NCBI GenBank assembly: GCA_043228905.1
Contig: JBHGNT010000012.1
Location: 18,476,001-18,540,000 of the forward strand
Origin: Azolla caroliniana
Lineage: Eukaryota; Plantae; Polypodiophyta
Reading direction: 5' to 3'
DNA: 64,000 nt
A program made the position numbers and the translations under genes. The notes under the pieces were generated by a model. The model saw only the letters and a program-made list of their open reading frames with translations, ran no database searches and was not told the origin of the DNA. Of this stretch, positions 1-64,000 are shown one piece after another. The first letter of the stretch is position 1. The number at the start of each line of letters is the position of its first letter.

Positions 1-2090
1 AGAATTATCTAGATGGTTAGATTACTAATTTGCAAAAATGTAAACAATAGTGCAAACTTTTTGTACTACTTTAGGTGCATCAATTAATTGGAACAAATCA
101 GTGGGTTTTTGGGTGACATCGAATTCCACTCCACAATGATGTCCTCATCTAGATTTCCGATGGATTCTCAAGGGAAACTCAGTTAGATATTTGGGATGCC
201 AAGTAGCCTTCAAAATTTCTAGTGGGTAGAGTGATAGTAGTCAATCAAGTTCTTTTGTCTAGTCTTTGGTATATTATGTCACATTGGAGTTTTTTCAGAT
301 CATGTATGGGACAATTACAAAGATTGATCCGGAATGATTTGTGGTTTGGTAATGATGGAAATCATGCTAGGGCAAAGGTCTCATTACAACAATCCAAAGC
401 TTTGGTTGCGAAATTGGTGATTGTTACCAGGATCAGAACCTTGGAAACAATTCTTATTATACAAATTGCAAAAGTTTGTCCCCAAATTGGTGGAGATTGG
501 AGGCCCAATTTTTTATGGATTTTTATGGAACACAACAAGTTGGTTATTTGCTTGGTCTATTCTTAATTCATGGAAAGACGTTTCTCTTGATTTAGTTAAG
601 AGATTGCCAAAACAAAAACTGAATTCTATGGATGACCCTTGATTTGGAATTCGTATTTTGCTGACAATAGGGGACATATGTTGGGAAGGCATACTCGATG
701 TGCATGGGCAGAATTAGATTGCAGACCAACACAATCTATAGGTGCATGGACATCATTCCTGTCTACACCTATAGAACGATAATGCTTAATAATATAAGGG
801 GTAGAAAGACAATATATTATGCGATATAAACCACCCTGTCTAATATTTAGATGCAATTTGGATCTTCTACACATATTGGGTTTATTTACTACATTGGATT
901 TTTTCATTGGAGTAAAACCCTATATTGGGGAAGAAGTTTGTATGACCTTTGATGTACATGATGATGGTAGGTTAACTTTCACACATAAGGAAACTAATTT
1001 GTTTAGTTTTTTGTTTGCATAAAGAAGTGAGGGTGATTGCAAATGATGGATAAAATTAGGTCTTAGATCTGGATCAACAAAAGGTGAATTACTTTTGAAG
1101 GATATGGATTATGGAAAGGAGACCAATATCTAAATTAACTTGGATCTTGGAGAATTGTATTGAATGGTGTGGATTCAAGATAAGAGAAAACATGTGCCTT
1201 TTTGAAACATTATTTGAAGATTGGTAGGAAAATATTAGGTGCTAGATCATGGAAAGAACAAACCACAAATGCTTTCTAGAGACGAAGTGGACTTTCTCCA
1301 TAACATTTCAAACAAATTTGGCAATGGTTGTGGGTTATAACAATGAGTAGGAAAAATGATTGTTTTTGTTGGTTGTTGGTTCATAGAGCTATACGAATTA
1401 ATGGTTGACGAAAGGGAAATACAAGATGTGCTCTTTTTGTGTGGATCTAGTAGAGACTATTAAGCATTGTTTGTGGAGTTGTGGTTTTGTGATGGAAATA
1501 TGGAAAAGAATGATAACAATGTTAATATCACTATATCCTTGAGAAGTGTATACATGGGAAGCGGTATTATGGGCGGTGGTAAAAGATAAACCAATGGTAT
1601 ACGAACAAGAAGTGGTTGCATATGCTATTGCTATGAGACATGGTTTGATGCAAAAAACATTAATACCTTTGAATCCATAAATAGAGATTGATAAACCTGA
1701 AATATGGCAATTGGTAAGTAGTATCACAATTTGGTATATTTGGGAGGCTCTATGGTTGAAGGTATTTCAAAATGTGATTGAAAGACCTACCCAAATAATT
1801 TTTGGGATTTGGACAGAGATTGTGCATAATCTCAGAGGTTCTTTGAATAATATAAAAGGTAATATGCAACAGGCTGAGCTCGGTTGGAGTTTCATGCCAC
1901 CCGGGACATAAGCATATTTTATAGATGGATTTCTAATAAGGTAGAGTAGTTCTACTCTACACTAGAATATTTATTTAAGCCAATGGTTAGAATTTAGAAA
2001 ATGGGCTTTACTAAAAGGTACATCTTGTATGTATAGCCTTAGGGTGTTTCTTCATACTAATGTAGTATCTTTTTTTTGAAAAAAAGGAAG
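1..2090 (+). mobile_element. Decayed non-LTR retrotransposon (L1-like LINE) ORF2 remnant: RT C-terminus and zinc finger
   Basis: Broken + frames give INWNKS (~85), KGNSVRYLGCQV (~170-205), GRVIVVNQVLLSSLWY (225-272), a zf-RVT-like CSFC..ETIKHCLWSC (~1428-1483) and IWYIW (~1730). Many stops and frameshifts; ends approximate. Confidence 0.75.
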
Positions 2091-2262
2091 TAGATAATTT
2101 TTGACATAGTGCCAACTTTTGCCATATGTAAATTCGAGTAATAGGTGATGGGTAGTCTGTTGGAGCTGACAAGAAAGAGTGAATCCTTAGGTTCCTTGAG
2201 GTCACAAATGTGTTAGCTTGAGGAGATCTTTACTGTCAAGACAAAGAGAGAGAGAGAGAGAG

Positions 2263-2545
2263 CCCAGATGGATGTAACTCAGTTGGTAAGGTTGCCCAAT
2301 GGAGACCATGTGGTCATGGGTTCAACCCCTACATTCTACAGTGGCATCTAGATATATAAGAAGAGAGAGAGAGAGAGTGTGTGTGTGTGTTTGTGTGTTA
2401 AGATATAGAGACTCCCAAGACAATATGAAGTATATAATAGAAAGAAATGAGAAATTGGGTTTCGAACCCAAGATGCAATGCTTGTAGTGTTAAGAACTAC
2501 ACTAGGGTATGCTAATTACGAAAAGAAGAAGAAGAAAAAAGACTC
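2263..2545. other. Insert with two tRNA-like modules, flanked by a 27-bp direct repeat of the element C LTR end
   Basis: TCAAGACAAAG(AG)8 at 2236-2262 and 2546-2572. A-box-like TAACTCAGTTGG (2274) and B-box-like GGTTCAACCC (2319) on +; GGTTCGAAACC on - at ~2458-2468. Confidence 0.5.
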
Positions 2546-2594
2546 TCAAGACAAAGAGAGAGAGAGAGAGAGTTAAAAGGAAAGTATTGTATTG

Positions 2595-2824
2595 TGTTGG
2601 GTTCTTGCTTTGAATCCCAAAAAGCTAACTCCACTTTAGGGTTACAAGAGTATTTTTAGACAGGGGGAAAAAACCTCCTAAAGAGGGAAAAAATGCCCCT
2701 GTAGTCCTAAGTGTGTTCACACATTACTGTCCTAAATGTGTTCACACACATCACTATCCTACGTGTGTTCACACATCACTGTCCTAAGTGTGTTCACACA
2801 CATCACTACCAAAATATGTCTACA
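2595..2824 (-). repeat. 3' LTR of Copia1 with ~25-bp tandem GTCCTAAGTGTGTTCACACATCACT units
   Basis: Near-identical to 7181-7412; four imperfect units at ~2704-2808. Confidence 0.95.
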
Positions 2825-2887
2825 AATCCCCCTTGGAAGTGATGCGGTGAACAAGGAGCTGACACTCATGGTTAAACAAGTGCCAAG

Positions 2888-5800
2888 CTATGTGGATAGA
2901 GATGAATCCACAAATGGGATTAGGCCTAAAGCTTTGCGGAAAGCTTCAAATTTCTCCCTAGGCAGAGCCTTTGTGAAGAGGTCTGCAATGTTCTCCTGCG
3001 TGGGCACATAAGCCAAACTGATCTCTCCAGCGGAGAACCTTTCCCTGACATAGTGATAATGCACCTCAATGTGCTTAGTGTGAGCATGGAACACAGGGTT
3101 CCTCGCAACTGCCATTGCGCTCTGACTGTCAGTGAAGATGGTGGTGGCAGAAGACCACTCAAGTAGCAAAAGATGCGCTTAACTGCCTGCCAATGCTTAA
3201 CTCCTGGGCAATGCATAAACCTGCTCATCTGAGAGACAACAAACTGAATGTCAGGTCGGGTTATGCATAAGCAAATCAAGCATCCAACTGCTTGCTGATA
3301 GAGAACAACATCAAATGCATCTCCAGCATCATGAAGGCTCAAACGTAAACCTGTCTCCATGAGAGTGGCAGTAGGTTTACAGTCTTCAAGGCCAAAACAT
3401 TGTAATAATGTGTCGATGTATTTCGATTGACACAAAGCTATTCCACCATCAACTTGCATGAATTGAATGCCCAAATAATGATGTAAATGCCCCAAATCTG
3501 ACATCTCAAAGGAGGCATGCAAATCAGCCTTAAAGTCACCAATATGCTTCTCATTGGGACCAGTGAGCAACATATCATCGACATACACAACCATGATCAG
3601 AAATACATCATCAGCATGCTTAACATATAAGGTGGTTTTAGTTGGACTATTCTCAAACCCAAACGCAATCAAATAGGCATGTATCTTTTCATACCAAGAA
3701 CGCGGTGCTTGCTTCAAGCCATATAATGCCTTTCGCAACCTAAACACTTTGTGTTCATGCCCTTTTTGCACAAAACCATGGGGTTGGGATACATACACTT
3801 CTTCATGAAGATCACCATTTAAAAATGTTGTTTTAATGTCCAACTAATGTAAATTCCAACCACGATGAGCCGCAATTGTACAAATGCTACGAACAATAGT
3901 CATACGACAGGTCTCATCAAAATCAATGCCTTTTTCTTGGGCATAACCTTTCACAACAAGCCTAGCCTTATACCTGTCAATTGTTCCATCAGGTTTACAC
4001 TTTAGTTTATATACCCACTTAGTGCCAATAGCCTTCTTGCCAGGAGGCAAGTCACATAAAGACCATGTACCAGTCTTCATAATAGCCTCATATTCTGATT
4101 GCATAACATCCATCCAATTTTCTGAATTTTGTGCTTCATCAAAAGAAACATGCTCACTCTCATTGCAAAGACTAGAGGTAGCCATTGCATAACAATATGA
4201 TGCAAAAGAAGCACTATGATAACTTGAACGAGTACGGTATGGCAAAGGAAAATCCAATTTACTGTCTTGTAAAGTCTGCAACAACCATCTAGACAGTCTT
4301 TGCCTCCTCTATATCAGCCCTCTCATTAATAAGTGCATCATGTAAGTCACATCAGAAATAGAATGATCTGCATCAGAAATGGAATGATCTGCATCATTAT
4401 GAGTAGCTTCCAAAGGCTAAGAAGGTGCCTCAAGTGGGTCAACACTAAATTGTCCACTTGTAAACAGAGGCAACAAAGTGTCATACACATCTTTGGAGCT
4501 AACTGATGTCTCCTTCGTACATGAAAGAAGTGGTTGAATTGCATCCTCCACAAAAACAACATCACGGCTAACCAAAATGTGTTTAGATTGTGGATGATAC
4601 AAATGATAGCCTTTACTTTCAAAACTATATCCTACAAAAATACATTTCACTGCTTTATCATCCAATTTTTTGCGTTGTTGTTTAGGCACTAATGCATATG
4701 CCAAACAACAAAAAACACGCAGATGAGCAACAGATGAATTTTGGCCATGCCAAGCTTCATATGGAGTGATAGAGTGCAATGCTTTAGTGGGACACCTGTT
4801 AAGTATAGATGTTGCACACATGACAGCCTCAAGCCAGAAACTATGTGGTAAGGCCTAACTTTTGACCATACACCTCACCATTTCCATGAGTGACCTGTTC
4901 TTTCTTTCAATAACTCTATTTTGTTGAGGTGTATACGACATTGTACACTGATGTTTTATCCCATGTTCAGCCAAAAATGCATTAAACTCAGAAGACATAT
5001 ACTCCCCCCCTCGATTAGAACGGAGGGTGCCCATTTTACATGAGGACAAATTCTCAGCCAAAGCTAGAAATTGTTTGAAGCACAGAAACACTTCGGACTT
5101 TGCCTTCAATGGATATACCCATGCATGCCTAGAAAAGTCATCAATGAAAGTCACAAAATAAAGATAGTTCCCAAGAGAATGTGTCTACATAGGACCACAG
5201 ACATCGCTATGAACAAGCTGCAATTTCTGCGTAGCTCGAACTAAAACATCTTTTGGAAAGGATGAACGATGCATTTTGCCCAAAATGCAGTCTTCACAAA
5301 CATGCTTCCGAGGTGCCTCAAGTTTGGGCAAGGAGGACACCATTTTAGATTTCTCCAAGCGAAGCAAACTTGCAAAATTTAGATGACCAAAGCGTGCATG
5401 CCAAATCTTTGCATCTGAAATAGCCTGAGAATCCTATATTGCCTAGGCTGAATCATTTATAGATCGTTCATAATCTACGAGCTTATACAACCCACGACAT
5501 AAAATGCCAGAAGCAATAATAACATCCCCATTGGACAGATCATGAATTGTACATCTATCATCAACAAATTTAACAACCAAGCCAACCTTGGCTAATGCTG
5601 AAACCGACAACAGATTTTTCTTGATCCCTGGCACAAACAAAGCATCTGACAAGATGAAAGGACTACCATCAACAGTAGTCAAAATGATCTTACCAACACC
5701 TATAACTGGATAAGATGAGTTGTTGGCGCATGTGACAGTATTCCCTATAGGGGTAGGCTCCAATGAAGTCAAGAAATTGCGTTGCGAGGTAATATGTTTG

Positions 5801-6820
5801 GTTGTCCCATTGTCGAAGTACCAAACATTTGATTGTACAACATACATACATTGTTCAGGTGAAGATAGGTCAAAACTACAAACAATAGTAAATGCCCATT
5901 CTTCATTCTGCACAAGATTTGAAGACTTTGTTTTTGGTGTAGAAACTTCTGCAACAACGAGTCCTGCCTCTTTTTTCTTTGCCTCTTTTGCAGCCAATTT
6001 TGGACAATTCTTTATAATATGATCAATTCCTTTACAATATTTGCAAAATAGTTTTTGTTTCTGCTCTTGTTTTTTTTCATTCACTTGTGAATTATTGGCA
6101 AATCTTTGCTTGCTAGCAAAAGAGTTCCATTTACCTTTGCCCTTCTGACTAGCTAGGAAAGCTTGATCTGCAACACACATAATAGACCTATTTTAACTAG
6201 ACTGATCTTCCTATAACAAAACAGAGACTAGCTCCTCAAATGATAAGGCATTGGGATTGCCTTTCATCATTAAACGAAGAGTAGAAGCAAAAGTCTGATA
6301 TGAATCAGGAAGACCATTTAGAATGGTCTGCACAAGTGAACTATCTGATATCATTTCATCAGCAGAAATTAATTGTTCCTTTAAATCTTTGATTTTTGTA
6401 AGAAAATTGTCCATAGAATCACCTTCATTCATGTGCTCGCTCTCCAATTGTTTTCGGAGATAAGCAACACGAGCCTCATTTCTTGCTTGGTACAAAGTGG
6501 TAAGAGTATCCCAAGCATCCTTTGCTGTCTTACAAGAGCGAATATGGGGAATAATGGCACGTTTCACAGACAAAGCTATCAAAGCATGTGCATGCACATC
6601 TCTGCCATCCCAATGAAGTTGCTCTGCAGTTGGTACAATAGAAACTGTAGCATGGGCATGAGAAGGATGATCAACATCCTCAACAAAATCAGTACCATCA
6701 ACATTTGTGTTCTCAACAACAAGACATTTTTCAGCCCCTTTGCTACCAATACATGGCGTATCATATAAGCCCAAAGAGGGTAATTTGCTCCATCCAGTTT
6801 ATCCTCAACAACAAGCATTC
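2888..6820 (-). pseudogene. Copia1 gag-pol polyprotein, fragmented
   Basis: Gag (6211-6818), CKYCKGIDHIIKNC knuckle, protease WYFDNGTTKH, integrase VHSDVCGPM and [29 protein letters not shown], RNase [13 protein letters not shown]. Many stops; the N-terminal half of RNase H is deleted near 3155. Confidence 0.93.
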
Positions 6821-7180
6821 AAAATACATTGTTGTTCTCAGCCCTGGCCGTGGACTAAACACGTTTTGATGTAAAAAATGGACTGCTGAAGGGAATAACG
6901 TACCTCTTTGACTTGAAAGATGAACAAGTGACGAGAAAAGGGAAGCAAATCTGATTTCTGAGGGCTATATTAATGTCTTGGAAGACTCAAGGAGTCTTTT
7001 TCTAGGATTGAATCGACTTGGAAGCAGAAAAAAAACACAACTGAAACCGCGCAGAGAAAGAAAACATGCAAAAATTTGTTTTTTCAACAGCAGAAAATGC
7101 CACCACAGATGGCACAGACGAACTATGCATGAGAGCCGTTGTGTTGCTGCTCAAATGTTGCTTTGTAGCTCTAATACCAC

Positions 7181-7412
7181 TGTTGGGTTCTTGCTTTGAA
7201 TCCCAAAAAGCTAACTCCACTTTAGGGTTACAAGAGTATTTTTAGACAGGGGGGAAAAACCTCCTAAAGAGGGAAAAAATGCCCCTGTAGTCCTAAGTGT
7301 GTTCACACATTATTGTCCTAAATGTGTTCACACACATCACTATCCTAAGTGTATTCACACATCACTGTCCTAAGTGTGTGTTCACACACATCACTACCAA
7401 AATATGTCAACA
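7181..7412 (-). repeat. 5' LTR of Copia1
   Basis: Direct repeat of 2595-2824, adjacent to the PBS. Confidence 0.95.
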
Positions 7413-7772
7413 TATTGCACTATAAAATGGATTACAAAGAGTAGGCAATAGGGAGCTATAGAATGGCGTTGAACCAATTTGGTTTTGGGATGATTAAGAG
7501 ATCCCTAGTTATAAGTCCCTATAGAGTATTCTAGAAGGTTCTAGAATATAGAGGAATCTAGAATCTTATAGAGTATTCTAGAAGGTTCTAGTATATTGAA
7601 CAATCTAGAATATTCTAGGACATTCTAGAATGTAGAGTAATCTAGAATATTCTTATGATATTAAATTATATATTCTAAAAACTATATATATAAGCATATC
7701 ATTACAATGGATTTGACATGTGTATAACAAGGTTGTGGGTTCAAATCCTTTCCAGACATCATGTGAGTGTCA

Positions 7773-10700
7773 TCATGACACTATCCCCCTTCTTCGACGA
7801 CACGTATTACGGGCCGTATGGTTTGTACTAGGACCTGGTTTACGAGGATATTGGCGATGAAATGCGGTGACCATGTTCGTGGCATTGGCAAGATTTACTA
7901 CAGGTTCCCAAGTTCGATCATTGGGGGTATAGCCTAACCAATCAACCAAGTAATACAACTTGTGCACGATTTTAGAATCGAGAATGGCAGCAACCTCAAA
8001 TTCGGGTCCGTCCGTCCAAGAACTCAACAGGTGGGGGGGGGATTGTAAGATGACCTTAAATTGAATTGCTAGTGTAAGGTTCCAAAAGGAATACATGAAA
8101 TATCGGATGAAGACGCATGTGTGGAGGGAGGCCAAGACGAAATGCAACATCACTTATCTTACCAGTGATCATATACGGGCCAAAATGTTGGTAATCCAAT
8201 TTACTGCAAGGCCTAGTGGTCTTGATGGCGTGTTGGAGAAACCATACACGATCCCCAATACGAAACTTTTTGGAGGAGTCTAGGCGATGCCGATCTGTAA
8301 GCCTCTTGTATGTAACTTGAGCATCATGCAAATTGTAGAGAATGGTAGTGTGAATTTTTTGGAGGCAACTAAGACGATCCTCCGCAACAGGGTTGGTAGG
8401 CACTTCTGGATGCGCATTCATCATCCACGGAGGATGACATCCTGTATTGGCGAAAAATGAGGAATATCCCGTAGAAGAATGGACTGAGTTGTTGTAAGCG
8501 AATTCAGCCAAGTGCAAAAAGTCAACCCAATCATCTTGTTGGTAGTTGATGAAACAATGAAGATATTGCTCTAAAGTTTGGTTGGTATGCTCACTTTGGC
8601 CATTAGTCTCAGGATGATAGCCTAAAGAAAGCTTAACCAAAAGTCAGAGAGGTTTGGACATGTGCTTCCAAAACTTTGAAATGAATTGTGGACCACGAAC
8701 ACTAATAATATCATTTGGAAGACCATGATGCCTAAATACCTCCCGTATAACTAGATTGACCACCTCTTGACTAGTAATAGGCTTTGTACATGGCAAGAAA
8801 TGTGCCATTTTGGTAAGTCGATCGACCACCGTGAGAATTGCATCAAAACCTTTTGAAACTGGGAGATCGGTAATGAAATCCAAGGATATAGACTTCCAAG
8901 GATTTTCAGGAATGGGAAGTGGTTGTAGTAAGCCGTAGGATCGGTGTCGAGGATTCTTTGATCGACAACATGTATCATAAATGTGAACATACTCCTGAAC
9001 AAAATGACGAAGGTGAGGTCACCAATATTGCCGAGAAACTAATTCTAGAGTTTTCAGAACTCCAAAATGTCTAGCCATTGGTATGTCATGGCAATGTTGT
9101 AAAACTTGTAATTGTGGGGGACCATCAGGAACATATAATAGGTTTTGTCGAAATAGAAACACATCGTGCCAATAGAACTGATGATAGTCATGACAAGGGT
9201 TTTTCGACTGCGAGCAAGAAGCACAATCGGGGATGATATGATCCAAAACATCATTGGCGAATTCATCTGTGCTCATATGATCTCGAATGGAATCACGAAG
9301 AGTGGAATCTTCAAGTGTTGTTATGGCATTAGCTACCATTAATCGTAGATGATTAGGACCCAAAAGGATTTGTTTTTTATGCTCAAATGCAGGTTCCCCT
9401 AGACGAAGTTCCATATAAGAGCGTCGAGCAAGAGCATCTGCTTTGCCTTGTTGCATCCTAGGGCGATAGATGATTACAAAGTCAAAGTGAGTCAAAATTT
9501 GCGCCCATCGGGCTTGACGTTGATGCAAGGCTCTAGCATTTTGGAAATATGTCAGGTTCTTATGATCGTTATAGACAATGATTTGCTGAGAAGAACCTTC
9601 TAGAAAATGTTGCCATTGTTGAAAAGAATCCACAATTGCAAGAAGTTCTTTGTCGTGGATCTCGTAGTTGATCTCTGCAGCTTCAAACTTTCAGGAATGA
9701 AAGGCAACATGATGTAGTTGTCCATCATCTCTAGTCTGTGATAGGACACTCCCTAGTGCAAAGTTAGATGCATCAACTTCAAGGATGAAGCGTTTTGTTG
9801 GGTCGACATGTGCTAAAATCAATGCCGTTGTAAACGCTCGCTTTAAACTTTCAAATGCCTCGGCTGCATCGGAACTCCATATGAATGGTTGATTTTTGTG
9901 TGTGAGTTGAGTGAGTGGAAGCATGAACTTCGAATCATTTTTAATAAATTTCCGATAAAAATTTGCAAACCCAAGAAAACATTGCACACATTGCACATCG
10001 CGCACTGAAAAGGACGTCTACCAATCCAAATTAGCTTGAACCTTCATGGTGATACAATATACCCCAAAAATTCCACTTGATTCTGGCCGAAACTACACTT
10101 TTCTAATCTTGCGTAGAGACCATATTCTCGTAGTCGACGTAGTACCTGACAAACATGTTTATCATGCTCCTCTTGGGTCTTCGAGTAGATCAAAATGTCA
10201 TCTAGGTAAACTGTAGTGAAGATATCGAGAAAATCTCGAAAAATATCATTCGCCATATGTTGGAAAAGTACAGGTGCATTCATGAGACCAAATGGCATCA
10301 CAATATACTCGAAATTTCCATAGCGAGTGTGAAAAGCAGTTTTCCATTCATCCCCTGAACAAATCCGAACTAGATTATATGCACCGCGAAGGTCCAACTT
10401 CGTGAAATATTTTGTTCCACTGAGACATTCCAAAATATTCGGGATTAATGGTAGATCATATCTATTCTGGATAGCGGCGGCATATGCTTCACCCTAATTG
10501 ATAATCAATCGAGTTTTCTTTTAAGTGGACGACATTCATAGCTTTACCTCTTAATAGAGGCACGTCGATCTTTGGTTGAATCTTTGGATCTCAAAAACCC
10601 ATTTCGTGAAATTCCCCTCTAGCTCAAGAAACGAGGTCATATATGGTTTTACTTTCCTCTTAGCCATCGGGTCTTATGGGTCCTACGTTACTACAGGGAC

Positions 10701-11670
10701 CATTCTCTCGACGATTTCTCAATTGTTTTAGCCTTGACCCCTGCAGCTCAAGCTGACCCTGCGCACTTTATTTAACCCTCGATAATCCACGACCAAGCGA
10801 AGAGACCCATTCTTTTTCTTAACAAAGAAGATAGGTGCACCAACAGGGGATCTACAATGCCGAATGAATTTGTTTGCCAAATTCTCGTCGATATATTCCC
10901 GCAAAGTCTCTAGCTCTACAGGTGAGAGATTATAAATCAGCCCCCATGGAGGTTCTTTTCCTAGTTGTAAGTCAATAGGGTAGTTGTATGGCCAATGCTC
11001 CGACAATGTATTAGCCTTCACCTTATCAAAGACATCTGCAAACTCTTTGTATTTCTCTGGTAGTTTAACGTTTGCTTCATGTAAGGTGGATGATGGAGGT
11101 GCGACTATTGCGAATATGAACATGTCCTTGTTCCCCCCTTCCTCACGTAACTGATGTAGAGATATGGTCGATAACTTATGGGATCCAATATCTCATGTCG
11201 GAGATTCTTGGGTCTCCTCAATTGTTCTTTTCATCCAATCAATCTTTAGGTTATGGAGTTCAAACCAAGGGAGACCTAGAACTATTGGGTGTTCTGGACT
11301 ACGAATAATGTTGAAAGAGATTATGCTTGCCAAACCGCCAAAAACTATACAAATTGGCTCGGACTCCTCGACTATATCACCTAATGCTATGGGACAGCCA
11401 TCAATGATTCCTACGGCTACTGGGTTCGGGAGCTTATTCAAGAGGATGTTTTGGGACAATGCAAACTCACGATCCATGAAACAAGAGTTGGCTCCAGAAT
11501 CTAGGAGGGTAGAGGTTGGGACTTAATGACATGTAGATGTGGTAAGCTCAACTTGTGCAGAAAGAACTCTACTAACTTGATTTGATGAAATGGAACCACG
11601 ATTAGGAACTAGCTCTACATATCTAGGATGGTTCAACCAAATGGCTCCTATTTTTGTCGGAATTACTCGT
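7773..11670 (-). pseudogene. Element C pol (PR-RT-RNase H-IN-chromodomain), fragmented
   Basis: LLDSGANSCFMD, KLDLRGAYNLVRI, YLDDILIYS, DASNFALG, MDFITDLP, chromodomain EFEVAAILDS..YYLVDWLGY..TWEP. Collinear with B pol. Confidence 0.93.
10477..10764. other. Unidentified ~288-bp insertion in the RT of element C
   Basis: Interrupts ..RGLNKV / AIQNRYDLPLIP..; no counterpart in A or B. Confidence 0.7.
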
Positions 11671-12710
11671 TTAACACATCCTCTAATTGTCTCAAAGTCA
11701 AGACATCGAATATATTCTCATGGCATGGGCCATTAGGCTTACTTATGTTATTAGAAGTAATAATGGAACTTGTAGTAAGGTTGTCATGTGCACTTACTTG
11801 GTATACTTGACGTTTAGGTTTATGTGGACAATTCACGGCTATATGTCTTGGACCGCCACAATATAGGCATAGGCGGTGCACTCGACATCGTTGCTTCTCA
11901 TCATCTGATAAAGGCCCTCGATGTTGTGTTGACTCTATTTCCATCGGAGTTAGGCCATCCTTTGCAATGGGTCTGGAAACTTGTGGATGCGTTGCAACTA
12001 TGAAAGCGTACATCTGTTCCGGTTGGCGGCGTAACATTTGTTGGCACTCAGAACAATGCTCAAATAGGCGATTATCACATCATCGATTAATGGCCTATGT
12101 AAGAGACTTCGGATCTTCATGGAAAGTAAGAAGAATATCATTGACATCATTACACAAACCTTGACGGAATTGATCCATTAAGGCCGCCTCATCCCAAGGG
12201 ATATCGCATGCCAAGAGACGGAAATCAGTTGCGTAAGCCGACACAGGACGATCTCCTTGTCGAAGCCTTCGAATCTTGTTTATCACCATCCTAGTGCTTT
12301 CGATGTCTCTGAAACTAGCTTGAAACTCCTTAACAAACGCCTCAAATTCCTCCAGCAACGGTGATTTCTTCTCGAGAAGTGGTGCAAACCATGCTAATGT
12401 CGTTTCATATAGCTCGGTTCCCACTAATCCCACACGAGCAACGTCAGTTGGGTACCGATTAGGATGTAACTGAATAACCTGAAACAGACTTGATTCAAAA
12501 AGCCTCGAAATAAAGACCTCGTACCATCAAACTTGGCAGGGAGGCTAATCTTTGGTTCTCTAGGGGGAGTTTTGAGCCCCCAACACTTGTTCTTGTAATG
12601 ACAATATAGTAGCCTCGAGTTGGTGAACATGTTGCGGCAACTCTTCATATTGTTGAGCTTTTTCGGTACTCACTTGTTGTAGGTCCCCACGTAGCCTTTG
12701 ATTTTCATGG
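11663..12710 (-). pseudogene. Element C gag, main part (N-terminus at 51791-51875)
   Basis: EPKISLPAKFDGTRS, RLRQGDRP, LCLYCGGPRHIAVNCP; homologous to A and B gag. Confidence 0.9.
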
Positions 12711-13101
12711 TGTAAAGAAACAAGAGATGGATTCTATGCAGCGGAATAGATATGAATTGTGTTTGTGTATGAGAGAGAGAGAGAGAGTGAGAGAGACAAG
12801 GAGTAAGGCACAGAGAATACGCAAGGTAAAGTATATTAACAAAGGAGAAAGACTCAACATTATACAAGGTGGGAGGAGGGTGCTTTATATAGTCACCCTC
12901 TCTCTTCATTAACTACAAGACTCATGGAGCATGGGGAATGTGAAAGCTCATAAGTTATGTGTCATAGAATATGATTCTATGACTCATACTAAATGCTAGA
13001 ATACAAAGTGGTGACATAATGGTGACTCTTGACCGTCGGAGTGTCTATTCAATCTCAAGGTGAGTTCACACACTAGACCAAGTTGAGCTTGATTCTCAAC
13101 A
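12711..13101 (-). repeat. 3' LTR of Copia2
   Basis: TGTAAAG...CTCAACA; matches 51404-51790. Confidence 0.95.
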
Positions 13102-13330
13102 CACCCCCTCAAGCTCAAGTTGGGTTGGTTTCAGATGGTATCTGAAATCCGCTTCGACTCGCGTTCCGTAGTCCGCGTCGACTCACATTTATGCGGAGTT
13201 GCGGAATTCGTGCTCCAGCTTGTGTTGTGCGTAGTTGCGAAGGCTGTGCTTTGGCTTGTGTCTTTCTTCGCGGCTTTGCACGGTAGATCGGCTCTTCGCA
13301 GCTTCGTTGTGTAGTTGTGGAATCCACGCG

Positions 13331-15133
13331 TTATTGCGTAGTGTCTTCAGTACTCCCCCTCAAGCTTTGCAAGTCAGGGATCGTCAATCTGAGATCGGTC
13401 ATGAATTGCCATAGCTTGTCGACTCCTAAGGCTTTAGTGAAGATGTCAGCCGTTTGAAGATTTGTGCTAATGTGTTGTAGGTCGACATCGCCAGCTAGAA
13501 CGCACTCTCGAATGAAGTGATAGTGCACTTCGATGTGCTTTGTCCACCCGTGGAACACCGGGTTCCGAGCCAGATAGATACTGCTCATGTTGTCGCAGTA
13601 AAGGGAAGACAGATCCTTGATGGGTACACCCATATCCTTCAGTATCCTTTTGAGCCATACGGCTTCACATGCGGCCACTGCCGCATCCCTGTATTCCGCC
13701 TTTGTGCTCGAAAGAGCGACGATTGGTTGCTTTTTGCTACTCCAAGATATTGCTCCGCTGCTGAGGGAAAAAACAAATCCGGAGGTTGATCTTTTGTCGG
13801 CTTTGTAGCCGGCCCAATCAGCGTCTGTCGTCGTATTGGCATCGCGGTCTTGTAGAGGATGCCGCAATCCATTGTGCCGCTCACGTATCGTAGAACTCAC
13901 TTAGCGCAATCCAAGTGAGTATCACGCGGTGTTTGCATGAATTGACTAAGGAGACCGACCTGATAACTGAGATCGGATCGAGTGATCTTGAGGTAGATGA
14001 GACTCCCGATGAGTTGCTGATACTGAGTCGGCTCACACGCTTTGGTGCCAAAGTTCGCATCTAGTTTGAGATTGCAATCGAGCGGGGTTGACGCGGATTT
14101 GCACTCAACCATACCGAACTTGTATAACAAGTTGAGGATGTAGTGCCATTGAGAGATCATGATTCCGGCCGGAGTCCGAATTACCTCGATGCCGAGGAAG
14201 TAGTGGAGCTCCTTCATGTCCATCATCTTGAACTTGTCGGAAAGGAGGGTTTTGACCTTATTGATTTCAACGAGATGCTCGCCTCCAATGACTAGGTCAT
14301 CCACATATAAGATGATGACGATCGGACTTGTGGAATCGCTTCGTATGTAGAGGGAGTTGTCCGATTTTGACATACGGAAGCCGATTTGGTGAAGATATTG
14401 TGTTATCTTCGAATGCCAAGCATGCGGTGCTTGCTTGAGGCCGTAGAGTGGCTTCTTGAGTCGGCATACAACTTTCAGATGGGTGCTCGAGTTGAAGCCG
14501 GGTGGTTGTATCATGTACACCTCTTCTAATTCGCCTTGTAGAAAGGTGTTCTTGACGTCCATTTGATGGAGGTGCCACCCTTTCACCGCGGCAAGCGCAA
14601 TTACGATCCGTACCGTCGTCATCTTTGCCACTGGGGCAAAGGTCTCCTCATAGTCAACTCCGTGCGTTTGGGCGTAGCCTTTCGCTACAAGTCGTGCTTT
14701 GTAGCGGTTGACGGAACCGTCGGCATTGTACTTCACTTTGTAAATCCATCTGCATCCGATCACCTTTTTGTGTGGTGAGGTGGGAACGAGATCCCATGTC
14801 TCGTTCTTGCGTAGTGCCTACATCTCCTCGTTCATGGCTTCGATCCATCGAGGATCCTTGGCTGCTTCGGAAAATGTTTCCGGCTCGCGTACTGTCGCCA
14901 CCTTCATCATAAAGGCATAGTGATATGCCATGTAGTCGTTGTAGCCAAATCGACTGACCAGATTCTTTTCACGGGTGGAGCGACAAAGCTTTTCATTTGC
15001 AGAGATGAGGGCTTTCTTAGCTACGATTGGTACATCGAAGCCGCCGAACTCACTGTCAAGTGAGTGAGTCGACTCATCGTCTTCGTATTCCAACATTTTC
15101 GCCTTGCCTTTGTCCATCTTCGGGCTAGGCCGT
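13331..15133 (-). pseudogene. Copia2 RT and RNase H
   Basis: [60 protein letters not shown] end; stops and frameshifts. Confidence 0.93.
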
Positions 15134-15750
15134 TGTCGTGAAGAAAACCGTCCACGAGCGGAATCGGTGCGCCGGAGCATAGGAACCGGCTCTTCATGCA
15201 CGTACGCCTTACGTTGTACATAGAAGATCCTAGGTAGGAAGATTCGGTAGGTAAGAAGTTAATAGGAAACGGCTCCCTTCATGCCTATAAAAGGAGGGAG
15301 ACGAGGAGGAGGAAGATATAGCGAAGTAAGAGAGGACGAAGTGTTGTCGGATTGTGGGCCGAAGGCTTCTCTCTCTTCCAAACTCCATAGCTCCTTTCTG
15401 TGCAGGTTTCGGGAGGCTCGCGCTGCTCTGAGGAATGCCCGAGTGCTTTCGGCAGCACCTCCAACCTACTCCTTTCTTTCTGTGCGTTTACGAAGAGGCA
15501 TCGGCATCTGTTCGCCGGCCTGTTCGGTTGTAACCGACTTCGTCCTCTTGTTGTTTTGTCTTTGTTAATACATACATACATTCGTGTCTCTATGTGTCGC
15601 TGTCCCACTCGCGTCTTTGGGTCGAAGGGCCGTGTCCCTGTGGATCTACGCTCGCACGTAGCGGGTCTCTTCTCCTTTCTCTCTTGCTCTTCGGTATAGG
15701 ACCCCCGAGGTCCCGCCTCGTTCCACGCATCCGCGAGGAATACCTCGACA
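15134..15750 (+). repeat. 5' LTR of element D
   Basis: TGTCG...CGACA; TATAAAA at ~15286. Confidence 0.95.
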
Positions 15751-15753
15751 TCT

Positions 15754-15770
15754 TGGTGAACCCGACGTGA
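15754..15770 (+). promoter_or_regulatory. Primer-binding site, tRNA-Trp type (element D)
   Basis: TGGTGAACCCGACGTGA complements the plant cytosolic tRNA-Trp 3' end (..UCACGUCGGGUUCACCA, recalled). Same site in F (22253-22269, one mismatch) and G (45451-45467, -). Confidence 0.85.
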
Positions 15771-15793
15771 AGGAGGCGGCAGAAGAGCAAAAG

Positions 15794-18700
15794 ATGAAGG
15801 GGTCGGATCTGGCAGAGGCCATGGCTTCGGCCGTGGATCGGATATTGAGTGCACGCGAGGGCACCGGCGCCCTCGATAGAGCCATTGAGGCGGTCGTCGG
15901 TACGATCGGCCGGTTCAGCGGAAAGGATGCCACGAAGTATTTGGCGTCCTACGGGGCAGAAATGCTGATGCGGGACATTCCGGAAGAGAGGCGTCTTGCC
16001 GGGTTTCCTCCAGTGGCGATGCCGAGCATCCATGCGGAGGTGCTCGAGGTGCGGGCGGAGAGCCGTACCTGGGAGGAGTTCGAAGGCCGACTCCTAGAAA
16101 AATACGGTGTCGTGACGTGGCTCGCCTAGAAGCGTAGCGTTGCGCACACAAAGGATAACGTGAAAGTGAGGAAGGAATCACTGGGATTATGGACGGAAGA
16201 GACGAAAGAGTAGAGATGGAGTGTTTAGAGATCAATAAGATATGACAAAATAGGATGTTTAAGGAATATAAGATAAGACAAGATAAGATATAAAATAATA
16301 TATGAGAAAGTGTATGAAATTTATAATCATTTTCTTGAAAGAGTTACAAAATGATTGTACACGTCGTTGATCCTCCGAACTTTGTCTTGCAAGGTAATCG
16401 CTCTTCTCTTTCTTGATCGTAGACCACTACAATCTTCACTTCAATATTTTGATGAAGATAAGGCTCGAACCGCCTCCCTCTTGTTGAGAGTTGACCACCA
16501 CGACCGCCAAGCTAGAGCTCCACCTTTTTCTTGACTTCTTCCTTTCTTTCTCTATTTTATGATATCTCTTATGTAATATATATTTGATTGATATCTCATA
16601 CCTATCCCCTTTGATCTTCTCTTTCACCATTTAAATAGGTGCCCCCATGCATATGATGCATTGGAGGATACAAGTCATGCATGTAGTGCATGAAATGCAT
16701 GTGATGCATGATCGCCATTTGGCGTTCATGCATTACATGTGATGCATGATAAACATCTCGCTCATTTGAGCTTTTATGTATGAAACAATATATGCAATAA
16801 CAATAAACATGAAAATATAATCTTAAAGAGAAAGGGCCTAGCCTAATGGTAGGTGTGTTGACTTTGGTGTATGAGGTTGTTGGTTCGAGTCTCAAAATAC
16901 TACAACATACAACTTTATTTTTATATCATGAAGCAAATCCTTTATGTAATATAAACTATATATAAAGTATGCTTTATTGTATGTAAATTACTAGTATAGA
17001 GTAAATGGTAAGATTTGAGAGTCATAGGGTGGGCTTATTGGTTCAAGTCCTCTCTTGTTCGTGTAATATAATATATTTATCTATATATATATATTATTTT
17101 TCTTTACATATATATAATATTATCATATGTGTTGTTATAAAACATTATCAAATGTTATTTTAGTTACATATTTATCTTATTGTAGACTTTTAATGTGAAG
17201 CTTTCGTACTTCACGACAACGGGTTGGACGACGCGCTCCGGCTTTCGAAACGGGACTTCATGGAATGGGTGGAGTCCCCCGGCAAGGGAAGAAATGCGTC
17301 GGCACTCCTCCGGGAGTTCGAAGAACGCTTTGCGCGCCTTTCGGCGCTTGACCGAACCGTTCTGGATACGAGCCGGGTCCTATTGTTCGTCAAGTCGGTG
17401 GACGAGCGGGACCGGGATCAAGTCGGCTCTTTGCTGGAAACCGAAGACGGGCTAACGACCGACTGGGCTGCGGTTAAGAGAGTCTGTGGCCGTTTCAACA
17501 AACGGCTAGAATGGGCTGACAACGGGGCGGCTGGTGCGGGCTCTGTCACAGCAAGGAGGCTTGAACCGGCACCACAAGGGCGAAGGGAAGAAACCCGAGA
17601 ATGGCTAGAAACCGGTCCGGCTTCGACCGGCATGGTTAGTGGCTCGTCCGGAGGAGCAGCGCTGGAGGAGTTGACGTGGGCGATAAAGGATCTCCAGATC
17701 GCCCAGACTCGAAGGGAAGGCGGCGAACCGGCTCGTGACCGACGGCCGGTAGCAGGGAACAGGTGCATGTGGTGCGACGAGGTCGGCCACATCCGGAAGG
17801 ACTGCGGCGATTTCGCTGAGGCGTTGAGGAACCGGGTGGTGTACCTGTGGGAAGGCCGGGTGCACGCCGGCGATACCAGAAGGGCCCTAAACCGAAACGA
17901 CGGGCGAGGAGGTATGAAAAGAATGATGGAAGAGGCAGCGGCCCGACACGTGGAGGCCATCCACTACTCGGCGTCGGCCGGCATTCGGGTCGGGGGCAGC
18001 GAGGCCCGAAAGGAGGGCAAAGATGGATTCTGGTCGGCAATGCTGGGAGGTCTTGCCGGCACACGAGTGAGGAAAGATGAAACGGACCACGCTGAAAGAC
18101 GGGTCTGGGAAATAACTGGGTGGAGCGATCCGGTCGAGGAGAAGACGGGCTTCGTAGAAGCCGCCTGCCGGAACTACGAGGCTCTGGTAGAAGACAAACG
18201 AGTGGGGAAAGCCAGAGCGGCCGGGCCCTCACAACGGTACGAGACCCGATTCGGGCAACGACGGAACGATGCCGGTGGGTCCAGCTCGCAGGATAACCCC
18301 AGGAAGGGCGGATACGGACTGGGGACGGAAATAGAAAGGACCACGGACCTACGAAAGGTCCTAGAAGAGCGGATCCTCGACAGCAAAGTGTAGCTGTCAT
18401 TGCGGGAGGTGCTAGGGATCGCTAAGAAGGAGTTCCACGATTCCATTGTTGACTTGGTGAAGCGGAAGAGGCTGTCGACGGAGATGGAACCGGAAAGGCC
18501 GGTGGAGGTGCGGACGACGCACATCGACGATTTGGCGCTGGAAGATGAGTGGGCGGAGAGCCACTATTCGAGGCCACACTGAGCCCGAGCGACCACGGAG
18601 ACCCTGGTAAAGATCGGAGATGTTCAGGAACCGGTGGTGGCATTGGTGGACCACGGTTCGGAAATAAACCTGATGTCCATGGACTTCTATAAGAAGGGAA

Positions 18701-21544
18701 AGTGGCCGATCAACACCAAGCACGGGTGGAAGATACGGGCGGCGACACGCGCCACCGAGGAACTGCACGGGGCCTGCCCGAACGTGCGAGTTAAGATCGG
18801 CGACGTCGAGATTGACCAGCACTTCTTCGTATAGGAGACGTCCTCGCACCTGGTCATATTAGGGGAACCATACATCATGGCGGCGCGAATGGAGACCAAG
18901 GTGCTGGACAACGGTTCGGCCTACGCGAGGGTCAAAAGCCAGGACGGGAAGGTAAGGCCAGTCGCGGCACCCTTACCGGAGGGCAGCAAGTCCCGGATCA
19001 GAGGGGTTGCGTCGGACCCCAGTTTACGAGATCCGGTCTGCATAGGACACACCTTCACCGACGGAACGCTCCGGGAGCTCAAAATTGGTGGGGGCGGGTT
19101 CCTACTGCCGGCGGAGGAAGACCGGTTTCGGAGAATGCTTGGAAGGCACGGGAAAGCCTTCGCATTCTCGCCGGAAGAGATCGGGTGCGTAGACCCGACA
19201 ATCGTGGAGCCGATGGTGATATTCACGGTACCACATGTACCGTGGAATCTCAAGCCGATTCCAGTACCGAGAGCTCACATCCCGAAGTTGATGGAGCTAT
19301 TGAGGCAGAAAGTCGATATGGGTATTCTCGAACCGTCGAGCGCGCCATACTCGAACCGATGGTTTACCGTACCAAAGAAAAACGTAACATTGCGCTTCAT
19401 TCAGGACCTGCAGCTGGTCAACAGAGTGACCATTCGGAACGCAGGAATCGGACCGACCATAGACGAGTTCGCGGAGGCCTTCGCCGGGAGGTCGATTTAC
19501 TCGGTCGGTGATCTGTACTCGGGGTACGACCAGTTCCAGCTAGCCGTGGAGAGCAGGGACATTACGACGATGCGAACTCCCCTCGGCCTAGTGCGAATGT
19601 GTACCCTGCCATAAGGAGGGACCAACTCGGTGGCCCACATGGTGAATGCAATGAACAAGGTACTGAGGGATTGTATCCCGGACATCACCATGCCATTTCT
19701 AGACGACATCCCGATAAAGGGGTGCCCGGTGGAAGAGAAGGACGCGACACTCGGACCGGATGGATGCCGGCGATTCGTGGCAGCACACATCGACGACTGC
19801 GAGAAGGTGCTACAAAGGCTAGAGGATGCGAGGCTCACCTTCTCCAGGGAGAAATCGGCCTTCGGGCAATCAGAAATCCTGGTGGTCGGACACCTATGTG
19901 GACCATATGGCCGGAAGCTGTCTCCGGCAAAAGTAGAAGCCATCTCCGCGATGAAGACCGACTATAGCTCGGTTACGGAAGTTCGGAGGTTCCTGGGGGC
20001 ATGCGCATTCTACCACATATGGATCCCACACTACGCCCACGTTGCGGAGCCGCTATACGGGTTGCTGAAGAAGGGGCGGAAATTCGAGTGGTGAGACGAG
20101 CACACGGAGTCGGTCCGGAAGCTGAAGGAAGCTCTTGCGGCAGCACCGGCGCTCCGGAAGGTTGTCTACGAGAAGGGTACCCCGGTATACATAACGGTGG
20201 ACACGAGTCCGACCGGGATCGGATGGGTCGTCAACCAAGAAGACAAGGACGGCATTCGGTTCCCGATCCGATTCGGCGCGAAGGTCCTCAGTGAGCGACA
20301 GCGAGGGTACGCCCAGGTTAAACGCGAACTCTGGGGTATCGTTTCGGCAGTAAAGGCCGACAAAGACTACCTGATCGAGAGGAAAGTGATTATCGAGACG
20401 GATTGCCTGCCAATTCTCGGCATGGTTTCCGGATGCGCGACACCGGACCTGGCAATGCTCAGGTGGATAACGTACATCAAGTCCCTGGATCCGGAAATAC
20501 GACACATTTCCGGAAAGGACAACGCCATGGCCGACATGCTTTCGAGGGCGAGGTTTGATGACAAGGGCGGCATGGTTTCGGAGGACGAAGAAGTCGGCGT
20601 GGACTTCTTCGAGGCGGCGTACGTGACGACCGATGGGACGAGCACTCCGGCACTTAACGACTTCGACAAGAGCAAGTACGACGGCGAGTGGCTCCAGATC
20701 GGTGGATTTTTGAGGACAATGACGCCGGATGCGTCATGGGCGAAGGACGAGGCCAACCGGATCCGGAAGAAAGCTTACCGATTCTTTCTCCGGGACGGAT
20801 ACTTGTGGAAGCACCCGAAGAAGAGGAACGGCGTCCCGCTCCGGGTGGTGGCGATGAAGGAAGAACAGGAGGAGCTGCTGATAGCCTACCACGACAGCCC
20901 TTGGGCCGGACACCGTGGAACCTGGGCCACGTTCGAGAAGATAAAGGGGAAGTACTGGTGGCCGGGACTGTACCGGGACGTGCATCGGTTCGTGACAACT
21001 TGCGAGAGCTGTCAGATGCACTCCATAGTCCGACACCGGGACGAACTTCACCCTACGTACCCTCCGACCATCCACTTCAAATGGATGGTAGACCTGGTGA
21101 CGATGCCGATGGGAGTAGGACAGATGCGGTATCTGGTCCTGGCTCGGGAAGATTTGACGAACCAGGTGGAAGGTCGGGCCCTTCAGAACAAAACGACTAC
21201 AGCCGTATGTCGGTTCCTGCTCAAGGACGTAATATGCCGGTACAGGTGCGTCGGGAAGATCGTGGCTGATCGCGGGGAGTTGGACGCCGAAGAGGCCGAG
21301 GAGTTGTTCGACCGGTTAGCTCTCGCTTACCACTGCGTACAATCCAGAGGCAAATGGAAAGGTGGAACGCGGACACGGACCGATCGTCAAGGCGTTAGTT
21401 CGGGCATGCGGAGGGCAAGTCGGGAACTGGCCACGGCTGCTGCCTTACGCGTTGTGGGCTGACCGAACTACGCACAGTTCGGTAACCGGATTCATGCCGG
21501 CAGAGCTCATGTTTGGGCAGAAGCCGGTCATGCCGATGGAACGT
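15794..21544 (+). pseudogene. Element D gag-PR-RT-RH-IN (split by E; continues at 47648-48121)
   Basis: CMWCDEVGHIRKDC, ALVDHGSEIN, DLYSGYDQF, MPFLDDIP, VDTSPTGIG, H..GH..CESC, WMVDL. Several in-frame stops. Confidence 0.92.
16108..17218 (-). mobile_element. Solo LTR E (1111 bp) in gag of D
   Basis: TGTCGTGA...TCACGACA inverted termini; TSD ACGG at 16104-16107 and 17219-17222; removal restores EKYGLDDAL. Orientation inferred from the order of TATA, ATGC repeats and tRNA-like boxes compared with F. Confidence 0.9.
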
Positions 21545-22248
21545 TGTCGTAGTGTATTCCACACACTACGTGAAAACCATAAAATAATATATCCGATTTT
21601 AGATACATATAAATAGATAAATAATATATCAAAAGAATTTATCACGTGCGTAGGGCAAGATTCGAACCATGCACCTCCACATAGATAAACCCCAACTTTA
21701 CCATTGTAATAACTTATCTTTAGTGTTATAAATATAGATTTAATACGTATAAGACCTTTATTTACACATACCTTTATTAAAAGGTAAAAATCATGTATTC
21801 TTTAGAGTGTGAATATTTTATTTACACGTGACATTAAAAGTGACTCATGCACATCTAGCGTGCATGAGCCCTATATTTAGGAAATGACAAAGCATCACAT
21901 GCACATTTAGTGTGCATGGACATTTTAGGTGAAAAAGCATGAAGCCATGCTTAGCCTCTTCCATCTTTATATAAGGAGGAGAGAAATATGTATAAGGTTG
22001 TTGATTAATATACAAGATTGGATCAATCTAATATATTCGTGGGATTCACGAATTTTGCCATCTAATTGCTCTAATAATCTAAATATTGTTTTAATTACAC
22101 TAAACTCGTGGGATTCACGAGATTGCTATCTTACTTCTCTTTCCACTATTCATAACTAGCCTTAAGTTGTATTCCTCTTCCTCCTAGTCAAAAACCTTGG
22201 CGGTTCCCACACGACTCACGCAACGATCCGGAGCCGAAGGGCACGACA
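21545..22248 (+). repeat. 5' LTR of element F
   Basis: Direct repeat of 46940-47643. Confidence 0.96.
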
Positions 22249-22287
22249 CAGTTGGTGAACCCAACGTGAAAACCGGGTGGCAAGGAG

Positions 22288-24331
22288 ATGGAAAATCAAC
22301 CAGAGGCTAGCAACATGATGATGATGTTCGAGCGCATGCTACAAGAACAACGCGCGATGTCGGAGATAGCGGCATCAGTGGAGCGGCTCGTGCAACGAAA
22401 CGGGCAATTCAACGGGAAAGACGTGTCGCGGTATCTTCGGGACTACAAGGCGGAGATGCTACGGTGCGGAATATCGGAAGGACTGCAAGTGACTTCCTTC
22501 AACCGGGTGGCGACCGACGGGCTTCAAGCAAGCATCCATGGGCTACGACAGCAAAATCCGACATGGGAGGCGTTTGAAGTAGAGTTAAAGAGGACGTTCG
22601 CCATCGAGGATTCCTCCAAGGCGACGCGAAGGGGATTCGAAGATTGGGTGGAGACGCCGGAGAAGGGATTGAAGGTCGTTGATGTGTCTTCGGCATTCGA
22701 AAGCCGGTTCGGGAGGTTGTCCGCGAGAGATCAAGCTATCCTCGTACCGGACAAGGTAATCATGTTCTTGCGAGCCGTGGACGTCCGGGACCGGAAAGAT
22801 CTCGGAGTGCTCTTGGAGGACACGACCACGGAGAGCGGCCTCACCGAAACATGGGAAAGCGTGCGGGATATCGTCGCGCGATACACGAAGAGGGGGCAAT
22901 GGCTTGCCGACGAGGAAAAGAGGGTTTCGGAACCGATTCCGAAACCGAGAACCGGATTGGAAGACCATCAACCGAGGGCTCGAGAGACTACAACCGAGAA
23001 GGGGATTGATGCATCTATGGTGGAGCAACTATTGAAGGAGATGGAGAATCTGAAGATCGCGATGGTGAAGAAGTCGGATGACCGCCCCACAAGCTCCAAG
23101 TATATGGACCGACGGTGCATATGGTGTGATAGCGCCGAACACGATCGGAGGGATTGCGACGAGCATAAGGAGGCGCTACGGCGGGATCTCATCTACTACG
23201 AGGGAAACCGGATTCATTCGATGGACTCTCGGAAGCCACTCCGACCGAACTTCCGGAAAGGCGGCATGAAGAAGGTGCTCGAGGAGGAATTGGCGGCAAG
23301 AAGCAACTATGCGACAACCGCGGGAATATGTGTCGGGGAGTCATCGAGAGCAAAGACGTCTTTTTGGCCGGAAGTTCTAGAAAACACCGAGAAAACAGAC
23401 TCCAACGAGATCCGAAGCACCGCGGAAGGCGTCCGGGAAGCTACGGGATGGGAGTGCCCTGTCGACAAGAATAGCATATACGCCCTGTGTCAATTGCATA
23501 AGGTGTATGTGGACGAGAAACGACGACGCACGGAGGATACGGCCGGGCCATCGAAGATACCGGAAAGCTGGAACTCCGGAGGTAAGGGAAAAGAAAAGGC
23601 GACTCCGGCATTCAAGCTCGCCTCGGACATAGAACAACAAACCGACTTGAAAAGAGTGTTCGAGGAAAGAATCTTGGATAGCCGGGTAGATTTCTCGCTT
23701 CGGGAGCTACTCGGAATAGCAAAGAAGGAGTTCCACGATTATTCTCGTGGATCTCGTGAAGCGAAAAAGACAAAGTACGGAGGAAAATGCTCCAAGGGTG
23801 AATGCGAACACCGTTTTAATGAACGACACTGGAGTGGAGGACGAAATTCCGAACTCCCACTATACAAGGCCACATTGGGCACGCGCGACTACGGAGACTC
23901 CGGTCCGAATCGGCAACATCAAAGAACCCGTGCTAGCATTGATTGATCACGGATCGGAGATCAACTTGATGTCCAAGGAGTTCTACCGGAAGGGGAAGTG
24001 GCCTATTAACACCAACCATGGATGGAAGATTCGGGCGGCCACCAAAGCAACGGAAGATCTATTTGCGGCTTGTCCGGATGTGACGGTGAAGATCGAGGAT
24101 GTCGAGATCGACCAAAATTTCTTCGTGCAAGATGAGGTTTCACATTCCGTCATCCTCGGCCAACCCTTTATCACGGCATCACGGATGGAGACGAAGGTGC
24201 TCGATAGCGGTGCGGCTTTTGCGCGAATTCGGAGCCAAAACGGTGGGAAATCCATCCAATTCCTAACGGTGCGGGCAAATCACGAAAGGAACAAGAGGGA
24301 ACTCTTGTCACAAGTGAGAATGGATTTTTAA
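22288..24331 (+). pseudogene. Element F Gag-protease ORF (1-bp insertion near 23741)
   Basis: ORFs 22288-23946 and 23747-24331 together equal the G Gag-PR. CIWCDSAEHDRRDC knuckle, ALIDHGSEIN, ends VRMDF-stop. Confidence 0.9.
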
Positions 24332-25394
24332 AGCGGACTGTTGCGGAGTGGGGAAGTGATAGTCCGAGAAGCCCTGATACCCCACACAGGAAGAAAACTC
24401 TCAGAGCAAAACATGTACGAATCGGTCCGGATGGGGCATCTACGTACACGACCGTAACCGGAGGATTGAAGAAAGGATACCGACAAGTGGAGGATAAGTT
24501 GCGGTCGGCATCAATAATAAAAGAAGATGAAGAAATTGTGGGGATAGTCGAAGAAGTGTTCTATGGGAGCACGCTACAACGACTTGAAGAGCTTGCGGAA
24601 GATAAAACTCAAGGGAACCGGGTAGTCCCGGTGGAATCGGTCGAGATGTACGAGATCATTGCGAAAATGGAGCCGGATACGCTCCGCAAAGAAGAAGCAA
24701 TGGTAAGTACGAAATACAAGACCGTGGAGAAGAAGGTGAAACCGGCCGCGGGACCACTACCCGCCGATAGCGAACAAAAGAGGAAAGAAGTCTCGGGAGA
24801 CCCGACACTTCGGAAGACCGTGGGTATCCGACATGCCTTCACGCATGAGACCCGGAAGAAACTTCGGATCGGTGGAGGTGGGTTCCTATTACAAAAAGAA
24901 GAAGAACGGTTTCGTGAGATGTTGGAGCAACATGGCAAAGCGTTTGCATTTACATCAAGGGAGATAGGGTGCGTCGATCCAAGAATAGTGGAGCCGATGG
25001 TGATCTTCACGATTGACCATGCACCGTGGAACCTGAAGCCGATTCCGGTGCCACGAGCGCATATTCCGAAAGTCATTGACTTGCTCAAGGAGAAGGTGGC
25101 GATGGGGATTCTAGAGCCATCAACTGCTCCGTACTCAAATCGATGGTTTACGGTTCCGAAGAAGAATGGGTCACTCCGATTTATCCAAGACTTGCAACCG
25201 GTGAATAAGGTCACGATCCGGAACTCGGGAGTCGGTCCGATAGTGGACAAATTTGCGGAAGCTTTTGCCGGTCGTGCGATATACTCCATCGGAGACCTAT
25301 ACTCGGGGTATGACCAATTCCAACTAGCCGTGGAGAGCCGAGACATCACAACCATGCGAACACCGATAGGATTAGTCCGAATGTGCACACTACC

Positions 25395-25911
25395 TGTCAG
25401 GAATAGCACTAAAACAGAGATGGAATTAGTACTAAGAACAACAGTACTATTAGTACTAAGAGGACGGGACTGCGTGTCAGGAATAGCACTAAAACAGAGA
25501 TGGAATTAGTACTAAGAACAACAGTACTATTAGTACTAAGAGGACGGGACTGCGTAAGATTCCCGAGAGAGGAAGTGAGAAGAGGAGAGAGAGAGAGATA
25601 GCGAGAATGAGAGAGAGAGAGATGATGACAGCAGCTATATATTATGTGAAAAGATAAGTACAAGCGGCTAAGAGGCTTAAGACTGGCGTTGAACCAATTT
25701 GGTTCAAAACAATGCCGTGTGCCTCCTTTTATAGTGTTTTTAGGAATAATCCTGAAGCTTCTAGAATGTTCCAGAGAGATCTGGAATATACATCAATTTT
25801 CTATGATAAAGTATAAATGAAAATAATATCCTACAAAATACAATTCATAATCTAATGGTAAGAGCTCGACCCATGTAGCATAAAGTCATGGGTTCGAGTC
25901 TTGCCATGACA
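25395..25911 (-). repeat. 3' LTR of element A (80-bp tandem duplication at 25395-25554)
   Basis: Direct repeat of 30705-31221. Confidence 0.96.
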
Positions 25912-25922
25912 CTATCTCCCCC

Positions 25923-28900
25923 TTAAAGACGACGAGTGGAACGAGTCGGCGCTAATTGCGGACCGGGTTTGTCCGGATACTTTCGGTGGAAATTAGCAAG
26001 AAGATCTTGTGCATTGGCAACATTCTCGACGGGTTCCCAAGTACGTTCGCTCGGACTATAACCGAGCCAATCGACCAAGTAATAAAGTTTGTTGCGAACA
26101 AGTTTGGAATCGTCATACTCTGGGCCGGCGTCCAACTCCAACGGGGGCGGCGGTGGTGTCACACGATCGGGAATGGTGTTTGCTTTATAAGGTTCAAGAA
26201 GAGAACAATGGAAAACCGGATGTATCTGAAGCTACGGAGGGAGATCCAGACGGAAGGTGACATCATTAATCTTCCCCGTAATACGGAAAGGACCGAGTCG
26301 TCGATAATCCAACTTGTCGCACGGTCGAGTAGTCTTGATGTGACGACGTAAGAGCCATACTCGATCTCCGATGGCAAAAGAGGAGGGAATCCGATGACGA
26401 TCCGCATAAGTCTTCTGTGTGTGTTGAGCATGACGAAGGTGAGTAGAGAGATCCATCTGGATCTTGCGTAGCCTCTCCAAATGGTCCTCGGCACGAGGGT
26501 TGGTAGGTAGCTCCGGAGTGTCGATCACCGACCAACGAGGATGGAAACCGGTATAAGCGAGAAATGGGGAGACCCGAGTCGAGGAGTGAATAGCATTATT
26601 ATACGCAAACTCCGCAAAGTGGAGAATCTCGGCCCAATCGTCCTGTTGATAACTCAGGAAACACCGGAGATATTGCTCCAACGTTTGGTTTGTTCGTTCC
26701 GCCTGTCCGTCAGTTTGAGGATGGTAGCCGGAGGAGAGGTTGCAGGAGACCTTGAGCATCCTGAAGAGATGCTGCCAAAATTTGGAGACAAATTGCGGGC
26801 CTCGGTCACTGATAATACTGTCTGGTAGGCCATGATGCCGAAATACCTCACGCATAACAAGAGCGGCGGTTTCCTCGCTAGTGATGGCTTTAGTACATGG
26901 CACAAAATGTGCCATCTTCGTATATCGATCGACGACGGTTAGGATAGCATTGAACCCCTTCGAGACTGGCAGATCTGTAATAAAATCAAGACAAATAGAC
27001 TGCCATGGCTTACTTGGAATTGGTAAAGGTTCCAACAAGCCATATGGATGGTGTCGTGGCATCTTTGCTCGGCAGCAAGCATCACAGGTCCGAACGTAGT
27101 CGTCGACAAAACGGCGCATGTGGGGCCACCAAAAAGATCGCTGCACTAACTCCAACGTCTTGGTACTACCGAAATGTCCCGCCGTATGGGTGTCGTGACA
27201 ATGTTGGACGATTTGAAGGCGATAGGAGCAATCGGGGACATATACGTGCTTTTTAAAGAATAACAAACCATCATGATATTCGAATTGTCGGTAGTCAATA
27301 CCTGGTTGTTGAGACTGAGAACAGGATGCCCGAGAAGTATCAATGTGCGCCAGGATGTCTTGAGCAAAACTATCCGTCTTCAAGGTTGCACGTATGTCAT
27401 CGGTAATCCGTGAATCCATCGGGGTGTGAAAAATCCGCGTCGTGTGCAATCGTGTTGGTCCCAAGATTACTTGCTTTTGATTATCAAATGTTGCGTCACC
27501 AGGACGAGGTGCAAGATATGAACGCCGTGATAGTGCATCTGCTTTTCCTTGCTGCTTCCCCGGTCGATATGTGATTTCGAAGTTGAAACGCGTGAGGAAT
27601 TGCGCCCACCGAGCTTGCCGTCGATTTAGTACGCGAGCGTTCTGAAAATAAGCAAGATTTTTATGATCGCTAAAGACAATGACCTGATGTGGAGAGCCCT
27701 CTAAGAAATGCCGCCATTGTACAAATGAATCCACGATAGCTAATAACTCCTTGTCATGTATTTCGTAGTTGATTTCTGCGACATTGAATTTGCGCGAATG
27801 GAAAGCCACCGGATGCAACTCTTCTTTATCGCCTCGTTGAGAAAGGATGCTACCGAGGGCGAAATCTGATGCGTCGGCCTCCATGATGAATGGTTTGCTT
27901 GTATCCACATGAGCTAGAATCGGTGCTGATGTAAAGGCTTTCTTAAGATGCCGAAAAGCCATATCTGCTTCGATGGACCAAAGAAATGCTTGGCCCTTCT
28001 TCGTAAGTTGTGTGAGAGGTAAAATAATCTTCGAGTAATCCTGTATAAACTTACAGTAGAAGTTAGCAAAGCCTAGAAAACATTGTACATCTCGTACCGA
28101 CCGTGGAATTTGCCACTCTAGTACAGTTTGGATTTTAGCTGGATCCATGGCGATGCCCTTTGAGGAGATGACGTAGCCTAGAAATTCCACTTGCTTGCAG
28201 TCAAAGCTACATTTCTCTAGCTTGGCATAAAGACCATTCTCGCGGAGTCGCTTTAGTACTAATAGTACATGAGAATCGTGCTCTTCCTGGGTCTTCGAAT
28301 AAATCAACAGATCATCCAGATAAATGATCAAACAGATATCCAAGAGGTCTCTGAATATATCATTTGCCATGTGTTGGAAGACTGCGGGTGCATTGGTTAG
28401 GCCAAACGACATAACAGTATACTCGAAATGCCCATACCGCGTGCGAAAAGCGGTCTTCCACTCATCTCCCGGTCGGATCCGCACGAGATTATACGCTCCT
28501 CGTAGGTCGATTTTAGTAAAAAACTTGGCACCATTAACTCGCTCTAAAAGACTTGATATAAGAGGAAGTGCATACCTATTCCGGATGGTGACTTTATTCA
28601 ATCCGCGGTAATCAACGACAAGACGAAGTGAGCCATCTTTCTTCTTGACAAAGAAGATGGGTGCACCGGCCGGAGATTTCGAATGACGGATGAACCCGCT
28701 TGCCAAGTTCTCCTCTATGTAGGCTCGAAGGACTTCTAACTCGGTGGGTGACAAGTTGTAAATTGGTCCCCATGGTGGCTCGGTTCCTGGTTGTAAATCG
28801 ATGGGACAGTCATAGGGACGGTGATGAGGAAGGGTACCGGCTTTTACCTTGTCAAATACATCGGCATAAGGATGATATTTTGCCGGAAGTTGTATTGAGG

Positions 28901-29490
28901 AGTCCTTCTTAATAGTGCTAGAAGGATGTACTGATATGGCAAATAGGAACATTGCCTCCTTGGGTCCTTCTTCGCGTAGTTGATGGAGTGAAATGGTTGA
29001 AACTCGGTGAGTTGATTCTTGGGGTGGTCGATATCGGACTTCTCTTGTTCTCCAATCTATGGCTGGATTATGTAATTCAAGCCAAGGTAATCCTAGGACA
29101 ATGGGATGCTCTGGACTACTAATTATATTAAATGATATTATACACACAAAACTACCTAGGACAACTTGAATGGGTTCTGATTCTTCTACAATATTCCCGG
29201 AAGCAATGGGACGACCATCAATGACCACTACAGATGCGGGACAAGGAAGTTTTCTCAAGGATATCTGAGAAGCTTGGGCAAAATTTCGATCCATGAAACA
29301 GGAATTAGCTCCGGAATCTAAAAGTGCTAGGACGGGTACTGGGGGAGTACTTTTAGTACTAACAATGACTTGGGCTAGGAACACATTGCTAACTTGCTTG
29401 GAAGGAATGGAACCACTAATGGGCTGTACAGATCTAGGGCTGCTGTCCAACCAAATGGCTCCTATTTTGGCTGGACTCAATCGTTTAACT
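25923..29490 (-). pseudogene. Element A pol; PR-RT-RH-IN open (26232-29480), premature TAG at 26232-26234, damaged chromodomain
   Basis: LLDSGAN, YLDD, CLDFITDLP. DLPP-stop where B has ELPPQ; EYDDSK where B has EYEVAAILDSK. Confidence 0.93.
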
Positions 29491-30634
29491 CTTCATCTAA
29501 TTGACTAAGGATTTCAAATTTATTTGAGATACTTGGGCTATTAGTACTATGAATACTATCTGACACTCTATTAGTACTATTAATACTATCAGACACTCCG
29601 AAGGGAAGAATTGACTCGGGTTTAGTACAGGCGACGATTTGATTTACCTGTCTTCTTGGCCTATGGGGACAATTGATGGCGATATGTCCTGGTCCACCGC
29701 AATAAAGACATAATCGATTGGCACGTCGTCGTTGCTTTTCTTCTTCCGATAACGGGCCGCGTCGACGCATGGTATCGATCTCCATCGGTGTCGAAGTATT
29801 TGCTTGAGGTATGTCTCGTGCAAACGGTTTAGCCGCGACTACGACATAAGTGGGCTCTGGCCTAGAGCGTGGTATCTGTAATTGACGTTCTGAACGCCGT
29901 TCAAAAAGGCGGTTGTCACATCGAACTGCTCGACTGATTGCCTCCGTAAGAGACTTTGGTTCTTCGGGGAAAGTTAGAAGTAGATCTTTGACATCGTTTC
30001 GCAAGCCATAGCGAAACTGCTCCATTAGTGCTTGATCATCCCAGGGTATATCTGAAGCAAGTAGGCGGAAATCCGCCGCGTAGGCAGAGGCTGGACGATC
30101 GCCTTGACGCAATCGCCGGATCTTGTTGATCGTCGTCCTGATGCTGTCGGTGTCCCCAAAGCAGGCTTTAAACTCACCAATAAAATCTTCAAAGTTATTA
30201 AGTAAGGGTGATTGTTTTTCTAGAAGCGGAGCAAACCATGCCAAGGCTGAGCCACTAAGTAGCGTGCCTATTAGGCCGACTCGAGATGCATCAGTGGGAT
30301 ATCGGGAAGGATGCATCTGGATGACTAAGCGTACCTGATTAAGGAATCCCCGGAATTGCGAACGCGTTCCATCAAATTTCACAGGAAGTCCAATCTTGGG
30401 CTCTTTATGAAATCCTTGGGGACTGGATCCTTGTTGTTGCAACGCTGCTTCGAGTTGTTGTACCCGTAACGCTAACTCCCCATGTTGTTGTTGCGTTTGT
30501 TGTTTTTCTAGAGCGATTTGTTGCAAATCCCCTATCAGCCGTTGGTTTTCTTGTTCCAGGGCAACAAATTTTTCTTTTAGGCACTGTAGCTCGGAGAAAA
30601 CGGATTGGTATTCTTGGGCGCTAACAGTAGCCAT
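29477..30634 (-). CDS. gag: Element A Gag (385 aa; coiled coil, capsid, CCHC knuckle)
   Basis: Intact ORF; EPKIGLPVKFDGTRS, LCLYCGGPGHIAINCP; resembles Sushi/PEG10-type Gag. Confidence 0.95.
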   Translation of the reverse strand: MATVSAQEYQSVFSELQCLKEKFVALEQENQRLIGDLQQIALEKQQTQQQHGELALRVQQLEAALQQQGSSPQGFHKEPKIGLPVKFDGTRSQFRGFLNQVRLVIQMHPSRYPTDASRVGLIGTLLSGSALAWFAPLLEKQSPLLNNFEDFIGEFKACFGDTDSIRTTINKIRRLRQGDRPASAYAADFRLLASDIPWDDQALMEQFRYGLRNDVKDLLLTFPEEPKSLTEAISRAVRCDNRLFERRSERQLQIPRSRPEPTYVVVAAKPFARDIPQANTSTPMEIDTMRRRGPLSEEEKQRRRANRLCLYCGGPGHIAINCPHRPRRQVNQIVACTKPESILPFGVSDSINSTNRVSDSIHSTNSPSISNKFEILSQLDEELND

Positions 30635-30704
30635 AGTATAGGGAAAAGGGTAGGAGGATGAGGGAGAGGGACAAGTAGGCTAGAGGAACAAAATTGGTTC
30701 AAAC

Positions 30705-31221
30705 TGTCAGGAATAGCACTAAAACAGAGATGGAATTAGTACTAAGAACAACAGTACTATTAGTACTAAGAGGACGGGACTGCGTGTCAGGAATAGCACT
30801 AAAACAGAGATGGAATTAGTACTAAGAACAACAGTACTATTAGTACTAAGAGGACGGGACTGCGTAAGATTCCCGAGAGAGGAAGTGAGAAGAGGAGAGA
30901 GAGAGAGATAGCGAGAATGAGAGAGAGAGAGATGATGACAGCAGCTATATATTATGTGAAAAGATAAGTACAAGCGGCTAAGAGGCTTAAGACTGGCGTT
31001 GAACCAATTTGGTTCAAAACAATGCCTTGTGCCTCCTTTTATAGTGTTTTTAGGAATAATCCTGAAGCTTCTAGAATGTTCCAGAGAGATCTGGAATATA
31101 CATCAATTTTCTATGATAAAGTATAAATGAAAATAATATCCTACAAAATACAATTCATAATCTAATGGTAACAGCTCGACCCATGTAGCATAAAGTCATG
31201 GGTTCGAGTCTTGCCATGACA
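30705..31221 (-). repeat. 5' LTR of element A
   Basis: Adjacent to the self-complementary PBS at 30691-30704. Confidence 0.96.
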
Positions 31222-33131
31222 CTACCACAAGGAGCGACAAACTCGGTTGCTCATATGATGAACGCGATGAACAAGGTGCTTCGAGACTGCATTCCGGAGA
31301 TAACGATGCCGTTCCTCGATGACATTCCGATGAAAGGATGCGCGGTAGAAGAAAAAGATGAGACTATGGATGATCGGGGATGCCGAAAGTTCGTGGTCGA
31401 CCATATTCATGATTACGAGAAAGTGTTGCGAAAGTTAGAAGATGTGCACCTAACACTTTCCGGGGAGAAATCGGCATTCGGGCAAGAAGAAATATTGGTG
31501 GTCGGACATCTATGTGGGCCCTACGGCCGAAGACCGTCACCAACAAAGATCGATGCGATTCAAGCTATGGAGGAAGTATGCGAGTCAACATCCGAAGTCC
31601 GAAGGTTTCTCGGTGCATGTGCATTCTATCACATATGGATTCCGCTCTACCACTTGTTGCGGAAAGGTAAGAAATTCGAATGGAAACCGGAACACACCAA
31701 AGCCATGAAGAAATTGAAGAAGACACTTCGGAGGGCGGAAGCACTTAAGAAGCCGAGCTATGATCGACCGATCATAGTAACGGTTGATACAAGTCCAACC
31801 GGTATCGGGTGGGTCATCAATCAAGCCGACTCGGATGGTTCGCGGTATCCGATCCGATTCGGAGCAAAGGTTCTCAACAAAAGGCAACGTGGATATGCGC
31901 AAGTCAAAAGAGAACTGTGGGGAGTCGTGTCGGCGATAAAATCGGATCGGGATTATTTGATCGGAGCCAAAGTGGTGATCGAGACGGATTGTCTTCCGAT
32001 ACTCGGGATGATGCAGTGTTGTACGATACCGGATGTAGCTATGCTAAGGTGGGTTGCATATGTCAAGTCGCTTAATCCGGAGGTTCGACACATCTCGGGG
32101 AAGGACAACGCGGTAGCGGATATGTTATCAAGGGCTCGGTTTGGAGAGGACATAACCGAATCGGATAATGAAGAAGTTTTCGAAGCCTAGTTCGCGTCGG
32201 AGCACATATGCCGAGTAAACGTAATCCGAGAATTCCGGGAAGAAGAATACGAGGAAGAAAGCTTGATGATCGGAAAGATGTTACAAGAGGCCGAGGATTC
32301 AACAAACGATAAAGGAAGAAGAGCTGAGATCCGAAGGAAGAAGAGGCAAGTCCAAAAGTTCTTCTTGGAAAACGGATTAATATGGAGGGTGCCGAAAAGA
32401 CCGGATGGTATACCATTTCGAGTAGTCGGGACAAAAGAGCAACAAGACCGGATAATGTCCGAGTTTCACGAATCTGATTGGGCTGGACACCGAGGAACAT
32501 GGGCAACATTTGTGAAGATCAAGCAAAAATAGTGGTGGAAGAAAATGTACAAAGATGTCGCGGAGTTCACGGAAAGCTGCGAGAAATGTCAAGTCTACTC
32601 CGGGGTTCGACATCGAGATGAGTTACATCCGACATTCTCACCGACAATCAACTTCAAGTGGATGGTTGACATAGTGGCCATGCCGACCGGGATCGGACAA
32701 AAGAAATACTTGGTATTAGCTCGGGAAGATCTCACGAATCAAGTAGAAGGTCGAGCGCTTCAGAGGAAAACGTGTTCCGCGGTATGCCAATTTCTTTTGG
32801 AGGAAGTATTTTGTAGGTATGGGTGCGTAGGACAAGTGATTGCGGACCGGGGAGAACTCGACTCGGACAAAGCTAGGGGATTCTTCGCCAAACACGGAGT
32901 TCGGTTATCGCTGACAACGGCATACAATCCGGAGGCCAACGGGAAAATCGAACGAGGACATAGTCTGATCGTGAAAGCACTTGCAAAGGCATGCGATGGA
33001 AAGGTGAAGGACTGGCTGCAGATGCTTCCGTATGCACTATGGGCGGATCGGACGACGCATAGCTCCATAACCGGTTACATGCCGGCAAAACTCATGACCG
33101 GACAAGCACCGGTAATGCCGACGGAAACCGT

Positions 33132-33998
33132 TGTCGTGCCTTTCGGCTCCGGATCGTTGCGTGAGTCGGGTGGGAACCACAGAGGTCTTGGACTAGGAGA
33201 AAGAAGTTCGTGAGATAGAGATTAATTATGAGTAAATAGCAAAGAGAAGATAAGAAACTCGTGAATCACACGAGTATACTATATTAATTGGTACTTAGGG
33301 TGTTAAGAGAGAAGTAGATGTATAAATCGTGAATCCCACGAATAAATTTTGTATTGATTAATACTTAATCCAAATAATCAACAACCCTTTACATATTTCT
33401 CTCCTCCTTATATAAGGGAGGAAGAGCTAAGCATGGCTTCATGCTTTTTTTTTACAAAAAGTGTTCATGTCCACTAAATGTGCATGTGATGCTTTTTTTA
33501 TTTCCTAAGTATAGGGCTCATGCACGCTAGATGTGCATGAGTTATTTTTAGTGTCTCGTGTTTTTCTTTTTTTTTTCTTTTTCATATATTAAAAAAATAC
33601 ACGATTTACCTTTTAATAAAGGTATGCATAAATAAAGGTCTTATACGTATTAAATCTATATTTAAAACACTTAAGATAATTTAATGTAATGGTAAGGTTG
33701 GGGTTTGTCAACGTGGAGGTGCAGAGTTTGAATCACGCCTTGCGCAGTAGTGAGTATTTCCTTTTTTTTTTTTACATTTATGTCTCTTTATCCGGCTCTT
33801 CCTTGCCGGTATGCCGTTTTCTTCCTTGCCGGTATGCCGTTTTCCTCCTTTCCGGTATGCCGTTTTTCCTCCTTGCCGGTATGCCGTTTTCCTCCTTGCC
33901 GGTATGCCGTTTTCTTCCGGTTCTCACCGAGCACTCCATTCTCTATCCGGAGGGACAAAAATATAATTTCCACATAGTGTGCAACCTACACTACGACA
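33132..33998 (-). repeat. 3' LTR of element G
   Basis: Direct repeat of 45472-46338. Confidence 0.96.
33798..33913. repeat. Five ~23-bp tandem repeats CYTCCTTGCCGGTATGCCGTTTT in U3 of G (copy at 46138-46253)
   Basis: Read directly from the sequence. Confidence 0.9.
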
Positions 33999-34788
33999 CT
34001 CGCCCCCTCCAAACCCGCACATCCTCCGGTATGTGCCGAAGTTCTTGATTCTTCGTATCCGTCTTCATCCGAAGCTTCCTCCGATTCTCCTCTTATGTCG
34101 ACTATGAGTTGTAATCCACTTTCTTCGCTTCCCGCATCATTGTGGTCTTCGTCCGATTGCTCCTCGTTGTCGGCCTCGACTTGGATCACATAAGGTTTGT
34201 CGTCGGTCCGCTTCTTGAAAATCTTCACCCGCTTCCCGGCTATAGGCACTCGTAGTATTGTTCCATCCAACTCGGACAGTCGGTACGTCCCGTTGTCGAA
34301 GACCTTCCGAACCTCGTACGGCCCGAACCACCTTTTCGAGAATTTCCGCATCGTTGTATGTTGATGGTCCAAGCTACTATCATAGACGATCACCCAATCT
34401 CCTTCTTCAATCCTCCTCGGTCGTAGTCGGTGCTTTGTGTCGAACCGGCTTTTGTTCCGGAACCGTGCTTCTTGTTGTCGGCGTGACGTTTCCGCTACAT
34501 CTTTCGGTCTTCCCTCCAGTTGTCGTATCCGGACCGCTAGTAATTCTTCCCGGCTCATCTCTTCCTTCCACGGTAGTATTGTCCATGTCGCGATTGCGGT
34601 TTCCGTTGGCATTACCGGTGCTTGTCCGGTCATGAGTTCTGCCGGCATGTAACCGGTCACGGAGCTATGCGTCGTCCGATCCGCCCATAGTGCATACGGA
34701 AGCATTTGTGGCCAATCCTTCACCCTTCCGTCGCATGCCTTCGCAAGTGCTTTCACGATCGGACTATGTCCTCGTTCGATCTTCCCGT
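33986..34788 (-). pseudogene. Element G integrase C-terminal part with acidic tail, no chromodomain
   Basis: LPYALWADRTT, RWFGPY; continues NPEANG|KIERGH across B. Confidence 0.92.
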
Positions 34789-35078
34789 TGTCATAACTAG
34801 ACTCGAACCCATAACCTTTTGTTACACGGGTCGAGACTTTACCATTAGGTTATGAATTGTAATTTGAAGGATATTATTTTCATTTAGGTTTTATTAGGAA
34901 ATTGATGTATATTCCAGATTTCTCTGGAACATTCTAGAAACTTCAGGAATATTCCTGAAGACACTATAAAAGGAGGCGCAAGGCATTAGTTCGAACCAAA
35001 TCGGTTCAACGCCAGTCTTAAGCCTTCTAACCACTGTTGTATATCTTCCTTCATATAATACATATATCTTTCGCATCA

Positions 35079-35126
<48 letters not shown>

Positions 35127-35259
35127 ACTCATTCCTTCTCTCAAAGTTCGACACCTCTCATAGTACTAATCCTTCTCTGTCTTAGTACTATTCCCCGACA
35201 ATAGTACTAATCCTTCTTTTAGTACTAATTCCTTCTCTGCCTTAATAGAGTTCCTGACA
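34789..35259 (+). repeat. 5' LTR of element B
   Basis: TGTCA...TGACA; TATAAAA at 34965. Confidence 0.97.
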
Positions 35260-35273
35260 GTTTGAACCGATTT
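35260..35273 (+). promoter_or_regulatory. Putative self-priming PBS of element B
   Basis: TTGAACCGATTT is the exact complement of LTR 34998-35009; no TGG tRNA-type PBS is present. Confidence 0.8.
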
Positions 35274-35362
35274 TCTTCGGTGCCTGTCTGGTCTTTTCTC
35301 TCCCTCTTCCTTCTGTCTCCCTCCTTTCCTATTAGTCTCTTATTCCCCTTTTCCTTCATCCC

Positions 35363-36532
35363 ATGGCCACCGTTAGCGCTGAAGAGTATCAATCCGTTTT
35401 CTCGGAATTTCAATGCTTGAAAGAGAAGTTTCATGCTTTGGAACAAGAAAATCAACGCTTGTTGGGGGATCTTCAGCAAATTTCCTTAGAAAAGCAGCAA
35501 ACGCAACAACAGCATGGGGAACTTGCGTTACGCGTGCAACAACTCGAAGCAACCATCGTAGCAATGCAACAACAAGGGCACGGAGCACAAGGGATTCATA
35601 AAGAACCCAAGATTGGCCTTCCCACGAAGTTCGATGGAACGCGATCGCAGTTTAGAGGGTTTCTTAACCAGGTACGGTTAGTTATTCAAATGCATCCGTC
35701 CCGATATCCCACCGATGCATCACGAGTGGGTTTAGTAGGCACGTTGTTAAATGGCTCAGCATTAGCATGGTTCGCTCCGCTACTAGAAAAGGAATCTCCA
35801 GTACTAAATAATTTTGAAGAATTCATAAGTGAGTTTAAAGCATGTTTTGGAGATACTGACAGCATAAGGACTGCAATCAATAAAATCCGGCGATTACGCC
35901 AAGGTGACCGTCCAGCCTCCGCATATGCTGCAGATTTCCGCCTACTCGCCGCCGATATCCCCTGGGATGATCAAGCATTGATGGAGCAGTTCCGCTATGG
36001 TCTACGCAACGATGTCAAGGATTTACTCTTGACTTTCCCTGAAGAGCCAAAATCATTAACAGAAGCAATCAGTCGAGCGGTCAGATGTGACAACCGCCTC
36101 TTCGAGCGACGTTCGGAACGACAATTTCAGATGCCGAGGGCAAGATCCGAGCCTACCTATGCCTCAGTGGTAGCGAAACCTTTTCAAAGGGAGTCACATA
36201 ATGCGCCTCCAGTAAGTACTCCAACTCCAATGGAAATTGACACTACACGTCGTCGTGGGCCGCTATCGGAGGAGGAAAAGCAACGACGCCGAACAAACCG
36301 ATTATGCCTTTATTGCGGTGGACCAGGGCATATCGCGATAAACTGTCCCCATAGACCAAGAAGGCAGGTAAACCAAGTCGTTGTTAGTTCTGACTATACT
36401 AAACCCGAGTCTATTTCAGTAGGAATCTCTGATAGTCCTCATAGTCATAATAGTCCTAATAGTACTAATAGTCCGAATCTCGCAAACAAATTTGATATCC
36501 TTAGCCAATTAGAAGAAGAGTTAAACGACTAA
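35363..36532 (+). CDS. gag: Element B Gag (389 aa)
   Basis: Intact ORF with CLYCGGPGHIAINC knuckle. Confidence 0.96.
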   Translation: MATVSAEEYQSVFSEFQCLKEKFHALEQENQRLLGDLQQISLEKQQTQQQHGELALRVQQLEATIVAMQQQGHGAQGIHKEPKIGLPTKFDGTRSQFRGFLNQVRLVIQMHPSRYPTDASRVGLVGTLLNGSALAWFAPLLEKESPVLNNFEEFISEFKACFGDTDSIRTAINKIRRLRQGDRPASAYAADFRLLAADIPWDDQALMEQFRYGLRNDVKDLLLTFPEEPKSLTEAISRAVRCDNRLFERRSERQFQMPRARSEPTYASVVAKPFQRESHNAPPVSTPTPMEIDTTRRRGPLSEEEKQRRRTNRLCLYCGGPGHIAINCPHRPRRQVNQVVVSSDYTKPESISVGISDSPHSHNSPNSTNSPNLANKFDILSQLEEELND

Positions 36533-39500
36533 GTCCAGCCAAAATAGGAGCCGTTTGGTTGGACAGCCCTAGATCTGTGCAGCCCATTAGTGGTTCCATT
36601 CCCTCTAAGCAAGTTAGTGATGTGTTCGTAGCCCAAGTAGCAGTTAGTACTAAAAGTACCCCTCCAGTACATACCTTAGCCCTTCTAGATTCCGGAGCTA
36701 ATTCTTGCTTCATGGATAGGAATTTTGCCCGAGCTCATCAGATATCTCTCAAAAAGCTCCCATGTCCAGCCTCAGTAGTAGTCATTGATGGTCGTCCCAT
36801 TGCTTCTGGTAATATCATAGAAGAGTCGGAACCCGTTAATATTGTCCTAGATAACTTAACATGTGTAGTATCATTTAATATTATTAGTATTCCAGAACAT
36901 CCCATAGTTTTAGGATTACCATGGTTCGAGTTACATAACCCAGACATAGATTGGAGGACAAGGGAAATCCAGTTGCGACAAACCCAAGGATCTACCCAGA
37001 AGGTTGCAACCATTTCGCTACGTCAGTTGCGTGAGGAAGGGCGCAAGGAGGAAATGTTTCTCTTCGCAATATCAGTACAACCCTCCAGCACCACCAAAGA
37101 GGAGTCCACCGTTCAACTTCCCGAGAAGTATCATCAGTATGCTGATGTGTTCGATAAAGTACAAGCCAACACACTTCCTCATCATCGGCCGTACGATTGC
37201 GCCATCGACTTACAACCGGGAAAAGAGCCGCCATGGGGGCCGATCTACAATTTGTCACCAACCGAGCTAGAAGTCCTTCGAGCCTATATAGAGGAGAATT
37301 TGGAGAACGGTTTCATTCGGCATTCGAAATCTCCAGCCGGCGCACCCATTTTCTTCGTCAAGAAAAAAGATGGCTCGCTTCGACTCGTTGTAGATTACCG
37401 TGGCTTGAATAAGGTCACAGTAAGAAATAGGTATGCTCTTCCCCTTATCTCAAGTCTTTTAGAACGGATCAACGGTGCCAGGTTCTTCACGAAGATCGAC
37501 TTACGAGGAGCCTATAACCTCGTACGGATCCGACCAGGAGATGAATGGAAGACCGCGTTTCGCACCAGATATGGGCACTTCGAGTATACGGTCATGCCGT
37601 TCGGACTCACTAATGCGCCGGCAGTCTTCCAGCACATGGCGAATGATATATTTCGAGATCTCTTGGATGATTTTTTGATCATCTATTTGGATGATCTACT
37701 GGTTTATTCAAAGACCCAAGAAGAACATGATTCTCATGTACTATTAGTACTAAAACGACTTCGAGAACATGGTCTGTATGCAAAGTTAGAGAAATGTAGT
37801 TTCGGGTGCAACCAAGTGGAGTTTCTCGGCTATGTCATTTCCTCAGAAGGCATATCTATGGACCCAGCCAAGGTCAAAACGGTGATAGAATGGCACACTC
37901 CGCGTTCGGTGCGGGATGTGCAATGCTTCCTAGGCTTTGCAAATTTTTACCGGAAGTTCATACAAAATTACTCAAAAATTGTGCTGCCTCTCACACAGCT
38001 CACCAGGAAGGGACAATCATTCATCTGGTCTAAAGAGACGGACATGGCTTTCGAGAGTCTTAAGAAGGCGTTTACATCAGCTCCAATTTTAGGTCATGTG
38101 GATCCGGAAAAACCATTCATTATCGAAGCTGACGCATCGGATTTCGCATTGGGGAGCATTCTGTCACAACAAGGTAACGACGAGAAGCTACATCCTGTGG
38201 CTTTCCACTCCCGTAAGTTTGACGCCGCCGAAATCAACTACGAAATTCATGATAAAGAGCTATTAGCAATAGTTGATTCTTTTATGCAATGGAGGCATTT
38301 CCTGGAGGGATCTCCTCATCAGGTCACTGTATTCAGTGACCACAAGAACCTTGCCTACTTTCAAGATGCTCGTGTACTGAATCGACGTCAAGCTCGGTGG
38401 GCCCACTTCCTCACACGCTTCGACTTCAAAATTACATATCGTCCGGGGAAGCACCAAGGGAAGGCAGATGCATTATCACGGCGTTCGTATCTAACACCAC
38501 GTCCCGGTGAGCCAGCTTTCGATAACCAGAAGCAAGTAATCTTGGGTCCAGCACGACTGCAAGCAGCACAGGTCTTTGACATGCCCGTGGATTCCGACAT
38601 TACCAATATTATACGTGAGGACTTGAAGACTGACGCTTTCGCCCAAGCTATACTAGCACAAATTGACCCCTCTCGAGCGTCATGTTCACAATCACAATCA
38701 CCAGGTACGGATTATCGGCAATTCAAATACTGTGATGGATTACTCTTCTTTAAAGAACTTTTGTATGTTCCTAATGGTTCTTGCCGCCTTCAAGTAGTAC
38801 AAAACTGCCATGACACATATACAGCAGGACATTTTGGTAGTACTAAAACATTAGATTTAGTACAACGATCATTCTGGTGGCCCCGTATGCGACAATTTGT
38901 CGAAGATTTTGTTCGGACTTGCGATACATGCTGCAGAGCGAAAATGCCAAGACATCATCCATATGGTTTATTAGAACCATTACCAATTCCAAGCAAGCCA
39001 TGGCAATCCATTGCTCTTGACTTCATTACAGATCTTCCAGTCTCTAAGGGATTCAGTGCGATTCTCACAGTGGTGGATCGATATACGAAGATGGCTCATT
39101 TCTTACCATGTACTAAAGAAATATCTAGTGAAGACACCGCCGAAATTGTCATGCGGGAAGTATGTCGGCATCATGGACTCCCTGATAATATCATCAGCGA
39201 TCGTGGACCCCAGTTTGTGTCAAAATTCTGGAAGCACCTTTTTAAAATGCTGAAGGTCACTTGTAACCTCTCCTCCGGCTACCACCCACAAACCGACGGC
39301 CAAGCCGAACGAACAAATCAAACACTGGAGCAGTATCTGCGGTGCTTTCTCAACTATCATCAGAATGACTGGGCAGATATTCTTCAGTTCGCCGAATTTG
39401 CCTATAATAACGCTATCCACGCATCGACTAAAGTCACGCCATTCTACGCTTATACAGGATATCATCCCCGGTGGTGTGTCCTTGAAACCCCAGAAGTGTC

Positions 39501-40116
39501 CACAAATCCTTGCGCGGAGGATCGTTTGGAGCGGTTACGCAAGATACAAGCGGATTTATCTACTCAACTCCAGCAAGCTCAACAATCACACAAGGACTAC
39601 GCAGATCGTCATCGACTTCCATCCAGTTTTAACATTGGAGATCGGGTGTGGCTGCTACGACGACACATCAAGACTACTCGCCCATGTGAGAAGTTGGATT
39701 ATCGGCGATTAGGTCCTTTCCGTATTATCGGGAAGATTAATGATGTCGCTTTTCGTCTCGAGCTACCTCCGCAACTTCGGATACATCCGGTGTTTCATAG
39801 TTCTCTCCTCGAACCCTATCACGAGAGCACTATCCCAGGACGTACTATACAACCACCACCTCCTATCGAGCTCGAAGATGGACCTGAGTATGAGGTCGCT
39901 GCCATCCTCGATTCCAAGATTGTTCGCAACAAGCTCTACTATCTAGTCGATTGGCTAGGATATAGTCCCAGCGAGCGTACTTGGGAACCGATCGAGAATG
40001 TGACCAATGCTCGTGCTCTTCTAGAAGACTTCCATCGACGATATCCCGAGAAACCGGGTCCTCAATCCAAAACGACTCGTGGAACTCGTCGTTTTAAAGG
40101 GGGGATAGTGTCATAA
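36520..40116 (+). CDS. pol: Element B Pol (PR-RT-RNase H-IN-chromodomain) in the -1 frame relative to gag
   Basis: Uninterrupted ORF (track 36559-40116, open upstream to ~36505). LLDSGAN, YLDD, DASDFALG, HHCC, DDE core, GPF motif, chromodomain YEVAAILD..YLVDWLGY..TWEP. Confidence 0.96.
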   Translation, partial: VKRLSPAKIGAVWLDSPRSVQPISGSIPSKQVSDVFVAQVAVSTKSTPPVHTLALLDSGANSCFMDRNFARAHQISLKKLPCPASVVVIDGRPIASGNIIEESEPVNIVLDNLTCVVSFNIISIPEHPIVLGLPWFELHNPDIDWRTREIQLRQTQGSTQKVATISLRQLREEGRKEEMFLFAISVQPSSTTKEESTVQLPEKYHQYADVFDKVQANTLPHHRPYDCAIDLQPGKEPPWGPIYNLSPTELEVLRAYIEENLENGFIRHSKSPAGAPIFFVKKKDGSLRLVVDYRGLNKVTVRNRYALPLISSLLERINGARFFTKIDLRGAYNLVRIRPGDEWKTAFRTRYGHFEYTVMPFGLTNAPAVFQHMANDIFRDLLDDFLIIYLDDLLVYSKTQEEHDSHVLLVLKRLREHGLYAKLEKCSFGCNQVEFLGYVISSEGISMDPAKVKTVIEWHTPRSVRDVQCFLGFANFYRKFIQNYSKIVLPLTQLTRKGQSFIWSKETDMAFESLKKAFTSAPILGHVDPEKPFIIEADASDFALGSILSQQGNDEKLHPVAFHSRKFDAAEINYEIHDKELLAIVDSFMQWRHFLEGSPHQVTVFSDHKNLAYFQDARVLNRRQARWAHFLTRFDFKITYRPGKHQGKADALSRRSYLTPRPGEPAFDNQKQVILGPARLQAAQVFDMPVDSDITNIIREDLKTDAFAQAILAQIDPSRASCSQSQSPGTDYRQFKYCDGLLFFKELLYVPNGSCRLQVVQNCHDTYTAGHFGSTKTLDLVQRSFWWPRMRQFVEDFVRTCDTCCRAKMPRHHPYGLLEPLPIPSKPWQSIALDFITDLPVSKGFSAILTVVDRYTKMAHFLPCTKEISSEDTAEIVMREVCRHHGLPDNIISDRGPQFVSKFWKHLFKMLKVTCNLSSGYHPQTDGQAERTNQTLEQYLRCFLNYHQNDWADILQFAEFAYNNAIHASTKVTPFYAYTGYHPRWCVLETPEVSTNPCAEDRLERLRKIQADLSTQLQQAQQSHKDYADRHRLPSSFNIGDRVWLLRRHIKTTRPCEKLDYRRLGPFRIIGKINDVAFRLELPPQLRIHPVFHSSLLEPYHESTIPGRTIQPPPPIELEDGPEYEVAAILDSKIVRNKLYYLVDWLGYSPSERTWEPIENVTNARALLEDFHRRYPEKPGPQSKTTRGTRRFKGGIVS

Positions 40117-40398
40117 CTAGACTCGAACCCATAACCTTTTGTTACACGGGTCGAGACTTTACCATTAGGTTATGAATTGTAATTTGAAGGATATTATTTT
40201 CATTTAGGTTTTATTAGGAAATTGATGTATATTCCAGATTTCTCTGGAACATTCTAGAAACTTCAGGAATATTCCTGAAGACACTATAAAAGGAGGCGCA
40301 AGGCATTAGTTCGAACCAAATCGGTTCAACGCCAGTCTTAAGCCTTCTAACCACTGTTGTATATCTTCCTTCATATAATACATATATCTTTCGCATCA

Positions 40399-40456
<58 letters not shown>

Positions 40457-40589
40457 ACTCATTCCTTCTCTCAAAGTTCGACACCTCTCATAGTACTAAT
40501 CCTTCTCTGTCTTAGTACTATTCCCCGACAATAGTACTAATCCTTCTTTTAGTACTAATTCCTTCTCTGCCTTAATAGAGTTCCTGACA
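40109..40589 (+). repeat. 3' LTR of element B
   Basis: Direct repeat of 34789-35259. Confidence 0.97.
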
Positions 40590-40594
40590 CCCGT

Positions 40595-43403
40595 TGGCCT
40601 CCGGATTGTAGGCCGTTGTCAACGTTAACCGAACTCCATGTTTGGCGAAGAATCCCCTAGCTTTGTCCGAGTTGAGTTCTCCCCGGTCCGCAATCACTTG
40701 TCCTACGCAGCCGTACCTACAAAACACTTCTTCCAAAAGAAATTGGCACACCGTGGCACACGTTTTCCTCCGAAGCGCTCGACCTTCAACTTGGTTTGTG
40801 AGATCTTCTCGAGCTAACACCAAGTATTTCTTTTGTCCAATCCCGGTCGGCATAGCTACAATGTCGACCATCCACTTGAAGTTGATTGTCGGTGAGAATG
40901 TCGGATGCAGCTCATCTCGGTGTCGGACCCCGGAGTAGACTTGACATTTCTCGCAGCTTTCTGTGAACTCCGCGACATCTTTATACATGTTCTTCCACCA
41001 ATATCTCTGCTTGATTTTCACAAAAGTTGCCCATGTTCCTCGATGTCCAGCCCAATCGGATTCGTGGAACTCGGACATTATCCGGTTTCGTTGCTCTTTC
41101 GTCCCGACTACTCGAAGTGGTATCCCATCCGGTCTTTTCGGCGTCCTCCATATTAAACCGTTTTCCAAGAAGAACTTTTGGACTTGCCTCTTCTTCCTTC
41201 GGATCTCGGCTCTCCTTTCTTTATCATTGGTTGAATCCTCGACCTCTTGTAGCATCTTCCCGATCATCAAGGTTTCCCCCTCGTATTCTTCTTCCCGGAA
41301 TTCTCGGATCACGTTCACTCGGCATATGTGTTCTGACGTGAAGTAGTCTTCGGAAACTTCTTCATTATCTGATTCGGTTATGTCGTCTTCAAACCGCGCC
41401 CTCGATAACATGTCCGCTACCGCGTTGTCCTTCCCCGAGATGTGTCGAACCTCCGGATTAAGTGACTTGACATATGCAATCCACCTTAGCATAGCCACAT
41501 CCGGTATCGTACAACACCGCATCATCCCGAGTATCGGAAGACAATCCGTCTCGATCACCACTTCAGCTCCGATCAAATAATCCCGATCCGATTTTATCGC
41601 CGACACGACTCCCCACAATTCTCTTTTGACTTGTGCATATCCGCGTTGCCTTTCGTTGAGGACCTTTGCTCCAAATCGGATCGGATACCGCGAACCATCC
41701 GAGTTGGCTTGATTGATGACCCACCCGATACCGGTTGGACTTGTATCAACCGTTACTATGATTGGCCGCTCGTAGCTTGGCTTCTTAAGTGATTCCGCCC
41801 TCCATAGTGTCTTCTTGAGCTTCCTCATGGCTTTAGTGTGTTCCGGTTTCCACTCGAATTTCTTACCTTTCCGCAACAAGTGATAGAGCGGGTCCACTAT
41901 ATGTGCATAGTGCGGAATCCATATGTGATAGAATGCACACGCACCCAGAAACCTTCGGACTTCCGATGTTGACTCACATACTTCCTTCATAGCTTGAATC
42001 GCATCGATCTTTGTTGGTGACGGTCTTCGGCCGTAGGGTCCACATAGATGTCCGACCACCAATATTTCTTCTTGCCCGAATGCCGATTTCTCCCCGGAAA
42101 GTGTTAGGTGCACATCTTCTAGCTTTCGCAACACTTTCTCGCAGTCATGAATATGGTCGACCACGAACTTTCGGCATCCCCGATCATCCATAGTCTCATC
42201 TTTTTCTTCCACCGCGCATCCTTTCATCGGAATGTCATCTAGAAACGGCATCGTTATCTCCGGAATGCAATCTCGAAGCACCTTGTTCATCGCGTTCATC
42301 ATATGTGCAACCGAGTTTGTCGCTCCTTGTGGTAGTGTGCACATTCGAACTAGTCCTATCGGTGTCCGCATGGTAGTGATGTCTCGGCTCTCCACGGCTA
42401 GTTGGAATTGGTCATACCCCGAGTATAGGTCCCCGATGGAGTATATCGCACGTCCGGCAAAAGCTTCCGCGAATTCGTCCATTATCGGACCGACTCCCGA
42501 GTTCCGGATCGTGACCTTGTTCACCGGTTGTAAGTCTTGGATGAATCGGAGTGACCCATTCTTCTTCGGAACCGTAAACCATCGATTTGAGTACGGAGCA
42601 CTTGATGGCTCTAGAATCCCCATCGCCACCTTCTCCTTGAGCAAGTCGATGACTTTCGGAATATGCGCCCGTGGCACCGGAATCGGCTTCAGGTTCCACG
42701 GTACATGATCAATCGTGAAAATCACCATCGGCTCCACTATCTTTGGATCAATGCACCCGATCTCCCTCGATGTGAACGCGAATGCTTTGCCATGTTGCTC
42801 CAACATCTCTCGAAACCGTTTTTCTTCTTCTTGTAAGAGGAACCCACCTCCACCGATCCGAAGTTTCTTCCGGGTCTCATCTGTGAAGGCATGTCCGATA
42901 TCCACGGACTTCCGAAGTGTCGGATCTCCCGAGACTTCTTTCCTCTTTTGTTCGCTATCGGCGGGTAGTGGTCCCGCGGCCGGTTTCACCTTCTTCTCCA
43001 CGGTCTTGTATTTCGTACTTACCATTGCTTCTTCTTTGCGGAGCGCATCCGGCCCCATTTTCGCAACGATCTCGTACATCTCGACCGATTCCACCGGGAC
43101 TACCCGGTTCCCTTGGCTTTTATCTTCCGCAAGCTCTTCAAGCCGTTGTAGTGTATTCCCATAGAACACTTCCTCGATCACTCCCACGATTTCTTCGTCT
43201 TCTTTTATTATTGATGCCGACCGTAACTTATCCTCCACTTGTCGGTATTGTTTCTTCATTCCTCCGGTTACGGCCGTGTACGTAGATGCCCCATCCGGGC
43301 CGATTCGTACTTGTTTTGCTCCGAGAGTTTTCTTCCTGTGTGGGGTATCAGGGCTTCTCGGACTATCACTTCCCCACTCCGCAACAGTCCGCTTTAAAAA
43401 TCC
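40595..43403 (-). CDS. pol: Element G pol RT-RH-IN, open until interrupted by B
   Basis: ORF 40572-43259; LPQGATNS, MPFLDD, VDTSPTGIG, CEKC, WMVD. Confidence 0.9.
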
Positions 43404-45433
43404 ATTCTCACTTGGGACAAGAGTTCCCTCTTGTTCCTTTCGTGATTTGCCGGCACCGTTAGGAATTGGACGGATTTCCCTCCGTTTTGGCTCCGAATTC
43501 GCGCAAAAGCCGCACCACTATCGAGCACCTTCGTCTCCATCCGTGAAGTCGTGATAAAGGGTTGGCCGAGGATGACAGAATGTGAAACCTCATCCTGCAC
43601 AAAGAAATTTTGGTCAATTTCGACATCCCCGATCTTTACCGTCACATCCGGACAAGCCGCAAATAGGTCTTCTGTCGTTTTCGTGGCTGCCCGAATCTTC
43701 CATCCATGGTTGGTGTTTATAGGCCACTTCCCCTTTCGGTAGAACTCCTTGGACATCAAGTTGATCTCCGATCCGTGATCAATCAATGCTAGCACGGGTT
43801 CTTTGATGTTGCCGATTCGGACCGGAGTCTCCGTAGTCGCACGTGCCCAGTGTGGCCTTGTATAGTGGGAGTTCGGAATTTCGCCTTCCACTTCGGTGTC
43901 GTTCATTGAAACGGTATTTGCATTCACCCTTGGAGCATTTTCCTCCGTACTTTGTCTCTTCCTTTTCACGAGATCCACGAGAAGATCGTGAAACTCCTTC
44001 TTCGCTATTCCGAGTAGTTCCCGCAGCGAAAAATCTACCCGGCTATCCAAGATTCTTTCCTCGAACACTCTTTTCAAGTCGGTTTGTTGTTCTATGTCCG
44101 AGGCGAGCTTGAATGCCGGAGTCGCCTTTTCTTTTCCCTTACCTCCGGAGTTCCAGCTTTCCGGTATCTTCGATGGTCCGTCCGCATCCTCCGTGCGCCG
44201 TCGTTTCTCGTCCACATACACCTCATGTAATTGACACAGGGCGTATATGCTATTCTTGTCGACAGGGCACTCCCATCCCGTAGCTTCCCGGACGCCTTCC
44301 GCGGTGTTTCGGATATCGTTGGAGTCGGTTTTCTCGGTGTTTCCTAGCACCTCCGGCCAGAAAGACGCCTTCGCTCCCGTTGACTCCCCGACACATATTC
44401 CCGCGGTTGTCGCATAGTTGCTTCTTGCCGCTAACTCCTCCTCGAGCACCTTCTTCATGCCGCCTTTTCGGAAGTTCGGTCGGAGTGGCTTCCGAGAGTC
44501 CATCGAATGAATCCGGTTTCCCTCGTAGTAGATGAGATCCCGTCGTAGTGCCTCCTTATGGTCGTCGCAATCCCTCCGATCGTGTTCGGCGCTATCGCAC
44601 CATATGCACCGTCGATCCGTATATTTGGAGCTTGTGGGGCAGTCATCCGACTTCTTCACCATCGCGATCTTTAGATTCTCCATCTCCTTCAGCAACTGCT
44701 CCACCGTAGACGCGTCGACTCCCTTCTCGGCCGTAATCTCCCGAGCCCTCGGTTGATGGTCTTCCAGTCCCGTTCTCGGTTTCGGAATCGGTTCCGAAAC
44801 CCTCTTTTCTTCGTTGGCAAGCCATTGCCCCCTCTTCGTGTACCGCGCGACGATATCCCGCACGCTTTCCCATGTTTCGGTGAGGCCGCTTTCGGTGGTC
44901 GTGTCCTCAAGAAGCACTCCGAGATCTTTCCGGTCCCGGACGTCCACAGCTCACAAAAACATGATGACTTTGTCCGGTGCAAGAATAGTTTGATCTCTCG
45001 CGGACAACCTCCCGAACCGACTTTCGAATGTCGAAAACACTTCGAGGACCTTCAGCCCCTTACCTGACGTTTCCACCCAATCCTCGAATCCCCTCCGCGT
45101 TGCCTTGGAGGAGTCCTCGATGGCAAACGTGGTCTTTAACGCCTCTTCGAATGCTTCCCACGTCGGATTTTGTTGTTGCAACCCGTGGATACTCCCTTGA
45201 AGCCCGTCGGTCGCCACCCGGTTAAAGGATGTCACTTGCAGTCCTTCCGAAGCCCGGCACCGGAGCATCTCCGCCTTGTAGTCCTGCAAATATCGCGACA
45301 CATCCTTACCATTAAATTGCCCGTTGCGTTGCACGAGCCGCTCTACTGATGCCGAAATCTCCGACATCGTGCGTTGTTCTTGAAGCATCCGTTCGAACAT
45401 CGCCATCATATTGTTAGCTTGTTGAGCCTCCAT
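43394..45433 (-). pseudogene. Element G Gag-protease, single in-frame TGA at 44951-44953
   Basis: ATG at 45433 (MEAQQ); TGA where F has CGA; ends VRMDF. Confidence 0.9.
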
Positions 45434-45471
45434 CTCCTTGCCACCCGTTTTCACGTCGGGTTCACCAACTG

Positions 45472-46338
45472 TGTCGTGCCTTTCGGCTCCGGATCGTTGC
45501 GTGAGTCGGGTGGGAACCACAGAGGTCTTGGACTAGGAGAAAGAAGTTCGTGAGATAGAGATTAATTATGAGTAAATAGCAAAGAGAAGATAAGAAACTC
45601 GTGAATCACACGAGTATACTATATTAATTGGTACTTAGGGTGTTAAGAGAGAAGTAGATGTATAAATCGTGAATCCCACGAATAAATTTTGTATTGATTA
45701 ATACTTAATCCAAATAATCAACAACCCTTTACATATTTCTCTCCTCCTTATATAAGGGAGGAAGAGCTAAGCATGGCTTCATGCTTTTTTTTTACAAAAA
45801 GTGTTCATGTCCACTAAATGTGCATGTGATGCTTTTTTTATTTCCTAAGTATAGGGCTCATGCACGCTAGATGTGCATGAGTTATTTTTAGTGTCTCGTG
45901 TTTTTCTTTTTTTTTTCTTTTTCATATATTAAAAAAATACACGATTTACCTTTTAATAAAGGTATGCATAAATAAAGGTCTTATACGTATTAAATCTATA
46001 TTTAAAACACTTAAGATAATTTAATGTAATGGTAAGGTTGGGGTTTGTCAACGTGGAGGTGCAGAGTTTGAATCACGCCTTGCGCAGTAGTGAGTATTTC
46101 CTTTTTTTTTTTTACATTTATGTCTCTTTATCCGGCTCTTCCTTGCCGGTATGCCGTTTTCTTCCTTGCCGGTATGCCGTTTTCCTCCTTTCCGGTATGC
46201 CGTTTTTCCTCCTTGCCGGTATGCCGTTTTCCTCCTTGCCGGTATGCCGTTTTCTTCCGGTTCTCACCGAGCACTCCATTCTCTATCCGGAGGGACAAAA
46301 ATATAATTTCCACATAGTGTGCAACCTACACTACGACA
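45472..46338 (-). repeat. 5' LTR of element G
   Basis: Adjacent to the tRNA-Trp PBS. Confidence 0.96.
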
Positions 46339-46342
46339 CCGC

Positions 46343-46939
46343 GATCACAACATGGACAGTGCTACCGTGGAAGGAAGAGATGAGCCGGGAAGAACTACTA
46401 GCGGTCCGGATACGACAACTAGAGGGGAGACCGGCAGACATAGCGGAAGCAATACGCCGGCAACAAGAAGCACGATTAAGGAACAAAAGCCGGTTCGACA
46501 CAAAGCACCGACTACGACCGAGGAGGATTGAAGAAGGAGACTGGGTGATCGTCTATGACAGTAGTTTGGACCATCAACATACAACGATGCGGAAATTCGC
46601 GAAAAGGTGGTTCGGGCCATACGAGGTTCAGAAAGTCTTCGACAACGAAACGTACCGACTGTCTGAGTTGGATGGAACAATAATACGAGTGCCTATAGCC
46701 GGGAAGCGGGTGAAGATTTTCAAGAAGCAGACCGACGACAAACCCTATGTGATCCAAGCCAAGGCCGACAACGAGGAGCAATCGGACGAAGACCACGGTG
46801 ATGCGGGAAGCGAAGAAAGTGAATTACAACTCATAGTCGACATAAGGGGAGAATCGGAGGAAGCTTTGGGTGAAGACGGATATGGGGAATCGAGAACTTC
46901 GGCACATACCGGAGGATGTACGGGTTCGGAGGGGGCGAG
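46343..46939 (+). pseudogene. Element F integrase C-terminal part
   Basis: TET|AITTWTVLPW rejoins 33131; RWFGPY; acidic tail. Confidence 0.92.
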
Positions 46940-47643
46940 TGTCGTAGTGTATTCCACACACTACGTGAAAACCATAAAATAATATATCCGATTTTAGATA
47001 CATATAAATAGATAAATAATATATCAAAAGAATTTATCACGTGTGTAGGGCAAGATTCGAACCATGCACCTCCACATAGATAAACCCCAACTTTACCATT
47101 ATAATAACTTATCTTTAGTGTTATAAATATAGATTTAATACGTATTAGACCTTTATTTACACATACCTTTATTAAAAGGTAAAAATCATGTATTCTTTAG
47201 AGTGTGAATATTTTATTTACACGTGACATTAAAAGTGACTCATGCACATCTAGCGTGCATGAGCCCTATATTTAGGAAATGACAAAGCATCACATGCACA
47301 TTTAGTGTGCATGGACATTTTAGGTGAAAAAGCATGAAGCCATGCTTAGCCTCTTCCATCTTTATATAAGGAGGAGAGAAATATGTATAAGGTTGTTGAT
47401 TAATATACAAGATTGGATCAATCTAATATATTCGTGGGATTCACGAATTTTGCCATCTAATTGCTCTAATAATCTAAATATTGTTTTAATTACACTAAAC
47501 TCGTGGGATTCACGAGATTGCTATCTTACTTCTCTTTCCACTATTCATAACTAGCCTTAAGTTGTATTCCTCTTCCTCCTAGTCAAAAACCTCGGCGGTT
47601 CCCACCCGACTCACGCAACGATCCGGAGCCGAAGGGCACGACA
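46940..47643 (+). repeat. 3' LTR of element F
   Basis: Direct repeat of 21545-22248. Confidence 0.96.
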
Positions 47644-47647
47644 ACGT

Positions 47648-48121
47648 ACGATCTCCTCATGGGCAACCGTGGGCTGGAGAGACGAGATGAGACGAGAGGA
47701 ACTGTTGGCGGCGCGCATACGACAGCTCGAGCGAAGACCGGAGGACGTGGAGCAGGCTGCGGGAAAGCTTCGGGTGGCAAGGACGAGGAACAAAGCCCGG
47801 TTCGACCGGACGCACCGGCTCCGACCGAAGAAGATCGAGGAAGGCGACTGGGTGCTAGTCTATGACAGCAGCCTCGACAACCAGCACCGAGCAACACGGA
47901 AGTTCGCAAAAAGGTGGTTCGAACCTTACGTGGTACGAAGCGCAAACGACAACGGGACGTACCATCTGGCGGAACTCGACGGCACGAGAATGGCGATACC
48001 AGTAGCTGGGAAGCGGATCAAAGCGTTCAAGAAGCGTCACGACGACGAGCCGGATCCGGATAACCTGGACCGGGACGACGAACGATCCGAAACCGAAGAA
48101 GAACCAACGGGCGAGGAATAA
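47648..48121 (+). pseudogene. Element D integrase C-terminal part
   Basis: EELLAARIRQLE, RWFEPY; rejoins 21544. Confidence 0.9.
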
Positions 48122-48194
48122 AGGCTGGACCGGTTTTCTCCATCCCAACTCAATTTGGCGCATGCCGGTGGATGCGCGGTTAGGTGGGGGCGGA

Positions 48195-48811
48195 TGTCGT
48201 GAAGAAAACCGTCCACGAGCGGAATCGGTGCGCCGGAGCATAGGAACCGGCTCTTCATGCACGTACGCCTTACGTTATACATAGAAGATCCTAGGTAGGA
48301 AGATTCGGTAGGTAAGAAGTTAATAGGAAACGGCTCCCTTCTTGCCTATAAAAGGAGGGAGACGAGGAGGAGGAAGCGATAGCGAAGTAAGAGAGGACGA
48401 AGTGCTGTCGGATTGTGGGCCGAAGGCTTCTCTCTCTTCCAAACTCCATAGCTCCTTTCTGTGCAGGTTTCGGGAGGCTCGCGCTGCTCTGAGGAATGCC
48501 CGAGTGCTTCCGGTAGCACCTCCAACCTACTCCTTTCTTTCTGTGCGTTTACGAAGAGGCATCGGCATCTGTTCGCCGGCCTGTTCGGTTGTAACCGACT
48601 TCGTCCTCTTGTTGTTTTGTCTTTGTTAATACATACATACATTCGTGTCTCTATGTGTCGCTGTCCCACTCGCGTCTTTGGGTCGAAGGGCCGTGTCCCT
48701 GTGGATCTACGCTCGCACGTAGCGGGTCTCTTCTCCTTTCTCTCTTGCTCTTCGGTATAGGACCCCCAAGGTCCCGCCTCGTTCCACGCATCCGCGAGGA
48801 ATACCTCGACA
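48195..48811 (+). repeat. 3' LTR of element D
   Basis: Direct repeat of 15134-15750. Confidence 0.95.
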
Positions 48812-48815
48812 CCGT

Positions 48816-51245
48816 GATGTGCTTTGATCGCTCAGGGGCTCTTGTGGCCCACTTAGCCTTGTGGTAATCGGGCTATCTTCGAACATGTCTTCGAGGCGAT
48901 CTCCACCTTCTCACTCTTATTTGACCAGTTCCGCGTTGATTGGGGTCGAAGTCAGAATCTTCTTTGGTGCGTACCAAGATGCGGATTCGTCGAACACGAA
49001 GTCTCGACTTACTTGAACTTTTCAGGTAGATGGGTTGTAGCATTTGTACCCCTTTTGTTCGAGTGAGTATTCTACGAGGATACACTTCTCCGACTTTGGA
49101 TCTAGCTTTTGCCGCTTTTCGTCGGGTATGTGCACGTATGCTATCGCGCCGAATATCCAGGTGTGCAATAAGTCCGGCTTCTTTCCGAAGTATTTTTCGT
49201 GCGGAGTGACCTCGTGCACTCCGGATGTTGTGCATCGGTTCATTAGGTAGACGGTCGTACTTGTATCTTCGGCCCAATATGACTTGGGCATATGCTTCTC
49301 GTTCATCATGGCCCGCGCTACTTCGAGGATGTGCCAATTTTTGCGCTCAGCTACTCCGTTTTGTTGTGGAGTGTGTCGGTAGGTGAATTCTCTCCGAATT
49401 CCTTCCTTTCGGAGATACATCATGAAATTGTCCGAGAAGTACTCCTTGCCGCCATCCGATCAAAGGCATCGTACATGAAGACTAGTGGCTTTTTCGACTT
49501 CGTTTTTAAACCTTTGGAAGTGTCTGAACACTTCGCTCTTTTGCCGCATTGGATAGAGCCACATGTGCCTGGAGAAGTCGTCAATGAAGAGCACGTAATA
49601 TCAGCCTCCGCTGAATGTAGACGTCTGCGCCGGTCCCCATACGTCGGAATGGACTACGTCGAGTAGGCCTTTGCTAACGTTCCGCTCTTTCGGGAATGGG
49701 TGTCGGTGTTGCTTGCCGAATTGGCATGCTTCGCATACACCTTCAATCTCCTTCTCTTTGAATGTCGGGAGTCCGATGACGACTCCTTTTGATTTCATTG
49801 CTTTGAGTTTGTTGAGATTGATGTGGCTGATTCGCTTGTGCCATAGCTCTATGTCGGAGTCGGCTTTCGTGCTTTTTGCGAACATGGCAGATTTCATCTC
49901 GTATGAATCGAGAATGAACATCCGGCCCTCTCTTCTTCCGCGCGCAATGATTCGGCCCTCTTTTTCGATGAAGCACCCTTATTGGTCGAATCATACTTGT
50001 ATCCCTTGCTCAATCATTTGGCCGACCCAGACCAAATTCTTCGTGATGGTGGGAACATGCAAGACATTTTTAATGTATGTTTTCTTACCTCTTTCGCCGA
50101 ATGGAACATTGTTGATGTGCCGAATCGGGTGCATAGTGTCATCTCCGGTTTCGACATAATCGAGTGCTCCGTCTCTTGAAGTTCGAGAAACCATTCTTTA
50201 TGAGATGTCATATGGTTTGAGGCTCCGGAGTCAACAAACCATACGTCCTCTGGATTGAGGGCACTAGTTGAGGTAGAGGCCGACATAGAGTTTGCTCTAT
50301 GTTTCATCATGACATTCCGCCATGGTCGGACTTGTGTGCATACATTCCGCCACGATCTTCGTAGTCGGAGTTCTGCCTGTACATTCCGCTATACTCTTCG
50401 TAGTCGGAATTGTGCGCGTAATTCGTGAGTTGTCGGCTTGTGGAAGCCGATTCGCGCATCTTCTTTCGGCACTCTTCTTCGTGGTGGCCGAGCTTTCCAC
50501 AATATCCGCATTCGGTTGCGTTTTGTTGGCTTGGGTTGTAGTGGAAGCTCCCCCTTCTTGCGAAGGTTCCTTGTTGGCTTCCATTTTACGGCCGAAATTG
50601 GGAGTTGTTGTCGTAGGTCAGACCTCGTCTGCCTTGTCCTTGGCCGAATCGGCCTCTCGCTTGTCTGCGTCCTCTTCCTCTGTTCGAGTGCGTGTAGACC
50701 ATGTGGCCTTCCGACTCATTGCTCCTTGTACGCACGTGGTTTTCTTCGACCAATAGCATTTATTGGAGCTCGAAGAAGGAGGGAGATTTCTCCCTTGCTA
50801 GAACGACGGTTCGCATCGCGCCAAACCGTGGTGCGAGGCTGCCGAGGCATATTTGCACCATCTCATCATCATCGATATTTATGCTTATCTTCAAGGTGTA
50901 TGTCGTGATGGACATGTCCCTTTGTTGAATGTTGTTCAACTCTTGGCGGAGTTGAAGCCTTCTTACAGTTGTATTCACCGCGAAAATCTTTCGTAGATTT
51001 TCCCATGCCTCCTTCGGCGTCTTGGCTTCGCAAATGTAGCCGAGCATGTGATTGTGAACACATGTCGTCAAGTAATACATCACGCGGTCGCATATCCGGG
51101 AGCCGTTTCGACGGGTCGGTCTTCGTGCGCTCCTTTGATGTAGCTCCAATAGCCTTGTCTGACAAGGTATTAGTGCATTTTGTACTCCCAAGATGCGAAG
51201 TTGTTTCGATCCAACTTCTCAGTAGAGAGAGTGCTCCCCATTTGA
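48816..51245 (-). pseudogene. Copia2 gag-protease-integrase, fragmented
   Basis: WFVDSGASNHM, WHKRISH..CEAC, VHSDVWGP, TPQQNGVAERKN, KLDPKSEKC. Confidence 0.92.
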
Positions 51246-51403
51246 GTATTCATTATGTCGATTCTTCTTCTTATTCTTCTTCTCTCTTCGAATGCGAGCT
51301 ATGTAGCGAAGCTACGATAGCAATGAGCCGGTTCTTAGTCGTCGGCGTAGGACACATCACACGCGGATGGGCTAGCTCGAGCTACCAAGTCGGTCTTATA
51401 CCA

Positions 51404-51790
51404 TGTAAAGAATCAAGAGATAGATTCTATGCAGCGGAATAGATATGATTTGTGTGTGTATGAGAGAGAGTGTGTGTGTGAGAGACAAGGAGTAAGACAC
51501 AGAGAATACGCAAGGTAAAGTATATTAACAAAGGAGAAAGACTCAACATTATACAAGGTGGGAGGAGGGTGCTTTATATAGTCACCCTCTCTCTTCATTA
51601 ACTACAAGACTCATGGAGCATGGGGAATGTGAAAGCTCATAAGTTATGTGTCATAGAATATGATTCTATGACTCATACTAAATGCTAAAATACAAAGTGG
51701 TGACATAATGGCGACTCTTGACCGTTGGAGTGTCTATTCACTCTCAAGGTGAGTTCACACACTAGACCAAGTTGAGCTTGATTCTCAACA
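51404..51790 (-). repeat. 5' LTR of Copia2
   Basis: Direct repeat of 12711-13101. Confidence 0.95.
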
Positions 51791-51875
51791 CGTGCTCTAA
51801 TGCCACAAATTTATTCTTGCGCATGTCGAGCTCAGAAAGAACACGCATATATTCTTGTTTTCTCACGGATTCCAT
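51791..51875 (-). pseudogene. Element C gag N-terminus
   Basis: MESVRKQEYMRVLSELDMRKNKFVALEH, homologous to MATVSAQEYQSVFSELQCLKEKFVALEQ of A. Confidence 0.8.
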
Positions 51876-51957
51876 AGCTTACGAGGGGAGAGGAGAAGAA
51901 AGAAGAGAACTTGTTAGGGTTCATGGAAGAGGGAGAAATGAATAAATTGGTTCAAAC

Positions 51958-52298
51958 TGTCAAGACAAAGAAGAGAGAGAGAGAATTGAAAGGAAAGTAT
52001 TGTATTGGACGGGATTGGACTATAAGATGGATTACAAAGAGTAGGCAATATGGAGCTATAGAATGACGTTGAACCAATTTGGTTTTGGGATGATTAATAA
52101 ATCCCTATTTATAAGTCCCAATAGAGTATTCTAGAAGGTTCTAGAATATAGAGTAATCTAGAATATTCTAGAAGGTTTTAGTATATAGAACACTCTAGAA
52201 TATTTTAGGACATTCTAGAATGTATAGTAATCTAGAATATTCTTATGATATTGGATTATATATTTTAAAAACTATATATATAAACATATCATTATAAT
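51958..52298 (-). repeat. 5' LTR of element C, truncated at its U3 end
   Basis: Matches the left LTR up to ~7708; the last ~70 bp are absent. PBS at 51944-51957. Confidence 0.85.
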
Positions 52299-53082
52299 CA
52301 TAGAATGAACCATATAAAGAGCTTTTTGTGCCTCTCTCTCTCTCTCACTCTCTCTCTCTGTGCAACGACATAGAAACAGTCATACGCAGGTATTCAGCAA
52401 GACTCGAATGCTTCTTGATCTTCTGCATTGACGACATTGTCTCCAACATCTGGTATCAGAGCCTGCACAGCAGTCGGTCCTTCAATCCGCTGTCGGCCGT
52501 CGTCTCTGCATTCGGTTTCCTGCGTCATTCGAAGAAGAGAGAAGAAGAAGAAAAACCAGGTTTGCATCTCATCGCGTTAGATCATCTTTGCTTGGAGTAA
52601 GCCAGCAGGTTGTACTCCGTTCCTTGTGATCGTAACCGCTCGAGGTGAAATCCCCTTGTGCAACATTGACACGATCGTGCTCCATTCGGTTAAACGGCAT
52701 CCGAAGTAGTCAACAAACGCTGCTCGCCGCTCGTTGTAACCACTCGGTGCAGATCGGTCTCAAGACAACAACCCCAAATTCGTGCTTCATCTGGCTGATC
52801 GACATTCGGGAGGATTAGTTGGATCCGTCTCTCTCGTCGCTGCAGTCACCCGAAGCAGAATCGGTCCAGATAATCGGTTTCAATAATCGGTATTCGGCAA
52901 CATTCGGGAAGACCAGTCGGTTCTGTCCCTCAAGCTACCGAAGTCAATTCGAGCAAGTTCCGAAGCCGAACCGACTCGGGTTCAAATCCGACTAGAACGA
53001 TATCGGGTGAGCCAACCGGCTGCACCCCAACAAGGTTCGTAGTCAACTCCGAACCGAGCTTCGTCAACCGAAACCGAATTTG

Positions 53083-55489
53083 ATGGCATCAACATCCGGC
53101 TCGTCAGAAATGAGTCTCTGAAAGTTCGATGGATCGAACTTCAACTTCTGGAAGGAACAAATGCAGGACTATCTCATAGTCAAGGGGCAAATCGATCCCA
53201 TCGAAAATGAAGAACCTCCAGAAGGATACAAACCAATTGAGTGGCAGAAGCTGGACAGAATCGTCCGCGCCACGATTCGGATGCACCTATCGGAATCGGT
53301 ATACTTTACGGTGCAATCGTGTACGACAGCATTCGAACTGTGGAAAACACTGTCGGACACTTACGAAAAGAAGGTCGCCGCAACAAAGATGTTTCTGATC
53401 CGGCGCCTCTACAACTTGCGGATGAAAGAATCCGACTCGGTTCAAGCACACCTCAATGAGTACGAAAGCATAAGCTCCCAAATCTCGTCACAGGGGACGG
53501 CAATCGAGGATGAACTCAGAGCAATGATACTCATGAGTAGCCTTCCCTCATCATGGGAAACTTTCGTCACAACCGTGTGCAACGCGTCAACCACGGCTGT
53601 TAAATACTCCGAAGTCACGAGCGCAATCCTGACCGAAGCAGCTCGGAGAAAGTCTTTCGCCAAAGACTCAACAGACGACGCTTATGTAGTACAAGGTTCG
53701 ACAGACCGATCGAACATACGAGGAAGAGATTCCTCACGGCCGCCGAACAATCAGCGAAGACGGAGCCAGTCACGGGATAACCGAATCTACAACTATTGCA
53801 AGAAACCCGGACACATCAAAGCCGACTGCCGCGCACTCAAGAACAAGAACAACAAGAAGAGTGGCCGGCATGAGGAGATCAATTACGTCAGCTTCTCAGC
53901 TGATGTACTACCGGACGACCCGAATATACTATCAATCGAAAATCCAGTCGGATCAGAAGTTCTGCTCACGACTGAAGAATCGAGCACATGGCTCTTGGAT
54001 TCGGGCGCGTCATTTCACGTGACTCCTCATCGATCCCAATTTCGGCAATATACGATCCGTCACTCCGACTCAGTTCGAGTCGGCAACTCACAACACTGTG
54101 ACATCATCGGAATCGGCACAGTAGAGCTCAACCTTGCAGGCGGCTCTACACTTGTACTCCACAATGTCCGACATGTACCCGAGCTCTCAAGGCCATTGAT
54201 CTCAGTCGGACAACTAGATGAAGACGGCATTCGTGCCGGCTTTTCTTCGGGAGGGTGGACACTCCACAGGGGGAACCTCCTGCTTGCTAGAGGACCCAAG
54301 ATACACTCCCTGTATCCGTTACATGTTACGCTCAGAGAGGGTAACCTGTTTTTGGTGGATATTCCTGTGTCATCACTATGGCACAGAAGATTAGGACACC
54401 TCAGCAAGGCCGGCATCACGCACCTATCTAGAGCCGGATACATCCCCAAACTCTCCTTCTCGGACCATCAATTCTGCGAGCATTGCCAGTATGGCAAACA
54501 AGCAGCCGCATCACACCCGACATCAGCACCCAGAGAAACGAGACCTCTCGATTTAGTCCACTCGGACGTCTGTGGCCCAATGCCGCATCAGTCTCTAGGC
54601 GGTGCCTCTTACTTCGTCACTTTTATTGACGATTCGACTCGAAAGGTGTGGGCTTATCCAATTCGCACCAAAGATCGGGTCTTCTCGATATTCTCAGATT
54701 GGCTCGCTATGGTAGAAAATCAAACCGACCGAAAGCTGAAATGCCTTCGGACAGACAATGGGGGAGAGTTCAAATCAGAAGAATTCGTCAAATTCTGCCG
54801 ACAACGCGGCATCCGACGTGAATTTACGGCACCACACAGTCCGGAGCAAAACGGGATTGCCGAACGCATGAATCGGACAATCCAAGAACGGATAGTTTCC
54901 ATGCTCCAACACTCCGGACTGTCGGATGGCTTCTGGGCAGAGGCTCTACTCACGGCAGTACACATAATCAATATGTCGCCAAGTAGACCTCTAGGACTTC
55001 AAATTCCTCAGGAACTATGGATCGGCAGTAAGCCGAATTACGACAAGCTGAGGATCTTCGGATGCGAGGCGTACGCCCTTATTCCGAAAGATGATCGCCG
55101 AAAACTTGCACCTCGGTCCAGGAAATGCATTTTCCTTGGATATGGATCTGACGGCGAAATGGGATACCGACTCTGGGATCCCGAACGCAGACAAATCGTC
55201 CGAAGTTCGGACGTTGTGTTCAACGAGTCGGCTATGAACCCATCAGTCGAAAAACCAATCGAAGTCCGAAGGGTAACATTTTCCGATGTGCCGACCCTTC
55301 AAGAAGGCCCCGCTCTCAACACACGGTCAGCTTCACGGGTAGCTGAACCTTACACTACCGACTCGGACAACTCCGACTCGGCACAGCAGAACAATCCGCT
55401 TTCGGACCATCCGACCTCGATACCCGATGCGACCAGTCCAATCATACCTCGCCGATCCGAGAGACTGTCGCAACCTCCGGAGAGGTATT
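53083..55489 (+). pseudogene. Copia3 Gag-PR-IN (ATG 53083, premature TGA ~53119, open from 53161)
   Basis: KFDGSNFNFWK, WLLDSGASFH, WHRRLGH..CEHC, VHSDVCGPM, PEQNGIAERMN. Confidence 0.92.
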
Positions 55490-56180
55490 TGTCGAACACC
55501 GCGCTCGGCCACAACCGAGAAATAGGATCAAATCACAGAAAACAGGAAATACGAAATGCTCCAAGACTACAGAGAGAAGAGTACACAGGATATTTTACGT
55601 GGAAAACCCTAAATGGGAAAAACCACGGGAGTCCTCAAACTCCAACTCACACTATACACAGAGATGTACAATGGTGAAGCTTCAAGGCAACAACCTTGAG
55701 CTCACTGTCTTCGCCACAGGCGGCGGCAATACACAGAGGCGTCGACCTCTTCCTTTCTCTCTCTCTCTCTCTCGGCTGCTCTCACTTCGCTCTCTCGGCT
55801 AGAACATAGAATGAGCAACAACAACAAACTGTTTGCCCTAAGTCATATTTATACACATATGACTTTTCGGGCTATTTACAAATATAGCCACAAGGGCCCT
55901 TGGCAAACATATTCACAAATATGTCCCCGCATCCGGATCTCTCTCCGGGTACATTCATCATCCGGCTCCGTGGCCGGGTCTTCTCTTTGTCATCCGGCTC
56001 CGTAGCCGGGGTCTTCATCATCCGGCTCCGTAGCCGGGGTCTACAGCATCCGGCTCCGTAACCGGGTACTCTTCATTCGGCTTCATGCCGGGTACTCTGA
56101 TCCTACGGTTCCGTAACAGCCTCCGGGCTTGCCGTCATTCATCTCCGGACATCCCATCCGGAGGGACCGAAATCCCAACA
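55490..56180 (-). repeat. 3' LTR of Copia4 with CATCCGGCTCCGTAGCCGGG repeats
   Basis: Direct repeat of 60295-60985. Confidence 0.97.
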
Positions 56181-56190
56181 AACTCCCCCT

Positions 56191-59100
56191 TCACTTCGGC
56201 ATGGGATGTCTCTCCAACCCGATCCTCTTCCGGCATGCTTCCAGCTTGTCGGGTGTGAGCACCTTGGTCAGCATATCCGACCCGTTCTCGTCCGTGTGGA
56301 TCTTCGTCAACACGAACTCCTCGTCTTCTATCCTCTCCCGGATCCAGTGGTATCTTCGCTGGATGTGTTTCGTCCGGGAATGGTAGGCCGCATTCTTCGC
56401 AAGGTGGATGGCACTCTGACTATCGCAATAGAGTCGGTACTCCTCCTGCCGGATACCGAGCTCTCTAATGAAGTCCTTCATCCATATTATTTCCTTGCCG
56501 GCTTCAACAGCCGCCATGTACTCCGCCTCCGTGGTTGACAACGCAACCGTCTTCTGCAGCCTCGACTGCCACGAAACAGCTCCCCCTGCATACGTCATCA
56601 CATACCCTGATGTGGACCGGCTGGTATCTGCATCAGCTGACATATCCGAATCGGTGAAGCCGTCGAGTTCGGGTTTACCGGAGCCGAATCGGAGGCACAC
56701 GTTTGCCGTGCCCTTCAGGTATCGGAGTATCCACTTGGCCGCGTTCCAATGCTCTTTACCGGGATTGCTCATGTACCGGCTCACCACTCCGACTGCGTAT
56801 CCAATGTCCGGTCTTGTACACACCATTGCGTACATCAAGCTTCCGACAGCAGAGGCATATGGTACTTTCATCATATCCTCCTTTTCAGCCTTTGTCTTGG
56901 GACTTTGCTTGCTGGACAGCTTGCAGTTTGCCGGGAGGGTCGATCCGACCGGTCTTGCTTCCGACATGTTGAACCGTTGAAGCACCTTTGTCACATACTT
57001 CTCCTGTGACAGCCACAACTGCTTCTTCTTCCGGTCCCGGATGATGTGCATCCCCAGTATTTGCCTTGCCGGACCCAGGTCCTTCATAGAGAAGGTTCGG
57101 TGAAGAGCTTTCTTCAGCATCCGTATCTTGACCTGGTCCCATCCGACGATCAACATGTCGTCCACGTACAGGAGGAGTATTAGAAAGTCTCCTCCTTCAA
57201 ACTTCTTCACAAACACGCAGTGATCGGACTGCGTTTTGTGGTACCCTTCGTCTGTCATGAAGGAGTCGAACTTCCGGTACCATTGCCGGGGAGCCTGCTT
57301 CAGACCGTAAAGGCTCTTCTTCAACCGGCATACCAGGTGCTCCTTCCCTTTCTTCTCGAATCCTTCCGGTTGCTGCATGTAGATCTCTTCTTCGAGGTCA
57401 CCGTGAAGGAATGCCGTCTTCACGTCCATCTGTTCTATCTCGAGGTCCATGCTTGCCGCTATGCTCAGCACCGTCCGGATGGAGGTCATCTTCACTACCG
57501 GGGCAAATATCTCGTCGAAGTCGACGCCCTTCTTCTGCTGAAACCCCTTCACCACGATCCTGGCTTTGTATCTCGGGGGGTTTCCGGCATCTCCCGGTTT
57601 CAGTTTGAACACCCACTTGTTACGGAGTGCCCGTTTTCCTTTCGGCAGCTCCACCAGTTCATATGTGTGGTTCTCATGCAGGGAATCCATCTCGTCCTGC
57701 ATGGCACTCAACCACCTGCGGCTCTGGGTGTCATGCTTTGCTTCTTCAAAGCTCTCCGGCTCCCCCTCGTCGGTTAGCAGCACGTGCTCTGGTTCCGGAA
57801 ATCTCCGGGGGGCCCTTCTCTCCCTTAGAGGATATCTCCGTTCCGGAGCTTCGGTAACCGGTTCTTCCGATTCTTCTTCATCCGAATCCATTTCGGAATC
57901 GGGGCCGGTCCCGGTATCATTTTCATCTTCTTCGGCCGGTTCTGTTTCTTCACCGTCTTCGGCCGGATCCTCGAGTGCTAACCGGTCCCTTGCCGGTCGG
58001 GACTGCTCCTCGTAGAGTTGATCCTCACCGGTCGACTTGGAGCTCTTCATCTTCTTCTCCGACTCCAAGTCGGCGAGTGTCTTGTCCTCCATGAAGATGA
58101 TGTCTCGACTCCTGAATATCTTCTTGTCAACCGGGTCCCATACTCGGTAGCCGAACTCGTCGTCGCCGTAACCGAGGAATATGCATGGCCGGGTCTTTGG
58201 ATCTAGCTTTCCTCTCCGGTCCTTTGCCACATGCACGTAGGCGAGACACCCGAACACCTTCAGGTGCCGGTAGGACACTTCCTTACCGGTCCACACTTTC
58301 TGCGGCGTGTCCCCGTCCAAAGGTACTGAGGGTGATCTGTTTATTACGTATGTCGCCGTCGACATTGCCTCAGCCCAAAACCCCTTGGGTAATTTCGCAT
58401 GCGCCAGCATACTCCGGACCCTCTCCATTATGGTCCGGTTCATCCTCTCGGCCAGCCCGTTCAGTTCCGGCGTCTTCGGCACTGTAAACTCGAGCCGGAT
58501 TCCCTTTGAGCGACAGTACTCCTGGAACTGCCCCCGGTATTCCCCTCCGTTATCCGCTCGTATCGCTTTCAGCTCCTTGCCGGATTCCCTTTCCACTCTC
58601 GCGTGAAGTTCTTTGAAGACGGACAACACTTGGTCCTTTGTCTTCATCGGTGCCGTCCACAGTCTTCGGCTATGATCATCTATGAAAGTTACGAAGTACT
58701 GGGCTCCGCCATGTGACTTCGTTTCTACCTGACACACATCAGTGTGCACCAGCTCCAATGGTGCGCTACGTCTCGTCGGTGGCCTTGAGTGGAAGGAGGC
58801 TCGGTTCTGCTTACCGGCCAGGCAATCGGTGCACTTCTCCAGGTGCACATGCTTCACTGGAATGAGGTTGTCTTCTGCAAGCCTCTTCATCCCCTTCTCG
58901 CTCATATGGCACAGTCTCTTGTGCCACAGCTCACCGGCAGTGTCAGCTGCCACGTTCAGCTCCTCCGGACATAGCCGGGAATTCATCAGGTACAGTGTGT
59001 TGACCTTCCGGGCCCGAGCCACTATCAGGCTCCCTTTGCTGAACTTCATGACACCGTTCCGGATGCTACCCGTGTAGCCTTCATCGTCTAGCCTCCCAGC

Positions 59101-60264
59101 CGAAATCAGGTTCAATCGAACCTCCGGAACGTGTCGGACATCCTTCAGCAGCATCTTGCATCCGGTTGATGTCATCAACCACACGTCTCCTATGCCGGCA
59201 ATCCGGCATGTACCTTCATTTCCCATCCGGACAAAACCGTGCTCGCCGGCTGTGTAGGATGAGAAGTATTTCTTCTCCGGGGTCAGGTGGAACGACGCTC
59301 CGGAATCGACCACCCAGGTCATCTCTACACCGGCAAGGTTCAGCTCCCTCTCTTCGGTAATGAGCATTATCTCTTCTTCACTTGCCGCGAGTGCTGTCGT
59401 TCCTTTCCGGTCCTGCCCTCGCCGATCCGGACCTCTCCGGTCCGTGGCTCCCCGGTATGCACCGTTTCTCTCCGGTGACTTCTTCGAATCGGTGTCGTCG
59501 GCTCCGTTGTCCTTTCGGTAATGCCGACAATTCTTCCGGAAGTGCCCCGGCTTCCCACAGTGGAAGCATGTGGGCCTTCCTCTTGACTGCGACCAGGTCC
59601 CCGACTTCTCCCGTCTTTGCGGACTCCGGTTCCATTGTCTTCCCCGATCCGATTCGGTAAGCAGCGCCTTCGAGTCGGAGGCCGGTTCTTTATCTCTCCG
59701 ACGCGCTTCTTCGTTCAAAATACTTGTCTTTACCGTTTGTAAGGACAAGTTATCTTCGGTGCAGGAGGTGCTGAGAGTCACCACCAAGTTCTCCCAGCTG
59801 TCCGGCAATGTACACATCAGGATGATGGCTTGCATTGCATCCTCCAACGGGAACTTGATCGCCGCAAGCTGGTTCACGAATCCCATGAACGTGCTTACGT
59901 GTTCCACCATACTCTCGCCGTCCCGGTACTTGAGGTTCACTATCTTTCTCATCAGGGAGGTCCGGTTCAACGCATTCTTCCTCTCGTAGAGGCCCGACAG
60001 CTTCCTCCACATCTCATATGCGTTGGTGTCGTTCGCCACGTGTTGTAGAACGCTTACATCGACGTATTGCCGAATGGTTGCAACGGCTTTCCGGTTCAGA
60101 AGCCTCCATTCCGTCTCAAGTACCCCCTTCGGTATTTCCGACCTGTCAATCGGTTCGTACAGGTCCCGAACAATCAAAAGATCCTCCATCTTGATCTTCC
60201 AGTCGGCGTAGTTCTGCGCATTCAGCACCATCATTCCCGGCTGCCCGCTGCTGCCGCCTTCCAT
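56191..60264 (-). CDS. Copia4 Gag-Pol polyprotein (1357 aa from ATG 60264)
   Basis: One uninterrupted ORF: CFHCGKPGHFRKNC, VDSGAS, HHCC, DDE, YVDD, TDSD, KHIQRRYHWIRE. Confidence 0.97.
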   Translation of the reverse strand: MEGGSSGQPGMMVLNAQNYADWKIKMEDLLIVRDLYEPIDRSEIPKGVLETEWRLLNRKAVATIRQYVDVSVLQHVANDTNAYEMWRKLSGLYERKNALNRTSLMRKIVNLKYRDGESMVEHVSTFMGFVNQLAAIKFPLEDAMQAIILMCTLPDSWENLVVTLSTSCTEDNLSLQTVKTSILNEEARRRDKEPASDSKALLTESDRGRQWNRSPQRREKSGTWSQSRGRPTCFHCGKPGHFRKNCRHYRKDNGADDTDSKKSPERNGAYRGATDRRGPDRRGQDRKGTTALAASEEEIMLITEERELNLAGVEMTWVVDSGASFHLTPEKKYFSSYTAGEHGFVRMGNEGTCRIAGIGDVWLMTSTGCKMLLKDVRHVPEVRLNLISAGRLDDEGYTGSIRNGVMKFSKGSLIVARARKVNTLYLMNSRLCPEELNVAADTAGELWHKRLCHMSEKGMKRLAEDNLIPVKHVHLEKCTDCLAGKQNRASFHSRPPTRRSAPLELVHTDVCQVETKSHGGAQYFVTFIDDHSRRLWTAPMKTKDQVLSVFKELHARVERESGKELKAIRADNGGEYRGQFQEYCRSKGIRLEFTVPKTPELNGLAERMNRTIMERVRSMLAHAKLPKGFWAEAMSTATYVINRSPSVPLDGDTPQKVWTGKEVSYRHLKVFGCLAYVHVAKDRRGKLDPKTRPCIFLGYGDDEFGYRVWDPVDKKIFRSRDIIFMEDKTLADLESEKKMKSSKSTGEDQLYEEQSRPARDRLALEDPAEDGEETEPAEEDENDTGTGPDSEMDSDEEESEEPVTEAPERRYPLRERRAPRRFPEPEHVLLTDEGEPESFEEAKHDTQSRRWLSAMQDEMDSLHENHTYELVELPKGKRALRNKWVFKLKPGDAGNPPRYKARIVVKGFQQKKGVDFDEIFAPVVKMTSIRTVLSIAASMDLEIEQMDVKTAFLHGDLEEEIYMQQPEGFEKKGKEHLVCRLKKSLYGLKQAPRQWYRKFDSFMTDEGYHKTQSDHCVFVKKFEGGDFLILLLYVDDMLIVGWDQVKIRMLKKALHRTFSMKDLGPARQILGMHIIRDRKKKQLWLSQEKYVTKVLQRFNMSEARPVGSTLPANCKLSSKQSPKTKAEKEDMMKVPYASAVGSLMYAMVCTRPDIGYAVGVVSRYMSNPGKEHWNAAKWILRYLKGTANVCLRFGSGKPELDGFTDSDMSADADTSRSTSGYVMTYAGGAVSWQSRLQKTVALSTTEAEYMAAVEAGKEIIWMKDFIRELGIRQEEYRLYCDSQSAIHLAKNAAYHSRTKHIQRRYHWIRERIEDEEFVLTKIHTDENGSDMLTKVLTPDKLEACRKRIGLERHPMPK

Positions 60265-60294
60265 TTTCTGTGTTACCGTGCTCTGATACCACTT

Positions 60295-60985
60295 TGTCGA
60301 ACACCGCGCTCGGCCACAACCGAGAAATAGGATCAAATCACAGAAAACAGGAAATACGAAATGCTCCAAGACTACAGAGAGAAGAGTACACAAGATATTT
60401 TACGTGGAAAACCCTAAATGGGAAAAACCACGGGAGTCCTCAAACTCCAACTCACACTATACACAGAGATGTACAATGGTGAAGCTTCAAGGCAACAACC
60501 TTGAGCTCACTGTCTTCGCCACAGGCGGCGGCAATACACAGAGGCGTCGACCTCTTCCTTTCTCTCTCTCTCTCTCTCGGCTGCTCTCACTTCGCTCTCT
60601 CGGCTAGAACATAGAATGAGCAACAACAACAAACTGTTTGCCCTAAGTCATATTTATACACATATGACTTTTCGGGCTATTTACAAATATAGCCACAAGG
60701 GCCCTTGGCAAACATATTCACAAATATGTCCCCGCATCCGGATCTCTCTCCGGGTACATTCATCATCCGGCTCCGTGGCCGGGTCTTCTCTTTGTCATCC
60801 GGCTCCGTAGCCGGGGTCTTCATCATCCGGCTCCGTAGCCGGGGTCTACAGCATCCGGCTCCGTAACCGGGTACTCTTCATTCGGCTTCATGCCGGGTAC
60901 TCTGATCCTACGGTTCCGTAACAGCCTCCGGGCTTGCCGTCATTCATCTCCGGACATCCCATCCGGAGGGACCGAAATCCCAACA
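60295..60985 (-). repeat. 5' LTR of Copia4
   Basis: Adjacent to the tRNA-iMet PBS. Confidence 0.97.
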
Positions 60986-60990
60986 GTATT

Positions 60991-62597
60991 CTCCTGGAAT
61001 TTTCTTCACCGACGCCGGCGAACCGACGTCTTACGAAGAAGCATCGACATCTGTCGATTCCGCCACCTGGCATCTGGCGATGGAGTCGGAAATGCACTCC
61101 ATTCGGGCAAACAAGACTTGGGATCTGGTCGAATTACCTAGGAACCGACGTGCTCTTCCTTGCAAGTGGGTTTATCGACTAAAAGAGACGTCTGATTCGA
61201 CCACCCCAAAGTACAAGGCCAGATTAGTTGCGAAGGGCTTCCGACAAGAATATGGCGTCGACTTCGACGAGATTTTTTCACCAGTGGTGAAAATGACAAC
61301 CCTTCGTTTCCTACTCGGCGTAGTGGCAGCCGACAACTTGGAGCTGATTCAGCTAGATGTCAAAACAGCCTTCCTCCATGGTGATCTTGACGAGGAAATT
61401 TATATGGAGCAGCCAAAAGGCTTCGTGGCGACTGGCCAAGAACATCTAGTCTGCCGACTCAGGAAGAGTCTATACGGCCTCAAACAGGCACCACGACAAT
61501 GGTACAAGAAGTTCGACGACTTCATCCAATCGATCGGCTTCTCCAAAAGCGATGAGGACCATTGTCTCTTCACCAACACAGCTCAAGATGGATCACCCAT
61601 CTTCCTCATCATTTACGTGGACGACATGCTAATTTCTGGACGCCACGCGGGCGAACTTGCCGATCTCATTCGGCAACTGCGGTTGAAGTTTGCCATGAAG
61701 GACCTCGGTCCGGCACGACACATACTCGGCATGAAGATTAGTCGGCATCGCGATAAACGACATCTTTTTCTGTCTCAGACCGACTATATCCGACGTGTCT
61801 TAGAACGCTTCAACATGCAATCAGCCAAATCTGCTTCAACCCCGCTCCCTATGAATCTTCGGCTCTCTCAGCGAGACTGCCCGACATCCGGTCCGGAGGG
61901 GGAAGATATGAAGTCGGTACCGTACGCACCGGCAGTCGGCTCCCTTATGTACCTGATGGTCGCGACACAGCCTGATATTTCTCACGCCGTAGGAGTCGTT
62001 AGCAGATTTATGCACAATCCTGGCCGATCGCATTGGAACGCAGTCAAGCATGTGTTCAGATATCTGGCTGGCACAAAAGACCACGGCATTCTTTTCGGTC
62101 CGAACCGAACCTCAGGCGTAGTCGGTTACACCGACTCGGACTTCGCCGGCTGTATAGACAGTCGGAAATCAACAACCGGATACTGCTTCAAATTCGGCAA
62201 TGGAGCAATCTCGTGGAAGTCGAAACTTCAGGAGTGCACAGCGACCTCAACGACCGAAGCAGAATATGTAGCTGCGTCCGACGCAGCAAAAGAAGCTTTG
62301 TGGCTCGGTCGGCTGGCGCACACGTTTCGACAAGTCGACCATGACTCAGCTCCAGTTGTCTACAGCGACAGTCAAGGTGCTGTTGCCCTGTCGAAAAATC
62401 CGGTTCACCACAACGCCTCCAAACATATCGACGTTCGATATCACTTCGTTCGGGACTGCGTCATTTCAGGGAAAATCGGTCTAGAGAAAATATCCACAAC
62501 CGACAATGTCGCAGATGGAATGACCAAGTGTCTTTCGGCAGACCGTTTTCGGTCTCTTCGGCATCAGATGGGCGTAACGACAAACCAGTCCGGTTAG
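60991..62597 (+). CDS. Copia3 RT and RNase H portion (open frame)
   Basis: PPERY|SPG rejoins across Copia4; YKARLVAKGF, YVDDML, TDSDFAG, KHIDVRYHFVRD. Confidence 0.92.
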
Positions 62598-62790
62598 AGC
62601 CGGACACAGAGCAGGATGGTTCCCGACAACCGACATCAGTTCCTTAATGATCGGCTTCAACTGTTCCGACCCGACCAGTTCGGTCTTCTGCCTTCGGACC
62701 CTGCCGACTCGAACAAAGCTGATATGTCCGAGAACCCAAGTCTATACCTGTAATCTTAGATAACCCATGTATACGCCCATTACGGGGGAG

Positions 62791-63080
62791 TGTCGAATAC
62801 ATGTGTATAATGGACGTATTCACACTATCCCGTTTTGGCCATTTATGTAATTAGCATAAAGGGTAGTTGCCCTAAGTCGGTCACTATATATAGTGACCTT
62901 GTAACCTTTTTGTAAGGTTGGATTGTTGTATTCTTGTCTATTGGAATAAAGAGCTTTTTGTGCCTCTCTCTCTCTCTCACTCTCTCTCTCTGTGCAACGA
63001 CATAGAAACAGTCATACGCAGGTATTCAGCAAGACTCGAATGCTTCTTGATCTTCCGCATTGACGACATTGTCTCCAACA
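62791..63080 (+). repeat. 3' LTR of Copia3 (290 bp)
   Basis: TGTCG...CAACA after the PPT; its last 134 bp match 52315-52448. Confidence 0.94.
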
Positions 63081-63403
63081 CCATACGTATCATATGTGCA
63101 TTTGCATTCGAGAATGATTTCAATCAAACGTGTATGGTAAATCATCTCAAAGTTGGATTGGATTGACTATGGTCTATATTATATATTGATTCACTCTCAA
63201 TTCCAATAAGTGGACTCTAATCCATTGTGAACCACCAACATAAGTATGGTTGCAATATTTGCATTGTATCACATGCATCCTTTTGGGATGCTTCTTAAGA
63301 ATCAAGACATCTCTATCATCCTCACTTTAGAACTTTACAAAAAAATGAGTATGAACTATAGAAATTGAATCAAAATATGTCATTATAAATTATAATCAAA
63401 CGT

Positions 63404-63930
63404 TCAAAAACTCATAAAACGTATATTTGAGAATATGAAGAAAACATGACATAGGCAGTAGTAGCATAACAACTTACCACTAGGGAACAAAGAAAGAAAA
63501 AAAGAAGAAGAAAAAGAAAAAGAAAAAGAAACGATCAAAAACTCATAAAACGTATATTTGAGAATATGAAGAAAACATAACATAGGCAGTAGTAGCATAA
63601 CAACTTACCACTAAGGTGACCTAATTTCTAATAACAAAGAAAGAAAGAAAAAGAAGAAAAAGGAACATGACACTAACAAGAGGATGATGAAGTTGGGAAT
63701 TGAACCCAAGACACAAATAATAGTAGCACAACAACTTACCACTAGTTTATGCTTAGTTCTAATAATAAAAATAAAAGAAAAGAAAAAATTATTATAACAC
63801 TAACATAAAATTTTGCTATAAAAATGGTACTAATGAGAGAGGGAGAGAAAGATGAGAAAATTGGGAATCAAACCCAAGACATAGACACCAATAGCATGAC
63901 TCCTTACCACTAGGGTGAGCTAAATTGTAA
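63404..63930 (-). repeat. AT-rich repeat region: ~131-bp-period duplication and tRNA-like modules
   Basis: 63404-63482 recurs at 63535-63613. CTTACCACTA occurs four times. GAACCCAAGAC and AAACCCAAGAC (B-box-like on -) at ~63702 and ~63870. Confidence 0.6.
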
Positions 63931-64000
63931 CTATCATATATGAAAAAAAGGAATAAAAAAACGAGCACGTATTTTTCCCATTTCAAACGTGTTCATTTCC

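What the first reader, a model, noticed from the sequence alone, without database searches (positions are those of the whole stretch)
16839..17050. tRNA-like Pol III A-box/B-box modules built into U3 of unrelated LTR families, always antisense
Seen in solo LTR E: two units, TAGCCTAATGGTA..GGTTCGAGTC (16839-16891) and TAGAGTAAATGGTAAG..GGTTCAAGTCC (16997-17050). The same AATGG(TAA)..GGTTCRA arrangement occurs in F (~21655-21712, -), G (33682-33736, degenerate), A (25848-25900), B (34800-34852, -) and C (7700-7748, shortened). In the intact units the GG-to-GGTTC spacing is 33-34 nt. All lie in U3 and point away from the element's Pol II transcript (orientation of E is inferred). The boxes and spacing are kept while the intervening sequence and cloverleaf are not. 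Established: A/B boxes bind TFIIIC; tRNA genes and B-boxes can act as chromatin barriers; Cassandra TRIMs carry 5S Pol III promoters in their LTRs. Inference: chromoviral and non-chromoviral lineages converged on a portable TFIIIC insulator or outward Pol III promoter that protects the LTR promoter in heterochromatin. This is the best candidate for an undescribed system here.
Basis: partly seen in the sequence, partly recalled or inferred. Interest (0 to 1): 0.8.

Follow-up and report, generated by a model that had tools for sequence, protein, structure and literature searches.

The report
Backward tRNA promoters in retrotransposon ends
Two lineages of jumping genes, likely from a moss, carry a worn tRNA-gene promoter back to front at the outer end of their terminal repeats; its two signal boxes and their spacing persist while the DNA between them changes, so it likely works as a docking site for the RNA polymerase III factor TFIIIC, although no binding or function has been shown.

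Summary
The A-box/B-box units are real: 10 near-perfect hits against 0.05 expected, mostly with tRNA-like 32-nt spacing. The six 'unrelated' families are two lineages: self-priming Tcn1-like chromoviruses (A, B, C) and Phygy-like elements (E, F, G). The units are not LTR-specific, since they also lie in flanking DNA. They are not always antisense (E holds a third, sense unit) and not universal (K and four copia LTRs lack them; G's B box is broken).
Selection is likely. The two closest chromovirus relatives, fetched by protein alone, carry the unit antisense at the U3 start with diverged spacers; none of 36 more distant loci does. Among F-family copies the B box is invariant (0 of 10 positions versus 13 of 32 spacer positions), but a like-for-like test over both boxes is not significant (p 0.12).
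Best reading: a captured tRNA/SINE head kept as an outward-facing TFIIIC site. Insulator function is untested. A shared 26-nt U3 core makes exchange between lineages as plausible as convergence. Closest known are Helenus TRIMs and foamy-virus LTR Pol III cassettes. This scan noted tRNA relics in LTRs of other genomes, mostly judged passengers.

The parts
16108..17218 (-). Solo LTR E (Phygy-like; 4-bp target duplication ACGG), inserted in the gag region of element K
   Evidence: orientation
16839..16892 (+). Unit E1: A box (0 mismatches), 32-nt spacer, B box (0 mismatches); antisense in U3; first T4 86 nt after the predicted start
16997..17050 (+). Unit E2: A box (1 mismatch), 31-nt spacer, B box; antisense in U3, 168 nt from the LTR 5' end
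16461..16514 (-). Third unit in E, in the element's SENSE orientation, on the R/U5 side; 1 mismatch, 32-nt spacer (exception to 'always antisense')
16706..16731 (-). 26-nt U3 core of E shared (25/26) with the U3 of chromovirus locus L002
   Evidence: blastn E 5.5e-5; score 47 versus shuffle max 28
21658..21711 (-). Unit in the 5' LTR of F (Phygy-like, LTR 21545-22248), antisense, B box 113 nt from the LTR start; twin in the 3' LTR at 47053-47106
33682..33735 (+). Unit in the 3' LTR of G (LTRs identical over 867 nt); B box broken at two positions; twin at 46022-46075
25848..25901 (+). Unit in the 3' LTR of chromovirus A, antisense, ending about 10 nt from the LTR terminus; B box pairs with an inverted copy in the spacer (hairpin z -5.7); twin at 31158-31211
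34799..34852 (-). Unit in the 5' LTR of chromovirus B, antisense, 10 nt from the LTR start; twin at 40119-40172
7700..7748 (+). Shortened unit (27-nt spacer, intact B box) in the 3' LTR of chromovirus C; the 5' LTR copy is cut off inside the A box at 52298
2275..2329 (+). Unit outside any assigned LTR; keeps a partial acceptor-like stem; SINE-head-like, followed by a microsatellite
2458..2511 (-). Decayed unit facing the 2275 unit; intact B box and 5-bp T stem, A-box GG lost
63440..63917 (-). Four locally duplicated units in AT-rich non-LTR DNA: two with both boxes and a 5-bp T stem (63696-63749, 63864-63917), two with the A box only
   Evidence: (family D19)
15134..15750 (+). 5' LTR of Phygy-like element K (same primer site as F and G): no A/B unit, negative case

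Best explanation
The units are likely tRNA-derived (SINE-head-type) internal RNA polymerase III promoters that two Ty3/gypsy lineages carry back to front at the outer end of U3, and they are likely kept by selection as binding sites for TFIIIC. SHOWN: box-spacer-box units with class-I tRNA geometry and no cloverleaf; their antisense position 10-330 nt inside the LTR 5' end in A, B, C, E, F and G; the same unit in two protein-selected chromovirus relatives with diverged spacers; similar units in non-LTR DNA. INFERRED: (1) an ancestral U3 captured a dispersed tRNA/SINE head. (2) LTR copying fixed it in both repeats, and it spread to the second lineage either by a second capture or by U3 exchange. 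(3) TFIIIC binds the B and A boxes and would load TFIIIB on the inner side, 110-260 nt upstream of the element's Pol II TATA box. That would keep the U3 enhancer region open or shield it from surrounding heterochromatin. (4) The outward orientation would keep any Pol III transcript (84-107 nt to the first T4 in E1, E2 and F) away from the Pol II promoter; such a transcript cannot be the genomic RNA. My odds by step: tRNA-derived about 0.95, under selection about 0.75, selected for TFIIIC binding about 0.5, specifically a barrier about 0.3.
For: (a) Non-random: 10 versus 0.05 expected. (b) 42 loci were fetched with a chromodomain-region alignment that is blind to the boxes; 38 have at least 195 nt after the match. 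The two closest (L001 75%, L002 66% aa identity) both carry an antisense unit with 32-nt spacing at the U3 start. None of the other 36 has an antisense unit; one, L036, has a sense hit. Chance per LTR-sized piece of the window is about 0.001-0.006. (c) The five unit-bearing chromoviruses fall on one side of a branch in a 16-row tree (77/83, not starred). (d) Across E1, F, A, L001 and L002 the invariant columns are T8, the D-loop run AATGGT, three variable-loop letters, GTTC, A58 and C61; spacer identity is 0.28-0.55. (e) F-family contigs from 4 runs (3 studies; complete variant table): 0 of 10 B-box positions vary, including its CpG, against 13 of 32 spacer positions (p 0.018). Consensus-breaking changes occur at 1 of 17 specified positions (p 0.018). 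A-box variation lies at both N positions and at the one position where F departs from consensus. A sister subfamily has a spacer segment only 10/21 identical but of the same length (loose ends in all 4 runs; counted by eye). (f) In the B family all 5 listed A-box variants fit the consensus; of 7 loose-end rows covering the A box, 5 fit fully and 2 have one mismatch (read by eye). (g) A/B boxes bind TFIIIC, and TFIIIC sites act as barriers in yeast (PMC12409998 passages).
Against: No binding, transcript or chromatin data exist for these units. Like-for-like counts in the F family are not significant (any variant: 3 of 18 specified positions versus 13 of 32, p 0.12; fixed-letter positions 1 of 10, p 0.12); these tests are post hoc and positions are not independent. 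No variant is listed in the outer 33 nt on either side of that stretch (probably an edge effect), so boxes versus flanks could not be judged there. Seven spacer positions (21673-21679) are as invariant as the B box. In B the A box varies at 5 of 11 positions against 12 of 46 in the flank, 18 of 58 rows were hidden, and the B box lies too near the LTR end to be scored. G moved recently with a broken B box (identical LTRs). K, four copia LTRs and L013 (which has DNA likeness to C's 3' end) have no unit, so the unit is not required. In A and B the B box is also one arm of a hairpin (z -5.7, -2.6), which could explain its retention there. A-box position 3 (G) is often off consensus. TFIIIC accepts 32-93 bp spacing, so it does not explain why 32 is kept so tightly. 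The barrier evidence I read is from yeast and human, not plants.
Confidence: 0.5

Rival explanations
1. Passenger: tRNA/SINE heads are scattered through this genome's AT-rich DNA, U3 regions picked them up, and they ride along without function.
For: Units in non-LTR DNA. A sense-oriented unit in E. Absence in K and the copia LTRs. Broken B box in young G, and a spacer better kept than the B box between F and G. Shortened unit in C. Like-for-like test p 0.12.
Against: Same place, strand and spacing in chromoviruses whose spacers and flanks have diverged to 0.20-0.48 identity. G-type B-box changes stay under 3% of laid depth in 4 of 4 runs. Same-length, diverged spacer in an F sister subfamily.
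Confidence: 0.24
2. RNA-level tRNA docking: in the genomic RNA an antisense unit is complementary to the D and T loops of a tRNA, so it could be the 3' part of a split primer-binding site, as in Ty3, or aid strand transfer.
For: It explains the antisense orientation and the U3 position directly. Ty3 U3 pairs with the T arm and D arm of its primer (PMC5371799 passages). The best-kept letters are loop letters.
Against: A, B, C, L001 and L002 self-prime through 12-bp R/PBS duplexes whose sequences co-vary, so they need no tRNA. In F the primer site implies a T stem that the unit does not match outside the universal loop (sequence). G-U wobble would tolerate G>A at GG and T>C at TTC, yet these stay fixed apart from a rare change at 21702. 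The stems and the anticodon arm are not kept.
Confidence: 0.12
3. The product matters: Pol III makes short antisense RNAs from U3 (or read-through into the polypurine tract and flanks) that tune silencing of the family, loosely like foamy-virus LTR Pol III cassettes.
For: Both boxes are kept, not only the B box. T4 terminators lie 11-46 nt after the B box in E1, E2, F, G and L002. A and B units fold as hairpins. Pol III transcription from retroviral LTRs is proven (PMC3993851 passages).
Against: The transcribed sequence is not conserved. Seven of nine LTR units show no stable fold (z -1.2 to +1.3). A, C and L001 have no T4 inside the LTR after the B box.
Confidence: 0.1
4. Landing pad: TFIIIB loaded by the units attracts Ty3-like integrases, so the LTRs seed nested insertions.
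For: Ty3 needs box A, box B and TFIIIB for targeting (PMC5911963 passages). The window is a nest of elements.
Against: None of the nested insertions mapped here lies just upstream of a unit. A, B, G, E and F sit in internal regions, and copia X sits 285 nt from C's A box.
Confidence: 0.04

Closest known systems
Helenus / TRIMp3 (Kojima 2024, PMC10886601; parts 1-4 of 6 of the text read)
   Same: [quoted passage not shown] The paper also notes that 'not a few' Repbase LTRs hold part of a tRNA.
   Different: Helenus are non-coding TRIMs of 311-1263 bp whose boxes are proposed to drive the element's own RNA; the only plant case is in Selaginella. Here the carriers are 5.8-kb or larger gag-pol elements with a TATA-like box, and the unit faces outward, so it cannot make the genomic RNA.
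Cassandra and Ajax TRIMs (as described in PMC10886601; original Cassandra paper not read)
   Same: [quoted passage not shown]
   Different: 5S-derived type-1 promoter, sense, non-autonomous; here tRNA-type boxes, antisense, autonomous.
Foamy-virus LTR Pol III miRNA cassettes (PMC3993851, passages)
   Same: A/B-box Pol III units inside the LTR of an autonomous retroelement that is itself made by Pol II.
   Different: Those units make conserved stem-loop miRNA precursors with proven expression; here the transcribed sequence is not conserved, most units do not fold, and expression is unknown.
tRNA-gene and ETC (extra TFIIIC) barriers (PMC12409998, passages)
   Same: B-box DNA that can bind TFIIIC and stop heterochromatin spread.
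   Different: Host loci of yeast and human; ETC sites have an extended B box and lack TFIIIB. The units here keep an A box at tRNA distance and ride in mobile LTRs; binding is untested.
Ty3 bipartite primer-binding site (PMC5371799, passages)
   Same: U3 sequence complementary to the T and D arms of a tRNA, i.e. antisense tRNA-like DNA in U3.
   Different: Ty3 pairs with one specific primer tRNA; the chromoviruses here self-prime and the units match only generic loop letters.
Tcn1 and Phygy lineages (Neumann 2019, PMC6317226, passages)
   Same: Carriers match: chromodomain plus self-priming (Tcn1); non-chromoviral, short, NCGN target duplication (Phygy). Both are reported from mosses (Tcn1 also from club-mosses).
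   Different: The passages read say nothing about U3 Pol III boxes; the element table and FASTA supplements could not be read.

Membership tests
Helenus / TRIMp3 | tRNA-like sequence with conserved boxes A and B in the LTRs | tested here: met
Helenus / TRIMp3 | Non-autonomous TRIM (about 0.3-1.3 kb, no coding) | tested here: not met
   A, B and G carry gag-pol frames of 981-1203 aa; A and B span 5.8 kb
Helenus / TRIMp3 | Pol III promoter placed to transcribe the element's own RNA | tested here: not met
   Units point outward from the U3 start; only the third unit of E is sense
Type-2 Pol III promoter | A box and B box at workable spacing | tested here: met
   0-1 mismatches and 31-32 nt in E1, E2, F, A, B; 32 nt in L001, L002; G and C depart
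Type-2 Pol III promoter | TFIIIC/TFIIIB/Pol III occupancy and transcription | not testable with these tools
   No ChIP data; no RNA holder listed
Type-2 Pol III promoter | Downstream oligo-T terminator | tested here: inconclusive
   T4 within 46 nt of the B box in E1, E2, F, G, L002 (AT-rich DNA, no shuffle control); none inside the LTR in A, C, L001
tRNA gene | Cloverleaf with acceptor, D, anticodon and T stems | tested here: not met
   ARAGORN 0 genes; no Rfam tRNA hit; acceptor pairs 1-3 of 7 in LTR units
tRNA-derived SINE | Head with A/B boxes plus body, tail and target-site duplication as a dispersed family | tested here: inconclusive
TFIIIC chromatin barrier / ETC site | TFIIIC-dependent block to heterochromatin spread | not testable with these tools
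   Needs ChIP and reporter assays
Tcn1 chromovirus (A, B, C) | Chromodomain integrase and self-priming instead of a tRNA primer | tested here: met
   Pfam Chromo in B, E 2e-14; 12-bp R/PBS duplexes in A, B, C, L001, L002; 5-bp target duplications in A and B
Tcn1 chromovirus (A, B, C) | RT/RH/INT phylogenetic placement with REXdb reference elements | not tested
   Reference sequences not readable; the tree holds no named reference
Phygy (E, F, G, K) | Non-chromoviral gypsy with NCGN 4-bp target duplication | tested here: met
   Duplications ACGG (E), ACGT (F), CCGT/CCGC (G, 3 of 4 letters match), CCGT (K); no Chromo hit in G pol; E is a solo LTR, assigned by ends and duplication only
Phygy (E, F, G, K) | Phylogenetic placement with REXdb Phygy references | not tested
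   No reference set available

The most novel reading that the evidence does not exclude
Autonomous moss Ty3/gypsy elements have domesticated a tRNA-gene promoter as a portable, outward-facing TFIIIC/TFIIIB module at the U3 edge. It shields or opens their Pol II promoter inside heterochromatic nests and has passed between chromoviral and non-chromoviral lineages as a U3 cassette: a mobile, self-carried chromatin barrier.
Probability: 0.25. Interest if true: 0.8.

Novelty: new variant of a known kind. Interest (0 to 1): 0.55.

Why it matters
How LTR elements stay transcribable inside silenced nests is an open question. A Pol III-type module kept under selection in two gypsy lineages would give a concrete, testable cis-element, present in very many copies, and a route to testing TFIIIC barrier function in a plant; the barrier evidence I read comes from yeast and human. 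It would also extend tRNA-box LTRs from miniature non-coding elements (Helenus) to autonomous ones in an orientation that rules out the role proposed there. If the units are passengers, the finding reduces to a note on SINE-head capture in U3.

Tried and rejected
No whole genome is held for the window, so no genome-wide profile scan or copy count was possible.
Sequencing runs: no RNA holder listed.
Viral-contig scans with chromovirus and Phygy-like integrase queries found no relative. No Phygy-like relative from another genome was obtained, so the deep-conservation test rests on the chromovirus lineage only.
The 28 genome-contig loci are distant (32-58% aa identity), likely stray eukaryotic pieces in MAGs, and were not put in the tree. 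For many of the 42 loci an LTR after the match was only crudely located. L010, L018, L020 and L023 had 0-8 nt downstream and were dropped from the count. The tree left out L014 (49 aa) and used only the first 93-aa match of C.
Rejected as incidental: the extra hits across the R region of A and B (25656-25711, 34987-35041 and twins), whose 'B box' is the self-priming palindrome, and a hit inside the protease-RT linker of L001, which is in frame and coding.
The L002 row was mis-anchored and is discarded; it was redone.
An upstream AT-rich motif seen by eye in E1, A, B and L002 did not pass the local-alignment test between lineages. Upstream TATA/CAA elements were not scored; the review passage read says they are weaker in non-flowering plants.
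A tRNA-like segment reported in HIV-1 U3/R is recalled only; search did not return that paper.
Literature: ten searches (listings only unless a paper is cited as read) showed no paper describing A/B boxes in moss gypsy U3. PMC7466625 has 0 occurrences of 'polymerase III' or 'tRNA' and PMC3601003 has 0 of 'polymerase III' or 'B box'. Subscription journals, Repbase notes and the unreadable supplements of PMC6317226 may hold such a description.
Full report
1. Setting. The window is a nest of LTR retrotransposons. No whole genome is held. A (25395-31221, -), B (34789-40589, +) and C (3' LTR split by copia X) are one lineage. Their internal DNA is 65-77% alike and the A and B LTRs 83%. B has a chromodomain. 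Each has a 12-bp duplex between the start of R and the primer site, with co-varying letters, which indicates self-priming. F, G and K share one tRNA-type primer site and TGTCGT..CGACA ends. They and solo LTR E have 4-bp NCGN target duplications. Neumann 2019 (PMC6317226, passages) gives self-priming for Tcn1 and NCGN for Phygy, both from mosses, so the host is likely a moss. These assignments rest on those features, not on a tree with named references.

2. The observation. With recalled textbook box patterns and 31-33 nt spacing, the window has 10 hits with at most one mismatch, against 0.05 in 60 block shuffles; 13 versus 0.48 at two mismatches; 21 versus 2.5 at three. The spacing is 32 nt in E1, F, G, A and B, which is the distance from G19 to position 52 in a class-I tRNA (recalled numbering). 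It is 31 in E2 and 27 in C. No tRNA gene is called, and the LTR units keep 1-3 of 7 acceptor pairs. E reads on the minus strand: its U3 shares 25 of 26 nt in sense with the oriented LTR of L002, so E1 and E2 are antisense.

3. Corrections. There are two lineages, not six unrelated families. One of the 10 best hits lies in E in the sense orientation (16461-16514). Another lies outside any assigned LTR (2275-2329). Further units lie in AT-rich flanking DNA at 63440-63917, four local copies of which two keep both boxes and a 5-bp T stem. The Phygy-like element K and copia LTRs X, H, D and J have none. G, whose LTRs are identical over 867 nt, has a B box broken at two positions, while its spacer is 83% identical to F's.

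4. Test across families. An alignment of chromovirus integrase C-termini, blind to the boxes, fetched 14 metagenome and 28 genome-collection loci. Four had almost no DNA after the match and were dropped. Of the 38 left, the two closest (L001 75%, L002 66% aa identity) carry an antisense unit with 32-nt spacing at the start of U3. None of the other 36 does; one has a sense hit. In a 16-row tree the five unit-bearing chromoviruses fall on one side of a branch with modest support (77/83). Between A or B and L001 or L002, box identity is 0.67-0.89, spacer 0.38-0.48 and flanks 0.20-0.40. This is the strongest evidence that the boxes are kept on purpose. L013, a decayed locus with DNA likeness to C's 3' end, lacks the unit. 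No Phygy-like relatives from other genomes were obtained.

5. Test within families. Contigs of four DNA runs were laid on F's unit (complete table of 22 variant rows). No variant of 3% or more lies in 21659-21668, which includes the B-box CpG, against 13 of 32 spacer positions (p 0.018). Consensus-breaking changes occur at 1 of 17 specified positions (p 0.018; 0 of 17 versus 10 of 32 for variants seen in at least 3 runs, p 0.009). Counting any variant gives 3 of 18 versus 13 of 32 (p 0.12), and fixed-letter positions give 1 of 10 (p 0.12). The tests are post hoc, seven spacer positions next to the B box are also invariant, and the outer 33 nt on each side show no rows, probably an edge effect. 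Loose ends in all four runs show a sister subfamily whose spacer segment is 10/21 identical but of equal length (by eye). On B's U3 (40 of 58 rows shown) five A-box positions vary, all within the consensus, but the flank also varies (12 of 46) and the B box is too close to the LTR end to score. Together this is suggestive, not decisive.

6. Mechanism. Shown: geometry, position, orientation, distribution, and the conservation pattern above. Inferred: a dispersed tRNA/SINE head was captured in U3 and is kept as a TFIIIC site. A/B boxes bind TFIIIC, which loads TFIIIB upstream, and tRNA genes and ETC sites act as barriers in yeast (PMC5911963 and PMC12409998, passages). Because the unit faces outward, TFIIIB would land on the inner U3, 110-260 nt from the Pol II TATA-like box (distances). 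Any Pol III transcript would run away from the promoter: 84-107 nt to the first T4 in E1, E2 and F, and out of the LTR in A, B, C and L001. Keeping the A box suggests a full promoter rather than a B-box-only site. The tight 32-nt spacing is not explained by TFIIIC, which accepts 32-93 bp, and remains open. In A and B a hairpin involving the B box confounds the reading; F, E, C, L001 and L002 have no such fold.

7. Rivals. Passenger capture is the main rival (0.24). A Ty3-type tRNA docking site in U3 explains the antisense orientation well (PMC5371799, passages), but the chromoviruses self-prime and the fixed letters do not follow wobble rules (0.12). A regulatory antisense RNA as in foamy viruses (PMC3993851, passages) lacks a conserved or folded product (0.10). 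A landing pad finds no support among the insertions mapped here (0.04). On origin, the E/L002 shared core (score 47 versus shuffle maximum 28; 65 pairs tested) makes U3 exchange between lineages as plausible as convergence.

8. Comparison and novelty. Helenus TRIMs already show tRNA-derived A/B boxes in LTRs without a working tRNA (PMC10886601, parts 1-4 of 6 read). This case fails two defining features of that group: it is autonomous, and the unit cannot transcribe the element. It works like a captured type-2 promoter but is not a Helenus. Ten searches showed no description in moss gypsy elements; unreadable supplements of PMC6317226 and closed literature may bear on this. Earlier AI notes of this scan report tRNA relics in LTR elements of other genomes, several judged passengers, and one U3 capture between moss lineages. 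I used them as leads only.

9. Verdict. Real and well above chance; probably selected in the chromovirus lineage and possibly in the Phygy-like one; function untested. New variant of a known kind. Interest 0.55; the mobile-barrier reading has probability about 0.25 and would merit 0.8.

Noticed in passing
window 2235-2571: A 281-nt segment (2263-2543) between two copies of about 28 nt of the end of C's LTR holds two tail-to-tail tRNA-like heads around an (AG)n(TG)n microsatellite. It may be a SINE-like insertion into an LTR, the capture step proposed for Helenus.
   Followed up: partly
window 16706-16731 and L002 4229-4254: A Phygy-like solo LTR and a chromovirus LTR from another sample share a 25/26-nt U3 core, which hints at U3 module exchange between lineages or a shared host promoter motif.
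   Followed up: partly
window 34994-35012 with 35260-35274; same sites in A, C, L001, L002: Self-priming R/PBS duplexes of 12 bp with co-varying sequences in five chromoviruses; the site itself contains a B-box-like word.
   Followed up: yes
window 25855-25908 and 34803-34837: In A and B the spacer holds an inverted copy of the B-box region, giving a strong hairpin at the very start of U3 (z -5.7 and -2.6).
   Followed up: partly
window 33797-33918 and 46137-46258: G's U3 carries a 23-24-nt tandem array, absent from F, just outside the broken unit.
   Followed up: no
window 52298-52314: C's 5' LTR ends inside its A box and is joined to the last 135 nt of copia LTR J, apparently by a deletion.
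   Followed up: partly
L001 4189-4645 and L002 4036-4455: Both loci read pol - single LTR - gag, i.e. tandem elements sharing an LTR or collapsed assemblies.
   Followed up: no
window 7510-7660 and 52110-52250; L001 4340-4450: U3 arrays of palindromic TTCTAGAA words shared by C and L001 and, in reduced form, A and B; they resemble heat-shock elements (recalled).
   Followed up: no
window 1-2000: Decayed G/T-rich stretch that looks like an old non-LTR retrotransposon relic; not annotated.
   Followed up: no
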